Source: Sanchytrium tribonematis (taxonomy: Eukaryota). Taken from it: a stretch of DNA of 64,000 nucleotides. Every line of letters begins with the position of its first letter. Within the stretch, counting starts at the first letter, position 1. Both the position numbers and the translations under genes were made by a program. The stretch is taken from positions 1 to 64,000 of the forward strand of contig JADGIG010000008.1 in NCBI GenBank assembly GCA_018985235.1, written 5' to 3'. Below are positions 1 to 64,000 of the stretch, piece after piece. The notes beneath the pieces were generated by a model that did no database searches, was not told the DNA's origin, and saw only the letters and a list, made by a program, of their open reading frames with translations.

Positions 1-831
1 CACAACTCCCAAAAGGAAACTATCGATTCGGATGATGATTCTGGTGTTCATGCGACAGACTTGTTAGAGCCTGACTATTTAGAAATTGCTCCGTCGAAAT
101 CTTTTGAGGGTCCCAGTTTTTTACGTGAATTATTTATTTACATTGCAGAAACAGATGACATTTATAAGGTAGAGACTGCTTATTCTAATATAATTCAAAT
201 AATAGATAAATCGGACGATAAAGATATTCTGGATGTGCTTCCTAAGTTACTCGAGTCCTTGATGAAAGCTGTAGATACGTTTAAACTAGCCTCGTTCAAA
301 AATATTAAAGAAAGTTTAACCAGATTGATCTCAAGATTCCCGCAAGAATGTTGTGCTATATTTTGTAAAACTTTTGAGAAACTCAGTTATGGTGAAACTT
401 GTAGAATTGTAGATGCAATTGTTTTTTCGGCTAGTCAGTTGAAAATTGAAAATAGGTTTTCTCAACAAGCAAGTATGTTTATTGAAACACTTCTTTCAGG
501 AGTAAACGCAGATGCAGATCAGCATCTTCTAAAGCGATTTATATTAGCGATTCGGTCTTTAATACTCTATTCAAAAAATGCTTACGCCTTCCAAAATTTC
601 CTTCCTAAATGCATCTCTTTCTTCCTCAGCTTCCAAAGATCGGCGTTTTCTGAATTGAAGAAAGCAAGTCTTAAAGGCATGGAATCTTGCTTTCAAATTT
701 TACTTCAACGAGATCTAGATTTTGAGGAATTTGTAAAATTAATTCTTGTGCAGGAGTTACTCCTTACTGAAAACGAAATACCAAAAGGCAGCATTTCAAA
801 TCAGGTCATTAACATTTTGAAGTTTAATTAA
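1..831 (+). CDS. TEL2: Telomere length regulation protein Tel2/TELO2-like, 5'-partial
   Basis: Frame is open from base 1. DSDDD acidic motif followed by PSFLRELF...ETAY and a helical region ending RIVDAIVFSASQL, resembling the TELO2 C-terminal half. Confidence 0.7.
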   Translation, partial: HNSQKETIDSDDDSGVHATDLLEPDYLEIAPSKSFEGPSFLRELFIYIAETDDIYKVETAYSNIIQIIDKSDDKDILDVLPKLLESLMKAVDTFKLASFKNIKESLTRLISRFPQECCAIFCKTFEKLSYGETCRIVDAIVFSASQLKIENRFSQQASMFIETLLSGVNADADQHLLKRFILAIRSLILYSKNAYAFQNFLPKCISFFLSFQRSAFSELKKASLKGMESCFQILLQRDLDFEEFVKLILVQELLLTENEIPKGSISNQVINILKFN

Positions 832-872
832 TTGATTTTTTCCACATAATAAATTTTGATCAAACGCTCCGT

Positions 873-2613
873 ATGCAAAAATTGTCAGAGCTTCAGCAAA
901 AATATACAGAAGATCCTTCGTTATTCGAGCCCTTGTTACTTGAGTATGAAAAGGTCATTTGCAAGAATTCAGAAATAGCTATAAAATTGAATTTGGTGGA
1001 TAAATTATTTATTTTATGGAAATCTCAATTACAACCCGGATCTGAATTCAAGCGGGTGATATTAACGGCCATTGGGAGCTTTAATTTAATGTCTCTTGTA
1101 TATTTACACGAGTTGCCAACAAATAAGAGCACTTTCCATACTGTACAACTTGAACACTGTATAAGCTTAAAAAAATCAAGTAAGGCCCTTCCTTCTAGAC
1201 AAATTCATGCAATATTGTTAAACAAAATATTTTCTGCTTTATCAGATGTACATCGTTATTACAACAAACAATTTGATGAAGAAGATACAACGGAAAGCCA
1301 TTATTCAATGACTGCAGTTCAATACTTTTATTTTGATGGCAAGCCCTTGAATCAACTTGGAATGTTTTACCAATATGAGGCTATCAAAAGGCCAACTGAT
1401 AAGCTTCAGAATGGTGTTTATACTTTTTACTTTTATCTATACGCCAATTTAACTCCTTATCCTTTTAAAAAGAGCGAAGAAAATTTACAACATTTCATCA
1501 AAGTATTTCTTGGCTTAATCATGGTGGATGTGCATCCATTTTCAAAAATGCTGTACTTGCTTTTTAAGTGGTATGCCCGTCAGGATGTCGACTACGCGGA
1601 TACCGATAAATTGATAATCGATTCATTAAACGATGAGTTCCAAAACATCGTTTTTAAATGCTGTGTTGGCCTCTTTCAATTTCTAGATGGGAAGGGATCG
1701 GTATTGCTAGGTATTTTAAGATTATTTAAAAAATTTCACAAAAATAATCAATTAGCTGTTAACTTTATCAATTTTATGGTCGCTTATAAGCCCAACATTG
1801 ACAATTTGCTAGGTGAGGAAATAATTGCTGGCGTAATTTATACTCATATAGGAATATGCTGCCTGTGTCTCAATCTTGGAGGCTTCAAGTCCTGCTAATT
1901 CAAATCTTTTTGTGGTTTCAATATTTGATTTCGACTTGTGCCATCTTAAAAAAGTTGGGCAACTCATTGGAAACTTGGCGCTTTCTATTATTGAAAAAGA
2001 AGGCCTTACAGATGACCAAGATGTCAGCAAAATAATCATCGGCTCAGCCTCGAAGCTATGGACTGATAAAATTCCGTATTTCTTGCATATATATGATGTC
2101 TACAAAAAGTCTTCGATGAGTCAAAGTGCAATGTCTAGCGTAATTCCCATAAAACTGATATCTAGTGATGTCGAAAGTGTTTCCACGCTTTCAAAATTGC
2201 TAAAGGCCAAATCTTGTTTACAATCTGAGAAAACGATTGCTGTCATTGCCACCGAGAAGTGCGTCAATTCTCAATTTATACCAAAGCTAGTAAAATGGGT
2301 CTCTGAAAATAAGCTAATTTTAGTAATTCCACATGTAGTGAATGATTTAGTTACTAAAAAGGCACAGAAATTTAACACAGAGGCATCCTGGAAGCTTTTG
2401 TTTGACACTATTAATGCAGAAATTGCAAAGCCAAAGCATACAATAATTCTTCAAGATTCTCTAGAAAGCTCAACTGTTGAAGAAAGTTATGAGACAATGA
2501 AAGAAATCTGCCTTAAGTTGGATTCTGCCAAACTGTTTGTTCTAGGAAGCATGAAGGACTATCTGAAAATTCCAACTATCGATATTTATTCATTAGAGCA
2601 ATTAGTAAAATAA
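873..2613 (+). CDS. Est1/SMG5-6-7-like protein with C-terminal PIN-like domain; join(873..1832,1852..2613), 573 aa
   Basis: DGKPLNQLG and FYFY..A.LTPYPFKKSEENL match EST1 domain motifs; LILVIPHVVNDL is PIN-like. A 19-nt intron fuses the two ORFs in frame. Confidence 0.7.
1833..1851 (+). other. 19-nt spliceosomal intron GTAATTTATACTCATATAG
   Basis: Removal joins ORF 873 to ORF 1876 in frame (AG|EYAACVSILEAS). Confidence 0.85.
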
Positions 2614-2618
2614 TTTAT

Positions 2619-2882
2619 TCAAATGTTAATTCCAACTTCCGAGTCTTTGTCTACTTGAACGACGCAATCTAAGTCATATATGAGCTTTATGTTCCCTCTT
2701 ATGAATGAAATACAGATTCCCTCTATGTTTTTGACATTTCCATAAGCTTGAAGTTCTGGTTTAGAAATCGCTGCCTCAATTTCTTTAGTACTTTTCTTAT
2801 AGCATTCACAATCAAATTCCACAATGTAATTTTGAATCAATTGCTCTTGAGATAATACTGAATATAATAAAACAAATAGCAT
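2619..2882 (-). CDS. Small secreted peptidase inhibitor I9-like protein
   Basis: Hydrophobic N-terminus, NYIVEF, and C-terminal VVQVDKDSEV typical of I9/subtilisin propeptide domains. Confidence 0.55.
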   Translation of the reverse strand: MLFVLLYSVLSQEQLIQNYIVEFDCECYKKSTKEIEAAISKPELQAYGNVKNIEGICISFIRGNIKLIYDLDCVVQVDKDSEVGINI

Positions 2883-2914
2883 TTAGCCGAGAACGAGATG
2901 TTTCACATTTAAGT

Positions 2915-3704
2915 TTACTTAAGAGGAGAACATTTTAAAGGCAGCATGATTGTGGATCGCATGGACTCGACCAACCTTACTGTATGGTAAACTGTTTCCG
3001 GCCACTCTTTTTCCTTCCATGCCTGTTCTCTCTGGTATTTTCTAGCCAATAAATCGGGATACTAAATTAAATAAGATTACGCCCCAAACATGATGCACCT
3101 TGTGCAATGCACCAACTTGAGAAAAATAAGCACCATAAGACTGACAATACTTGGTACGACATGACAAACCCTTTTTCCAATAATGCTCCCATTCTAATAA
3201 ATATCCAGGCTTGACTGAATATGTTCTTAATTCAAAAATATTATTCTTGTGTGGATGCTCGTAGGGATCCCAGAAACTAAATGACAAATTAATTTGGTTT
3301 GACCTTTTCAATACAAATTTTCTTAAATCTTTTTTGTAATCATTGTACTCTTTCATTTCATGTAAAATCGACATTTTGTGTGTAAATTGTTCATAAGACT
3401 TGAATTCCCAAATATGAATACCTGTATCTAATTCTCCGATATCAGATACGAATGATCCTTTTAGCGGTACAACTTCAGAAAATATGGGATAGTAATGGTT
3501 CACGCAATCTTCGTACTCTTGAAAATACTTGGGATTTACGTTATGAAACGTAAATTCAGTAATTTGGTCTGGTTTTGCGAGAAGTTTTGATTGTGTATCG
3601 TCTTTGTACGCCATATCTTTAGTATCTATGCCGTATAGTACGCTATGTAATATATTTCGGTTTTTAGCAATATTGATTTGCCTTGTAAAAAGCTTTTGTA
3701 TCAT
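2915..3704 (-). CDS. NIPSNAP family protein; one intron, 256 aa
   Basis: IFELRTYSVKPG and VHHVWG motifs. Splicing restores YPDLLARKYQREQAW...PLKCSPLK*, the typical NIPSNAP C-terminus. Confidence 0.9.
3062..3080 (-). other. 19-nt intron GTAATCTTATTTAATTTAG
   Basis: Restores VHHVWG|YPDL in NIPSNAP. Confidence 0.92.
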
Positions 3705-3841
3705 GTAATTTCAAGGAGTTACTAAATTTATATTACATTCACTCTATTTTCTACAAAGTCAAGGCAAAAACAAAATGAGTGGAACAATGCAGTATAATAT
3801 GCATCAGAAAGTTAGAAAATTATTCCCCACGTTTGAAGACA

Positions 3842-6365
3842 ATGCAATCAACCGAACTGCGCGAGTTGCTTTTGAGAAATCAATCTGGAGCTGGCGCTAG
3901 TATTCTAAATGACTATATTCATAATCACTCGAGAGATATTAATTTTTATAGAGAATTGCTGTCTATATTTCAAACGCAAAATGATAGAGTTGGCAATTCA
4001 GCCGGATTAGTTCTTAAAAATCACATCTACAATATAAGCGATCCAGCATTTATTGAATTTGTTGTTAGTGAATTGTTGAAAATGCCGAGAGATGACAGAT
4101 TTAGAGTGGGAGTAATTGGCACAATAATTGGCAAACTTTGCTTACATTTCCCTCAAATTCCAATATCTCAACACATTCTTGAATTATTAATTAATGAGCC
4201 GTCAATTCCCATATTTAATATAATATCAAGAATTTGTCAAGAGAAACCAATGGATCTACAGCCTGTTCATTTTTCAGTTATCTTACAAAATCTCACTGAA
4301 GATGGATATGCATTATTTGCATTTGAAATTATTAATGTTAGTATAAATTCTTACAATATTGATGGATTTATTCCAGAATTAATACATGCGCTGACAATAG
4401 TCCCGCAACTTTATAGACATCAATCACTTCAGCTACTTGCAAAAATTGCAGAATCAAAGAGCCAAATACTTGTGCAAGCAAACTTTGAAGCTACCTTGAA
4501 ATATGTTTTAGAAAATTTTGATCTTGATGGAGCTGAATTTATTTTAAGTTTCATAGACAATGATAGCGTTCGTGATGCTCTAGTTCCATATCTTCCGGGA
4601 CTTGTTCCTTTGTTGCTTCAAGGTATGCAGTATACAGAGGAGGAGGTAGAATCTACGTTAGAGGATTCGGAAATTGCACCACGACATCACTTAACACAGG
4701 TCCATAATCAACAAGAAGATAGTGAAGACGACGACATAGATTTTTATGGAGAATGGAATCTACGAAAATGCTGCGCATCTGCAATTGATTCGTTGTCTTT
4801 TTGCTTTAAACAACAACTAACTGGAATTATTTTGCCACTTTTAAAAGATTCATTTCATAGTCAAAATTGGCTGGTGAGAGAAGCGGGTATTTTAGCTTTA
4901 GGAGCCATTGCGGATGGTTGTGAGCATGATTTAAATCCATACTTAGGAGAATTAATCCCTTTCTTGGTCACATGTGGGAATGATTCTCATCCACTAGTTT
5001 CATGCATTGCTCTGTGGTCCATGTCTAGATTTGCATTATTCATTTCGAACTCATACGATCAAGATCCTGGTCTCTTCTTTGAGCCATGCCTTCAGAGTAT
5101 TTTAAAAGGAATTGTGAGTCAGCATTTAAAAGTTCAGGAAGCTGGATGCTCCTCGCTAACCTACTTGTGTGAGCAGGCAGGGCCCTCTTTAAGCCCTTAC
5201 AAAGCCGACATAATGAATGCAATCGTACCTTGTTTATCATCGTACTCAAAGAAAAATTTAATTATGCTAATGGATACGCTAGGGGCACTTTCGTTTGCGT
5301 TGGGTCATGATTTGAGAGAGGATGTCGTAATGCAAGCTATTATTCCTCCTCTCCTAGCCTATTGGGATAGGGTAAAAATTGTAGATGTAGTCTATCCAAC
5401 ACTTTTAGATTGTTTGCAACATTTGTTTGTAGCGTTTGGACCACTTTTGCTTCCATTTAGCAAACAAATTATTTCAAAAGCAGGTGGGACTATTATTCAT
5501 GGTCTTGCAGATATGCAGCAACACGGTCTCGATTCCCTTTATGATGCCACGCATATTGTATGCTGTTTAGATTTGATGAGCGGACTGTTGAACGGATTAG
5601 GTGAACAGTCTTCAGATTTCTTCCAATATAAGGAAAATCTTAATCAAATTTTAGGTTCTTGTCTGTCCTTTGGGGAACCAGAGATACTGCAAGCTACTTT
5701 TGGACTGTTGGGAGAGCTTACTCTTTTCCAACCTCAGTCAATAGATAGATTTCTTCCAATGTACTATGAAGCTGCAATTTCTGCAATTCATTTACCTACT
5801 TATGAAACTGAGGCAAGAGCCATATCTAACGCGACATGGTTTTTGGGTGAATTGGTCATAAGATCTGATGGTCAAATTGAAAACATAGATGTGGCTATTG
5901 ATAAAGTTGTCAAATTATTGATTCTTTGTTCAGTACAAGGCAATCAGCAATTTGACGAGTCAAAAATTATAAATACGAGTTTGACTGAAAATGCAACAGT
6001 GACTGTAGCAAGGTTTGCACTTTATCATCCAGACAAAGTTTTAGCAGCCTTGAACTCCTCCTTTGAAGTTTTCATCAAGATGCTTAATCTTTTACACGAT
6101 ACTTCTGAGAAGATGAGTGCATTTTCTGGACTTTTCGCAATGGTGTCACTAAACTCAAACATAGTAGCAACTCATCTTACTCGGGTGCTGTCTGAAATTG
6201 CAAATTGTAAGACGAACGAAAGAGATTTATTCGAAATAATTAAGAGCGTACTTTTCGTTAATTTAGATTGTTCATCACACAAAGCAATACTCCAATTTTA
6301 ATGCGAGTTACTCGCAACTCACTTCGGAAGAAAAAACTACATTGAAGCAACGATATCATGTTTAA
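3842..6365 (+). CDS. TNPO1: Transportin-1/Kap104 (importin beta-2); join(3842..6247,6267..6365)
   Basis: Acidic loop EDSEDDD then EWNLRKCCASAID, REAGILALGAIADGC, HEAT repeats. Spliced C-terminus ends LKQRYHV*. Confidence 0.9.
6248..6266 (+). other. 19-nt intron GTACTTTTCGTTAATTTAG
   Basis: Fits the consensus and gives a transportin-like C-terminus (..LKQRYHV*). Confidence 0.85.
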
Positions 6366-6387
6366 TAAATGAAATTTTATTGAGACA

Positions 6388-7885
6388 TCAGTATTCTTCT
6401 TCAGGAGTCTTGATTTTATCTTGAACATTTGATTTAAGTATTTGCTCTGGTATTTTCTCTGCAATTTTGTGGGCACGCTCTATACCATTCGTATTGTATT
6501 GGATGTTTCTGAAAGGCTCAGAAGCAGCAGCCGCCACAAAATATTCTGCAGAGCTCTGAATTATATCAGCTATACTCGAAATTTTTTTCATATTTGAAAC
6601 TTTTAATGTTGCTTTCTTGTTTAAAGCCTCTTTGGAATCGTTTTCAGGCAAAAATTCATATAATACTGTTACTTTTCCTAAGTGTAACTGTAATTGTTGA
6701 TCCAATTGTTCCAGCAATTTGTCAAATGTTCTAAATTTAAATTCAGAGACTAAAACCTTAATCCCAGTATGGTTTGCAATTCCATTAGGGAAAACTGTAA
6801 TTGATTTCTGTACTTTCTAAGTGAAATAATTTTACCTGTGTTGCTGACTCCCTTCTTGTAATTGATAGATTTTGATAATTACCAGAGGCAGGATATTTTT
6901 CTAGAGATTTTGAAATGCACACTACATTTAATCCCTCATACAAGCTGGAAAGCTCTGTGATCTCAGTTTTTAAATCCAACAAAAAAATGGCCCTAACTGG
7001 CCCTTCTCTTGGTTTAAGTGCAAATGACAAATTTGAATAAAGCTGTTCCATATTTTTACAATTACGATGATTTAAAGTCAACGTCTTCGGGGTCTCTTTG
7101 TCATATCCGCTTAAATGCGCCAGTATCTTGATACCCTTTCCGCCGTATTCAAAGGCATTGTCCTTTTTTATTTGTTCTTTAACAGATTTCACTTCCTGAG
7201 CAATTGATGCATTTTTGTCTGTGACTTTTTCTGAGGCTGTAGCTGGTCTTTCGGTTCCCACAATCTTGTATTCAAAGTTTCTCGGTTTAGAAATTTTGGG
7301 ATTACCGTTTGCAATAAGAGTAATTCCATCATAAAAGTCGTCGAGAGCAAGCAGAGGTTTGAAGCTTTTTGCATCAAATACGCTTTTGACGGTTCCTTCA
7401 TTCCATTTCAACTCAGTGCTTAAATACCCAAGCATTTGTTCGAAAGTTTTGCTATTTCTGTAATTTAAAACAAGCCTTTTCGGATCGTCTTGATTTTTGC
7501 CCTCCGCATAAATATAAACTTTGAGTCCTTTAGAATCAGGTGAAAAATATGATTTGGTGTTATCGAGTTCATTATTTACCTTCTTCTCCACTACATTTGC
7601 TTTTTTCTCCAACATATAATTACATGCTACGAAATTATCTCCAGAGGACGCGACATAGACTTGGCTATCTTGCAATTCTCTCAGACCCATAATCTCACTT
7701 CCATTTATCGTAAATAGCCTTCGTACTGCACCACTTTCTAATGTCAAAGATTTTGAAACATCGGCAGTGAAATTCGCCCAATTCTTATATATCTTGTACG
7801 TCACAACAAATTTTTTACCCGTAAAATGAGTGTCTCCATTTTTCAGTATAGTAATTCTGATCGGGTTGAAGTCATCTGTGCTCAT
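6388..7885 (-). CDS. Doublecortin (DCX) domain protein with four DCX-like repeats; one intron, 492 aa
   Basis: RITILKNGDTHFTGKKF...GAVRRLFTING is a DCX domain. Three further repeats follow, the fourth (SITVFPNG..FRTFDKLLEQL) appearing only after splicing. Confidence 0.85.
6817..6835 (-). other. 19-nt intron GTAAAATTATTTCACTTAG
   Basis: Joins ORF 6785..7897 to ORF 6388..6717 through an open DCX-like segment. Confidence 0.9.
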
Positions 7886-7992
7886 TTGAAATTTCAAGAT
7901 GGGTAATTAAAATTTATTTCGAATTTAAAAAATATTTTCGAGTTGACTGCAATAGCCAAGATCTGCAATTAATAGAGACAATTTATTGTAAA

Positions 7993-8688
7993 TTATTTAA
8001 ATATGAATTCATTAGAAGGTTTGTTTTGACTTGTCCAGTTGTCCAAATTTTGTATAGTTTCGTTGTAATTACTAAAATGTACTTGATTTTGGTTCAGCTC
8101 TGTAAATGGAAATTTTTCTATATATTCAGGATCTTCCAATGGTGGAGGTGCAAATCTGCGCCTTCTATCCTCGGAAACTTTAGCCATTGGTGAAGAATAG
8201 ATAGACTGCGTTCGGGATGGAGGTATATGCTCGTTATCAACATCCATAGGTGTCGTATTTGTTTTCGGGAGAATTTTCTTTTTTTCAACAAGAAGCGGTT
8301 TTGGCCTATTAATTTTCAATATTTTACCTTCTTTTTTACATGCATTAAATGCGTCATCTAAATAATTAGTAGTCTTGGTTTTATCGGCGTTAGGATCCTT
8401 CAATTTCTTCACATATGCCATTCTTGGCTGCTTTTTCTTCGCAATATGTAATGGGACTTTATATACTTTGTCTATAGGTTTTCCGAGTGAAAGAGTTTTG
8501 TTTTTATCTCTCAAGCTACTTGAGATTGTACGCGGTGCTCTATGTGTTGGAGCTTTTGTGGGAGAAACTACTGGAGTCGTAGGCGCAGATCTTGATATTG
8601 GGGAAATTGCATTCTTTATCCTATCGAATATTGGAGAGGCCGTTTTTCTAATAGCTTCGAAAAACGAGGTAGATCCAGGTGAAGTCAT
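7993..8688 (-). CDS. Hypothetical basic, S/T-P rich protein
   Basis: 231-aa ATG ORF filling the gap between neighbours; no family recognised. Confidence 0.6.
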   Translation of the reverse strand: MTSPGSTSFFEAIRKTASPIFDRIKNAISPISRSAPTTPVVSPTKAPTHRAPRTISSSLRDKNKTLSLGKPIDKVYKVPLHIAKKKQPRMAYVKKLKDPNADKTKTTNYLDDAFNACKKEGKILKINRPKPLLVEKKKILPKTNTTPMDVDNEHIPPSRTQSIYSSPMAKVSEDRRRRFAPPPLEDPEYIEKFPFTELNQNQVHFSNYNETIQNLDNWTSQNKPSNEFIFK

Positions 8689-8750
8689 ATTTTCAAAGAC
8701 TCCTATTGTAATAAAAATTAAAATCTATTTTATTTTTTAGATTACAATTA

Positions 8751-9442
8751 TTATTGGTAATTACATACAACTACATTACAAGAGCGAGACATTCCACAAC
8801 CTACTGTAGCATAATTTCTCATTATTTGGTAGTGTCCACCATAAGCACCTAAATAAGATAAAATAAACCTTCAGACGCCCACATCTTGGCACTATCTTCG
8901 TATGTAGAGGTCCAGGCCATATTCTGACCACTGGCACCTCTCGGTAGATTTGCATGTCCTGAAGGGCATCCACTTGCGTGCATTTGCGCCAATCTAGCTA
9001 TATTTGAATTCCACCGAATTGGGCGGCCTCTTACTTGCTGATGAACCGCCAACATTTTGTCTATGTCTGATTGTGATGCACCAGATGAAGGCGGCGCATA
9101 ATAATTTGGGTAATTGGGAGATATTTGCTGATACAGCTCGTGAAAATATGGACTTCGTTGAGAATATTTCTTTTTAAAATTAGAATTTAGACCATGATTC
9201 ACATTATCAATTTTGTGATGGTGGATATAGTGTGGGATGTGACCATAGTGAATGCGTCGATGACTATCAGTAGCGTGAATTGCGTGGTGGTGATGACGAT
9301 GATTCTTATGATTATGACCCGATTTAAAATTAGTGTATTTTGCCTTGTCTTGGCCGTAATTTACATTATTAACTTTATTATGATGATGGATGTTCTCATC
9401 ATCTAGTACAGCAGCGAAAACTGCTATAATGAGAATGATCAT
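8751..9442 (-). CDS. Secreted His-rich CAP/PR-1 (SCP) domain protein; one 20-nt intron, 223 aa
   Basis: Signal peptide, His-rich region, MLAVHQQVR..IRWN..GQNMAW. Splicing adds GHYQIM..VGCG..VVCNY (CAP signatures). Confidence 0.88.
8849..8868 (-). other. 20-nt intron GTTTATTTTATCTTATTTAG
   Basis: Restores the CAP C-terminal motifs GHY, VGCG and VVCNY. Confidence 0.88.
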
Positions 9443-9499
9443 AGTACAAAATCGAGGGGCTTCTTCGTCCAATAAAAAATAAGTTTGCCCCTTGAATGT

Positions 9500-9910
9500 T
9501 CACATTGGCGCAATAAAAGGTTTCTGAACCGGAACTCTATCTTTAATGATATGCTTTTTAATCATCCCATCTTTGTCATAAATATAAACAAACATTAGTT
9601 CTTCTTCAAAGCTATTTGAGCCATCGAATCCCTCGAGTAATAAACGGATGTGTAAATTATCATTTTTCTCCATATCTGCCCTCAACACAGTGACGTCGTA
9701 CTCATGAAATCTCCAATTGAGCAGTAAATGAGTCGACTTAGCTAGACATTGATATTGAAATATTCCTGTGCAATGAAGGTTAGTTTGCATATCCATCAGC
9801 TGTATATTTTTCGAGTACAATGTAAAATTTTGTAATCCGTACTTGGGAAAAGCTTCTAATTCATGTATCAACTGGAAAACTTTTGATCTCATTATCAAAG
9901 ATCTAATCAT
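9500..9910 (-). CDS. DUF2358/C6orf136-like (NTF2-like) protein
   Basis: LYSKNIQLMD...TG..QY and YDKDGMIKKHII resemble DUF2358. Start placed at the internal ATG to avoid overlap with PRP6. Confidence 0.5.
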   Translation of the reverse strand: MIRSLIMRSKVFQLIHELEAFPKYGLQNFTLYSKNIQLMDMQTNLHCTGIFQYQCLAKSTHLLLNWRFHEYDVTVLRADMEKNDNLHIRLLLEGFDGSNSFEEELMFVYIYDKDGMIKKHIIKDRVPVQKPFIAPM

Positions 9911-10033
9911 GCTATTATAGTTTTGAAAAATATTTCTAATCGATCCATAAATAATAATTTCCAAGGCAGAACGTGGGACACATTTAGTACCATCTCTGAT
10001 TCTTATGTCTAGCACTACTATACAAATGACTCC

Positions 10034-12469
10034 ATGAAGCAGAGTCAAAAACTAGAAGCGCCTAAAATTCCAGATTTTATCGGTAAACCAGCTCCAAAGG
10101 GATACGTGGCTGGCTTAAGTCGCGGAGCAAGAGGATTTGTGACTGAGGCATCAATCGGAAAAGTTAAGGAAACAGATGCTAAGCCTGATGAAGAAGCTTT
10201 GGGCATATTTGAACAAATAGATCAAAAAATGGCAAAAAAGAAGAAGAGAAAGGCTGACGAGTCTTTGGTTGCAATAGAAAAATTAGATATCAAGAGTAAT
10301 CTTGTGGACATGACTATGAATGATTGGCTTAATATACCAGATGCAAAGAATATTTCGAAGAAAAAGAAACGTAAAATTGCGGAGCGGTACACTCCAGTCC
10401 CCGATCATCTGGTTCACAGACCGTTATTACATCTAGACGAATCCGCAAGCGTTGTTGAGCAAGAATACATTGCCGCGTTGGAAGAGAAAAAGTTATCTAA
10501 AACGGTTGAAGATATTGGAGATGTTGAGAAAACGAGGAATATACTTACGTCCATTGTCCAAACAAACAAAACTCATGCTCCGTCATGGATTGCATTAGCA
10601 AGGCTTGAGGAGGTCGCGAAAAATTCAAGTAAAGCAAAACAAGTAATTTTACAAGGTTGCGAAAATTGCACAGAAAACGACGATGTTTGGCTGGAAGCTG
10701 CACGACTACATTCAAATGGGAAGGGCAAAAGTATACTTGCTCAAGCAGTTAGATTTGTCCCAAAATCAGAATCAATCTGGCTAAAAGCAGCTGAACTCGA
10801 GGATGACCTAGATATGAAGAAAAAAATTTTAGCTAAGGCAGTCGAGATGCTGCCTGAATCTAAAAATGTATGGAAACATTTAATTGAAATGGAGTCTGAC
10901 GACCATTCTGCCTTAGTCTTGCTGAAAAAAGCAATTGATGTTGTTAAAGATAAAGAGGAATTTTATTTGGCATTATCAAAGCTTCTGCCTTACGAAGAAT
11001 CTAAAAATCTCTTGAAAAAAGCGAGGTCCAGCGACCCCTCTTCCATAAAGTACTGGATACAAAGTGCATACCTAGAAGAGCAAAATCATCAAATGGATTC
11101 TATTGATGATATTGTCAAAAATATGGTAGCACTCAATATAAAATCTCCAAAAGACTGGACATTGTTGGCCATAGATTGTGAATCCAAAGCATTTTATAAT
11201 ACAGCTCTTAAGATCGTTGACTTTGGATTTGAAAAAAGCATAGAAAATACTGAAAACTGCCTCGAATTATCTCAAGAACATGGATCAAAATTACTTTCTA
11301 AAAGATTGACACAAATTCTTGTTGATTTAAGTCCAAACATCGAAAATTTTGAAAAATTATTCAATTACTGTAATGACGACGAGAAGCTGCCTTTTTTAAA
11401 GAGAATTTCAAAAAGTACAAAAATAGAAGTTTTGTGGTTGAAGTATGCTAAATCCAAATCAGCTGAAATTGCAGCACGTATTTTAAGGGCAGCTATAGAT
11501 ACAAATTCATCGCCAGAATTATTTATAGCAATCGTAAAGGCATATTTATCTTTAAATGATTTTGAGAATGCAAAAATGTACGCCACTCAAGGAATGGATC
11601 TCTACGAGACAAGTCCCCGTTTAAAATTGAAAAAGCTCCAAATTTGCATTCAAGAGCGCCATTTTCAAGATTTTGAAATACAAATGGACAAATGTATTGA
11701 AAACTTTCCCAAATTTTCTAAATTTTATCTTTTAAAAGCAGAGATGGCCTGTCATTCTGAAAAATTAGATGATGCAGCTCGAATTTTGGAAGAATCTATT
11801 TATCTAGTACCTCAGAGTTTTTTGCATTATATTTTGCTCAGCAGAATCTATGAGAAAAAGGCTAAACTGGCTAGATCAAGGGCAATTCTAGAAACAGGAC
11901 GAAAGGCTTGTCCAAAATCGGTGGACTTGTGGATCGAAAGTTGTAGGCTTGAAAAACGAAACGGATTCACTGAAGTTGCCGCCCAGGTGATTTTAACGGC
12001 TTTGCACTATTTTCCAGAATCTGGACATTTAATGAGTGAGCTCATTTACCTAGAAATTCCGCTTAAACGCAAATCATTAATTGTAGAGGCATTAAAAAAA
12101 TGTCCAACATCTCATTTTGCGGCCTTATGTACAGCTAAATATTACTGGTCTATATCTGATGCTAAAAATGCTAAAAAATGGTTCGAGAAGGCAATTGAAT
12201 TAAACGCAGAATATGGTGATACATACATCGAGTACTATGCTTTTGCGCAAGAAAACGCTTCATTCATGGCTGTTCTGGAAGCAGCAAAGTCTGCGAAGCC
12301 TAGATATGGTGATCTGTGGACCGCGCATTCTAAAAATTGGCAAAATTCATCTCTGTCTGATATTTTGACTGCGGCGTCTAAACTTGTCATAAAAGATTCA
12401 ATCTTGTCACATGTGAAAATCGTGGATATTTTTTTGACATTAAATCTGGCGGGGACAAAATTAAGATAA
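10034..12469 (+). CDS. PRP6: Pre-mRNA splicing factor Prp6
   Basis: FIGKPAPKGYVAGLSRGARGF (PRP1_N), ERYTPVPD, HAPSWIALARLEE, HAT/TPR repeats, PRYGDLW. Confidence 0.95.
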   Translation: MKQSQKLEAPKIPDFIGKPAPKGYVAGLSRGARGFVTEASIGKVKETDAKPDEEALGIFEQIDQKMAKKKKRKADESLVAIEKLDIKSNLVDMTMNDWLNIPDAKNISKKKKRKIAERYTPVPDHLVHRPLLHLDESASVVEQEYIAALEEKKLSKTVEDIGDVEKTRNILTSIVQTNKTHAPSWIALARLEEVAKNSSKAKQVILQGCENCTENDDVWLEAARLHSNGKGKSILAQAVRFVPKSESIWLKAAELEDDLDMKKKILAKAVEMLPESKNVWKHLIEMESDDHSALVLLKKAIDVVKDKEEFYLALSKLLPYEESKNLLKKARSSDPSSIKYWIQSAYLEEQNHQMDSIDDIVKNMVALNIKSPKDWTLLAIDCESKAFYNTALKIVDFGFEKSIENTENCLELSQEHGSKLLSKRLTQILVDLSPNIENFEKLFNYCNDDEKLPFLKRISKSTKIEVLWLKYAKSKSAEIAARILRAAIDTNSSPELFIAIVKAYLSLNDFENAKMYATQGMDLYETSPRLKLKKLQICIQERHFQDFEIQMDKCIENFPKFSKFYLLKAEMACHSEKLDDAARILEESIYLVPQSFLHYILLSRIYEKKAKLARSRAILETGRKACPKSVDLWIESCRLEKRNGFTEVAAQVILTALHYFPESGHLMSELIYLEIPLKRKSLIVEALKKCPTSHFAALCTAKYYWSISDAKNAKKWFEKAIELNAEYGDTYIEYYAFAQENASFMAVLEAAKSAKPRYGDLWTAHSKNWQNSSLSDILTAASKLVIKDSILSHVKIVDIFLTLNLAGTKLR

Positions 12470-12493
12470 AGCCGATAATAAATTTTTTGATCC

Positions 12494-13691
12494 ATGGAGA
12501 AAATTAAAAGCAGCTCCACTGCTGCATCTCGGGCATTTGTAATGACCTATGGCACAAGGCATGGAATTTCAACAATTTTAGACATCATTCAACGCAAGAA
12601 ATTTCATTGGCTATATCGCAAAAGTGCTTTGCGGTCGGCAGTTTTTATATTTTGGTTTACTTGGGTGTACAAATATTTCAAAGACAAAAGCTCTAAGTTA
12701 AAAACTTTCATTGCAGGTTTTTTTTCAGGTCTTGGTATTTATTTTGAAAGCAAATCTAATCGAATTACTGTTGTCCAGCAAACCAGTGTTAGAAGCTTGA
12801 ATGGACTATATCATGTCATGATTAGACACGGATATCCAAAAATACCATATGTATACGAAGCCATATATGCTTTGAGCAGTGCTCAGGTCATGTACAATTT
12901 TGTTTTTGCTACGGATACATTACACAAAAGTCTAGTCAAATTTATTGTTAAAGCATCAAATACACCATTAAAAATGCTTGATTTTTATAATGCAGTTGCA
13001 AGTGGAATCCCGATAAATATGATTGAATTTCAAAATTGGTTGAGTAAAAAGAAACCCACAGCTGCTGCAATGTCAAAAGTCAAATCCCTCATCCGCGAGT
13101 CAAAGGATCCCACCAAAGTAATTTTGACCAAAATTCCATCACAAATACAACATTATACCATGGAGAGTGGTATTAAATATACCATTTTTTTATTTTACAA
13201 AACATTTAAAGATATAATTCCAGTTTATACAGGTTTACATGTACTTCCTCGGTTATTTCTTTCGTTCCATTCTTTTTTAGACGCGTACTGTTTTATAATG
13301 TAGCCCGTGGATTAGTTTTAAAGGAGCAATTAGAAGCAGCATATTCTTATCAGTGTTTGTAAGTTCGTTTGAAGCGTTATTCTTGCTGAGTAGATATTAC
13401 GTTCCATACGACTTCAAATTTTTATATTTTATACATGGCGTCATTAGCTCTACTTTATCGATATTCGTTGAATCAGAAAAACGACGCCCAGAATTAGCGT
13501 TATACGTTGTTTCTAAGGCAGTCCATTCACTATACCAATCACTTTCACACAGCAAACTATATCCACGATATCGACACATGGATACCTTCTTGTTTAGCAT
13601 GAGTTCAGGTCTTCTCATGATCCTGTATGAATTTCATCCGGAATCCCTGACGAGAATGTTTTTGACAATTTTGAATAAAACATTAAAATGA
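12494..13691 (+). CDS. TMEM135-like membrane protein; join(12494..13284,13304..13691)
   Basis: AGFFSGL.I.FE, ALSSAQVMY, spliced AIRSSIFLS, and ESEKRRPELALYV. Confidence 0.85.
13285..13303 (+). other. 19-nt intron GTACTGTTTTATAATGTAG
   Basis: Removes an in-frame stop and restores the GAIRSSIFLS motif. Confidence 0.9.
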
Positions 13692-13696
13692 CAATT

Positions 13697-13921
13697 TTAT
13701 TGAAACTTGTATTCGTGTTTGCCAAAAATATCTTTTGGTTGAATTTTATAGAGATCGTTGGAAATAATTTCATGAGCCAAATTACTATTTGGTAACAATG
13801 GTCGCTCCATAGTACAGTACATTTCTAAATGGTCTGGTATTTGAACAAATGATGGCACTTTGGCTACCTCTATTTCTAATTCATGTTTTTTCAAATCTCT
13901 GATCATTGGATTTTTCAACAT
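13697..13921 (-). CDS. Small hypothetical protein
   Basis: 74-aa ATG ORF exactly filling a gap; no family recognised. Confidence 0.4.
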   Translation of the reverse strand: MLKNPMIRDLKKHELEIEVAKVPSFVQIPDHLEMYCTMERPLLPNSNLAHEIISNDLYKIQPKDIFGKHEYKFQ

Positions 13922-13943
13922 TTGCGACTGTTTGAAAAACTTT

Positions 13944-14828
13944 TCAAAAATTATGATCGAAACTCAAGGAATATCCAAGTGGTGCACCTTCGATGTATTT
14001 CGCTTTGTCCTCTAGAAATTTTTTAAAATAAATTCCTTCCAATTTGTCTCTAATAATGTCAAGTTCAGATTTGTTTGAATACGGCATTTTCGCTGACAAT
14101 ATCGGTAATGGCTCTTCTATTTCTTCATCAATTAGATCAGTATCTGTATCGTAATAATCAACATGAGCATTACCATATTCCTCTTTGAATGATGATTCAT
14201 TTATGAAAGTTTCTTCTTCATGGTCCGTTTGGGTTTCCTTAGGAAAATATTTGGATTTCAAACTCTCAGTTTGAACCGAATTTTCCACAGCATGTATCTC
14301 TTCAGTCTGGATACTGATTGCCTCAGCCGCCAAATTATTGAGTCCAATACTTTTTTTGGCAATCGTATCATTTTCTTTGTGTATAAATTCAAGGCTTATT
14401 TTACTAAAGCTTTTGCGTGATTTTCGTTTATGACAGCAAAATGCAAGAAACATAAGTTTGTATAATGCCTTGAATATCATTTGAAATGCCACCAGAGCAA
14501 TCCAAATATTAAGGAACATATAAGGGTCATATGAGTGTGACTGAAATAGAACTGGAGGAATTTGTAAACTATTAGAACCTTGTGATATATTTATCATAAT
14601 ATTGGTTCTATTGTATTGAAGGGCACTGTCTGCATCTTGTATGATAGTGGGGATTTTTTCAATTTTATCAGAGATTGGATTAGCATCTTTACAATATTTA
14701 TGTATGGTGATTTTGGGGCACTTCTTTCCAAGTTTATGCCGCTTGACGCGTTTATTGAGGCCTTTACAATTTTGAATGCTATCTGATGTTTTTACTTCTT
14801 CTTTATGTGAAGAAAACCAGCTTGTCAT
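13944..14828 (-). CDS. Hypothetical single-pass membrane protein
   Basis: Long ORF with one hydrophobic segment (FLNIWIALVAFQMIF) and an acidic tail; first ATG used as start. Confidence 0.55.
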   Translation of the reverse strand: MTSWFSSHKEEVKTSDSIQNCKGLNKRVKRHKLGKKCPKITIHKYCKDANPISDKIEKIPTIIQDADSALQYNRTNIMINISQGSNSLQIPPVLFQSHSYDPYMFLNIWIALVAFQMIFKALYKLMFLAFCCHKRKSRKSFSKISLEFIHKENDTIAKKSIGLNNLAAEAISIQTEEIHAVENSVQTESLKSKYFPKETQTDHEEETFINESSFKEEYGNAHVDYYDTDTDLIDEEIEEPLPILSAKMPYSNKSELDIIRDKLEGIYFKKFLEDKAKYIEGAPLGYSLSFDHNF

Positions 14829-14880
14829 TTTGACTTTATTGTGCAGCCACAATTTTGTAATTTTTTTCAAACAAGTTAAT

Positions 14881-15817
14881 ATGTTGTTATTCGATACGAA
14901 TGGTTTCGACTATTCAGACATCAAATTTGAAGACAATATGACTAGTGAAAACAGCCTTTGTAGCATAAATTATTCAGAGGACTATAAACAATTACATTTG
15001 GCATGGTTGCAAATTTATAATGAAGAAAGTGAAAGGGCGCTTCACCTTTCAAAGCTGATAATAGAGCAAAATCCGTCGCATTATGCTGTTTATTTAAGTC
15101 GATTCAATTTGGTAAAAAAATTTAAGAAATCATTGTATTTAGAACTCTGTTTTATTTCTCAGATTATTTATAATAATTTAAAAAACTATCAAGTTTGGAA
15201 TTATAGACAAGTTATCGTACTCGAGATTATCAAAAGCTTGAAGGAAAATGATGGAGGAGCTATTTTGCAATATGATTTTGATGAGAAGGATGAAGAAGTT
15301 GTTTCCAAAAAACAGTTAGTCAAAAGTGAATTGGAATATGTCCATTCTACTACTGATATTGAGCCAAAAAATTATCACGCCTTTACCTACCTGTATCATC
15401 TACTTCCATATTTTGACGAGGAAATATTACATTTGGAAATTCAATTTACATCGGAGGAAATTGAAAAAGACGTTTTTAACAACAGCATTTGGCACTACCG
15501 TCTGCAATTATTGAAAAAATCTAAAAACTGGCTGGATACGGAATTAATTTTGATATTAGAGTCACTAAGATTATCAAATTCTAACGAGTCAATATGGGCA
15601 CACATCACAGGGTAATGCGTAATAATTTAGAATCGAAGAAATTCATGGAAATCTTCAGAAAATCTATCAGTACTGCGAGATGGTCGAGAAAAAATCACTT
15701 TTTACTTGGATTTATCTTGTAGAACATGGCGCCGATAAAGAATTGTGCTTAACAAATATTTTAAAAGAGGACCCAATCCGAATAGATTTTTGGAAAGCTT
15801 ACGTGAAAGAGTTGTAA
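14881..15817 (+). CDS. RAM2: Protein farnesyl/geranylgeranyltransferase alpha subunit; one intron
   Basis: NPSHYAVY, KNYQVWNYRQ, KNYHAF and FNNSIWHYR PPTA repeats; spliced tail DPIRIDFW. Confidence 0.92.
15612..15630 (+). other. 19-nt intron GTAATGCGTAATAATTTAG
   Basis: Removes a stop and adds the conserved DPIR..W C-terminus. Confidence 0.92.
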
Positions 15818-15836
15818 AATAAAAGTTCTCCTAGAA

Positions 15837-16091
15837 ATGAGCCAATTTGCAAAAACGATTAGAATATTGGAAAACTCCAAACTGCCCTTGCGAAGTAAAT
15901 TTATACAACATGTTCAACTATGTGCACATATTATACATCACAAAGACACAACAAATCGTGCAGAAATTATAAAAAAGTCGGCAAGCATGCTTAATTTATT
16001 AGAGGCGTTTGCAAGCATGCCACCTGAGATATATGATAAATACTTTAGTTCAGTGACATTGAAGAAGGATCAATTAAATAATAAATTATAA
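15837..16091 (+). CDS. Small hypothetical protein
   Basis: 84-aa ATG ORF filling a gap. Confidence 0.5.
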   Translation: MSQFAKTIRILENSKLPLRSKFIQHVQLCAHIIHHKDTTNRAEIIKKSASMLNLLEAFASMPPEIYDKYFSSVTLKKDQLNNKL

Positions 16092-16120
16092 ATTTTACAG
16101 TTTTTATCCCTTTAAAACTC

Positions 16121-16399
16121 ATGCATCGAAAAGAGCATAGAGAAAAGTGCTACAATAGCAGAGACTTATATTTCAACTGTATAATGACGAATTTTGGTAA
16201 CGATCTAGGCCCTCCCATTCCAGATACAAAAATCCAGCCGCCTTCAGTGAATTTGGAAAAGTATGATAGCAATAGTAAAATATGCAGAAGTGAAATCAAA
16301 CAATTTCAGAAGGATTGTCCACTAACATGGTACGAACATTTCATTAAAAAATATCATTTGAACATACGGAATCGTCAGCTGGGTCTTACGGAACAATAA
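16121..16399 (+). CDS. COA6: Cytochrome c oxidase assembly factor Coa6/Cox6b-like
   Basis: REKCYNSRDLYFNC (CX9C) and C..EIKQFQKDCPLTWYEHF (CX10C). Confidence 0.8.
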   Translation: MHRKEHREKCYNSRDLYFNCIMTNFGNDLGPPIPDTKIQPPSVNLEKYDSNSKICRSEIKQFQKDCPLTWYEHFIKKYHLNIRNRQLGLTEQ

Positions 16400-16401
16400 A
16401 T

Positions 16402-17418
16402 TTACTTTGCTTGTCTATTATAGTTAATTAAAGGATGACCTGATATTTGAATTTCAATCGGTTTACCATTAGTGAGAATCGGCTTTTTACAAATTATGCG
16501 TTCAATGTCTTCCAAAAATTGCCTCACATTTCGAGACATTTTTTTAATTTTCAAGGTACAAATGTATTCAGAACAGGAACTCAAAGTAAGTGCCAACAAT
16601 TGCAAGGAAGGATCAAGGTAAGACGTTTTCATAGCTTTGAAAAGATTGGCACAACAGATCTTTGCAAGCTCAGAAGGATTTTCTCTTGCCTTTCCAACCA
16701 TTGATGTGCTATAAGTTACCCCAGTGGTTGTAGTTGCGACTAATGAAAGCAGGTAGCCAGGGTGACTTCCTTGAGCGAATAAAGAATAGACATAGACGTC
16801 TGGAATAAACTCTGAGAATGTTTTACGACTGGTCCCAATTATCGAATTCAAAGTCGCAGGCGGACATTTGGTACCTACGGTTGTACCTCTGATCTTAATA
16901 ACTTTACCCACATCCCCAGTGGTATAAGAATTGAGACTTCGCAGAGTAGCAGATAATGGCCAAAATATTGTAACAGAACCAATTGACTCAGAATGATACC
17001 CACGCGAGTGAATTGTAAATTCAATTTCTTCTACATCAGCACCAAAGTTTGTTAAGAAAGGAATACCGTGATCTTTTATCATTTCGAGTGTACAGACTCC
17101 GTCAGTAGGTCCAGACAGTGTCAATTGAATAGGATTTTTAGAAAATAAAAATAATGGTAAAATTGGCATCAAACACCATGAACAATTTTTAACAACTTTG
17201 AAATCTATTTCACCACCTATTATTAAACCAGGTTTAAAATAACATTCGTCATGCGTCAGTTGAGTGGTCGTTCCATCGCATAATTTGCTTATGAGTTTCA
17301 GAAAATTTATATGTTGATCTTGAAGTTCTGCTTTAAAGACTATAGGCTTTTGAAGTAATACCGATAGTACTACTCTGTATCTGAAATTTGTCAAGGAGGT
17401 GAAAGTTATGGCAACCAT
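16402..17418 (-). CDS. RCL1: RNA 3'-terminal phosphate cyclase-like protein Rcl1
   Basis: NFRYRVVLSVL, FKPGLIIGG, KIRG, FIPDVYVY, and a C-terminus like G..N..R. Confidence 0.85.
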   Translation of the reverse strand: MVAITFTSLTNFRYRVVLSVLLQKPIVFKAELQDQHINFLKLISKLCDGTTTQLTHDECYFKPGLIIGGEIDFKVVKNCSWCLMPILPLFLFSKNPIQLTLSGPTDGVCTLEMIKDHGIPFLTNFGADVEEIEFTIHSRGYHSESIGSVTIFWPLSATLRSLNSYTTGDVGKVIKIRGTTVGTKCPPATLNSIIGTSRKTFSEFIPDVYVYSLFAQGSHPGYLLSLVATTTTGVTYSTSMVGKARENPSELAKICCANLFKAMKTSYLDPSLQLLALTLSSCSEYICTLKIKKMSRNVRQFLEDIERIICKKPILTNGKPIEIQISGHPLINYNRQAK

Positions 17419-17481
17419 TCCGTGTTATATCCTTAAATTGAATAATTGTCCACTGGGTAAAAAATATGATTTGGTTTCAAA

Positions 17482-18012
17482 ATGTTTAAAAGTTGGTCCC
17501 AGACAGCTAATGAAATAAAAGTAAAAGTGATTGCTGGTAAAAGCGCTGATTTCCAAGTGTTTGATACACATTTAAAAGTTTATTCTGAGAATCAGCATTG
17601 TCACTTATTATTTTTTGATAAAGTGAGAAGCGAGTCACACACAATTACATCGACAAAAGGTGTAGCTACTGTTTGTATTGAGAAGGAAACTGAAGCAATC
17701 TGGGATGAACTAGAAGCACCAAACAAAAAGAGAATGTGGGCCAAGGCTGTGGAAAATGAAAAGCCAAAGAAGACATCATTCACAAAAGATGATCTAGACT
17801 ATCAAGACTCGCTGTTTACAAAATTTGCCATGAAGCTGGACGAGAAAATGGAAAAGATACATGAAAAAGATTTACAAATTGAATTTGATTGCGGTTCTGA
17901 TTCAGATGATGAGATTAAGGAAATTAACAGAAAAATCAACAAAATTTTAAATCCTGAAAAATTTTCACCGATTAGGCAAAGATTCATCCTTCAAGATTCA
18001 AACAATAAATGA
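17482..18012 (+). CDS. CS (p23-like) domain protein resembling the DNAAF4/DYX1C1 N-terminus
   Basis: SWSQT..., HLKV, IEKETEAIWDEL, then coiled coil FAMKLDEK; no TPR domain. Confidence 0.6.
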   Translation: MFKSWSQTANEIKVKVIAGKSADFQVFDTHLKVYSENQHCHLLFFDKVRSESHTITSTKGVATVCIEKETEAIWDELEAPNKKRMWAKAVENEKPKKTSFTKDDLDYQDSLFTKFAMKLDEKMEKIHEKDLQIEFDCGSDSDDEIKEINRKINKILNPEKFSPIRQRFILQDSNNK

Positions 18013-18058
18013 GTCATTTACGTTTTAAAATTATGATTTTGTGGGGTAGTGTGAAACT

Positions 18059-20268
18059 ATGGAAAGAGAACAAATTGAAGATCTAATGGATTCTCCAGAA
18101 GATTATGTAGATTCTGAGCGGAATCCCTATTACAGCTATAGACAGGACCAAGAAATCAAATACAACTTCAGCTTAACCGAAGATGAGCGCATTATCATGC
18201 AAAATTTTAAAAAATGTTTATTATTGAGGAGTGAAAATATTACTGAATCTCTGCAAAAAGATCAGGACAACCCTAAAAACAAGAATGATTGGCACATTTA
18301 CCCGTATCCTCCTGCACCGTCCTACAAAGGAAAGGAGAGAGTTGAAATTTATGTTCCGAAAGAATTTTCTATGAGTGAAGTTAAATTTCCTGCAGCTGCT
18401 GAATCTTCTTTGTCATATAAAATGATTGACGGTGTGTTCCATTCGTTTGTCAATGATAAGAAAATAACAAATGTTGGGAGTTTTGGAGATTATTATAGAG
18501 ATTTGGAATATATTATTGATGTTATATCTGACGGTCCTGCGAAAACCTTTGCTTTTAGACGTCTTAGGTACCTAGAATCAAAATTTCAAATGTATACCTT
18601 AGTCAATGAAAGCCAAGAAATTTCTGAGACAAAACTCAATTCCCATCGGGATTTCTACAATGTCCGTAAAATCGATACACATATTCACCTTTCCTCATCT
18701 ATGAATCAAAAGCACCTTCTTCGGTTTATAAAATCAAAAATTAAGAAAAATTCAGACGAAGTCGTCATTTTTCGTGACGGAAAACATTTGACGTTAGCGG
18801 AAGTTTTTAAATCTTTAGGACTCCAGGCTTACGACCTGAGTATTGACACTTTAGACATGCATGCTCACAAAGACTCTTTTCATCGTTTCGATAGGTTTAA
18901 TCTTAAATATAATCCATTAGGTGAGACTCGACTACGAGAAATCTTTTTGAAAACAGACAATTATATCAAGGGAAGATATATGGCGGAACTTGTAAAAGAG
19001 GTAGTCACGGACCTCGAGCAGTCTAAATACCAGATGGCTGAATATCGGGCAAGTATATACGGACGTTCTAAAACAGAATGGTTGAATTTATCGAAATGGG
19101 TTGTAGATAACAAAATCTTTAGTAACAATATAAGATGGCTGATTCAAGTGCCTAGACTCTACAATTTATATAGGGAGAAGAATATAGTGCGTAATTTTAG
19201 TGATTTTATTGATAATTTATTTGAACCTTTATTTGAAGTGACTTTAAATCCGCAAGCCAATAAGGAACTTTTCGTGTTTTTAGAGAGAGTGGTTGGGTTT
19301 GATTCTGTGGACGATGAATCCAAATTAGAGAAACGTGCGTTCCGCAAGTATCCTCTTCCACAAGAATGGACTTACGATAATCCCCCATATAGTGTAGTTT
19401 TTCTTCATTTAGTATTATTTATATTACATGTATGCTAATATCGCAACACTAAATCAGCTAAGAAAGCAAAGAGGTTTAAATACTTTTGTACTTCGACCTC
19501 ATAGTGGAGAAGCTGGGGATACAGAGCATTTAGCTAGTGCCTTTCTCACTAGCTACGGAATATCACACGGAATCTTGTTAAGAAAGGTACCAGCCCTTCA
19601 ATATATGTACTATTTGCACCAAATAGGGATTGCCATGTCACCTTTAAGTAATAATGCACTATTTTTGAGTTATGAAAGAAATCCATTATTATCATACTTT
19701 AATAGGGGTCTAAACGTGAGTCTTTCTACTGATGATCCTTTGCAATTTCATTTTACCCGCGAGCCTTTAATTGAAGAGTACTCTGTGGCTGCGTAAATTT
19801 AACTTATTTAGTCAAATATATAAACTAAGTTCTACGGATATGTGTGAATTAGCCAGAAATAGTGTCCTTCAATGTGGTTGGGAAGACAAGCTGAAAAAGT
19901 TCTGGCTAGGACCGAGTTTTAAGCAATGCGGGGTTGCTGGAAATGACATAACAAAATCGAATGTCCCAAATCTGAGAATATTATATAGATATACTACTTT
20001 GGTAGATGAGCTCTGCCTTGTTCTGGGCATCGTTCAACGTCCCCAACCAGTCATTTTGGATGGACACCTAGCGAACGCTCAAATTTTGTCACCATTTAAT
20101 CAATTGCAAATTGATGCCGCTTCCCGAAAAATTTTGAGCTGTTGCGCTGTTCCTGTTGAAGTCAATGTTCCGGAAATGACAAGCGAACATGTTGCTTTTG
20201 GGAAGCTATCGAAACCTCACAGTCCAAGAGCGACAAGTCCTCATCCAAATGATCTAGAATTAAATTAA
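18059..20268 (+). CDS. AMD1: AMP deaminase; two 19-nt introns, 723 aa
   Basis: [33 protein letters not shown]; spliced [14 protein letters not shown] and EEYSVAA|QIYKLS. Confidence 0.97.
19394..19412 (+). other. 19-nt intron GTAGTTTTTCTTCATTTAG
   Basis: Restores the highly conserved [14 protein letters not shown]. Confidence 0.96.
19793..19811 (+). other. 19-nt intron GTAAATTTAACTTATTTAG
   Basis: Restores the conserved [24 protein letters not shown]. Confidence 0.96.
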
Positions 20269-20275
20269 TTTTGAT

Positions 20276-21193
20276 TTACTTAATTTTTCTTTTCTTCGTG
20301 CTATTGAGGCAAGACGGATGCGCATACTCTGAAGTTTCCGAAAGAATACAATTTTTTAACATCCAGCAATCGTTGTCATCACTCCATATTTTGTCAAACT
20401 TTTCTTTACAGATGAAGCACGAAACGTCCTTCCTTCCATTTGGCGCCGTAGCGTAGAGTGTTTCTTTTGGCTTCTCTTGAATTGTTTCCTGAACAGCTTC
20501 CTCGTCTTGTTGCACCTCATCTATGGTTGTGGGATTAATCCATTCATTGATTAGAGGCCACCATCCTCTTCTAACTTGCGCCGAAATTTCCTGCTTCCTT
20601 CTATTAGATCTAAAATGGGTATCCATATGATTCTCAAATCTATTTGAATTATCAGAAACAAATCTCATTCCACATTGCTGGCATTTGTTTGGAATCTGCT
20701 TGAAGTAAAAATTAATATAATCAGTGATTTGTAAGGGTTTTTTGCTCGTGATCGATTTGAAATCTTGCAACGTGATCAATATTTTTGAACTAAGAATGAC
20801 TGATTTCTCAAAATTGGCTAGAAAATGATTTAATTCATTAACAATAGTGCTGAATAATGGACCGCTTTTTGGTTTGGGCAATTCCACCCAGGTTTTAATT
20901 ACTTTTGGAACAAGATTGCCTTTTTTAATATGTGACAGCCATTTCATGACATACGGCTGAATATCTTTTATATAAACACCACCTACATGCTTTAATATAC
21001 TGTCCAAAACTAATAAAACCAATTCTGTATTTACTGAAGTCGGAAAGGCTTGATCAAATGCCTTTACAATGCTCTCATGATAATCAACATAGTCCTGAGC
21101 TATCATTGTTAATGAATGAATTTGAAATTTGTCATTAACAGCCATGCTTGTCAAGGCTTCTTGAAAGTCTCGGAATAGCAAATCGTTGAACAT
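20276..21193 (-). CDS. PCF11: Cleavage/polyadenylation factor Pcf11 (CID plus zinc fingers)
   Basis: LTMIAQD..LDSILKHVG (CID), CQQCGMRF..HMDTHFRSN, CFICKEKF..W..W...HPSC. Confidence 0.88.
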   Translation of the reverse strand: MFNDLLFRDFQEALTSMAVNDKFQIHSLTMIAQDYVDYHESIVKAFDQAFPTSVNTELVLLVLDSILKHVGGVYIKDIQPYVMKWLSHIKKGNLVPKVIKTWVELPKPKSGPLFSTIVNELNHFLANFEKSVILSSKILITLQDFKSITSKKPLQITDYINFYFKQIPNKCQQCGMRFVSDNSNRFENHMDTHFRSNRRKQEISAQVRRGWWPLINEWINPTTIDEVQQDEEAVQETIQEKPKETLYATAPNGRKDVSCFICKEKFDKIWSDDNDCWMLKNCILSETSEYAHPSCLNSTKKRKIK

Positions 21194-21346
21194 GCAAAAA
21201 GTTTCAAAGATTTCTCCACATTAGTACATTTGCTTTATTATAAGTTCCATATTGTTGCGTTGTGGTGTTTAAATATTAATTAACTAAGCTTATCAAAAAT
21301 TCAAAAGACTTTTGAAGAACAAAATATTTGTGTTTGGGCCGAAATT

Positions 21347-21679
21347 ATGGCAACCGCCAGGAGGAAGTCATTGGTAGAAATACAGGTCCAGAGAGAATAC
21401 CAGAATTTCAAAATTGTCAACAACACCCTATATACTGCAGATGACTATTTCATTAGTATGGATTTCTTGACAAGCAAAGGCTATCGAATTACAAGCCGCG
21501 GCAAGTTGATGCGCAAAGTCACTAGAGGGAATGGGAAAATGATTGAATATAAGGATTCTCCTCGAGAGTTACAAATCATTGAGCGTTTGCAAAATACTAT
21601 AAATGCAGAGAGTACAAGAAGCCACCAATTTGCAGAATTTCGGCCAGATCTGGGCTGGATGTCAAAAAAAATAATTTAA
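21347..21679 (+). CDS. Hypothetical protein
   Basis: 110-aa ATG ORF. Confidence 0.5.
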   Translation: MATARRKSLVEIQVQREYQNFKIVNNTLYTADDYFISMDFLTSKGYRITSRGKLMRKVTRGNGKMIEYKDSPRELQIIERLQNTINAESTRSHQFAEFRPDLGWMSKKII

Positions 21680-21683
21680 TAAA

Positions 21684-21893
21684 CTATTTGCGATACATTG
21701 GCTTTTTGCAATATCGAAGCACATCATCAGCAGGAATATAATTTGCTTCCATGTCGTTTTGCTGTGCGTTAATGATTTGGCTTGATAATGTTATATCTGT
21801 GTAGCCATGAACAAGAGAGGTCAATGGTTTCACGCCAGTTGTGTCGACGCTTTTGATAATATTTACAAATTTCATCATTTCTTTTTTTGTCAT
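21684..21893 (-). CDS. Possible Glu-tRNA(Gln) amidotransferase small subunit (GatC/GatF-like)
   Basis: FVNIIKSVDTTGVKPLTS resembles the GatC 'vDTegVeP' motif. Confidence 0.45.
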   Translation of the reverse strand: MTKKEMMKFVNIIKSVDTTGVKPLTSLVHGYTDITLSSQIINAQQNDMEANYIPADDVLRYCKKPMYRK

Positions 21894-21927
21894 GAGGAGA
21901 AAGAAAATTGTAATTTATTGATAAAGG

Positions 21928-23178
21928 TCATCTATTAGCGCCTTTAAATTCATTGGAGCTACTTAAACTTTTGGCTTTGATGTAAATTTCTTCCTGCAAG
22001 ATCAATTGCTTTGACTGCCAAGAGTTGAATAGATATTTAAGTTCAGGCAGTTTCCCATGGATCATTTCAATCAGTGACTGATTGTCAAGTTGAGAAACTT
22101 CGTATTTGAAGTCTGGATTAAAGTATTTGATAAGTTCAAAAATATTGTTATTGTAGCTTAAAGATGGGTCATTCTGGAAAGCATTCAAATCTTCTTTTCC
22201 ATCGGCAACAATATGATCAAAACCCATATTTTTCAACACCTTGCGATACTCATCCATTGACTCAATGAATGATTTTGCCTCCACTTTTAAATTTTGAATG
22301 GAATTCACCAAATCCATACCACTGTTTTCATTTTCTAGTAGTGATATGAAAGAGCTGTTTAATATTATCAATTTCAGACTGTCTGTAGATTCCAAAGCGT
22401 GAATAATCGCTTGGAACACTTTTTCTTTGATAATTTGAACAACCATTTTTTGAGAATTAGAAGCAGCCTTCTTGATTGCGAAAGAGTCTGGTTTCGGACA
22501 TCCCAAAAGTTTATAAACCTTTTCGTATGCTTGCACAAGTGCCTTACTAGAGCTCATGGAAGTTTTCAAACGCTTAATCGATGAATGAATTTGTCTATTA
22601 ATTATAATATTTTCGTCCTGCACCAGATACTCAAGTTCACCTTTACACTGACGAGGAGCTATCCGCCTGTTGTTCTTGTCTGGAGCAAAAACATCAGCTC
22701 CTGCTTGCAAAAGTATCCACGAGCAATCTTTGAAGTTTTTAATTACAGCAATATGTAAAGGTGTGGATTGAGCAGGAATTTTAGAAAACGCAAGCAACGT
22801 TTTTTGATTTAAATATTTGGGAAATTTTGAGATTACTATTGGTAACAGATTGGGCTTATTGTGCATTACAAGGATGTGTAGAATATTGTATCCATAAGAA
22901 TCGACTGGTGGAATAAAATCGTAGCTCAAAAAGAGTTCAATCACTTTTTCATCAAAGTGAATGTCTAGAGCAGCCCGATATGGATCTAGAGCATCAATAT
23001 CTCTTGGTTTTGTAGGATCGTCGCCATATTCAAGTGCCGCTTTTATTGCTTTGTACATTCGCAATTTGACCAACTCAACAAAAAATGAGGGTGATGTTGT
23101 ACCTTGCTGCAATATACTTTCAGCAACATCGTCCTCATTTTCGACTAGCTGTTTCTCACGATTATTATTTTTCGTCAT
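21928..23178 (-). CDS. Ankyrin repeat protein
   Basis: GYNILHILV and STPLHIAV..LLQAGAD. Confidence 0.75.
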   Translation of the reverse strand: MTKNNNREKQLVENEDDVAESILQQGTTSPSFFVELVKLRMYKAIKAALEYGDDPTKPRDIDALDPYRAALDIHFDEKVIELFLSYDFIPPVDSYGYNILHILVMHNKPNLLPIVISKFPKYLNQKTLLAFSKIPAQSTPLHIAVIKNFKDCSWILLQAGADVFAPDKNNRRIAPRQCKGELEYLVQDENIIINRQIHSSIKRLKTSMSSSKALVQAYEKVYKLLGCPKPDSFAIKKAASNSQKMVVQIIKEKVFQAIIHALESTDSLKLIILNSSFISLLENENSGMDLVNSIQNLKVEAKSFIESMDEYRKVLKNMGFDHIVADGKEDLNAFQNDPSLSYNNNIFELIKYFNPDFKYEVSQLDNQSLIEMIHGKLPELKYLFNSWQSKQLILQEEIYIKAKSLSSSNEFKGANR

Positions 23179-23227
23179 AATTTTCTAATAAATATTTTTT
23201 AAGGGGATTAATCGTTTTATTTTGATC

Positions 23228-25802
23228 CTATTGTGCTTGAGCGCATCTAGAACAGATATCTTCCTCACAAATCTTTTTCCAGCACCTCTTGCATTTCTTC
23301 ATACTAGCTTTTTGTACAGTGATGTCAGCCACATCTTTTAAAATCACTTTTGAGACACCCAACAAGTCACTTAAATCGTCATTAAATGCATTCGGCTTGT
23401 TTGGTAATATTACGTATGCATCCATCGGGCTGGAAACAAATTGATTCTTGATGCTAGAGTCCAAAATTCTATTAACTTGAGTTCTTAATACTGATATCTC
23501 TGCGAAATCATTTTGAATAGATTCATTCTCATAATTCAAATTATCAAAATTTAAATTGAACACAGATTTTTCGTTTCCCAAAACATGATAGGCTTCTTCA
23601 GCTAAAGCTGGGGTAATAGGTGCAATCCATTTTAGAAATGCTAATAAAATAATTTCTAAAGTAAAGATTGCCGATTTGCGTCTTCTGCTATCAATATGGT
23701 CACAATACAGTCTATCTTTAATTGTCTCAAAGTAAGGAGCTGATAGTTTTGATGCTACAAAAAAATTAATAGCCTGCACGACAAGATGGTATTCATATTT
23801 TGAATAATGTGATATAATCAATTTGTGAGATGCTGATAATTCAGATAAAATCCATCTATCAATGGCGGACAAGTCTGTATAGGAAGTCTGCAAGCTTAAT
23901 TTATCATTCAAGTTACCAAGCATGTATTTCACAGCTATCCTCCAGCGCTTTAGATCTTTTCCGACCTGTTCAACAATTCTTTTCCCAATTTGCACATCTT
24001 TTGTAAATTGAGTAGAAGCGCACCAAAATCTAAGACCGTCCACGCCAATTGCTTTAAAACCACTTCCACCATGAATTACTTGCTTCGGATCCACAACATT
24101 GCCTAAACTCTTACTCATTTTTTTGCCTTTTTCATCCAAAACAAATCCGTGGCAAACAATTTGCTTTGTCGGAGATCTGCCATTGATAGCAACAGAAAGC
24201 AGCATTGAACTTTGGAACCAGCCTCTAAACTGATCGTTTCCTTCGATATACACGTCGGCTTGTCCGTTTAGAGTTGACCAAGATACACCACTATCAAACC
24301 AAACATCCATAGTATCATCTTCTTTTGTGAGATACTTTTCCAAATATTTGTATTTTTCTGGTAGAAACTCGCCTACAGGTAGAGTAAACCAAGAATCTGG
24401 TCCTTGACGCTCAATGATGCGATATATTTGATCCAATATATCATCTGTCATGTATGGCTTGTTATTTCTCTTATCATACATCATTGGAATTGCGACTCCC
24501 CAAAACCTAAATCAAATTAAAATACCTTTGCCTTGAAATGCACCATTCGGCTCTGGAGGTGATACTTTTTGAAAGCTTTTCCTTTCCAAAATTAGGTACA
24601 AATTGAGTTGCATTAATGCATTCTAGCGACAATTCTTTCAGTTTGTCTACTCTGCAAAAATACTGCAAGGCGGATCGGGTTATTATTGGTTGCTTTTTTC
24701 TCCAGTCAACAGGATAAGAATGTTTATAAGGCTCAACTGCTAAAAGATTTCTATTATTTCTTAGTAGCTCAATAACTTTCACGGTCCCAGCTTCTAAAGC
24801 CTGTAAGCCGATAAGTTCTGGAATTCCGCAGTTTGGATCAAACTCACCCGACTCGTTAACAGGACAATAAACTTTGATGTTTTCTTTCTTTGCCACGATA
24901 AAGTCTTCCATTCCATGTCCTGGCGCGATGTGAACTAAGCAGGTTTGTCCGTCAGTTACATGATCACTATGAACAATACGATGGCGAGTAGATAGCAAAG
25001 GGTGTAAATAAGTTTGAGTCAGAAGCTCTTCAACTTCAATTTTTTCTGTTCCTAATAAGGAGGAGTTCTTTATGTGCTCTAATTTTTTAATGAAGGATTT
25101 ACCAACGATAATAGTTTCATCTCGGAATATACATTTTACGTATTCTAAAGATCTGTTCAAAGATACAGCCATATTAGCCGGTATTGTGTAGGGCGTTGTA
25201 GTCCACACGAGAAGGGAAATTCCACGGTCTAGTTGACAACGCACAAAAACTGACTGACTAGTTATATCTTCATATTCGATTTCGGCTTCGGCTAATGCTG
25301 TTTGATTTGCTGGAGACCAGTAAACAGGCTTATAATCTCGGTAAATTAAGCCTGATTTGTAAAGATGATTAAATATTTTCATTTGTTTAATTACATAGCT
25401 TGTATCCATAGTTTTGTAAGGATTTTTCCAATCACCAAGTATATTCCAAGATTGAAATTGCAAGCTCTGCTGTTTCAGACAGCTAAGGGCATATTGTCTA
25501 GCTTCTGAACGAATTTCCAGTGGATTTTTTGCCTTTTGTCGGGCTTTCAATTCTACTGGAAGACCGTGAGTATCAAACCCTGGTCTCATGTAAACTTGGT
25601 TGCCCCGAAGAAGTCTATACCTCAAGGTTATATCTTTAATAATTTTGTTAAGCGCATGGCCAATATGCAAATTACCTGAACAATAAGGCGGTCCATCGTG
25701 AATGACAAAAGAAGGGCCAGTCTTAGTAGGCATCTCTTTCTCGACGTAAGACGTTGAATTTTTTAATTTGGTAACGGGTAAGCGGACTTTTGCTATTTGC
25801 AT
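23228..25802 (-). CDS. ISM1: Isoleucyl-tRNA synthetase, mitochondrial type; one intron
   Basis: HDGPPY, HIGH, WTTTP, spliced WCISRQR|FWGVAIP, GNDQFRGWF, KMSKS, C-terminal CxRC zinc site. Confidence 0.93.
24507..24525 (-). other. 19-nt intron GTATTTTAATTTGATTTAG
   Basis: Restores the invariant SRQRxWGxxIP motif. Confidence 0.96.
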
Positions 25803-25848
25803 TGTGCAATTGAAATTCTTGGAATATCTCCTGGATTTCACATCAGCT

Positions 25849-26202
25849 ATGTCTGGCAATCTAGATTTGAACGGAATAACCTCGCAACTCAATCAGCTAC
25901 ACGGACCTCTAGAACAGCTTGTAGAATTTAATACTATGAATTGGCAGCAAATTCAATCTTCTTATCAGATTATAATTGAGAGGTTTCAAAGGCTTATCGA
26001 TGGAATTGGAGAGAATCTTGAACAAACCTTATTGTACCCATTTAAGCCAACCGGTACTAAAGCATTATATCCAATGGTGTATTTGCGCTCAAAACCTGAG
26101 CCCTTTATCGAGGATTACCTAAATGACTTGAAAGGTGTCGATACTAGTGAAGAATATGATGCCGAAATCGAGGCAGCTTTGCTGCTATTTGAGGAGGAAT
26201 AA
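25849..26202 (+). CDS. MED8: Mediator subunit Med8-like (short)
   Basis: W..I...Y.II, LLYP and YLRSKPEPFIE, similar to Med8 LRTKPxPEVE. Confidence 0.7.
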   Translation: MSGNLDLNGITSQLNQLHGPLEQLVEFNTMNWQQIQSSYQIIIERFQRLIDGIGENLEQTLLYPFKPTGTKALYPMVYLRSKPEPFIEDYLNDLKGVDTSEEYDAEIEAALLLFEEE

Positions 26203-26303
26203 TAATCGAACTGTTTTGTTAAATAAAACGTATTGCTGATATTTACTTGCTGTGATCCTTGGCATTAACAGATTTTTTCGTGCAAATCTCCTCATTTCAA
26301 ATT

Positions 26304-27299
26304 ATGTCCAAAGTTTCCAATGACTCTCGGAATTCTCCGTTGCAAGATCTAATTCTTATACAGGCTGGCCAGGCGCCAATTGATAATAATATCTTATCTT
26401 TGAAAAACCAGTTTACTGAATATGAAAATTTAACGCAACCAAGTATGACAAATTTAAGTAATCGAAAAATCAGAGTTATCAGGAAAAATGACAATGCTAA
26501 AGTTTGCCTAGTTAAGAATGAGGGAGCCAATGCACTTTTTAGTAACCTTGTAAATAAAGTTCCTGAAGATATGGAGGTTATGCAAATAGAGCAACATCCT
26601 GTTTTACCAGATAAATTATTGTTGCCAACGGGGAAAGAACCTAGGCTTGAAAGGACCGTCGAAAATATGTACTCTTCTTTTGGAAGTCATTTGCCAAACA
26701 GAGACACAACTAATGCAGTGCTCGGGGAAAGAGAGAGTGCACTTTTACGCAGGAAAAGAAATTTTCAAAGGAAGAGAATGAAAGAGCTTACAATATATAG
26801 AGACATAGATCTAAATTCTCTTGTTTTGCAACATATTTCTAAAGCCCACAATAGTGAAATGTCAGAACGCTTCCAAAATAACCCAGATAGTCAAGAAGCA
26901 ATAGAAGAAAAATTAAATTTTTTGATACTATGGATTAATGAGATAAAACGATTAAAACTAGATAGAAACTCTAAGAATTCCACACAAATACTATTAGAGG
27001 CCTTGTATAAGCAACAACTTGTAGAACACATTAAGATTTGTTCTACAAAGGGACAAACTTCAAAATATATGTATAGACATGAAAATGAGAGTATTCAAGC
27101 AATGATGAACAGAATCATAATCAGATCCCCACAATACCAAGGAAGTTTGCCTCCCGACAAGCCATTTGCGCATACAAGTGGTCTTGTTGATGAAACTCCG
27201 AAGCTCGCCAATAGTGCACCGGAATATACTCCAAATTGTAGCGACATCGAAAATTATCACATATTAAAAAAACTGGCGTCCATACCAAATACAACGTGA
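26304..27299 (+). CDS. Hypothetical protein with basic (NLS-like) segment
   Basis: Long ORF with LLRRKRNFQRKRMKE. Confidence 0.6.
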   Translation: MSKVSNDSRNSPLQDLILIQAGQAPIDNNILSLKNQFTEYENLTQPSMTNLSNRKIRVIRKNDNAKVCLVKNEGANALFSNLVNKVPEDMEVMQIEQHPVLPDKLLLPTGKEPRLERTVENMYSSFGSHLPNRDTTNAVLGERESALLRRKRNFQRKRMKELTIYRDIDLNSLVLQHISKAHNSEMSERFQNNPDSQEAIEEKLNFLILWINEIKRLKLDRNSKNSTQILLEALYKQQLVEHIKICSTKGQTSKYMYRHENESIQAMMNRIIIRSPQYQGSLPPDKPFAHTSGLVDETPKLANSAPEYTPNCSDIENYHILKKLASIPNTT

Positions 27300-27315
27300 A
27301 AATAAACCAATTAAT

Positions 27316-28008
27316 TTACTTGCTCTTATATTGATGATTGCCGCTCTTGTGGCAGTTTAAAACGGATTCCATAGACATGATGCCACATAGTCTCCAAGGA
27401 GATGTATAATTAGCAGATTTTGACTTTTCAGCAAAAATATATTCCGTCACTTTTTCATTTTCTATCCTGTTTTCTTTGCCATTCATAATTGTTCTGGCAT
27501 TTAGAATCGAGGAAACCTTCATTGTTAGTTGAAAAAGATACTCATAACTTTGACCAGGTTGCTCCATTTGACCTGGTATATATTTTAAGACTTTTGGAAT
27601 CATAAAGTTGACACTTTCAAGAGAAGTGTCTATGGATGTAAATTTTACCTCGGAGGTGACTTCCTTGATTATTTTCTTTTGCATCTTTTGTGTAAGAAGA
27701 GGACTACAAACGTTTGCAATTCTAGCTTTATTAGCAGAGGCGATTCCTTCATAAAGTTCCTTATAAAGATCCTTAATTTCAGAATGAAAGCCATTTAACT
27801 TGTAATATTTCATAAATGACAGACCAATATATTTTTTAAAACTTTTTTTTGCTTTTGTCGTCATTCCTTCAAATTTGTTCATTTTGTATGTTTCGACCCA
27901 GGGAATAGGAACGTATGCATCGATTATTTGATCTGCTCCCTTCATTTTATGCTGCTTGCTGACCATTTGTGCTTTTACAGATGATAGAAGTGTCTTTGTA
28001 CGAATCAT
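27316..28008 (-). CDS. Tim44-like domain protein (MRPL45/Mba1-like)
   Basis: Basic presequence-like N-terminus; KDLYKELYEGIA, QLTMKV, VTEYIFAEK, PWRLCG. Confidence 0.65.
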   Translation of the reverse strand: MIRTKTLLSSVKAQMVSKQHKMKGADQIIDAYVPIPWVETYKMNKFEGMTTKAKKSFKKYIGLSFMKYYKLNGFHSEIKDLYKELYEGIASANKARIANVCSPLLTQKMQKKIIKEVTSEVKFTSIDTSLESVNFMIPKVLKYIPGQMEQPGQSYEYLFQLTMKVSSILNARTIMNGKENRIENEKVTEYIFAEKSKSANYTSPWRLCGIMSMESVLNCHKSGNHQYKSK

Positions 28009-28038
28009 CTCTCCAAGTTTGAAAACGTCCAGCCAAAT

Positions 28039-28851
28039 ATGGATGATAAGGAATTTCTCAAGCGACTTAAAGAAGTAAACAAATTTAAAACTAAAGAGGA
28101 ATATTCAAAGAACGCTTTTGTCAAAATTGGTCCAAATTTATCATTTATATCTGATAATTTAGACGAAATTCCATTTCAGCCTATATCAAAGGAAAATTTG
28201 TTGGAAATACATTGCAATTATGAATCGACCTATTATGAAGAATGGAAAATATTTGTTCCAATAAAAAGAACAGAGCATTGTAATTCATTTTACATTTTGA
28301 GATGCCAGGATGTTGTCAAATATATTCAAAAAAATATATACCCTTTCAACAAACATTTTGTGGTTTTTATATATGACACTGAAAATTACTTTAAGCAAGA
28401 AACAAAGAACTTTACAAAAGTGATGAACAACAAGCAGGTCGATTGGAACAAGATAATATCCAGACAGCAACTTGATTCTTGGATGCTTAGTGGTTTATTG
28501 TCAGGCTACAAGATTTTATTGACCCAAAAAGATAAATTACCACTTACAATTCGGCAATATTGTAAACTTGCTGCTCACAAGCCTTATCGGGAAATCATGG
28601 AAAAAGGAGCTTCAGTGAGTAGGTGTGGAGACAGTCCTCAGGAAATATGGTATCGTATGATTGAAAGCATACCCAGAATTAGGAAAAACGATATAGGCAA
28701 ATTTATGATTGAATTTCCAAACATCAAAAGTTTCATTGAAAAAGTTGATCGGTTTGAACGCTCGTTTCCTCAACAAGGCTATAAAACAATCAAATCGGTA
28801 GGTTCTGCTATAGCTATGAAAATTTACAAAATTATATACGGCTTGGATTAA
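28039..28851 (+). CDS. EME1: Eme1/Mms4-like ERCC4-domain subunit
   Basis: CGDSPQEIWYRMIESIPRI, FPNIKSF, VGSAIAMKIYKI (HhH C-terminus). Confidence 0.65.
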   Translation: MDDKEFLKRLKEVNKFKTKEEYSKNAFVKIGPNLSFISDNLDEIPFQPISKENLLEIHCNYESTYYEEWKIFVPIKRTEHCNSFYILRCQDVVKYIQKNIYPFNKHFVVFIYDTENYFKQETKNFTKVMNNKQVDWNKIISRQQLDSWMLSGLLSGYKILLTQKDKLPLTIRQYCKLAAHKPYREIMEKGASVSRCGDSPQEIWYRMIESIPRIRKNDIGKFMIEFPNIKSFIEKVDRFERSFPQQGYKTIKSVGSAIAMKIYKIIYGLD

Positions 28852-28896
28852 ATTCTGAACAATAAAAATAGATTTCTTTTTTTTGAAACAATTGTA

Positions 28897-29856
28897 ATGA
28901 AAGAAAGGCTTAAAAACGGTTTAAGACGAAGAGTTTTTGCTGCTTCTAAGGGTATCAAAAATTTGTTATTGAGCGACGCTTCGATAAATTCGAGCATGTG
29001 CCAACAACAATGCCATCATTTTTTCACCCTTATTTTATCAAATATGGATCAGTTGTTGCCTCAGAAGTATTTTCAAAGCCTCGAAAGCATCGCATATTGT
29101 TTATCACTCGATAAAATACCAGCCAGACATGGTTATACACCTTTCATTTGCGAGATAGTTATAGAAATAATTTCTCTCCCAATTACTTGTCGCTTATTTG
29201 AAGTTGCCGATTTATTGAGGAAAAGAGGATTTATTGGAGAGTTTTGGATAGTGTTGAATGCTATTGCGGCTAGGGTTTTAAACAATTATGAATACGAGGT
29301 TGCCAAATTTTATACCAAACAATGGAAAATGAATGGAAAAATATACGAATTTCAATACCAAAACCAAAGTCTACCATCAATCATGAATGACATGTTTAAG
29401 CAAGATGATGTTTCCAAAGTTTTATACCTCATGAAAAGTATTAAGACATTTCATTTCTACAGTTATTGTGAAAATCTTGGGAACATAATCCATGAGCTAT
29501 GTGATTTCGAGATATGCCAATTTATGGAGGAAATAGAAGACTTGATAGATAATCGCCTTTTAAATGTTAAAATAGATCCCTTTGCAGTCCTATATTTAAT
29601 ATTTTGTTGTTTTAAACACAAAGTGGATTGGTCATCTCAACTACTGCAAAATGTATATGGCTACATAAAAGCTGTTGAGATAGAATATGGATACGGCAAA
29701 GTTGTCGATTTTTTAAGCAAATTTAAACCAGGTATTTCCCAATCGTTGCAGTTTTTTTTCGAAACTAGTTTGAATTCCAAATTTGACAAAAATGTCCAAT
29801 ATTTCAATCACCCCCATTTTCTGATTCTAATGAAAGAAAATCCATCGGACATATAA
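28897..29856 (+). CDS. Hypothetical helical protein
   Basis: 319-aa ORF. Confidence 0.6.
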   Translation: MKERLKNGLRRRVFAASKGIKNLLLSDASINSSMCQQQCHHFFTLILSNMDQLLPQKYFQSLESIAYCLSLDKIPARHGYTPFICEIVIEIISLPITCRLFEVADLLRKRGFIGEFWIVLNAIAARVLNNYEYEVAKFYTKQWKMNGKIYEFQYQNQSLPSIMNDMFKQDDVSKVLYLMKSIKTFHFYSYCENLGNIIHELCDFEICQFMEEIEDLIDNRLLNVKIDPFAVLYLIFCCFKHKVDWSSQLLQNVYGYIKAVEIEYGYGKVVDFLSKFKPGISQSLQFFFETSLNSKFDKNVQYFNHPHFLILMKENPSDI

Positions 29857-29862
29857 CATTTA

Positions 29863-32800
29863 TTACCCAAATATTTGTTCCACCGTCCATTTTGACTTTT
29901 CGAGTTGCTTTCGTCTCTTTTTCCTTCTAGGCGTCAATTTAGACTCAGTTGGGCTTAAGCCTGTATTCAGTTCAATCGACATTTGAAATGATTCAAAAAT
30001 TGGAGTGAATTCATGATATTCTTGCATCACGTCTGCGATTCTAGCATCATGGAGACTTGATGTATTTTTTGTGAGTTGCAGCATCGCTATATTATAATCA
30101 CATATTAATTTGCAAATGAAATAAAAATCCTTTTTAAAATCAATCGAGCAGTCATCGGGGCAGTTTTTGACAAGCTCAAAAATAAGGCCAAACCCCATAC
30201 AATTTGACAAAAGTTCTGGTTGAAAATCATGTGAATGTTTTGTGAATGTACTTTTTAATTCTTGTAATCCATAAGCACCATTCAATAGTCCAAAGTAGTA
30301 TTTTCTCAAATAAGCATCATTAATAATATACATGTAGAGCAAATTTCTAATTAGCATATAGCTTATAGGATCAGAATCTTTGTATTTACATTGTAAAAGT
30401 ATTTTGACTACTTTTTCAGATTTGGAATATTTTAATTTCATAAGAGTTCCCAAAACAGCTTCGCAATTTCCATCGAATGATGTTTGAGGAAGAATATTTA
30501 GATTGTGGTACTCACGATCAATTTCACTGATCAGATGAGCATTATTGATTCGAAGGTCAGTGTGAGATGGAACAGTTGAATGCTTGTTAAGCAAACCTAA
30601 GATATTGGCGGTAGTTCTTTTTAAATCTTCAGAAAAATGCTCAAATGATCTCAAAAGTATGTCAACCAAATAATCACAATTAACTTTTGTATTTCCACTA
30701 ACCAAAAGCTTCAAAAGAATCAGGTAAGGATAGTAATCTTCTTTTTGGTATTCCAAGAAATACTCCGTATTTCTTACGGCTAATTGTACTACAAACTCTA
30801 AAATAACTTCTCGTTCTTCGATTTCAGATACTAGCAGGACTTTATACAGGTTGCTAATGCTATTTCTGAACAGTAAAGAATCCTTAGAAGAATCTTTTCT
30901 TGCCAAGTTGTCTTCAATAGTAAAAGAATGTAAAAGATTAATATTTAAGGATGTATAAATAGATTGCCACAACAACGGTTTTAACGGAATATTCACAAAA
31001 TCGTTTGAAAATTTAGCATTACTTCGGAGGTGAAGGAATATGTTATTTAAAACATACCCAAAAATTGCCATTGAATTATCGTCATGTTGTAGATCAATTT
31101 GAATTGCAAAATTTGTCAGATCCTCAGAGATTAATTCAAATATGGATTGAAGTTTTTTCAGCAAACTTAGATTACTGAAATATAGCAAGGCAGTATGTAG
31201 ATTTTGATTTTCAGCTATCAAACTACCTGTCTCGCGAACAATTTCAGCACTGGTCAGGGAGGAAGATCTGAACAACACGTCCATCAAATTGCTGTTGACA
31301 AATGACACTTTTCTTGATGCAATGATCAGCAATATATCTCTTATGTCAATCAAATTTACGACTTGTGTCAAAAAGTCTGCTACAATAGAAATATCCAGAC
31401 ATTGCTTTAAAATAAAAGGATCTTGCATGAAAATATGAAGTGGTTGAGCAGAAGCTTCAAATTCTGGCTCAAATCGTGTCAAATGCTCTGTTACTTTCTC
31501 TAATATTGATTTATACGGGATTAAATCAATTTTGTAGTGTCTGGATTGCCGTAATAACATTGTCAAGTATTTGATGTATAGTAAAAATGAATCTCCCTCA
31601 ATCTTGCCTAATTTTTGGAGCAAATCCACAATCATTGTTTTAGGCAACATAATTTGACAATCTGCCAAATCTTCCAAGGTGCTTTTTTCGTAGAATTTTA
31701 CAATCTTATCATATAAATCAGGATTTAAAAATTGTACGTTTTTATCTACGCAATGTACAAGATTAATTGGTTCCAAGTCAGTCGTCATATAAATTTTAAA
31801 GTGTTTCAAAATCAAACAGCACGGAAGTTGAACCTCGTGATTTTTAAGATTTGACTTGCAATAAACAATAAGCTTGTTTAAGTCTAGAGAGTCAAGCAAT
31901 ACCTGTTTATAGTAATCTGATTGCTCATGATTCAATTTGTTTTGCATAATGTATGTGCAGTATAAAATAGAATATACAATTCTGGAGTCTCCATCACTAT
32001 CGCTTGTAACGTCGTTTAATGTAAAGCAGCATTTTAGAATTATATCGGGGTGAATTGGAAGATACGGGTGGTATTCACTAAAATAACTGAGGATATAAGC
32101 ATTTGATGATAGATATTTAAAAACGGCATGCATAAGGGAAATTGAGTCAAATTTGTAAAACATCTGTATTAAAGGGGGATCTAATGGAAAGAGCTGAAGA
32201 ACAATATCAATGGACCTATGGCTTAATCCGATCTCTTTCGTAGCATGGCAAGTATTTAGTAAAACTTTAATAAATAAGCTTGTTTCCTCGGGATGGGCAA
32301 AATTAGCTAAATATCGATCCAATTGATGAATCATACTGCTTTTTTTACTATAAGGCAAATTATTCAAAACGTTATTGTAGTAGTCGATAATCTTAATCCT
32401 GTCTTCAAGTTTACCATAAATCAATATTGGGGTTAATAAAACATCAATTGAGATATTTGCATGCCAAACTACCTCGTTTTTCCTAACACATGTGCCATTT
32501 ATATCAATCAACTTGAGAAGTGGGAAAAAATCTCCTTTGGAATATTGCTGCAACGTGAAATTTAGCGGATCAAGTGTAAATCCTAGAATTAAATCGTGTT
32601 CGTTTTTGGCAAAAACTTTTAGCGGAAGATCATTATATTGCTCAAGAACAGTGCAATTGTTCACAAATGGTAAGCAAAGATCAGACTGTAATTGTTTATG
32701 TATAAATGGGAGTAAAGTGAATAATTCTTGCATCCTTGAAGGTAGGTTACTCAGTATGTATTGGAGCAATGCACCACTCGAAATATCAAACATAAAATCA

Positions 32801-33711
32801 TTCGTGTTACTCTCTCTTTTGTAAATCATGTCATGTTTCTCTAACATTCCAAGTGCAACATTCATACAATCAATAATCTGTTGCAGAACAGCATTTGGTA
32901 TACAATCCATATCAAAAACATCTACAAAATTGTTGATTATGCTGTATGTAGCAGAAGCTGCTAAACTTTGAAAATCTTCAATGTCTGGATAAGTTTCGTA
33001 ACAAAGCTTCCGTAATACAAATAATGTATTTTCTTTAAAAGCTCTATATGCATATTCATCTGATTTTTTTGAGTGTATGCCAGCTAGACCCAAATATATG
33101 GGTCCGCTAAGGGGAAAAATTTCTAGGAGCAATTCTACTTCGTCCATAAAGTCAGCGCTAAATTCCTCATTCTTCTGGCGAAAAATTATAGATAATATTA
33201 CAATCAACATCATTTTAGTATTTTTCTTCACATACTTGGCCTCGTTGGCATTACTTGGAGATATTGAATTGTACAATTCTACTATTTCTTTACAATTTTT
33301 AACAAATTCGATTCGATATTGCACATCCATTTTCAAATATCCTGTAGTGGTAATCAACATATGTAGTATTAAAGGGTGACTGGCGAACAAGTGTGAATGA
33401 AGTCCTTCCCAGCAAACTCGAAGATCGTCTGTTGTGGCAATTTCTTTCTCGATTTTGTTTTCCAGATGTTCCTCATATAATTTCCAAAATCCAATGTATT
33501 CTGTAACATAAACAGGCATAAAAACATCTTTGAGCCATGATTCTTGCCCATCAAATTCTAGATTATGTGTATTTTTGATGTACAAGAGCATTCCATAAAC
33601 CACTTCTTTGTCAATATTTGTTATATTACTAATCGCGTTTACGATGCCTTCTTTTTCGCTGCTAGGACACTTCTTAAATCGATTCTTAAACTCCTCCATT
33701 GGATTTTTCAT
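29863..33711 (-). CDS. Large alpha-solenoid protein (possibly a divergent Nup188/Nup205-type nucleoporin)
   Basis: 1282-aa uninterrupted Leu-rich ORF. The family guess rests on size, composition and a weak GPIYLGLA motif only. Confidence 0.55.
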   Translation of the reverse strand: MKNPMEEFKNRFKKCPSSEKEGIVNAISNITNIDKEVVYGMLLYIKNTHNLEFDGQESWLKDVFMPVYVTEYIGFWKLYEEHLENKIEKEIATTDDLRVCWEGLHSHLFASHPLILHMLITTTGYLKMDVQYRIEFVKNCKEIVELYNSISPSNANEAKYVKKNTKMMLIVILSIIFRQKNEEFSADFMDEVELLLEIFPLSGPIYLGLAGIHSKKSDEYAYRAFKENTLFVLRKLCYETYPDIEDFQSLAASATYSIINNFVDVFDMDCIPNAVLQQIIDCMNVALGMLEKHDMIYKRESNTNDFMFDISSGALLQYILSNLPSRMQELFTLLPFIHKQLQSDLCLPFVNNCTVLEQYNDLPLKVFAKNEHDLILGFTLDPLNFTLQQYSKGDFFPLLKLIDINGTCVRKNEVVWHANISIDVLLTPILIYGKLEDRIKIIDYYNNVLNNLPYSKKSSMIHQLDRYLANFAHPEETSLFIKVLLNTCHATKEIGLSHRSIDIVLQLFPLDPPLIQMFYKFDSISLMHAVFKYLSSNAYILSYFSEYHPYLPIHPDIILKCCFTLNDVTSDSDGDSRIVYSILYCTYIMQNKLNHEQSDYYKQVLLDSLDLNKLIVYCKSNLKNHEVQLPCCLILKHFKIYMTTDLEPINLVHCVDKNVQFLNPDLYDKIVKFYEKSTLEDLADCQIMLPKTMIVDLLQKLGKIEGDSFLLYIKYLTMLLRQSRHYKIDLIPYKSILEKVTEHLTRFEPEFEASAQPLHIFMQDPFILKQCLDISIVADFLTQVVNLIDIRDILLIIASRKVSFVNSNLMDVLFRSSSLTSAEIVRETGSLIAENQNLHTALLYFSNLSLLKKLQSIFELISEDLTNFAIQIDLQHDDNSMAIFGYVLNNIFLHLRSNAKFSNDFVNIPLKPLLWQSIYTSLNINLLHSFTIEDNLARKDSSKDSLLFRNSISNLYKVLLVSEIEEREVILEFVVQLAVRNTEYFLEYQKEDYYPYLILLKLLVSGNTKVNCDYLVDILLRSFEHFSEDLKRTTANILGLLNKHSTVPSHTDLRINNAHLISEIDREYHNLNILPQTSFDGNCEAVLGTLMKLKYSKSEKVVKILLQCKYKDSDPISYMLIRNLLYMYIINDAYLRKYYFGLLNGAYGLQELKSTFTKHSHDFQPELLSNCMGFGLIFELVKNCPDDCSIDFKKDFYFICKLICDYNIAMLQLTKNTSSLHDARIADVMQEYHEFTPIFESFQMSIELNTGLSPTESKLTPRRKKRRKQLEKSKWTVEQIFG

Positions 33712-33728
33712 GTTTGAAAAAAAATAGT

Positions 33729-35005
33729 TTATTTCGTGATCATACTCAATCTATCAGGCCCAACACCAATATACTTAATATTGACTTTTAAGAAATTTTC
33801 AATAAACAGCACATAATTCTGGGCATTCTGTGGCAAATCTGAAAAAATTTTGCAATTCGAAATGTCTTGTTTCCAGCCAGGAAATAATTTATACTCAATA
33901 ACCACGGAGTCTAAATGATCCAAGTCTGCAGGAAACAATTTCACAGACACACCATTAATTTTGTATCCAACTGCAACTTTGATTTCTTCCATTTCATCAA
34001 GTACATCTAATTTTGTCAAATTAATACTAAATTAATTAATAAATACATGTCTACACCATTAATCAAGCAAGCGTACTTAACGAGAACAAGATCCAGCCAG
34101 CCACACCTTCTTGGTCTACCTGTTGTTGTTCCATATTCATGACCTTTCTTCATCAAATGTTCGCCATTTGCATCCAACAATTCTGTTGGGAAAGGTCCAC
34201 CACCAACTCTAGTAGTATATGCTTTGACGACACCGTATACTGTTCTGAGTTGTTTTGGTGTTATTCCCAAACCAGTAATAGCACCACCAACACTACAGTT
34301 GCTAGAGGTCACGTAAGGGTAAGTCCCATAGTCTATGTCAAGCATAGTGGCATTTGCGCCTTCAATAAGAATTCTCTTCCCAATATTTTCATGTAGATAC
34401 TCGATAGTATCTGCGACCATTGGTTCAATTATTTTCTTCAAATCCTTATATCTTTCCAACTCTTTCGTAATGTCGTATTCGAATTCGCCATAACGCTTCA
34501 TTCGATTGTTAACTAAAGATTGATAGCGATCAGAAAATTCTTCAAAACTTCCCATCAAATGATGGATCCTTATACCGCTTCTGCTTGCTTTTGTGGAATA
34601 GCAAGGACCGATGCCTTTTTTAGTCGTACCAATATTGGACTTTCCAAGCTCTACTTCTTTTAAACCGTCAACAATTTGATGACAATCGAAAACTAAATGG
34701 GCCCGATTAGAAATGAGCAACCTCTCCCTAATATTCACTCCCAATGCTTCCAAGTCTTCGATTTCTTTCAAGAGTGATGGCAAATGAATAACGCATCCAT
34801 GCCCGATGATTCCTGTCGTTTGTTTGTGTAACAAACCCGAGGGCAATAAATGAAATTTGTAAACTTTTCCTTCTAGAGAAAGAGTGTGTCCAGCATTATT
34901 TCCTCCAGCACATCGACAAATCATATCGACATTTTCACAAAGTATATCCACCAGCTTACCTTTACCTTCATCGCCAAATTGTAAACCCAACAATAAGTTT
35001 GCCAT
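33729..35005 (-). CDS. ADE12: Adenylosuccinate synthetase; one 20-nt intron, 418 aa
   Basis: [31 protein letters not shown]; spliced [16 protein letters not shown]. Confidence 0.97.
34027..34046 (-). other. 20-nt intron GTATTTATTAATTAATTTAG
   Basis: The frame difference between the ORFs requires length 2 mod 3; removal restores ING...NLTKLD. Confidence 0.93.
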
Positions 35006-35053
35006 TGGAAACTACAAGCAAACCCCCTTTGATCTTCCATTGTAAAATTAAAT

Positions 35054-35812
35054 TTATTTGTTGTGAAAACCTTCAACGAAATTAACACTGTCGTTCTTCA
35101 GACTGTAAAGTCGATTGATCTCAAATGCGGCTTGAGAAAATGTGCAAAAAAATGTCGCCAAATGGGTAACAAAGGAATACTGCCCATTTCCTACAAAAGC
35201 TATAACGAGTCCTGATTGGACCAGCTGTATTGATATAACTAGAAACAGCGACAGGACTGCAATTTTTTCAAAAATCCTCAAGCTTTTGGTTATTCTTGGA
35301 AGTCCTGTGTATTTAAATTCTAAAAATACAATCAGTAAACACATGACCGAGACAATCACAAGGGCAAGAAAGAAGGAAAGCTGGACTGCAGGCTGAAGTA
35401 GCTCGAATGAGAATTCATTCTTTCCTCTGTAGTCAATAACGCAAAAAGATGAACTGTAAGCTCCTAAAAAGCCGGATATGGGCGCAAATACAATAAATAT
35501 TTTCTTTTGATAGCTTTTACAAATATGCCAAATTCTGAGAACCGGGACAAAAGTGTGGGTCACATTAGCCAGCATTAATCCCCAAAGGAAAAAAATAGTA
35601 TAAAATTCATGATATTCCACTTCAGTCAGCAAAGCATATCCAACGGCAGATACGAATCCAAAAATACTCGTCAATAAACAAAGTGCATGAGAGGTACAGT
35701 TAGGATTTACGACTAATAGGAATGCAGAAACAAGTACAGAGTACACTTCCAAACTCAGCATGGGTCCTGCAATTGTGGAATTGTCAATCGCATTTTCCAA
35801 ATTATTTTCCAT
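35054..35812 (-). CDS. Multi-pass (about 7 TM) membrane protein
   Basis: About seven hydrophobic segments in 252 aa. Confidence 0.65.
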   Translation of the reverse strand: MENNLENAIDNSTIAGPMLSLEVYSVLVSAFLLVVNPNCTSHALCLLTSIFGFVSAVGYALLTEVEYHEFYTIFFLWGLMLANVTHTFVPVLRIWHICKSYQKKIFIVFAPISGFLGAYSSSFCVIDYRGKNEFSFELLQPAVQLSFFLALVIVSVMCLLIVFLEFKYTGLPRITKSLRIFEKIAVLSLFLVISIQLVQSGLVIAFVGNGQYSFVTHLATFFCTFSQAAFEINRLYSLKNDSVNFVEGFHNK

Positions 35813-35864
35813 GAAAGCGACTTTGACAAAGATTCATAAAGACAAACTCCTTGTAGCAAAAACT

Positions 35865-38644
35865 ATGGGAAATGACTTAATTGAAAAAATGGAGGAAGAC
35901 AAATCTGCCGTTCGTTTTCCAGTAAGTCATGGAAACTGTAATATCTATTGATGTAGGTGGATCGTTTGTATATGTGGAGCCTGAAAAAACTGGAGAATCG
36001 TATGTTGTAGCGCGTATCATGCAGAAACGAGGCGAAAAAATATTGTTGAATGCTTTTTTTCGCCCTTCAGAAGTTCTAAGTGGTAGAAGCTTTCATCCCA
36101 GATTACTCGTTGCCTCGACACAATCTAAATGGTATTTTGAAAAGCAAATGGCAGGAGAGTGCCAAGTTTTGCACATTTCGCAGATTTATGACCTAGAAAG
36201 GTACTGCGCAAAAGAAGACGCATTTTACTTTGAACAGCTATACGATCTCTATGCAAAAGAAATTTACGACGTTGTAAGATCTAACTTAAGCAGGTCACCA
36301 GAGGAAAATGTAGAAAGTTTGGTCAAATTTCCATTTATTTACACAGAGGTAGGCCACACTCTAGAAATCATTAATGCTTATGGTTGGTGTGGTATATGTA
36401 CTAGTTTTTGCCGCAAATCAGATGACGATTACTTTGAGTGCGCTGGTTGTAGAAATAGGTACCATTTCCATTGTTTTAATCCTAGAGATTTATCAGATCC
36501 CTCTCAAAAAATGTGTAATGTGTGTCATAAAGAATCAAAAAGTACAGATTGGATAGCCACCATTGATTCAAATCAAAAATTATTGACAACTTACAAAGAC
36601 TTTGATACAACACCATTGGATGTAGAGTCTATGAATCTAGAGTGGCCGTTTAGGTATTTTGGTATCAATACAAATGAAAAGTCTAGCTTTGACACGGATA
36701 ACAGCATTGTTTTTCCAAGATCTTCTGTCAAAGTGGGTCCATCTTTACAAGTCGCCATTCCAAGATTCATAGGGGATGGAGATTTCATGGATGTCGATGA
36801 GGTTTCTGAGGACAGACAGGAGGACGTATGGCTGTCTAGATATGGTAAAGGTCTACTTCAACAGATGGAAGAAGAAGAACAGGTAGATAGATCCAACTCA
36901 GCAATTTTAAAGTACAAGATTACTTCTGGAGTTGACATAGATGCAGGTAAATTGGGTTAAATTAGTTTCTGTATTTGTCAATCAAACTTGTGAGAAATTA
37001 CTTGGAGACGCCAGAGGCTCCTGTCAGTTTCGGCAATTTCTACATGAATGTCTATATGAAGAAGAATTTGACTTTTCAAAAGCAGAAGTTGTTTGTCAAA
37101 ACTTTTCAAAAAAAGATTTATTCAATTGCTCTGACTTTAGTACAACTCCAATATTCCCGTTATTAGGTAAATACCGCTGGCTTGAAGAGGTAGAATTTGG
37201 AAAAGATGGCGATAGAATGAACCAGCCTATTCGTGACAGGGGTCATGTCTTGTACAAAATAGCAGAGACTTTTAAAATTCCAACAAAAGCCGTTTGTCAA
37301 TTTTTTGCGATGTGGAAGAAAAGCGATAATCAACGCCAAGCCTACGATTTTCATTTAAGGAAATTTTTAAACTCAAAAAAGTTTAACAAAAAGGCTGAGA
37401 CTCCTCCACTTCCAGAAAAAGAAGAGGAACTAAGTGTGCATGAAACCGATCTAGACAATTCAAGTGACAGCGAAAGCAGTCTTGGTGTAGAGGCTGTCAA
37501 AGTGCCTCATTGTGACAATTGTTACGCTTCTAATCCAGATACTTTGATCCCCACCTCAATTTTTCAAGGCCGACACTCCAAAAAAAGACGAGAAATGTTT
37601 TGCAAAAGTTGTGGAACATGGTGGCTTAAGTACGCGACTACAAAGCCTGTTCCGAGAGAAACGAAATCCAATAATAAGGGACATCTTTTTGAATCTGGAA
37701 AGAAAAGTAAACAAAGAGAATCTTCGAATCATCAAACAAGTTTTCAGGCAGTTCCCCCACGGTCAATTGTTCCGCACATTCCATGTGGTGTATGTTTAGA
37801 TGATATCAAAACTGATGAGGATGGAAAGGTGGAGAATATTAAAGCTGTGAAATGCGTTTCTTGTAAAATAGCAGTGCACAAAATCTGTTATGATATTCCC
37901 AGACCAATTCATCCTTTAGAAGAATGGCAGTGCGATGTCTGTATATCCAATGTAAGCAAAGAACCCGGTTGTTGTTTATGTGGAAAAGTAGATCCTCAAG
38001 TCAACGCTTACAAGACTTTTCAAGGAAATATAGCCCATGCCGTCTGCCTCTATAGCAATGAATCATTCATGTTTTGTAAAGAAAATGGCATTAGACAGCC
38101 AATTCTTTACAAAGACATTGTTGATACTCAAGATATAACCTGTTTCTATTGTCATCAAAAAGTCGGTTGGAAAACGTGTTGTGTTATGCAAGGATGTGCT
38201 AAATGGTTTCATCCTGTCTGTGCAACTCGAGCAAGTGCAGCATTCACATATTTTAAAAAGGCGATGAGATTTTTTTGCTCCGACCATATGACGCCTTTAG
38301 TTCCATTCGATATCCATGATCCGCCTAATTCTATTAAAGACGTAACTAGAGCATCCCGGATGACAAAGGTGCAAGAAGAGTTGCGATATAATAGAACAGA
38401 ACTTGGAAGTGTGACGGCCCCAGATTTTGATCGAAACACACCGATGATGATGTACAGTGATCCAAAAATTGATATTAACAAAGCAAATATTAAAAGAGCT
38501 ATGCGTAAGAGCTCCGCACATATGAAAGTTCCAGAGTTTCCACCGTGCTGTCAGTGCATGAGAACTGCTTTTCCAGTTTTGTGGATATCTGAGTCTTGGA
38601 AATGTCTCAAATGTGTCAGAATCTCTTTGAACTCAGAAGAATAA
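35865..38644 (+). CDS. Snt2-like BAH-PHD-ELM2-SANT-ZnF-PHD-ePHD chromatin protein; two introns
   Basis: BAH (FVYVEPE..FYFEQLYD), PHD, ELM2 (VKVGPSLQVAIP), GATA-like finger (CKSCGTWWLKY), PHD and extended PHD. Start codon uncertain. Confidence 0.8.
35938..35956 (+). other. 19-nt intron GTAATATCTATTGATGTAG (probable)
   Basis: Fits the consensus and joins the upstream ORF to the BAH domain in frame. An ATG at 35929 is an intron-free alternative. Confidence 0.7.
36947..36965 (+). other. 19-nt intron GTAAATTGGGTTAAATTAG
   Basis: Joins the ELM2-containing ORF to the downstream SANT/PHD ORF in frame. Confidence 0.88.
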
Positions 38645-38735
38645 TACATCGCTGACACATGATAGTTGTATGAATTATAATTAAAATAAACGACTTCAAG
38701 GCCATGCGTTTCCCTTTTTTTAATTGTGAAACAAA

Positions 38736-39098
38736 ATGGAAGGCACAAAAAAGATTGACTTCTTATTACAAAAGTACGAACAAATAATGATTGAGGAGGT
38801 CAGAGAATCACAAAGTGATGTGACGATGGAAACTGAAGAAAGTAAGAGACTGTTGTTGGAAAGATACGATGCCTTGAATAGTTTAATGGAGGAAAAACAT
38901 ATTGCATTTGATCAACTGTATAAAGATCAAGATGCATTTCAAAAAGAAAGTAATGAAATCATGATGGAATTAAATCTCAGGGCAAGCAGTATCTTTAGAA
39001 ATGCAAACGAAAAGTTTCAAAGATATTCTGAAGAATTCACAAATCAGATTAAACAAATTATTGAAAGAGCTGAAAACCAAATGGAAGACGAAGAGTAA
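38736..39098 (+). CDS. Acidic coiled-coil hypothetical protein
   Basis: 120-aa ATG ORF with heptad-like composition. Confidence 0.55.
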   Translation: MEGTKKIDFLLQKYEQIMIEEVRESQSDVTMETEESKRLLLERYDALNSLMEEKHIAFDQLYKDQDAFQKESNEIMMELNLRASSIFRNANEKFQRYSEEFTNQIKQIIERAENQMEDEE

Positions 39099-39105
39099 AT
39101 AAGGT

Positions 39106-40393
39106 TTAAAAAGCGTTTATTTTGGAATAAACTATAACTTGTAAATTTTGCAAAGAGGTAGACATCAATTTCAATTCTGTAGAAACGCTTTCTTTTGTAT
39201 TTTCAAGATCCAAAATAGATGACGCGTCGTCAATCTGTCCTATTATTTTGTCATCCAGAATCATTTTTACAACCAGAATCTTGATTGTATCCATAGAGAC
39301 ATGTATTTTTTTGGCTAATTCGTTCAGTGAAATTTTGGAGGTACCATGACAAGCAGTAAGTATAGTCTGAAATCTAATTTCTTCTAATGCATCATCAACG
39401 TAGCCTCTGATAAATGGATCAGATAAAAATGTAAGTTCACCTTCTACATTAATAAGAATAACGTTTCAAGATTTTTTGGAATTCTTCAATATTTTCAGTT
39501 TGATAAGCTTCCATTAGGGCCGTCAATCCAACAATTTCCTCGTCCGTTTTGAACGGTTTCGTTTCCGGACTCTCGAATGGATTTATGCGACTACTGCTTA
39601 AAATATTGCAAAGAACTAAATATTTAAGCACTCGAATCCTTTCGTAGGCTCCAGCTTCGTCATAATTTTTAAAGGACTCAAAAAACTCAGTTCTAGCAGC
39701 ATCAAAATTCTTTTGCTGACAGTGCATTTTCCCACCACATTCACGGATAATGCCTGTAATTTTAGGATGTGGAACAGCAGATCTAATAGTAAGAGTCTTA
39801 TTGTAGAGCTCTTTCAACTTTCTATTATTTTTGGTCTCTGAATAGTATTGAATTTCTAAAGCCGCGACCTCTAACGATTGAGTAGCTTGTGTTTCTGATG
39901 ATTCGCTAATCCTTTCCTGTAATTGTCTGAAAATTTTAGGCAAAGGTTTAAAATTTCTTTCAGCGAGATAAAATGAGGCTAATTTGAGATGCACTTTTGT
40001 CCAAATCCTACTATTATCATAATTGCTTAAGTATTCTGCAATAACAAGTAATAATTTGAGTGCTACGTCGCTTGAGCTATGATGCCCAGTAAAATCGACC
40101 AGATTATTGATTGACTTTTCAAAATAGTAGGGCATTAATTTCGAAGAGAAACCTAAAACTTCTTTGAGTTGGTCAGCTGCATCAGAATTTGATATTAATA
40201 GACACTTGTAAATTTGTTTCTTGGCTTTAAATGCAAAATCTCCTTCTGTAATTTCCTTGAATTGTATAATAGCTTCTTTGGGATTATTTTCTTTAATTGA
40301 TTTCGCATAATAATACTTGTTTTCGACTTCCGCAATCTCATCATTCACATCACTACCGAAGTCATCGCGAAATCCAAAATCGTCTTCATCCAT
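39106..40393 (-). CDS. CSN2: COP9 signalosome subunit 2; one intron, 422 aa
   Basis: ENKYYYAK, FKAKKQ, SAVPHPKITGIIRECGGKMH, FFESFKNYDEAG; spliced DPFIRGY and PCI domain. Confidence 0.95.
39444..39462 (-). other. 19-nt intron GTTATTCTTATTAATGTAG
   Basis: Restores DPFI and the PCI domain; GTT donor. Confidence 0.9.
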
Positions 40394-40454
40394 TTTGTAA
40401 CAGCCCCGCCTTAAACTTCGAACGATGTTTATTTATTTGCAAATTCTTTTCTAA

Positions 40455-41579
40455 TCACAAGTATTTATCGCCTTTTAGCGGGTTCACAAAAATTCCTTCC
40501 TGTTCAAGTTTGTTTGCAGCTTCAACTCGCAATTTCCAGAATTTGCGATTTAAATATTGCGGTAGTTGCATTACACAATTACGCATTATCAGATGGGCAT
40601 AAAGACCAAGAGAAAAATAGTTTTTATACATAACATCGTGAATTATTCCGGACCAAGAGTAAGAGAATGGTTCCTCCGGTAATATTTTAAAATCCTTTAA
40701 TAGAGTGGTATGAATTATTATCGGTTTGTCCTTGAAGTGATGAACCATGGAATGTCCGCTTGTGCTAGCGAATTTTTCAGTCACTACTCCTGGAGAATCC
40801 AGCCAACCGATAGAAATATTATAATAATCAAACGAGAGCCTGAAAGTGTCTTTGTCACCCCAAATATACCTATAAAATATCCGGTGATTCTTGTTCATTT
40901 CATATGCCATGTTAAGAGCATTAATCACATTTTTGGCAGATTTGTCCACGAATAAGAAACCAGCTTCCATATCCCATTTGGTTTTTGGAGAAGTGTTTAA
41001 AATTTTATAAACTGGATTAATTGGTGGGGTATACCAATAATCTCGCGCAGCGACTACTGAGGTATCAAACTTATCTAGAATGTCTGCCAACGGTTGGAGT
41101 ACATACGCATCTGTGTCAATATACATTACTTTACAAAATTTAGAATGCAAAATGGCAATACTTTTGAAATGGTAATTATTACCTTTAACATTCAGATCGG
41201 CATCCGGGTCAAAATCTTGAATATTCATAAGAGTTGTGCTTTTAAATAATTTCAATTGAGTTTGATTGGTTTCTTTTGGATGATACCAAATTTCAACAGG
41301 ATATGGAGATTTGTTTAAAAAGCCTATAGACGTATAGCACGAGAGTAAGGATTTTGGATAAACCAAATAAACGATTCCAGTTACATTTATACAATCTGCT
41401 TTTGTTTCATATTTTGAGGATGAGAATGAGAATTTTTGCACTTTTGTTTCCCAATATACTAACGGATTAGGCTTAAACATCAAATGATGCCATTCGTAAC
41501 GGTCAAATTTTCTCACAATTAACACGATTGGAAAAAGGAGAATCAAATCTAATACGAAAATCGCAATAAAAAGTTTCAT
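40455..41579 (-). CDS. Alpha-mannosyltransferase-like glycosyltransferase (GT71/Mnn-like)
   Basis: N-terminal TM, PVEIWY, KSIAILHSKF..VMYIDTD, RDYW, EAGFLFVDK, WGDKDTFR. Confidence 0.8.
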   Translation of the reverse strand: MKLFIAIFVLDLILLFPIVLIVRKFDRYEWHHLMFKPNPLVYWETKVQKFSFSSSKYETKADCINVTGIVYLVYPKSLLSCYTSIGFLNKSPYPVEIWYHPKETNQTQLKLFKSTTLMNIQDFDPDADLNVKGNNYHFKSIAILHSKFCKVMYIDTDAYVLQPLADILDKFDTSVVAARDYWYTPPINPVYKILNTSPKTKWDMEAGFLFVDKSAKNVINALNMAYEMNKNHRIFYRYIWGDKDTFRLSFDYYNISIGWLDSPGVVTEKFASTSGHSMVHHFKDKPIIIHTTLLKDFKILPEEPFSYSWSGIIHDVMYKNYFSLGLYAHLIMRNCVMQLPQYLNRKFWKLRVEAANKLEQEGIFVNPLKGDKYL

Positions 41580-41629
41580 ATAGCTGAGTTTGATGTACAC
41601 AATTTGTATGACAGCTAGACATAGGAAAT

Positions 41630-41818
41630 TTATTTTAATTGGTTGATTTGAGTGTATAAAGGCAGCAAATATCTCGTACCAAAATACCATCGTGCGAATA
41701 ATTCGCCCACTCCATAAAGTATACCAGAAACGAATGGATATAACAAATAGTTTCGATAATAGAGTTTCTGTTGATCTGTGGGGTTGAATATGCTATTTAG
41801 ATTTAAACCTAAAGGCAT
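41630..41818 (-). CDS. Mitochondrial import protein Mim1/TOM13-like
   Basis: NYLLYPFVSGILYGVGELFA resembles the Mim1 TM motif NLxLPFxNGxMLGFGELxA. Confidence 0.65.
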   Translation of the reverse strand: MPLGLNLNSIFNPTDQQKLYYRNYLLYPFVSGILYGVGELFARWYFGTRYLLPLYTQINQLK

Positions 41819-41842
41819 TTTAAAAAGGGAGTTTAAACGGAG

Positions 41843-43717
41843 ATGGCAACTCGAGTTTTGATTAAAAATATTAACTGCACAAGCAAAGAAGAGCTAATTA
41901 ATTTGATTAACAACAAGTTTGAAAGTGTTGTCGTCACCGACGTTCATTTATTATTTAAAGACAAAGTTTTTCGACGCTGTGCATTTGTTGGGTTGAAAAC
42001 TAAAGAAGATGCGGAAAAATTACGTTCTTTAAATGGATATTTTCTGGGGTCTAGTAGAATTAAAGTGGAATACGCAAGAACAATTGTGGATCAAAACTTG
42101 AAAAGAAACGCTAAAGTTGCGGTCAAGGAAACAACTCCTCCTACACTTGAAGATGTCGAAAAAATTGAGAAATCGGCGAGGTTGTATATTACAAACATTC
42201 CATATAATTGCAAAGAATCAGAGTTGAAAGATTATTTTTCCAAATTTGGCCCGATTGCTGAAGTTCACCTTCCTGTGGATAAACTTACCAAAAAGCCTAA
42301 GGGAACAGCATACATTCAATATATGAGTAGCATAGATGCTGTCAGACTTTTTTGTCTAGGTGGTCAGGCTCTGCGCAAGCAATGTCGAAATTATCAAAAG
42401 GACAACTTAAAGACCCCCTCTAGCATTCCAACCCTCATCTATGCTGGTCGCAATATTTTTCTGTATCCTTCTGATCCGCCGGTAGTAAATGATGCACCTA
42501 TCAATTTAAAAGATAAAAAACTTAAAGATAAGAAAAAACTGTCTTTGTTAGGCTTTAATTGGAATACGTTGTATTTAAATCCTTCAAATATTATCAAAAA
42601 TGTCGCAAAACAACTAAACATCGATGAGTGCAATATGCTTAACGTACATGAAGCTGGTGCAGCAGTAAGAATGTCAGTTGCTGAGGTCAAGGAATTGACT
42701 TCGCTGAAAAATTGGTTTGAAGAAAACGGCATATCATCTGAATCATTCAAAAATTTTGATGCAGACAGTACAGAAGATTTGATAGGTGAAGATTTGAGGA
42801 GCGAAAATACTATTTTAATTAAAAATATTAGTCCGCAAATAGACTCTGATAAGCTGATAAGTGCTTTTCAAGCTTATGGCACACTCAAGCGCTTTCTGTT
42901 GCCTCCCAGTCGAAATGTCGCGATTGTAGAGTTTGAAAAGATTTCTGATGCCAAATTAGCTTTCAAATCTAATTCATTTAAACCGATAAATGGATTGCCG
43001 ATGTATTTGGAATGGGCGCCAGAGCGAATCTTTAAAGCGTCATCAGACGACCCCAAAATAGTAATAGCTGATTCTGATATCCTTGAGAAAGTCGAGGACT
43101 TTGCTGAAAACGATGATCCGGAGACTACAAATCATGTTTCGATTTTTGTTAAAAACATTAATTTTGATACACGTCCACAAGATTTTGAATTTTTGTTTAA
43201 AAGACTCCCTGGGTTCCAAAGTGCAACGCTGAAAACCCGACAAGGTGACAAGGGAGAGATGCTCTCAATGGGTTATGGGTTTGTACAATTCGATTCTACT
43301 AAAAATGCAAAGAATTGCATTCGTCAACTTTCAACTCCAAGGCTAGATCACCATGACCTGATTTTAAAAATATCAAGAAATGACCCACAATCTGAAATTA
43401 GAAAACGGAAAGCGACAGATTTTGGTGAAGCATCAGAGAAAATTGTCATTAAAAATGTCCCATTTGAAGCTACCAAAGACGAACTTCACCAACTAGTCTC
43501 AACTGTTTGCTCGATTCAAACAATTAGACTTCCAAAAAAGTTTGATGGTGGTCATCGAGGTTTTTGCTTTGTGCAATGTTTCTCGACTGAGGATGCGCAA
43601 AAATTAATCGAGAAAATGAATGGCGTTCATTTGTATGGTAGAAAATTAGTATTTATGTTTAGTGGGATTGAAGGTTCACAATTGTCCAATGGCAAAAAAA
43701 GAAAAATTGCCTCTTAA
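41843..43717 (+). CDS. MRD1: Multiple RRM protein Mrd1/RBM19
   Basis: Five RRMs, NWNTLYLN, AAVRMSVAE, LSMGYGFVQF, KNVPFEAT, HLYGRKLV. Confidence 0.93.
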   Translation: MATRVLIKNINCTSKEELINLINNKFESVVVTDVHLLFKDKVFRRCAFVGLKTKEDAEKLRSLNGYFLGSSRIKVEYARTIVDQNLKRNAKVAVKETTPPTLEDVEKIEKSARLYITNIPYNCKESELKDYFSKFGPIAEVHLPVDKLTKKPKGTAYIQYMSSIDAVRLFCLGGQALRKQCRNYQKDNLKTPSSIPTLIYAGRNIFLYPSDPPVVNDAPINLKDKKLKDKKKLSLLGFNWNTLYLNPSNIIKNVAKQLNIDECNMLNVHEAGAAVRMSVAEVKELTSLKNWFEENGISSESFKNFDADSTEDLIGEDLRSENTILIKNISPQIDSDKLISAFQAYGTLKRFLLPPSRNVAIVEFEKISDAKLAFKSNSFKPINGLPMYLEWAPERIFKASSDDPKIVIADSDILEKVEDFAENDDPETTNHVSIFVKNINFDTRPQDFEFLFKRLPGFQSATLKTRQGDKGEMLSMGYGFVQFDSTKNAKNCIRQLSTPRLDHHDLILKISRNDPQSEIRKRKATDFGEASEKIVIKNVPFEATKDELHQLVSTVCSIQTIRLPKKFDGGHRGFCFVQCFSTEDAQKLIEKMNGVHLYGRKLVFMFSGIEGSQLSNGKKRKIAS

Positions 43718-43732
43718 ATGTTAAAATTAAAT

Positions 43733-44962
43733 TTACTGTTCTATCGAATTTAATTTTTTTCGCTCTTCTCGATACTTTCTTCTTCCATTATTACCAATTA
43801 TCTTATTGTTGGTCGTAGTAAAATTTGTACTCTCTTCAGGATCATTTTTAATTTGAACAGCTTTGTTCCAGACCTCAACTTTAGCTGGTTTACTTTTCTC
43901 ATTCGGTTCATCAACTGAAGAGTCTTCGGACAACGTCATATCAAAATCCTTGGCTTCAACAACTTCCTGTTGCTCAAATGAAAATTTGACCAGCTTAGGA
44001 GGTACTGAAAATTTTCCGATTTCCATCTGCCATTTTGATTTAATGTTAATTGGATATTCAACTAAAGCAACCTCTCGAATGATGTTATTTTCCGACGCCT
44101 TTAAAATTTGGACAGGAACTTTATCATATCCCAGAATCAAAAGCTTGGTAATATCAGTGCTTTTTGAAACAGTAATTTTGGTTTGCCTTAAGAATTCAAT
44201 ACATTCAGAGATAGTAGAAATTTCAGAAAAATTGTATTCGCTATTCCGTTTTAATATTAAAGGCGGTTCCCTGCATATACTCAGTGAAATTACTGCTCTT
44301 ACAAAAAATATCAGTCTAGAAATATCGTTTCTCTCGCCTTGAATAAAATGTTTTAAATTTTTAAACAAGGACAAAGTAGAAATTTCATTTCGTTTCTTGT
44401 GCAATAATCTTGAAAATAATTCGTCGGAATGCCACTTTGGAGGTTTGATTTGAGGAGTTGATAAAGTAAGAAATATATAAAATACTGAGAACACATCACT
44501 TGCAGCATATCTGCAGGCAAACGAGGAAAGTGCATCTGTGGTCCATGATTTAAACTTTTGATGATTGAAACCAGACTTTTTACGGTATTTGGCTAATCCA
44601 TCTTTAAGAATGTCATTTGAAGCTACTTCTAGTTTTTTGCTGAAACCGTGGGCAGCTGATAAGTCTTGAACGTTTACAACATTTTGCAAATGGACACGTA
44701 TTTTTTCAAATTCCAATCTGTCATTATCTCCCCAAACCAGCTTTGTGGTTTCTGAGCTTGTTAGTACTGTATACAAACAATGGGGAATACCATCGAATTT
44801 CCAAATTGGTATTAATAGTGCATGAGAGGCATTTCCTAACTGCATTAGTTCAATAAGGCCATTTTGGGTACCTTCTACATCCAAGGCAATATATCTATCA
44901 TCCTTTAAAAATACTAAGTTATTTTCAATTTCATTTTCAGTAAAACAATACAATATTTTCAT
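43733..44962 (-). CDS. DEDDy 3'-5' exonuclease domain protein
   Basis: IALDVEG, LMQLG, KLVWGDND and RYAASDV (Exo I/II/III). Confidence 0.75.
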   Translation of the reverse strand: MKILYCFTENEIENNLVFLKDDRYIALDVEGTQNGLIELMQLGNASHALLIPIWKFDGIPHCLYTVLTSSETTKLVWGDNDRLEFEKIRVHLQNVVNVQDLSAAHGFSKKLEVASNDILKDGLAKYRKKSGFNHQKFKSWTTDALSSFACRYAASDVFSVFYIFLTLSTPQIKPPKWHSDELFSRLLHKKRNEISTLSLFKNLKHFIQGERNDISRLIFFVRAVISLSICREPPLILKRNSEYNFSEISTISECIEFLRQTKITVSKSTDITKLLILGYDKVPVQILKASENNIIREVALVEYPINIKSKWQMEIGKFSVPPKLVKFSFEQQEVVEAKDFDMTLSEDSSVDEPNEKSKPAKVEVWNKAVQIKNDPEESTNFTTTNNKIIGNNGRRKYREERKKLNSIEQ

Positions 44963-45114
44963 TAGTTTCAGAATTGATTATAAAATTTTAAAATATTACC
45001 ACCATAATCCATGGAGCTTCGAATAATTACATAAATTTCTAAAAATTGCACTGGCGATTGGTTTTTTGCAGGAGTTTTTGCCGATGCCAACTTGAAACGT
45101 AAATTTTGTAACCA

Positions 45115-45738
45115 ATGATTTCTAATAACAATTACGGTAGAGTAACAACGGAATGGGAAGACGCTTTGGTAAATCATGGAATTTTAGAAAGAAAAGAAGA
45201 GGTTCAATCAGAGGAAGAAATTACAACAGAAGATCCGTATGCTGGGCTAGAAAAGGACGATATCGATATTTTACTTGAAGAATGTGGAGAACAAGAAGAG
45301 CAGATATTACAAAAGCTCAAACAAGAAAGAATTAAGGAAATGACGGCAAAATTAAATATTAAATTTGGAAGTGTCCACCACATCTCTCAGACTGAATACA
45401 AGGAAGAAGTCACAATTGCTAGTAAAACTGACATTGTCGTAGTTCTGTTGTTCGATGGTTCAGAAGACTCTCAGATTCTAAATAGATTTCTTGATCGTGC
45501 CTCTGCGGAATTCGGTAATGTCAAATTTTGTGCTATTCCAGGTAAGACTGCAATCGCAAATTATCCAGCCAAAAATATTCCCACCATTCTAGTTTATGAC
45601 AACGAATATCCGGTTTCTCAATTAATTAGAGTTGTCCCTGGTTTGAAAACTAACAACTATTCTGAATTTGCTAATTACCTTAAAGTTTATGCATCAATTA
45701 AAAGTTTAACTAAAAAGGATTCAGAAGAAAATGAGTAA
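45115..45738 (+). CDS. PLP2: Phosducin-like protein 2/3
   Basis: TEWEDALVNHGIL, KFGSVHHIS, VKFC, NYPAKNIPTILVY. Confidence 0.9.
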   Translation: MISNNNYGRVTTEWEDALVNHGILERKEEVQSEEEITTEDPYAGLEKDDIDILLEECGEQEEQILQKLKQERIKEMTAKLNIKFGSVHHISQTEYKEEVTIASKTDIVVVLLFDGSEDSQILNRFLDRASAEFGNVKFCAIPGKTAIANYPAKNIPTILVYDNEYPVSQLIRVVPGLKTNNYSEFANYLKVYASIKSLTKKDSEENE

Positions 45739-45784
45739 TTTTTCTATTAATAAATTTTGTTTAAGAATTTTTTTGAAACTTTCA

Positions 45785-46693
45785 ATGAACAACAATAGAT
45801 TGAGGACTTTTGTTGTCTTAAGAAATTTGAAAATATTTATATCCTCGAAATACTTTGGACGAATAGTTTTTGTGGTCAGTCTCGTCCTGGTCGCTAAAAA
45901 ATTTAAGCCTGCGATATACAATTTTATTAATACAAAGATAATCAATCCTATTGTACTACTTGGATACCCAGCTTTTTACAAGGATGTCAATGAATCTCTT
46001 GAAAAAAGTAAACCAGAATTTGTTGATCTAGTCCCAAATGCCATGAGAACTTCATTTCGAAAAATATTGGGAATTGCTGATTCTGGTAACACTGGCAATC
46101 AGTTGTGGTGGGATAGAATGATGAGTAATATTTTGTCCAATCTAGATCAGTACGTCATACAAATTGAAGATCAGCTCAAGGATGAGGTCAGTAAAACATT
46201 GAACGACTCCAAAGAGAATATCACCCAAGCCGTAATACGCGGGGCACAAAGTTATTTGCATTTAAACATTGACCATGTCAATGCCATTAATTATGTACAC
46301 TGTGCAACATGGAAGGAATGGATCAGAATAACTGCTGAGGATTTACTACAAGCTATTTTGATTGAAGTAAACCTGGAAATTCACGAGCAAACATTGAGAA
46401 TAATAAGCGAGATGAAGATGAAATTACCATCTTGGTTACCGCAACAATTTACTTCGATTCTTCCCGGTGAGCTTGTTTCCCCTCCAGCATATATTCCAAA
46501 TAACATAATTGAACGGATTTGGAAATGGATTCAGGAACTTGAAGTTTCAATATTAAAGCAAATCCATGAGCTAATAGAAAACGAAGTTGATGGGACGGAG
46601 AAAAGACTTTGCCAAATTACTGAAAAAAGACTCCGCGAATCGATGCAATTAAAATTAGGATTTACCGGGATCAATATGTTACAGCCACTGTAG
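45785..46693 (+). CDS. Hypothetical membrane-anchored helical protein
   Basis: Long ORF with an N-terminal hydrophobic stretch; start uncertain (45731 or 45785). Confidence 0.55.
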   Translation: MNNNRLRTFVVLRNLKIFISSKYFGRIVFVVSLVLVAKKFKPAIYNFINTKIINPIVLLGYPAFYKDVNESLEKSKPEFVDLVPNAMRTSFRKILGIADSGNTGNQLWWDRMMSNILSNLDQYVIQIEDQLKDEVSKTLNDSKENITQAVIRGAQSYLHLNIDHVNAINYVHCATWKEWIRITAEDLLQAILIEVNLEIHEQTLRIISEMKMKLPSWLPQQFTSILPGELVSPPAYIPNNIIERIWKWIQELEVSILKQIHELIENEVDGTEKRLCQITEKRLRESMQLKLGFTGINMLQPL

Positions 46694-46757
46694 TGCCAAT
46701 TTTCTTACAACTATCGTTTTGGATAGAATTCCAGTCTCAAAATAAATATACAAAGTG

Positions 46758-49700
46758 ATGAGTAAACTCCCCTTGTGTCTCACAATGGATGATGTTGAAT
46801 CTTTTAAACGAATTTCTCCATCACAAAGAGGCTACATAATCTGCGCAACTGCACTTATTCCTGTTGCAATTTTGTTTCCGAAACAGAACTTATATACAGC
46901 TTTGTCGGGTGTGACAGGCTTAATCATAATTCTTGCTACCGTTCTAGGGTCAATTTGGTCGATTCATTTTAAAAAGTTTATGTGGTATCAAGATGACAAT
47001 AATGGCAAATTTTGCTTTATGCAACCCAGGCTACATCGCGGACAAGCAGATATCGTCCAAATTCAAGATCAAATTTTGGAATTTCAAAAGATGAAATTTA
47101 GGTTTGACAATGGCAAATTACAGCGTATAGTTCCTCGGCTAGAATTTTCTGTGGATGAACTGGTTAGCCACAAAGGTATCACTGACGCTAGCAATTTGAT
47201 TGAAAAATTTGGCGAAAATCATTTTCAAATTCCCGTCCCGACCTTCATTGAATTGTTTAAAGATCATTTGGTGAAGCCTTTTTTTCTATTTCAAATATTT
47301 TGCGTTACCCTTTGGATGTTTGACGAAATGTGGTATTATTCACTTTTTACTTTAGTTATGCTATTTGTTTTCGAGGCGACGGTTGTCATGCAAAGACTAC
47401 GCACATTAAATGAATTCCATCAAATGCAACACCCACCTTTTGATGTTTTTTGCTATAGAAGCAAAAAATGGACTAAAGTATCCACTAGAAAATTAGTTCC
47501 AGGAGATGTTATATCCATCGGCACTTCCCAAGATATCAAGGTAGAACAACAGGCTAGTATTCGTAACCCAGTCAAACAAGTTGTTACAATTGAAACATTA
47601 GTTCCTTGTGATGCCATTCTTTTAAAGCATTCTTGTGTAGTTAACGAAGCTATTTTAAGTGGGGAATCGACTCCTGTTTTAAAGGAATCAATATTGATTA
47701 GAAATGGACAAGATCTTATCAACAACAATTCGAAATTGCACATGATATACGGTGGTACGCAGGTATTGCAAATTTCGGAACAAACTGGCGACTTCAACAC
47801 TGGTTTTAATATACCGAATGCACCTGACAATGGCGTTGTAGCGCAAGTTTTGGTAACTGGATTTAACACCACTCAGGGTGAATTAGTTAGAACAATGGTT
47901 TTTTCAAGTGAACCTGTTTCTGCGAATTCAAAAGAGGCATTTGTTTTCATTTTATTTCTATTGATTTTCGCGATCACAGCCGCGCTTTATGTTTGGCATG
48001 TAGGAAGTCAAGAACCCACAAGGGATAAGTGGAAGCTTTTTTTGAATTGTGTGATGATTGTTACTAGTTGTGTACCCCCTGAACTTCCTATGGAACTGTC
48101 GTTGGCCGTCAACACTTCATTAATGAGTTTGGCTAGACTCGCCATATTTAGTACCGAACCTTTCAGAATACCATTTGCAGGGAGAGTCGACGTTTGCTGC
48201 TTCGATAAAACCGGAACCTTGACCGAGGAAAAATTGCAAGTGGAAGGAATAGTTATCGAGGATAATCTTGTAACTAAAACAAGCGAAATTGACGATTCGA
48301 CCAAAATAGCCCTTTCAACAGCTCATTCGTTGGTTAAATTAGAAGAAAAGAACGAGATCGTGGGCGATTCGATGGAAAAAGCTGTTCAAGAATGGCTTGG
48401 ATTCGATCTTGACAAAGATTTTATTAAATGCTCGGACAGAATTCAAGTTTTAAGAAGATTCCCGTTCTCTTCAGCTTTGGCAAGAATGGCTACTTTTTGC
48501 AGACAAAGTGATGGCGCCTACTTGACAAGTGTAAAAGGTGCACCTGAAAGACTTCGTGAACTTTTTGTTGATATTCCGGAAAATTATGATGATGTTTTTC
48601 AAACTTATGCGCAACAAGGTGGCAGAGTGATTGCAATAGGATTCAAAAAAGAGTATCGAAAATTCAGCTCCAAAGAAATCAAAGATTTGGAGCTTTCAAC
48701 CATAGAAAAGGGTCTTACATTCTGCGGGTTTTTGGTATTAAAATCGCCCTTAAAAAAAGATGCTCTTGAAACAATCATTGAACTTAAGCAATCTTCTCAC
48801 CATGTCGTTATGATTACAGGAGACAACTCTTTGACAGCTTGCCATGTGGCGAAACAACTTCAAATCTGTGACAAGAGTATTGTCTTAATAACCGAAAGAG
48901 GTGGAAAATTAATAATAGAGGATGAAGACAAAAAACTGTACAATGATTTTAGTGACATTAACAGATATAAGCATAACATATGTGTTACTGGCAAAGGCTT
49001 CGACTTAGTGCTAAAGTCTTCAATTGCGGAAGATTCCACATGGATTGCCAAAGTTGATGTTTGGGCCAGAGTCAGTCCAGATCAAAAAGAATTTATAATC
49101 ACACAGCTAAAAGAGCTAGGACTTTTTACACTAATGGCAGGAGATGGCACCAATGATGTGGGAGCATTAAAACAAGCTCATGTTGGTGTTGCTTTACTTA
49201 ATGGAACAGAGGAGGATCTTGACAAAATCAACAAAATTGCTAGAATTCAGAGATTGAAGCAAGTTTGGGAGAAACAGTCAGAAATTGCGAAGCGATTTGG
49301 TCAACCTAGTCCTCCGCAACCTCCTGAACTTAAGAGATATCTTGAAGAAAAAAATGAGAAAAATGTAAGCAAAACTCTCGCCAATCGGGAAAAACCCACA
49401 ACGGTGGAAGAAAAACGCCAACACGCAATGCAAAATATGCTTGCATCTCTAGAAAGTGTTGACGATGATGAAGTGCCTGTGTTGAAATTTGGAGATGCTT
49501 CTATTGCAGCACCGTTCACAAGCAAACTATCTCAGGTTAAAGCAATTGCTCACATTATAAGGCAAGGTAGATGTACACTGGTAACAACTATTCAGATGTA
49601 TAAAATTTTAGCTCTTAATTGTCTCATATCGGCCTACTCTATGTCAGTTCTTTATCTACAAGGAATTAAATGGGGAGATTGGCAAATGACAATTCAAGGT

Positions 49701-50283
49701 ATTTTACTAAGCATTTGCTTCCTTTGCATCAGTAAAGGTAAGCCTTTAGATAAGCTGTCCAGAGAAAGACCCCAAGGAAATATCTTTAATTGGTATGTAT
49801 TATTAAGTGTGTTAGGACAAACTTTAATTCATGGAATCTGCTTTTATCAAGTTACTGCACAGGTACATGCAATTGAAGGGGAGCTTGAATTCGATTTTGA
49901 AAATAAGAAAAAATTTGAACCCTCTCTGCTCAATACTTGTATATATCTTCTTTCAATGTCAATGCAAGTCAGCACATTCTGGGTTAATTACATAGGTCGT
50001 CCATTTCGAGAAGATATTAGAGAAAACTCGTTACTGTATAGAGGGCTGTTAGCTGGAATTGGTGTAGCTTTTGCTGGAGTTTTAGAAATATTTTCAGACT
50101 TTAATAATTTCTTGCAACTAGTTCCTCTCTTTGATGTAATTTTGATTCATTTAGCTGAAAAATTATCTGGGTGCTGTAATGTTGTTTGATTTTTTTGGTT
50201 CTTTCATTTGGGAAAAGTTGTGTTTTAAATTCTTTTCTGATTCTGGTAGAAACAAGATTAACGAGTTTTTAGATTTGGAATAA
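46758..50283 (+). CDS. SPF1: P5A-type ATPase Spf1/ATP13A1; one intron
   Basis: LSGES, VPPELPMELS, CFDKTGTLT, MAGDGTNDVG, GDASIAAPFTSK; splicing supplies the last TM helix. Confidence 0.96.
50136..50154 (+). other. 19-nt intron GTAATTTTGATTCATTTAG
   Basis: Gives the final TM helix (LGAVMLFDFFGSFIWEKLC). Confidence 0.9.
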
Positions 50284-50293
50284 ATTTTTCATC

Positions 50294-50431
50294 ATGAAAC
50301 GATGGCATGATTTTAAAGAAACGTACGAGTTGATAACATCAAAATCCCAAGTGGAGGCCAGAAAAAAGTTCCAATTTCATACTGAGGTTGACTTGACAAC
50401 ATTTATTGATTCTTTAAATAAACCTGAATAA
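50294..50431 (+). CDS. Unlisted 45-aa small ORF
   Basis: MKRWHDFKETYELITSKSQVEARKKFQFHTEVDLTTFIDSLNKPE* fills the gap, leaving 10 and 12 nt flanks. Confidence 0.5.
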   Translation: MKRWHDFKETYELITSKSQVEARKKFQFHTEVDLTTFIDSLNKPE

Positions 50432-50443
50432 TTTATTAAAAAT

Positions 50444-53026
50444 TTAGCCATTACGGTTGTGAAAGCTTAAAACGGAATTTGATTCTGAGTGTAATCTTGA
50501 CCTACCTGCGTACGAAGCTTGTGATGAATTTGATCCATGGAGACTATTGGAAGAAATCATATGTCCGGGCCCAGATGATGCTTGAGGTGATCTGCTTTGA
50601 TATTGCGAAGTTTGGTGATTTTGCTGTTGCAATAAATAGGAGCTTTGTAGACTTGATGAAGATCCCATCTGCCTCGGACCAGAAGAAGGTTGTAGTACTC
50701 TACTTTGGTAAGGTGGAACTGGGTAATTTTGCTGTTGAAACGGTATTGGTCCTGGTTGGGCTCTTCCTTGATTTGTTGGATTTTGATAATTTGGTTGCCG
50801 CAATGACTGCGAACTTCCATAATGCTGCTCTTTATATTTCTGCATTAGGGGGAAATCTTCTGATACCGTATTTGCGCCATTAAATGTCGTTGTTGACTGA
50901 GACCAATCATTCGCCGCCATTCCGATAGTTCCTTTTAAATAAGGCAGCAACAATGGTTGCATTTTCGGATCGAGCATCGCGGCCTCCGGCTCGCTAAAAT
51001 ATAATGGATGTAGAATTTGAAACTTTTCTTCTTCACGGGCCTCGTCTTTTGGAATCTTAAATTTTCGCTTTAAAGTTCTTTTTTGAATCAAAAAGCCTAT
51101 AAAAGTAGCAATAAACAAACTCATTAGAAGGTAACTTTGAATATTAGCATCGTAAACTCTGAAAAGCAAAATCAAAATTGCTTGACTAAATAACAAAGCT
51201 GCATATATTCTGTTAAATACTAGGGGCCAAAAACTGCCAGCTGTATCGCTATCGGAGCTGAAGACATAAATGACTTGATATTTGTAAACAACATAAGAAA
51301 TTCCAAAGAAGAACAATCCGAATACCAAAATAATAGGATGTATAGTAGCATATGCAATAGCTAGAAAAAACATAAAAAGATTACTTGTCAGAACGACGTC
51401 ATGTCTAAATTTTGGGGGCTTCAACAATTCTTTGTATTCTCTTGCAGTTGGATTTGACCATCGCATTTTGATTTTTAACATTATAAAAGGTAAAAATCTG
51501 GCGAGATCGATGGGGATGGAGCCCGGTCCATTCAAAGTTAACCAGTTGATCCAATAAATTCCCTTGTTCGCAACATTATAAGCAATGCTGATTGTGAACT
51601 TATTAAAAGTCTCGTACGCAGCTTGAGCTGAGGTTACAGTTTTAAACTGAGTCAAAGACCAGATTGACCCACTCAACGTGAATAATAAATAATATCCAAT
51701 TATGAAAAATGAAAATAACTTTCTCATCGTTGCTTTTTGGATTTCTGTGTTGGTTGGTTCAGCTTGTAAATTTGCAATAAAATAAAAGATGTCTGGAATG
51801 AAGATCAATAGTAATTTCAAAAGTAGCGGTGTCAAGACACTTTGAATAAATGCCGCAAATTTCGGATAATCTGAAACTAATGTTGCTATAAAAGGCAAGT
51901 AGCCACTTAGGACATGGAGGTCCGTAAGAGGAGCGAGAAAAATAATTGGAATCATCCAAAAACATACTAAACCTAGTGTCAATAGTCTACCTATAAGTCT
52001 TCTTGACTTTATCTCGGCAGGCACCATTTTGACATTATTCCACACAATATCGTTTACATCAACTGCATGGTATGGAGTCCATTCACTACTTCTAAGAATA
52101 CTTTTAGAGCTTGCTTCATAAGCATCCTCAGGATCTCTAAATATTCCAAATCCCGAAGGCAAGTATTGGATACTTGTAAGTCCTTTTTGCTGCTGATCAA
52201 AGATCGTTTGCTTCAGATTAGTTAAATCGTCAATCATACGTATTGCCACGTCTGGATTGTCTGGATTTTCGTGGCAGAACTTCTCTAACTTGCTCAAATT
52301 CGCATTATACTTTGCAAATAGTTTAACTAGCTCAGATGGGTCAGAAAGTAATATACCAGTACATTGAATGTTATGCTTTTTGTAAACGTGCCTATCAATG
52401 ACAAATGGCTTATTTTTGTTTGAAATCCCAGTATAGAAAACTAACTTTGAGGTGTTGTAAAAGTTTGTCACATATCTTTGTCTAACTGTTATGTAATAGT
52501 GCCACATATTGACGGTAAAGTAGAATACAAGACCTGTTATGAAATACATTATTGCAGTATGTGCATAGAGGTAATCAGGACTCCCGACTAATGTAAGAAG
52601 TGAAATATTGTTTAAATCCGCATTAACACCAACCCTTTTTCCTGAAAGATGAATAGGAATGAGCACGATTAAACATACAGGTGTCAAAATCAAGAACAAT
52701 TTGAGAAACATTCGCAAGACTTTGATTGTTAAAAGCCCATCCACCCCAGATGTATTAACAATAATATCATCATCTAATCTGATGAGTTCATAAATCCATT
52801 TAAATGTAAAAGACAACTTTGGCGGATGCTTTTCTTCTTTTAAAACGTAGTAATTAGGTTGATAAATCTTCTTATTCTTCGGTCGCAATAATGTAAATGC
52901 CAATATGGCTGCTATTCCGGTTATACTAGCAAAAAGGAATTGAATGAACACACCAAACAAATCATTTGCTTGACTGTTAGAATCCTGTAAAGAATTCAAA
53001 GTGTCGTCAATATTTTGACTAGACAT
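50444..53026 (-). CDS. CSC1/OSCA/TMEM63 family channel (Rsn1/Phm7-like)
   Basis: LRPKNKKIYQP, GVDGLL..., DIVWNN, VYKYQVIYV, TAGSFWP..FNR. Confidence 0.92.
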   Translation of the reverse strand: MSSQNIDDTLNSLQDSNSQANDLFGVFIQFLFASITGIAAILAFTLLRPKNKKIYQPNYYVLKEEKHPPKLSFTFKWIYELIRLDDDIIVNTSGVDGLLTIKVLRMFLKLFLILTPVCLIVLIPIHLSGKRVGVNADLNNISLLTLVGSPDYLYAHTAIMYFITGLVFYFTVNMWHYYITVRQRYVTNFYNTSKLVFYTGISNKNKPFVIDRHVYKKHNIQCTGILLSDPSELVKLFAKYNANLSKLEKFCHENPDNPDVAIRMIDDLTNLKQTIFDQQQKGLTSIQYLPSGFGIFRDPEDAYEASSKSILRSSEWTPYHAVDVNDIVWNNVKMVPAEIKSRRLIGRLLTLGLVCFWMIPIIFLAPLTDLHVLSGYLPFIATLVSDYPKFAAFIQSVLTPLLLKLLLIFIPDIFYFIANLQAEPTNTEIQKATMRKLFSFFIIGYYLLFTLSGSIWSLTQFKTVTSAQAAYETFNKFTISIAYNVANKGIYWINWLTLNGPGSIPIDLARFLPFIMLKIKMRWSNPTAREYKELLKPPKFRHDVVLTSNLFMFFLAIAYATIHPIILVFGLFFFGISYVVYKYQVIYVFSSDSDTAGSFWPLVFNRIYAALLFSQAILILLFRVYDANIQSYLLMSLFIATFIGFLIQKRTLKRKFKIPKDEAREEEKFQILHPLYFSEPEAAMLDPKMQPLLLPYLKGTIGMAANDWSQSTTTFNGANTVSEDFPLMQKYKEQHYGSSQSLRQPNYQNPTNQGRAQPGPIPFQQQNYPVPPYQSRVLQPSSGPRQMGSSSSLQSSYLLQQQNHQTSQYQSRSPQASSGPGHMISSNSLHGSNSSQASYAGRSRLHSESNSVLSFHNRNG
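50535..50710 (-). repeat. Imperfect 108-nt (36-aa period) internal duplication in the CSC1-like tail
   Basis: YQSRVLQPSSGPRQMGSSSSLQ versus YQSRSPQASSGPGHMISSNSLH. Confidence 0.6.
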
Positions 53027-53201
53027 GTGTTTGAGGGGTTGGAAATGAAGGTCACTAGATCCTTTTTTGCCAGGATTGAAACACGACGATCAATTCTCAT
53101 GAGATGTACGTTACGCATCCATTAACGATGTCTCAAATATTTCTGCTCTTTATCATTCATCACAATAACAAAAATAGCGGAGAAAATTAGTGTAACTTGA
53201 A

Positions 53202-54248
53202 ATGTTGTGTGACCACTGTCAACAATGTAGAGCGATTTTATTGCGACCAAAGACGCAGCAGAAAATATGCAAAGAATGTTTCTTTACTGTCTTTGAACTT
53301 GAAGTTCACCAAACTATTGTTGAGAATAATTTGTTTAAATCTGGCGAGAAAGTTGCAATCGGGGCCTCAGGAGGAAAAGATTCAGTAGTTCTAGCGTACA
53401 TTTTGAAACTTTTAAATGAAAGGTATAATTACGGGCTAGATTTGTATATGTTAAGCATAGATGAAGGGATTTCGGGATATAGAGATGATAGTTTGAAAGC
53501 TGTTGTTAGAAATCACAAACAATATCAAATTCCATTAAAAATATTAAGTTATGAGGAGCTTTATGGATGGACAATGGATAAAATTGTAGATAAAATTGGC
53601 CACTCGAATAATTGTTCATATTGTGGCGTTTTTCGTCGTCAGGCTCTCGACCGAGGCAGCTCGATGCTAGAAGTTGACCAGGTTGTTACAGGGCACAATG
53701 CTGATGATCTAGCCGAAACAATTCTGATGAATATTCTAAGAGGTGATATTAGTCGCTTAAGAAGATGCACAGCAATTAGTATTGAAATGGAAGGTTACGT
53801 AAAAAGATCAAAACCATTTAAGTATACTTACGAAAAGGAAATTGTTCTTTATGCGTATTTCAAGAAATTGGATTACTTTTCCACTGAATGTACACATTCA
53901 CCTGGCGCGTTTCGCGGAACTGCGAGGATCTATTTAAAAGAATTGGAAAAAATAAGACCTAGAGTTATTTTGGATATTATATCGAGTGGTGAGAAATTCC
54001 AAACACATGACAATAATCACCCTGCAGACCTCAAATCTTGCTCAAGATGTGGTTATATGTCTTCCCAAGACATCTGCAAGGCATGCATATTGCTAGAGGG
54101 GTTAAACAAAGGAATGCCAAAATTAGGCGTTTACAAAACTGATAAGATTCGCAAAAAGTATGATATTTCAGTAGATGACGAAAGTAATAATCTAGAAAAA
54201 TTTAGCAAGAATCAGAAAAGCAGGTCAAACAATTCACTTGATTTTTAA
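53202..54248 (+). CDS. NCS6: Cytoplasmic tRNA 2-thiolation protein 1
   Basis: [42 protein letters not shown]. Confidence 0.97.
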
Positions 54249-54284
54249 ATTTAAAATAGTTTCTTTGTTGTCAAACTTCAGATT

Positions 54285-57200
54285 ATGAACAGACGAACAA
54301 GCAGTGAGATTGGCCTTCATGAAATAAAAAAGATGCATTATTCTAATGCTTTAAAGCAAGATACTATTGTTCATAGGATAAACACAATGCCTCAAAATAA
54401 TGAAATTTCTTTATCTTCTAAAAGCAATAGTCTCACAACTGCGCTTGGGTTGGCATTTAATAGATTAGAAGTGAAAAGATCGAATATTGATTTGAGCAAA
54501 TCAGAGTCCAAAGTAGAAGCACAACAAGATCAACATGTCAATCAGATTTTTCTTAAAACAAGTGAAAAATTAAATGGGGACTTGGCTACGAGCTACACGT
54601 CAATGGAGTCCCCTTCTATGAGCTTGGATGACAATAGTCTTCCCCAACTCTCACCTAGAAAAAAAGAGCAGCACGACCTTGATGATCATTCATATCAAAT
54701 CGAAAAAGAGAACAACTCTTTTTTAAGGTCAGTTTTATTATTTTGGAACGGTCAGGTAGGGGGAGTCAAGAAACTCTCTCAATTTTTTGCAGCTTTTTCC
54801 AAATTGCAATTAATCTTTGCAGAAATTGTGATAGCATTAGCATTTGCTATTCCTTATTCGATGCTCGATGGAAATGATTTACTGGTACTGCTCATTGTAA
54901 ATTGTATTGTTATTTTTGCTGTTTTGCAAATGAAAAAGAAGTTCGCCATGAAATATCACGATACTTGGAGCATTTTTACGCTTATAATACATCAGATGCT
55001 GTTAATGTACTTAAATCACGTCTTTGCGATAAATGAGAACCAAGTTTCAACAAATTTATTTCTAATTTTCATCAGTAGCTCATTGACTTGTGTTTCCTCT
55101 CTGGCTACTAAAACGATCATTGTTTTTAATATATTGGCAAAAGCGTTATTATTCTTGGTAAGCCGCAAAAACTTAGATTGGAAAATATTTTCTTTGACGT
55201 TATTTGTGGACTTAGCTGGTTGTTTTGTCGCGTTGCTAAACAGTTTAAAGATAGTCCAAGTATTTCAAAAGAAAGGCTCTGGTATAGTTGATTTTCAGGC
55301 TGTAATTGATAAAACAAGGAAAGAGGTCGAACTGCTCGATAAAATGGCGAATTCGCTTCTTCCTGATTATGTTTGGCATGAATTGAAAGAGGGCAAACAT
55401 GGTGCATTTACAGGGAATATAAACAAGGGATTGCGATATGAATATCCAAAAGTTTCAATCTTGTTTGCTGATGTTGTCGGGTTCACTGCCCTTAGTTCCA
55501 AAATAGATAAGGATGAATTACTTAAAGTTCTTAATCACGTATTCACAAGATTTGATAAAATTGCTGAGGTCCACGATATGGAAAAAATTAAAACTGTGGG
55601 AGACTGCTATGTAGTGGTGGGTGGCGTAACAACTGCAAGCGAAGATTGTGTAGCCAGGTGCGCTTTGATGTCATTGAAAATGGTTGAGGCAATGAAAGAA
55701 ATTCAACAGAGCTCAATTATTCCTGAAGGTGTGACTGTAGCTCTGAGGATTGGATCGCACGTAGGATCAGCAACTGGGGGACTGATAGGTGATACGAAAA
55801 TGCTTTTTGACATTTGGTCTAAGGATGTTAGTCTAGCCAGTTTGATGGAGCAGTCTGGGGCGCCAAATAGAGTTCATATCTCTCAAGATTTTTATAATGA
55901 AATTTCCGACATAGCCATTGTTGATGCAGCGCAAGAGGTGATATTCTCTGAGATCAAAGTCAAATCCTACTTTTTGGAAGGCATCAATGTTAACAGAGAA
56001 TTTTTCAAACTTCCATTTATAGTTAAAAGCTGCAAGATTTCTAGCAATTACAAACACAGCTTTTATCGGCCTGCTAAAATGTCAAATAAGAACCAGATTT
56101 CGTTGCTTCAAAAAACTCCGCATATCTTGCACAAGTTTCTAATGCATTTTGAAGAGTTGCAAATTGAGAATGAATTTATTAGAAAACACCAGAAAGACAA
56201 TCTACATAGCGTACTGTTGGGATTATTTTTAAATCTAATAATTGGCGTAGTTTTTGGGGTTTTAGGAATATACTTTAGTAGAAGTTCAACTATTGCAATT
56301 TTGATTGCATTTAATGCCATAGTTCATCTATCCTGTACTGCCATTATGCTAAGCATTAAATTTCGTGGTGGCTCGTCGTTCGAAAATCTTAGCATTCTTG
56401 AAAAACAGTTTTACAAAATAGGATCCAAAGCTCAAACTTTAGATCAGGATGTTTTAATACTTACAACAATGTTTAGTACCTATTTGCTTGTGCTGGGAAG
56501 CTCGGTCGTCTTTCAGAGTGATTTGCCATTTATTCATGGATCTTTTTACATTTGTATAATTTCAGGATACATATTTCAAGGCTTAAAGTTTCCTTATTTT
56601 GTTATATTTTTTCTCTTGTCAACCATTACCTATGGATATTTTTTAAGCTATCAAACTCTGACTACTTGCGATGATTTCAGAAGCATATTTTTTTATTTTG
56701 GCATAACTATATGTCTTTTTAACAATTATTCTCGAAATTTTTGTAGCAGAAATTTTTTTAGTGTTGATACAAATCAAAGAGAAGAGTTGTTCGTTTTACA
56801 AGATCAACACCTAAAAACTAATAAGACTGTTTTGAAATTGCTGCCCAAGCACGTTATAGACATACTGAAGTCCGGAACCACAGATTTCAGTGAGAGTTTT
56901 CCTGAATGTGCCGTAATCTTTTGCGAAATTATGGGCTTATCAAAATACTCCAATAATCCAGATCTTTTGAATGAGATTATCAGTCGAGTAGACAAAAGTT
57001 TAATTTTTTTTCCAGGAATTGACAAAGTTAAAACCATTTACTCGATATACATGGCTGCAACCGGAATAACACCAGAATCCAGGTCCACGAAAGAACATTT
57101 GAAATCTGCTCTTGATTTCGCTTTGTCATTGAAAAAACATATCAAAGTATTCCAAGAAAAAGGAATCACGCTAAATTTTCGAGTTGGAATTTCTATTGGG

Positions 57201-57446
57201 CCCATCATTGCGGGCCTTGTTGGCAAATCTAAGTTGACTTATGATATTTGGGGCGATACAGTGAATGTTTCTTCGCGCATGGAATCTACAGCTGATCCAG
57301 GGACCATTCAAGTAACTCAGCGTGTTTTTCATTTGTTTGAAGACACTTTTAAGTTTGAAGACAGAGGGCCGATATATGTGAAAGGCAAGGGGACAATGAA
57401 CACCTACCTCTTGCTAGGCAAAAAAAGAAGAAATCAAAGTAAATGA
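54285..57446 (+). CDS. Transmembrane class III adenylyl cyclase, M1-C1-M2-C2 architecture
   Basis: Two TM clusters. C1: FADVVGFT, KIKTVGDCY. C2: KVKTIYSIYMAATG, YDIWGDTVNVSSRMES, VKGKG. Confidence 0.92.
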   Translation: MNRRTSSEIGLHEIKKMHYSNALKQDTIVHRINTMPQNNEISLSSKSNSLTTALGLAFNRLEVKRSNIDLSKSESKVEAQQDQHVNQIFLKTSEKLNGDLATSYTSMESPSMSLDDNSLPQLSPRKKEQHDLDDHSYQIEKENNSFLRSVLLFWNGQVGGVKKLSQFFAAFSKLQLIFAEIVIALAFAIPYSMLDGNDLLVLLIVNCIVIFAVLQMKKKFAMKYHDTWSIFTLIIHQMLLMYLNHVFAINENQVSTNLFLIFISSSLTCVSSLATKTIIVFNILAKALLFLVSRKNLDWKIFSLTLFVDLAGCFVALLNSLKIVQVFQKKGSGIVDFQAVIDKTRKEVELLDKMANSLLPDYVWHELKEGKHGAFTGNINKGLRYEYPKVSILFADVVGFTALSSKIDKDELLKVLNHVFTRFDKIAEVHDMEKIKTVGDCYVVVGGVTTASEDCVARCALMSLKMVEAMKEIQQSSIIPEGVTVALRIGSHVGSATGGLIGDTKMLFDIWSKDVSLASLMEQSGAPNRVHISQDFYNEISDIAIVDAAQEVIFSEIKVKSYFLEGINVNREFFKLPFIVKSCKISSNYKHSFYRPAKMSNKNQISLLQKTPHILHKFLMHFEELQIENEFIRKHQKDNLHSVLLGLFLNLIIGVVFGVLGIYFSRSSTIAILIAFNAIVHLSCTAIMLSIKFRGGSSFENLSILEKQFYKIGSKAQTLDQDVLILTTMFSTYLLVLGSSVVFQSDLPFIHGSFYICIISGYIFQGLKFPYFVIFFLLSTITYGYFLSYQTLTTCDDFRSIFFYFGITICLFNNYSRNFCSRNFFSVDTNQREELFVLQDQHLKTNKTVLKLLPKHVIDILKSGTTDFSESFPECAVIFCEIMGLSKYSNNPDLLNEIISRVDKSLIFFPGIDKVKTIYSIYMAATGITPESRSTKEHLKSALDFALSLKKHIKVFQEKGITLNFRVGISIGPIIAGLVGKSKLTYDIWGDTVNVSSRMESTADPGTIQVTQRVFHLFEDTFKFEDRGPIYVKGKGTMNTYLLLGKKRRNQSK

Positions 57447-57457
57447 ATCGTAACCGT

Positions 57458-57799
57458 TTATTTTCTATCTTCCACCATTATGACATGGTATCCAAATTTT
57501 GTTTTTAAAGGCTCTCTATTGAATTGTGGGGCATTGGAAGTAGAGACTGACAAGGAAAAGGCTAGATCCTGGAAGTCACCTATCATTTGTCCACGCGACT
57601 GCCACCCTAAGGAGCCACCTTGTCTAGCTTTATCAATGCTCATTTCTTTGGCAACATTTTCAAATGATTCCCCTGCATCAAGCCTTTTGATTGCATCAAT
57701 TGCTTGTCCGTGCTTTTCCGTGAGTATGTGCCTAACCTTGATTGCATTGGCTGGCTTCTGTTTATCCGAATTGTTACTACTTTGCTTCTTTTTGGCCAT
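57458..57799 (-). CDS. PIN4: Parvulin Par14/PIN4 peptidyl-prolyl isomerase
   Basis: [32 protein letters not shown]. Confidence 0.95.
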
Positions 57800-57830
57800 G
57801 AAAAAATGTGTTCTCCTATGCCCAAAATAT

Positions 57831-58412
57831 TTATTTTAACAGAGCTCGACGCAATTCAAACTTAGGCTGCACATATGGGAAGAAGGGGCTCATTTCACAG
57901 TCTAGCTGTGATACTTTTGGATTGATTAATTCAGTGGCATTTGGTAGGGGACGAAATTTTTTTAGATCTATTGTCTGGCTTGTGGGTAATTCCGCGAAAC
58001 ATTCTGGATGAGTAAATGGATTTATAACATGTATATAATTTCTATTTTTGAATCGGTGTCTTATTTTACAGTCAAAATCGGTTGCTTCGTTTGTTAATTT
58101 AATAAAATGATTTTTATAGATTTGCTTTTCTTCAAATGGCAAATCATCACGAAATGCTCCAAAGTGATGCACAATATCTTTTTTGAAAATCACAAATCCT
58201 TCTTCCTTGGCATGTAAAGTGAATGTTCTTCCTCGAAAGACGTTGTCCCCACAATGCCATTTCGTTCCTCTCTGAGTTATAATGATTTCTCCTGGCTTAA
58301 CATACTCCATACTAAACTTTTTGATACCCAAATATTTTGGCAGGGCTTTTCGGTTATTTTGAGTACTACCACTTGATTTTTTTGTTGCAAACTTGATTCC
58401 TGACAAGAACAT
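57831..58412 (-). CDS. MRPL27: Mitochondrial ribosomal protein bL27m
   Basis: [28 protein letters not shown]. Confidence 0.92.
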
Positions 58413-58607
58413 GAAATTAGGAGAATTTTAAATTTCAGTACATTTTGAACTTGAGAAATCTAAATAAATTATTCAATCAGCCTAGTTAAAAACTTGGCGG
58501 AAACCTGGATCTCTGTTTTCAGGATATTTTAGATTTTTCACCTAATTTGTGTACAACATTCAAGGATTGATTCAATCAAGTACGAGACGTACGGAGATTT
58601 TTTTAAA

Positions 58608-60869
58608 ATGTCATCGCAACACGAAATTGAAGAAAATTATATCTTTGAGGAGCTCAGCAAAAAATCCATGCTTTCAGCAAATCCTCAAATGGTCCATAAA
58701 TTAGCTCAATTATATGGTAAAAAAATGATGAATAATCTTGCAAAGAAAAAATCTGGAGACCCCGAAAATGATATGGATTTAATGACTTTCTTTTCTACAC
58801 TGATGGAAATGACCATAAAGAAAGATGATCCGCCCGAAGAGGGAGATTATTCTGGAAGTGACTGTCTAAGTGAAGTTAGTAACAATTCTTACAATGACCG
58901 TACTCGCTATTTCAGTGTATCTGATCATACTTCAATTGCACATTTAATAGTTGCAGAAGAAATGAGACTAAAACAGAGTATGCTTCGTGAAAAGGAAGAA
59001 TTTAAAAAACAGAGACAGGCTCAAAAGGACAAACAAAAGCTCAAGCGAGAATTGGAGGAGACGGAGAAGCTGAAATTAAAAGAGCTAGAGATAATTGAAA
59101 AGAAACGCCAGGAAGATGAACGAAAGCGTGCGAAAGAAGAACAGGAAGCGTTTGAAAGCCGAAAATTATTATGTCGCAAAAAAATGGAAACAAATGCTAG
59201 AAAATGGTTTTACCACTACTCGGATACATCAAAGCCTCGCTTTATTGATTTAGTACGACTTTCGGAAGATTTCGACGAGATTCCAATATCTAAATTGTAT
59301 GAATTGGAATACAAATGGGACCCTTTAAAATCTAATCAAATTGACAGCGAAGATGTGTCTGAATGTATTGGCTCGCATTGTTTTGAACTTAATAGGTACG
59401 AGTCGTATGAGCCCAAAGAGGGGAGACAAGAAACTCCACTTCATGCTAGTATTAGAGGCGCTGCAAAATGCAATGATTGGACAATTGTGAAATTTTTACT
59501 CGATAAAGATATTAATTATAATATCCCTGATGAAGATGGCATGATCCCTTTGCATTTGAGCATTCACATGGAGAGCCCTGAGGAGATTATGCAAAAAATG
59601 ATAAATAATTCAGGTGCCCTGATTGATGAAAAAGACATAAAAACTGGCTCCACAGCCCTCCATATAGCTGTAGAAAAAGGTAATGCTAGATGCGTTAAAA
59701 TGCTGCTAAATTCCAAGGCTAGGATTAATATTTTAGATATAAATGGAAATACTGCCGAATCAATTGCTCAAAATAATTTCGATAAAAAATGTATTACTGG
59801 AATTGACAAAACTGACTGGTTTAAACTAGAGATTTCATCATTGCCTGCAAAAACTGGAAGTTCTCCCGCTATAATGGCTTGTTTGTCTCTGCTCAAAAAA
59901 TCACGGGAACTTTTAGAACATGAAAGAATAGAAGCTATGCGCAAAAAGGAAGAAGTTAAGAAAGAAGAACTCGAAAAAAAACGATTACAAGAAATAAAAG
60001 ACGAAGAGGCGAGAAAAAAAGCTGCTCAAAAAGTGCGTAAAAATGAATTAACCTTTGATTTAACACCGGCCTTTTTAAATTCAGAACCAAAAGTACAAAC
60101 GACGCCAAGCAAGAAAAAGAAGAGCAAGAAGAAAGGGAAGAAGAAGAACATCGAAGATGCTGTTTCCATCAATTCTTCTGCTGTCGATGAAACTGTGTCC
60201 CCGCCTCCCTCTGTTCAACAATCAGTGGCTTCTACACCTGTGCTTGACTTTGAAAGATCTAGATCAGTATCTAGTGAAAGCTTAGTTACTAAAACTCCAC
60301 TCAAAAGTAGGGTTGACGACGTTTCTCCTCCGCCAGGATTTGTGTACACCGCGGCTGATCTGGAAAGAGAATTGCTTCAAGGATTTTCTGTTCCAAAAGA
60401 AATTGGCGAAGTTAAAGATGAACTTGCAACAGACAACACATCGACTATTGAAGATTTTTTGTCTAGAACTGCTATTCGTAAAAGGGCTGAGGATGTGGTG
60501 CTGACAGAACCAGTCTCTGAAAATTTTGCTCGCGTACCACCTGTCGTGAAAAGCAATTTGAAAAGAAAAACTAATTTACCTAACGGAAACAGTATAAACT
60601 TGCAAACAAAGCCAAAATTATCTGGAAAAATCTCAGATGCTGCCCCAGGGTTTGAGCCTGTAAACAAAAAGACTGAAGAGGAAGCCTTGAAGCCAATTGG
60701 ATCTATTCTAAAGTCGATTTTAACAGAATCTGATCAGGACGAAATAATTATGAAAAGCGCACCTACCAAAAAGGCGGAGACTTTTTCATTGTTTAATGAC
60801 ACCAAACCTTTATTTACTTCCACGTCATTATGGGCTCCATCGCAAAACAGCGAGTGGTATTCAAAATAA
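58608..60869 (+). CDS. Ankyrin repeat and coiled-coil protein
   Basis: ETPLHA, GMIPLHL and GSTALHIAV ankyrin repeats between charged coiled coils. Confidence 0.8.
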   Translation: MSSQHEIEENYIFEELSKKSMLSANPQMVHKLAQLYGKKMMNNLAKKKSGDPENDMDLMTFFSTLMEMTIKKDDPPEEGDYSGSDCLSEVSNNSYNDRTRYFSVSDHTSIAHLIVAEEMRLKQSMLREKEEFKKQRQAQKDKQKLKRELEETEKLKLKELEIIEKKRQEDERKRAKEEQEAFESRKLLCRKKMETNARKWFYHYSDTSKPRFIDLVRLSEDFDEIPISKLYELEYKWDPLKSNQIDSEDVSECIGSHCFELNRYESYEPKEGRQETPLHASIRGAAKCNDWTIVKFLLDKDINYNIPDEDGMIPLHLSIHMESPEEIMQKMINNSGALIDEKDIKTGSTALHIAVEKGNARCVKMLLNSKARINILDINGNTAESIAQNNFDKKCITGIDKTDWFKLEISSLPAKTGSSPAIMACLSLLKKSRELLEHERIEAMRKKEEVKKEELEKKRLQEIKDEEARKKAAQKVRKNELTFDLTPAFLNSEPKVQTTPSKKKKSKKKGKKKNIEDAVSINSSAVDETVSPPPSVQQSVASTPVLDFERSRSVSSESLVTKTPLKSRVDDVSPPPGFVYTAADLERELLQGFSVPKEIGEVKDELATDNTSTIEDFLSRTAIRKRAEDVVLTEPVSENFARVPPVVKSNLKRKTNLPNGNSINLQTKPKLSGKISDAAPGFEPVNKKTEEEALKPIGSILKSILTESDQDEIIMKSAPTKKAETFSLFNDTKPLFTSTSLWAPSQNSEWYSK

Positions 60870-60914
60870 ATAAATTCTATAAAACTCGTAAAATTCTCCT
60901 TTTTTCATAATTTT

Positions 60915-61941
60915 ATGGACAGCACACTTCGATCTTTAGTTGAAAGTAATTTCAAATGGATATTTTGCGGAGGTAAAGGTGGTGTTGGAAAAACGACATC
61001 CTCTTGCTCGCTAGCCACAGTCTTAGCACTTAGCGGCAAACAGGTTTTACTAATTTCAACAGATCCAGCTCATAACTTAAGTGACGCATTCAATCAAAAG
61101 TTTGGCCAAAATCCTTTGCCTGTAAATGGATTCGATAAGCTACCGCCTATTGAAGGCTTGAATACAAACGGGAAAAAAGGAAATTTGTTTTGCATGGAAA
61201 TTGATCCACAGAGTACCATGAATGATATGATCAAGGAAGAAGGCACAAGCATGTTGAATGATCTAGGCATGAACATTCCTGTAAATCATATTCACTTAGG
61301 GTGTTGATGAGGCGATGGGATTTGCAGAAGTTATGAAGTTGGTAAAAGGAATGTCATACGACGTTGTTGTTTTCGATACGGCTCCAACTGGTCACACTTT
61401 AAGATTTCTTTCATTTCCTAGTGTCATGGACAAAGCTTTAGATAAAATTAGAGAACTTGGAGGTAAATTTGGAAGCATAATGACACAAATGTACACAATG
61501 ATGGGAGCTTCTACAACACAAGAGCAGATGTTTTCTAAAATGGCAGAGACTCAAGCAACTATCAAGCAAGTTCATGCTGAGTTTACCAACCCTGAAAAAT
61601 GCACGTTTGTTTGCGTTTGTATTGCTGAATTTTTGAGTTTGTATGAGACCGAGAGAATGATACAAGAATTAATGGGATATGATATCGATACACACAATAT
61701 CATTGTTAATCAGCTAATTTTTGATAGTCCTGATGTCAAAAATGTTAAGTTGTTGAGAGTGCGTCGAAATATGCAGCAAAAATACTTGTCGCAAATCCAT
61801 GAATTATATGAAGATTTTCATGTTGTAACTATGCCTCTTTTGACAAAAGAAGTGAGAGGTGTTGATAGAATTCGTCTTTTTGGTTCTTGGCTTTTAAAAG
61901 GTTATGATCCTAAAGAAGATATTGATTCCGATGAAGAATAG
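60915..61941 (+). CDS. GET3: Get3/ASNA1 ATPase; one intron, 335 aa
   Basis: [22 protein letters not shown], spliced [19 protein letters not shown]. Confidence 0.97.
61281..61299 (+). other. 19-nt intron GTAAATCATATTCACTTAG
   Basis: Restores the conserved PG(I/V)DEAM motif. Confidence 0.96.
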
Positions 61942-61955
61942 GTAAATAAATTTAC

Positions 61956-63999
61956 TTAATCTATCTCAGGCTCTTCGTTTTCCTTTTTATCAACTTGTTC
62001 CAAAAATTGCAGCCTTCGCTTTCGAAGTTCCTCTGCACTCACATTTTGTTGTACAGGTATAGTTTGTTCAATGTTTTCTATTAAAACAGGATCCACCTCA
62101 GAATTTTGAAGCGTTTCCTCGATTGGGGAATTTTGTATTGGCTCAGGAGTTGGCATTTGCTCATTTTCTTGCAATCTTTGACGCTGTTGTTCTCTCATCT
62201 GTTCTAAAAGCGAATTAAGCCTTGCGTTGGATTGCACTTCAACGACAGGCACATCGTTAGTAGGCGCTCGCAGCTGAACCTGATTTCTCCTTCTAATATA
62301 GAAAAGGTATCCACTTACAAGTATTAAAGCAAAAAATATTAAATTGTCCATCCCAGCGGAGGAAGACCCAAAAAACATATTTTCTAAAGTTGAAAACCCA
62401 TCATTGTAATTATTACGCTTCCATGTTGGTGTGCGCATTTCATCAATTTCCCAATCAATCTCCTCAGTTTTGTGCTGCTTAGAAATGGGCAATTCCTCTT
62501 CCACTACTTCTTCAGACTCTTCAGAATTGTTTTGAAAGTATTTAAGAAAGTCATTCCAACTCCATCGCAGACGAAGTTTCAAATTTGATAATGAGACAAC
62601 AAGCCATGTGTCCTTGTTGTATTCGTATGCAAGGTCATAAAACCTCATTGCCATATTAAAATCCTGCTTGACACCTATGCCATTTTCATACATATACCCA
62701 ATATTCCATGCTGCGTAGGAACTCCGGCTTTCGGATGCCGCTTTATAATATTCGAAGGCTTGCTGCCTATCTTCTTCAATGCCATTTCCGTTATAATGAT
62801 AATCACCTGCTTTAATTCTCGCATCCACATTACCCTGATTTGCAGCGCGGTGAAACGAAAGCAGAGCTAAATTTTTCAAGTTCTGGGTGATATTTGATTG
62901 CTTGATCTCTTCTTTATCAATTAGATATGCAAGGTTCACCTGCGCAAGCTCAATTCCCATTTCAGACGCCAATAAGTAATTGATTAAGGCATTTTCTAAA
63001 TTGTCTTTGGTTAAAGAATCGTAGGCTTTGACTGTATACGGAAAAAACCATTCATACCCTGTTTCGGCAACTTTCTTGAACAACTAAATTAAAATTAATT
63101 ACACTAACTGCTTGTTTGCAATCGGCACTGACACCATATCCATTTTGTACCATGTCGCCAAGTAAAAATGAAGCCTGAACATTGCCAAGATGTGACGCAA
63201 TATTAAGGTAATTACTCGCACTGATGTAGTCCTTATTTTCCTTATGATGCTTCCCAAGTCTTGTGAGACCAAACGCGTCTTGTCGTTCAGCGGCCTTTCC
63301 ATACATTTCTAAGGCTTTCTTCATGTTTGGCGATGTACTAAGTCCATATTCATACATATAACCTAAACCTGAAAATGCCATACCTTCTCCGATATCTGCT
63401 CCCTTGGTAAACCATGAAAAAGCTTGTTCGTTATTCTTCTCTACAAATTCACCTCTGAGGTACATTCTGCCCAACATTGCAGCACTTTTACCTGCAAAAA
63501 GTCTATCTTTTCGTCTCATATAAGCATCTTCTTCATCTTCGGAGTCTTCTGGCTTTTCTACTGCTGTTGCAGCCTTTTTGAAATACATAAAAGCAATTTG
63601 ATAATTTTGCTTGAAGTTTTGTAAACCTTGATAAAAAACTTGACCAAGCAAAAATTGAGACGATATATCGCCTGATTCGGCAAGCATTTTTGAATAATCA
63701 ATAATATCATCCTCGGATATCCCAGAACTATCGTCTCCAAATATTCTGTCATTTGGTTTATAATGTGAGATGTGTCCATAAATTCCTCCATCTGCCGCTT
63801 CTAAATGTACTGGTAGTGGAGGATATAAAGTTCCTAATGGCGGTCCATCAACACGATGTTTAACAACAATTTTAGCAGCTGCTTTGTAATATTGTAAAGA
63901 TTTCGAACAAGATTCCTTCACGCCTATTCCATGTGAATATCTATACCCCATTGACATAAGTGAGGGTAGGTATCTATCTCTGGAAGACAAGGCAAGGTG
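61956..63999 (-). CDS. HRD3: Hrd3/SEL1L ERAD component, 5'-partial; one intron
   Basis: Sel1 repeats, AANQGNVDARIKAGDYHY, KQDFNMAMRFYD, C-terminal TM; spliced CKQAVS|LFKKVAE. Confidence 0.9.
63084..63102 (-). other. 19-nt intron GTAATTAATTTTAATTTAG
   Basis: Restores the SEL1L-like C..AV.LFK.VAE motif. Confidence 0.93.
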
Positions 64000-64000
64000 A

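What the first reader, a model, noticed from the sequence alone, without database searches (positions are those of the whole stretch)
19394..19412. Branch point fused to acceptor at a fixed distance: T(-8)-N-A(-6)-N-N-TAG in 17 of 17 introns
Seen: aligned on the 3' end, all 17 introns have T at -8, A at -6 and TAG (never CAG or AAG). Position -5 is a pyrimidine in 16/17 and -9 in 15/17, for example TTCATTTAG, TTAATTTAG and TTGATGTAG. Known: this fits the yUnAy branch consensus, and Stentor introns also have a conserved A about 6 nt from the 3' end. Inference: there is no room for a polypyrimidine tract, the 3' splice site is chosen by a ruler mechanism, and the lariat loop is only 14 nt (15 nt in the 20-mers). 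The extra nucleotide in the 20-nt introns lies 5' of the branch A.
Basis: partly seen in the sequence, partly recalled or inferred. Interest (0 to 1): 0.8.

Follow-up and report, generated by a model that had tools for sequence, protein, structure and literature searches.

The report
Nineteen-base introns in a sanchytrid fungus
Genes of this small alga-parasitising fungus are interrupted by inserts almost all exactly 19 bases long that are likely removed by splicing, each ending in the same compact signal that likely joins the branch point to the cut site; such tiny introns are known from ciliates and a few parasites, and my searches found no description of them in this fungal group.

Summary
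The window is from a sanchytrid fungus (nearest named relative Amoeboradix gromovi). I rebuilt 17 introns (15 of 19 nt, 2 of 20 nt); all have T-8, A-6 and TAG. The 19-nt motif occurs 16 times against 1.7 at other lengths. Six junctions are fixed by homology without the motif; one of the 17 is doubtful. A related species reads through the same AMP deaminase intron in a 19-nt register with A-6 and T-3 forced. Branching at -6, a 14-nt lariat loop and no pyrimidine tract are reasonable but untested (no RNA). A 'ruler' is not shown: the acceptor is always the first AG after the branch A, which ordinary scanning at minimal spacing also gives. The -6 geometry is known (Stentor, Yarrowia). What looks new is the lineage: no paper in my searches describes sanchytrid introns, and the published proteomes came from intron-blind ORF calling, so proteins are cut at these introns. 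The sister species lists U2AF, BBP, Prp16/17/22 and Dbr1, but not Slu7 or Prp18 (weak absence). This scan noted similar, longer introns in Rozella and Neolecta.

The parts
19394..19412 (+). 19-nt intron 1 of AMP deaminase (the finding); putative branch A at 19407
   Evidence: best of 7 frame-restoring choices against homologue profile; uninterrupted A. gromovi P0124; same-position intron in relatives P0123 and P0125
19793..19811 (+). 19-nt intron 2 of AMP deaminase
   Evidence: best of 7 choices, 1083.7 vs 1056.9 bits
18059..20268 (+). AMP deaminase gene, three exons, 724 codons after splicing
   Evidence: Pfam PF19326 in three consecutive pieces
34027..34046 (-). 20-nt intron, adenylosuccinate synthetase
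   Evidence: best of 3 choices; ORFs of P0002 and P0003 stop just past the same site
24507..24525 (-). 19-nt intron, organellar-type isoleucyl-tRNA synthetase
   Evidence: best of 5 choices against three uninterrupted close relatives
39444..39462 (-). 19-nt intron with GTT donor, PCI-domain (CSN2-like, by recall) gene
   Evidence: beats the 22-nt NAGNAG alternative, 442.0 vs 437.7 bits; relative P0361 stops inside the same intron
3062..3080 (-). 19-nt intron, NIPSNAP gene
   Evidence: Pfam profile continues from position 53 to 55 across the junction
61281..61299 (+). 19-nt intron, Get3/ArsA ATPase
   Evidence: frame rescue, Pfam PF02374 on both exons; junction judged by eye against a recalled family motif
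8849..8868 (-). 20-nt intron with GTT donor, CAP-domain gene
   Evidence: frame rescue; weak Pfam CAP hits on both exons, below cut-off
6248..6266 (+). 19-nt intron near the 3' end of an importin-beta/transportin-like gene
   Evidence: frame rescue; last exon judged by eye
50136..50154 (+). 19-nt intron near the 3' end of a P-type ATPase gene
   Evidence: frame rescue; last exon judged by eye; no Pfam hit on the last exon
1833..1851 (+). 19-nt intron, unannotated gene
   Evidence: frame rescue only
6817..6835 (-). 19-nt intron, doublecortin-domain gene
   Evidence: frame rescue only; a motif-less 19-nt alternative at 6795-6813 also restores the frame and was not scored against homologues
13285..13303 (+). 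19-nt intron, TMEM135-like gene
   Evidence: frame rescue only
15612..15630 (+). 19-nt intron, prenyltransferase alpha-repeat gene
   Evidence: frame rescue only
36947..36965 (+). 19-nt intron, BAH/PHD gene; the one with a purine at -5
   Evidence: frame rescue only
63084..63102 (-). 19-nt intron, Sel1-repeat gene
   Evidence: frame rescue only
35938..35956 (+). doubtful 19-nt intron near the start of the BAH/PHD gene
   Evidence: full motif match but an unspliced start at 35929 is also in frame
41111..41129 (-). decoy: 19-nt GTA..T-G-A-C-A-CAG match inside an unbroken glycosyltransferase reading frame; not an intron
   Evidence: removal would cut 411 codons to 198 at the DXD-type motif

Best explanation
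These 19-20-base inserts break conserved reading frames and are likely ordinary major-spliceosome (U2-type) introns shrunk to a size floor, whose 3' end is likely read as one nine-base unit, Y-T-N-A-Y-T-T-A-G, with the A at -6 predicted to be the branch point. Shown: the inserts, their lengths, their motif, and exact frame restoration against homologues. Inferred steps: (1) BBP/SF1 and U2AF bind the fused branch-acceptor unit and U2 snRNA pairs around the -6 A; (2) the donor is little more than GT(A) (G at +5 in 0 of 17) and is picked as the GT 13 or 14 bases upstream of that A, closing a 14- or 15-nt lariat loop; (3) the acceptor is the first AG after the branch, at about the shortest spacing the second step tolerates, which would make Slu7/Prp18 dispensable; (4) deletion pressure from above and these two steric minima from below give the near-fixed length, with no special measuring device needed.
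For: Length peak and motif far above chance. Six junctions fixed by homology without the motif all carry T-8, A-6, TAG (about 5e-7 by arithmetic from the base frequencies). Leave-one-out weight matrix ranks the 17 as the top 17 of 663 GT..AG 19/20-mers on both strands, so the intron sequence alone can specify the sites. Relatives: P0125 reads through AMP deaminase intron 1 in a 19-nt register that forces T-9, A-6, Y-5, T-3 and T+5; P0361 stops in the PCI-gene intron with T at position 12 (= -8 if 19 nt). Sister-species annotation lists U2AF35, a U2AF65-like protein, BBP, Brr2, Prp16, Prp17, Prp22, Dbr1, cactin (rows seen) and identifiers for Prp8, SF3B1, U1-70K, Prp40, Cwc22, Isy1, Cwc25 (counts only). 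Slu7 is unnecessary in yeast when branch-to-3'SS distance is 9 nt or less (PMC10158995, passage). The erosion-to-threshold model is proposed for mikrocytids (PMC10245619, section 7). Two sense-strand full-motif decoys ending in CAG sit in unbroken frames (41111, 6556), so the T-rich -4/-3 bases may matter.
Against: No RNA evidence of splicing or of the branch nucleotide. No U1, U2 or U6 snRNA could be examined (no genome; no Rfam match in the window). In 8 of 17 introns another A pairs with U2 as well as or better than -6. n is 17 from one 64-kb window; 6 rest on frame alone and 1 is doubtful. Slu7/Prp18 absence is from an annotation covering about half of the predicted proteins, which also lacks U1C, Cwc15, Yju2, FAM32A and SNRNP27 identifiers. 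Two sense-strand TAG decoys with T-8 and A-6 are tolerated in coding DNA (271, 20640), so the core motif is not sufficient.
Confidence: 0.7

Rival explanations
1. A modified spliceosome measures distance: it cuts a fixed 5 bases past the branch A (and 13-14 bases before it) and would ignore an AG at any other spacing. This is the first reader's ruler, and the 'caliper' proposed for the Bigelowiella nucleomorph.
For: Branch-to-AG spacing is invariant in 17 of 17; no excess of motif matches at 17, 18, 21 or 22 nt or at other A offsets; the AAG three bases downstream of 39444 is not used by homology score; where several GTs precede one acceptor (19394, 63084) the one giving 19 nt fits; caliper idea in PMC6009652 (passage).
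Against: Every one of these facts also follows from first-AG choice at minimal spacing plus a preference for GTA. No intron offers an AG between the A and the acceptor. The same -6 spacing occurs in Yarrowia lipolytica, whose introns are long (median 204 nt; PMC2483917), so it needs no tiny-intron machine.
Confidence: 0.2
2. The introns are real but T-8 and A-6 are a protein-binding part of an extended acceptor (as the UUUCAG of nematodes), and branching happens at another A, such as -7 or -10/-11.
For: In 8 of 17 introns another A pairs with U2 as well or better, e.g. -10/-11 in 24507, 34027, 50136; Stentor's putative lariat loop is only 10 nt, so an upstream A is not excluded by size.
Against: -6 is the only A present in all 17, and in 19394 it is the only A between +6 and -3; the pattern of pyrimidines at -9, -8, -5 is the one predicted by U2 pairing around -6.
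Confidence: 0.07
3. The breaks are not spliceosomal introns: assembly frameshifts, decayed genes, translational bypass or a non-spliceosomal cut.
For: No transcript was available; the DNA run that covers the sites may be the window's own source.
Against: Each insert has GT..TAG ends and a shared motif; removal restores conserved enzymes to the residue; relatives break at the same sites; contigs of run X1 show no indel over 14 of the 17 sites; core spliceosome genes are in the sister species and a Prp6 gene lies in the window.
Confidence: 0.03

Closest known systems
15-16-nt introns of the heterotrich ciliate Stentor coeruleus (PMC9505925; passages read)
   Same: Two adjacent lengths; GTA donor; putative branch A six bases from the 3' end in both length classes, so the extra base lies 5' of the A; U-rich; retained core spliceosome.
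   Different: Here 19-20 nt with a 14-15-nt loop instead of 10-11; a clear T-N-A branch consensus (Stentor has no strong one); a fungus, so an independent origin.
Fixed branch-to-AG introns of Yarrowia lipolytica, Trichomonas and Giardia (PMC2483917; passages read)
   Same: Branch site anchored next to the acceptor with no pyrimidine tract; in Y. lipolytica two bases between ACTAAC and AG, which puts the A at -6 (my arithmetic).
   Different: Those introns are much longer (Yarrowia median 204 nt, Trichomonas 104) with strong ACTAAC; here the branch motif is degenerate and total length is also fixed.
Short introns of the microsporidian Encephalitozoon cuniculi (PMC6349667 and PMC2483917; passages)
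   Same: Reduced parasite in the fungal lineage; about 25-nt GT-AG introns; listed branch consensus CTAAYTT resembles this 3' end (that the AG follows directly is my recall, not read).
   Different: About 36 introns per genome, many right after the start codon, highly reduced spliceosome; here about one intron per three genes, spread along genes, 19 nt, larger spliceosome; sanchytrids are sister to Blastocladiomycota, not microsporidia.
16-17-nt introns of Mikrocytos and 18-21-nt introns of the Bigelowiella nucleomorph (PMC10245619 section 7; PMC6009652 passages)
   Same: Very narrow size range near the known lower limit.
   Different: Nucleomorph introns have no discernible branch A; mikrocytids have only 17-19 spliceosomal proteins and no introns in metabolic genes, whereas these lie in AMP deaminase and adenylosuccinate synthetase.
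22-27-nt introns of myxobolid myxozoans (PMC13644364; first third and passages read)
   Same: Parasite, ultra-short introns, U2AF1 and U2AF2 kept.
   Different: There the conserved A residues move away from the AG as the intron lengthens (anchored to the 5' end); here the A stays at -6.

Membership tests
U2-type (major) spliceosomal intron | GT..AG ends | tested here: met
   17 of 17
U2-type (major) spliceosomal intron | Removal restores the conserved protein | tested here: met
   scored against homologues for 5, Pfam continuity for 1, by eye for 4, frame only for 6, doubtful for 1
U2-type (major) spliceosomal intron | Branch A in a site that pairs with U2 GUAGUA | tested here: inconclusive
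   3-6 of 6 pairs at -6 in all 17, uniquely best in 9 of 17; tested against the canonical U2 motif (PMC13685798), not this organism's U2
U2-type (major) spliceosomal intron | Removed from mRNA through a lariat | not testable with these tools
   no RNA run listed
U2-type (major) spliceosomal intron | Major spliceosome encoded in the lineage | tested here: met
   Prp6 in the window; U2AF, BBP, Brr2, Prp16/17/22, Dbr1 rows in the A. gromovi annotation; snRNAs not seen
U12-type (minor) spliceosomal intron | RTATCCTT donor and TCCTTAAC branch site (motifs recalled) | tested here: not met
   neither motif in the 17 sequences
Ultra-short, narrow-range introns (heterotrich, mikrocytid, nucleomorph kind) | Nearly all introns within 2-4 adjacent lengths at or below 21 nt | tested here: met
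   15 x 19 and 2 x 20; no motif excess at 12-18 or 21-60; one window only, and motif-less in-frame introns would be missed
Ultra-short, narrow-range introns (heterotrich, mikrocytid, nucleomorph kind) | Conserved A at a fixed place from the 3' end, as in Stentor | tested here: met
   A-6 in 17 of 17; forced in relative P0125
Ruler (caliper) 3' splice-site selection | An AG is used only at the set distance, even when another AG comes first | tested here: inconclusive
   no intron has an AG between the -6 A and the acceptor
Introner / transposon-derived intron family | Sequence-similar copies with target-site duplications or terminal repeats | tested here: inconclusive
   the 17 share only the signals by inspection; AG|GT on both sides in 2 of 17; no formal repeat test, and 19 nt leaves little to compare

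The most novel reading that the evidence does not exclude
Sanchytriomycota evolved, on their own, the shortest and most uniform spliceosomal introns in Fungi: a phylum-wide 19-nt class with a 14-nt lariat loop, no G at +5, a fused branch-acceptor, and loss of the second-step factors Slu7 and Prp18 from an otherwise well-stocked spliceosome; and new 19-nt introns are still being inserted species by species (the tRNA-synthetase intron is absent in 3 of 3 close relatives), by a route that must create a complete signal at exactly this length.
Probability: 0.3. Interest if true: 0.75.

Novelty: new member of a known kind. Interest (0 to 1): 0.55.

Why it matters
It adds a further independent origin of ultra-short, fixed-geometry introns, inside the fungi proper and below the roughly 25 nt reported for E. 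cuniculi, and the branch A again sits at -6, which suggests a common physical floor for branch-to-acceptor spacing. With a fungal-type spliceosome the comparison to yeast structures is direct (which parts must change to fold a 14-nt lariat; whether Slu7/Prp18 are lost when spacing is minimal). Practically, the published sanchytrid proteomes were made by ORF calling on genomic contigs (PMC8371127), so proteins are cut at such introns (here AMP deaminase 459 instead of 724 residues, adenylosuccinate synthetase 329 instead of 420); gene counts and gene-loss calls for this phylum could be affected. At this window's density (17 in 64 kb) a 10-11 Mb genome would hold roughly 2,800-3,000 (extrapolation).

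Tried and rejected
No whole genome is held, so no genome-wide logo, snRNA search or direct Slu7/Prp18 search. No RNA holder listed. Rfam: 0 matches in the window. A degenerate pattern from a sanchytrid-specific AMP deaminase peptide found 0 matches in metagenome contigs; the alignment scan gave 24 loci, none sanchytrid-like, so no second DNA set of introns was obtained. A motif-blind Viterbi gene model was noisy: 19 nt was the commonest length (5 of 18 calls at the stricter penalty) but most borders were wrong. Rejected as introns: 271+, 46142-, 41894-, 31951+, 20640-, 60571-, 8771-, 8725-, 13963- and 57816- (join separate genes), 39095+, and a 12-residue insert in Get3 that lacks GT..AG ends. 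The relaxed terminal-exon scan gave 35 candidates; it recovered 5 of the 17, and the rest were not tested against homologues, so motif-less introns next to short exons are not excluded. An AMP deaminase tree did not resolve whether intron 1 was gained once (one change in 52% of bootstrap trees; the one-clade test failed to run). Sense versus antisense decoy counts (2 vs 3 for TAG) are too small to show avoidance. The lack of G at +5 is not significant against intron composition (p 0.27); it stands out only against the usual fungal donor (recalled). IRE1/HAC1-type 19-20-nt introns (recalled) were rejected: these have GT..AG ends, a branch motif and unrelated host genes. Lee et al. 2010 (PMC3809491) was not held. 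No earlier notes on this genome or look-alike stretches.

Full report
What the window is. It is gene-dense eukaryotic DNA of about 35% G+C with fungal-type genes. The nearest named homologues are from Amoeboradix gromovi: adenylosuccinate synthetase 83% identical against 64% or less for other fungi, AMP deaminase 78% against 62% or less, tRNA synthetase 61% against 41% or less; those three A. gromovi proteins come from one contig, as the three genes lie together here. The five closest AMP deaminases form a clade with 100/100 support. The organism is therefore a sanchytrid (Sanchytriomycota, parasites of algae, sister to Blastocladiomycota; PMC8371127, passages), not A. gromovi itself. No genome was held and no RNA run was listed.

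The observation. 19394-19412 is a 19-base GT..TAG insert in AMP deaminase. Among 7 frame-restoring GT/GC..AG choices of 10-60 nt it scores best against a profile of 111 homologues, as do 19793-19811 (best of 7) and the 20-base 34027-34046 (best of 3). 24507-24525 is best of 5 against three uninterrupted close relatives and splits the conserved tRNA-synthetase motif cleanly. 39444-39462 beats the 22-nt alternative that would use the next AG. The NIPSNAP profile runs on from position 53 to 55 across 3062-3080. Four more junctions were judged by eye against family motifs, six rest on reading frame only, and 35938-35956 is doubtful.

Chance and circularity. Counting GTA..T-N-A-N-N-TAG on both strands gives 16 at 19 nt against a mean of 1.68 and a maximum of 5 at other lengths from 12 to 60 (Poisson p 4e-11); the excess lies only at A offset -6 and only with TAG (CAG 2 vs 2.0 expected, AAG 5 vs 2.7). 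A scan blind to the motif, asking only which GT..AG removals join two long open frames, gave 26 candidates at 13 loci; 11 loci have a 19/20-nt motif-bearing solution and the other two appear to join separate genes. A leave-one-out weight matrix puts the 17 at ranks 1-17 of 663 GT..AG 19/20-mers. Contigs of DNA run X1, possibly the window's own source and so not independent, show no indel over 14 of the 17 sites; 2 of 53 listed substitutions fall in introns, both at free positions (+4 and +10).

Other species. Gene calls made without splicing leave traces. P0125, a relative at about 77% identity, reads through AMP deaminase intron 1 for six codons plus one base, so the intron is 19 nt, and its translation forces T-9, A-6, a pyrimidine at -5, T-3 and T+5, and allows T-8. 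P0123 stops inside the same intron, P0361 inside the PCI-gene intron with T at position 12, and P0002 (A. gromovi) and P0003 just past the start of the adenylosuccinate synthetase intron. P0122 breaks at a site the window lacks; its residues do not fit A-6 at 19 nt but would at 20 or 21 (my reading). So the trait is shared beyond this species, on thin evidence: one length measured, four compatible breaks, one that needs another length. Positions are patchy: intron 1 is in 3 of 5 close AMP deaminases, the tRNA-synthetase intron in 0 of 3 relatives, the PCI-gene intron in 1 of 2, and neither AMP deaminase intron was in outgroup loci (0 of 21 and 0 of 18 that cover the sites; this search favours intron-poor genes). 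The tree does not tell gain from loss.

How it most likely works. The -6 A is the only A common to all 17, and the neighbouring bases are those that pair with the canonical U2 motif GUAGUA (3-6 of 6 pairs; uniquely best in 9 of 17). Branching there gives a 14-nt loop (15 in the 20-mers; only 8849 fixes this, 34027 has A at -7 and -6). Three bases separate the A from the AG, so there is no pyrimidine tract. The donor is weak: A at +3 in 15, G at +5 in none, G at the last exon base in 5 and A there in none. I infer that the 3' unit is recognised first and the donor is taken at the loop-length minimum. The acceptor is always the first AG after the A, so an active ruler and first-AG choice at minimal spacing predict the same; I favour the second because Yarrowia has the same spacing in long introns (PMC2483917) and because erosion to a threshold explains narrow ranges elsewhere (PMC10245619). 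TAG over CAG is not significant by composition (p 0.11), but two full-motif CAG decoys sit in unbroken coding frames, one in a glycosyltransferase DXD-type motif, which hints that -4/-3 matter. Against sufficiency of the core motif, two sense TAG decoys with A at -5 are also tolerated. None of the 17 is a multiple of three, and there is no motif excess at 18 or 21 nt; retention would shift the frame, and identifiers for UPF1 and UPF2 occur in the supplement (counts only). This link is untested.

The machinery. In the eggNOG sheet for A. gromovi (Supplementary file 4 of PMC8371127; the whole first sheet lies in the stored part) I saw rows for U2AF35, a U2AF65-like protein, BBP (in two adjacent ORFs), Brr2, Prp16, Prp17, Prp22, Dbr1, cactin and SNRNP40 and counts for Prp8, SF3B1, U1-70K, Prp40, Cwc22, Isy1 and Cwc25. 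Slu7 and Prp18 gave 0 hits by name, KEGG and KOG identifier (identifiers recalled). That fits the yeast result that Slu7 is unnecessary at spacings of 9 nt or less (PMC10158995), but U1C, Cwc15, Yju2, FAM32A and SNRNP27 also gave 0, only about half of the proteins were annotated, and C. merolae lacks Slu7 despite long spacings. It is a lead, not a result.

Comparison and novelty. It works like Stentor's introns (A at -6 in both length classes) and like the anchored 3' ends of Yarrowia; it differs from myxozoans, where the A is anchored to the 5' end, and from the nucleomorph, with no visible branch A. E. cuniculi introns are about 25 nt and Rozella's about 30. The architecture is thus known. 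For the lineage, searches for sanchytrid or Amoeboradix with intron or splicing terms, for Sanchytriomycota genomes (listing only) and for short introns in fungi listed no paper on sanchytrid introns; the genome paper uses 'intron' once, in a reference title, and called ORFs on genomic contigs; its main supplementary PDF could not be read. Papers seen: PMC8371127 passages and one supplement; PMC10459994, PMC2483917, PMC9505925, PMC10158995, PMC8476143, PMC6349667, PMC6009652, PMC13685798 passages; PMC10245619 passages and section 7; PMC13644364 first third and passages. Earlier notes of this scan describe 25-38-nt introns with similar reasoning in Rozella and Neolecta; none concern this lineage.

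Verdict. Real, well above chance, a new lineage for a known kind of intron; branch position and mechanism inferred; ruler unproven. Interest 0.55.

Noticed in passing
window, all 17 introns: G at +5 in 0 of 17 and no A at the last exon base in 17 of 17; G at +5 is also excluded by translation in four relatives' read-through ORFs (P0122, P0123, P0125, P0361). Several positions were inspected, so the exon-A gap may be chance.
   Followed up: partly
window 10034-12469 (+): Prp6 of 811 residues; against human Prp6 (941) most of the shortfall lies in the N-terminal part, about 130 residues between human positions 47 and 286. A shortened spliceosomal protein in a tiny-intron genome.
   Followed up: partly
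window 24507-24525, 19394-19412, 39444-39462 and proteins P0122-P0125, P0241-P0243, P0361-P0362: Intron positions are patchy among close relatives, which points to continuing gain or loss of 19-nt introns within the group.
   Followed up: partly
A. gromovi annotation, supplement of PMC8371127: The branch-point binding protein appears as two adjacent ORFs on one contig, as expected if a tiny intron splits it.
   Followed up: no
window 6388-7885 (-): A protein with several doublecortin (microtubule-binding) domains, in a fungal group known for a long kinetosome and a non-motile flagellum.
   Followed up: no
window 54285-57446 (+): A 1,050-residue protein with two adenylate/guanylate cyclase catalytic domains.
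   Followed up: no
window 61140-61185 (+): Get3 carries an in-frame insert of about 12 residues that is not an intron (no GT..AG ends).
   Followed up: partly
window 1761-1872, 4973-5104, 7100-7211, 28134-28260, 30849-30901: Clusters of substitutions at about half depth in run X1, as from two alleles or two genotypes.
   Followed up: no
whole window: Extreme compaction: 48 rough gene models drawn by me cover 60,858 of 64,000 bases, with many gaps of under 30 bases.
   Followed up: no
window 18059-35005: AMP deaminase, the tRNA synthetase and adenylosuccinate synthetase also share one contig in A. gromovi (protein names): gene order is kept across the two lineages.
   Followed up: no
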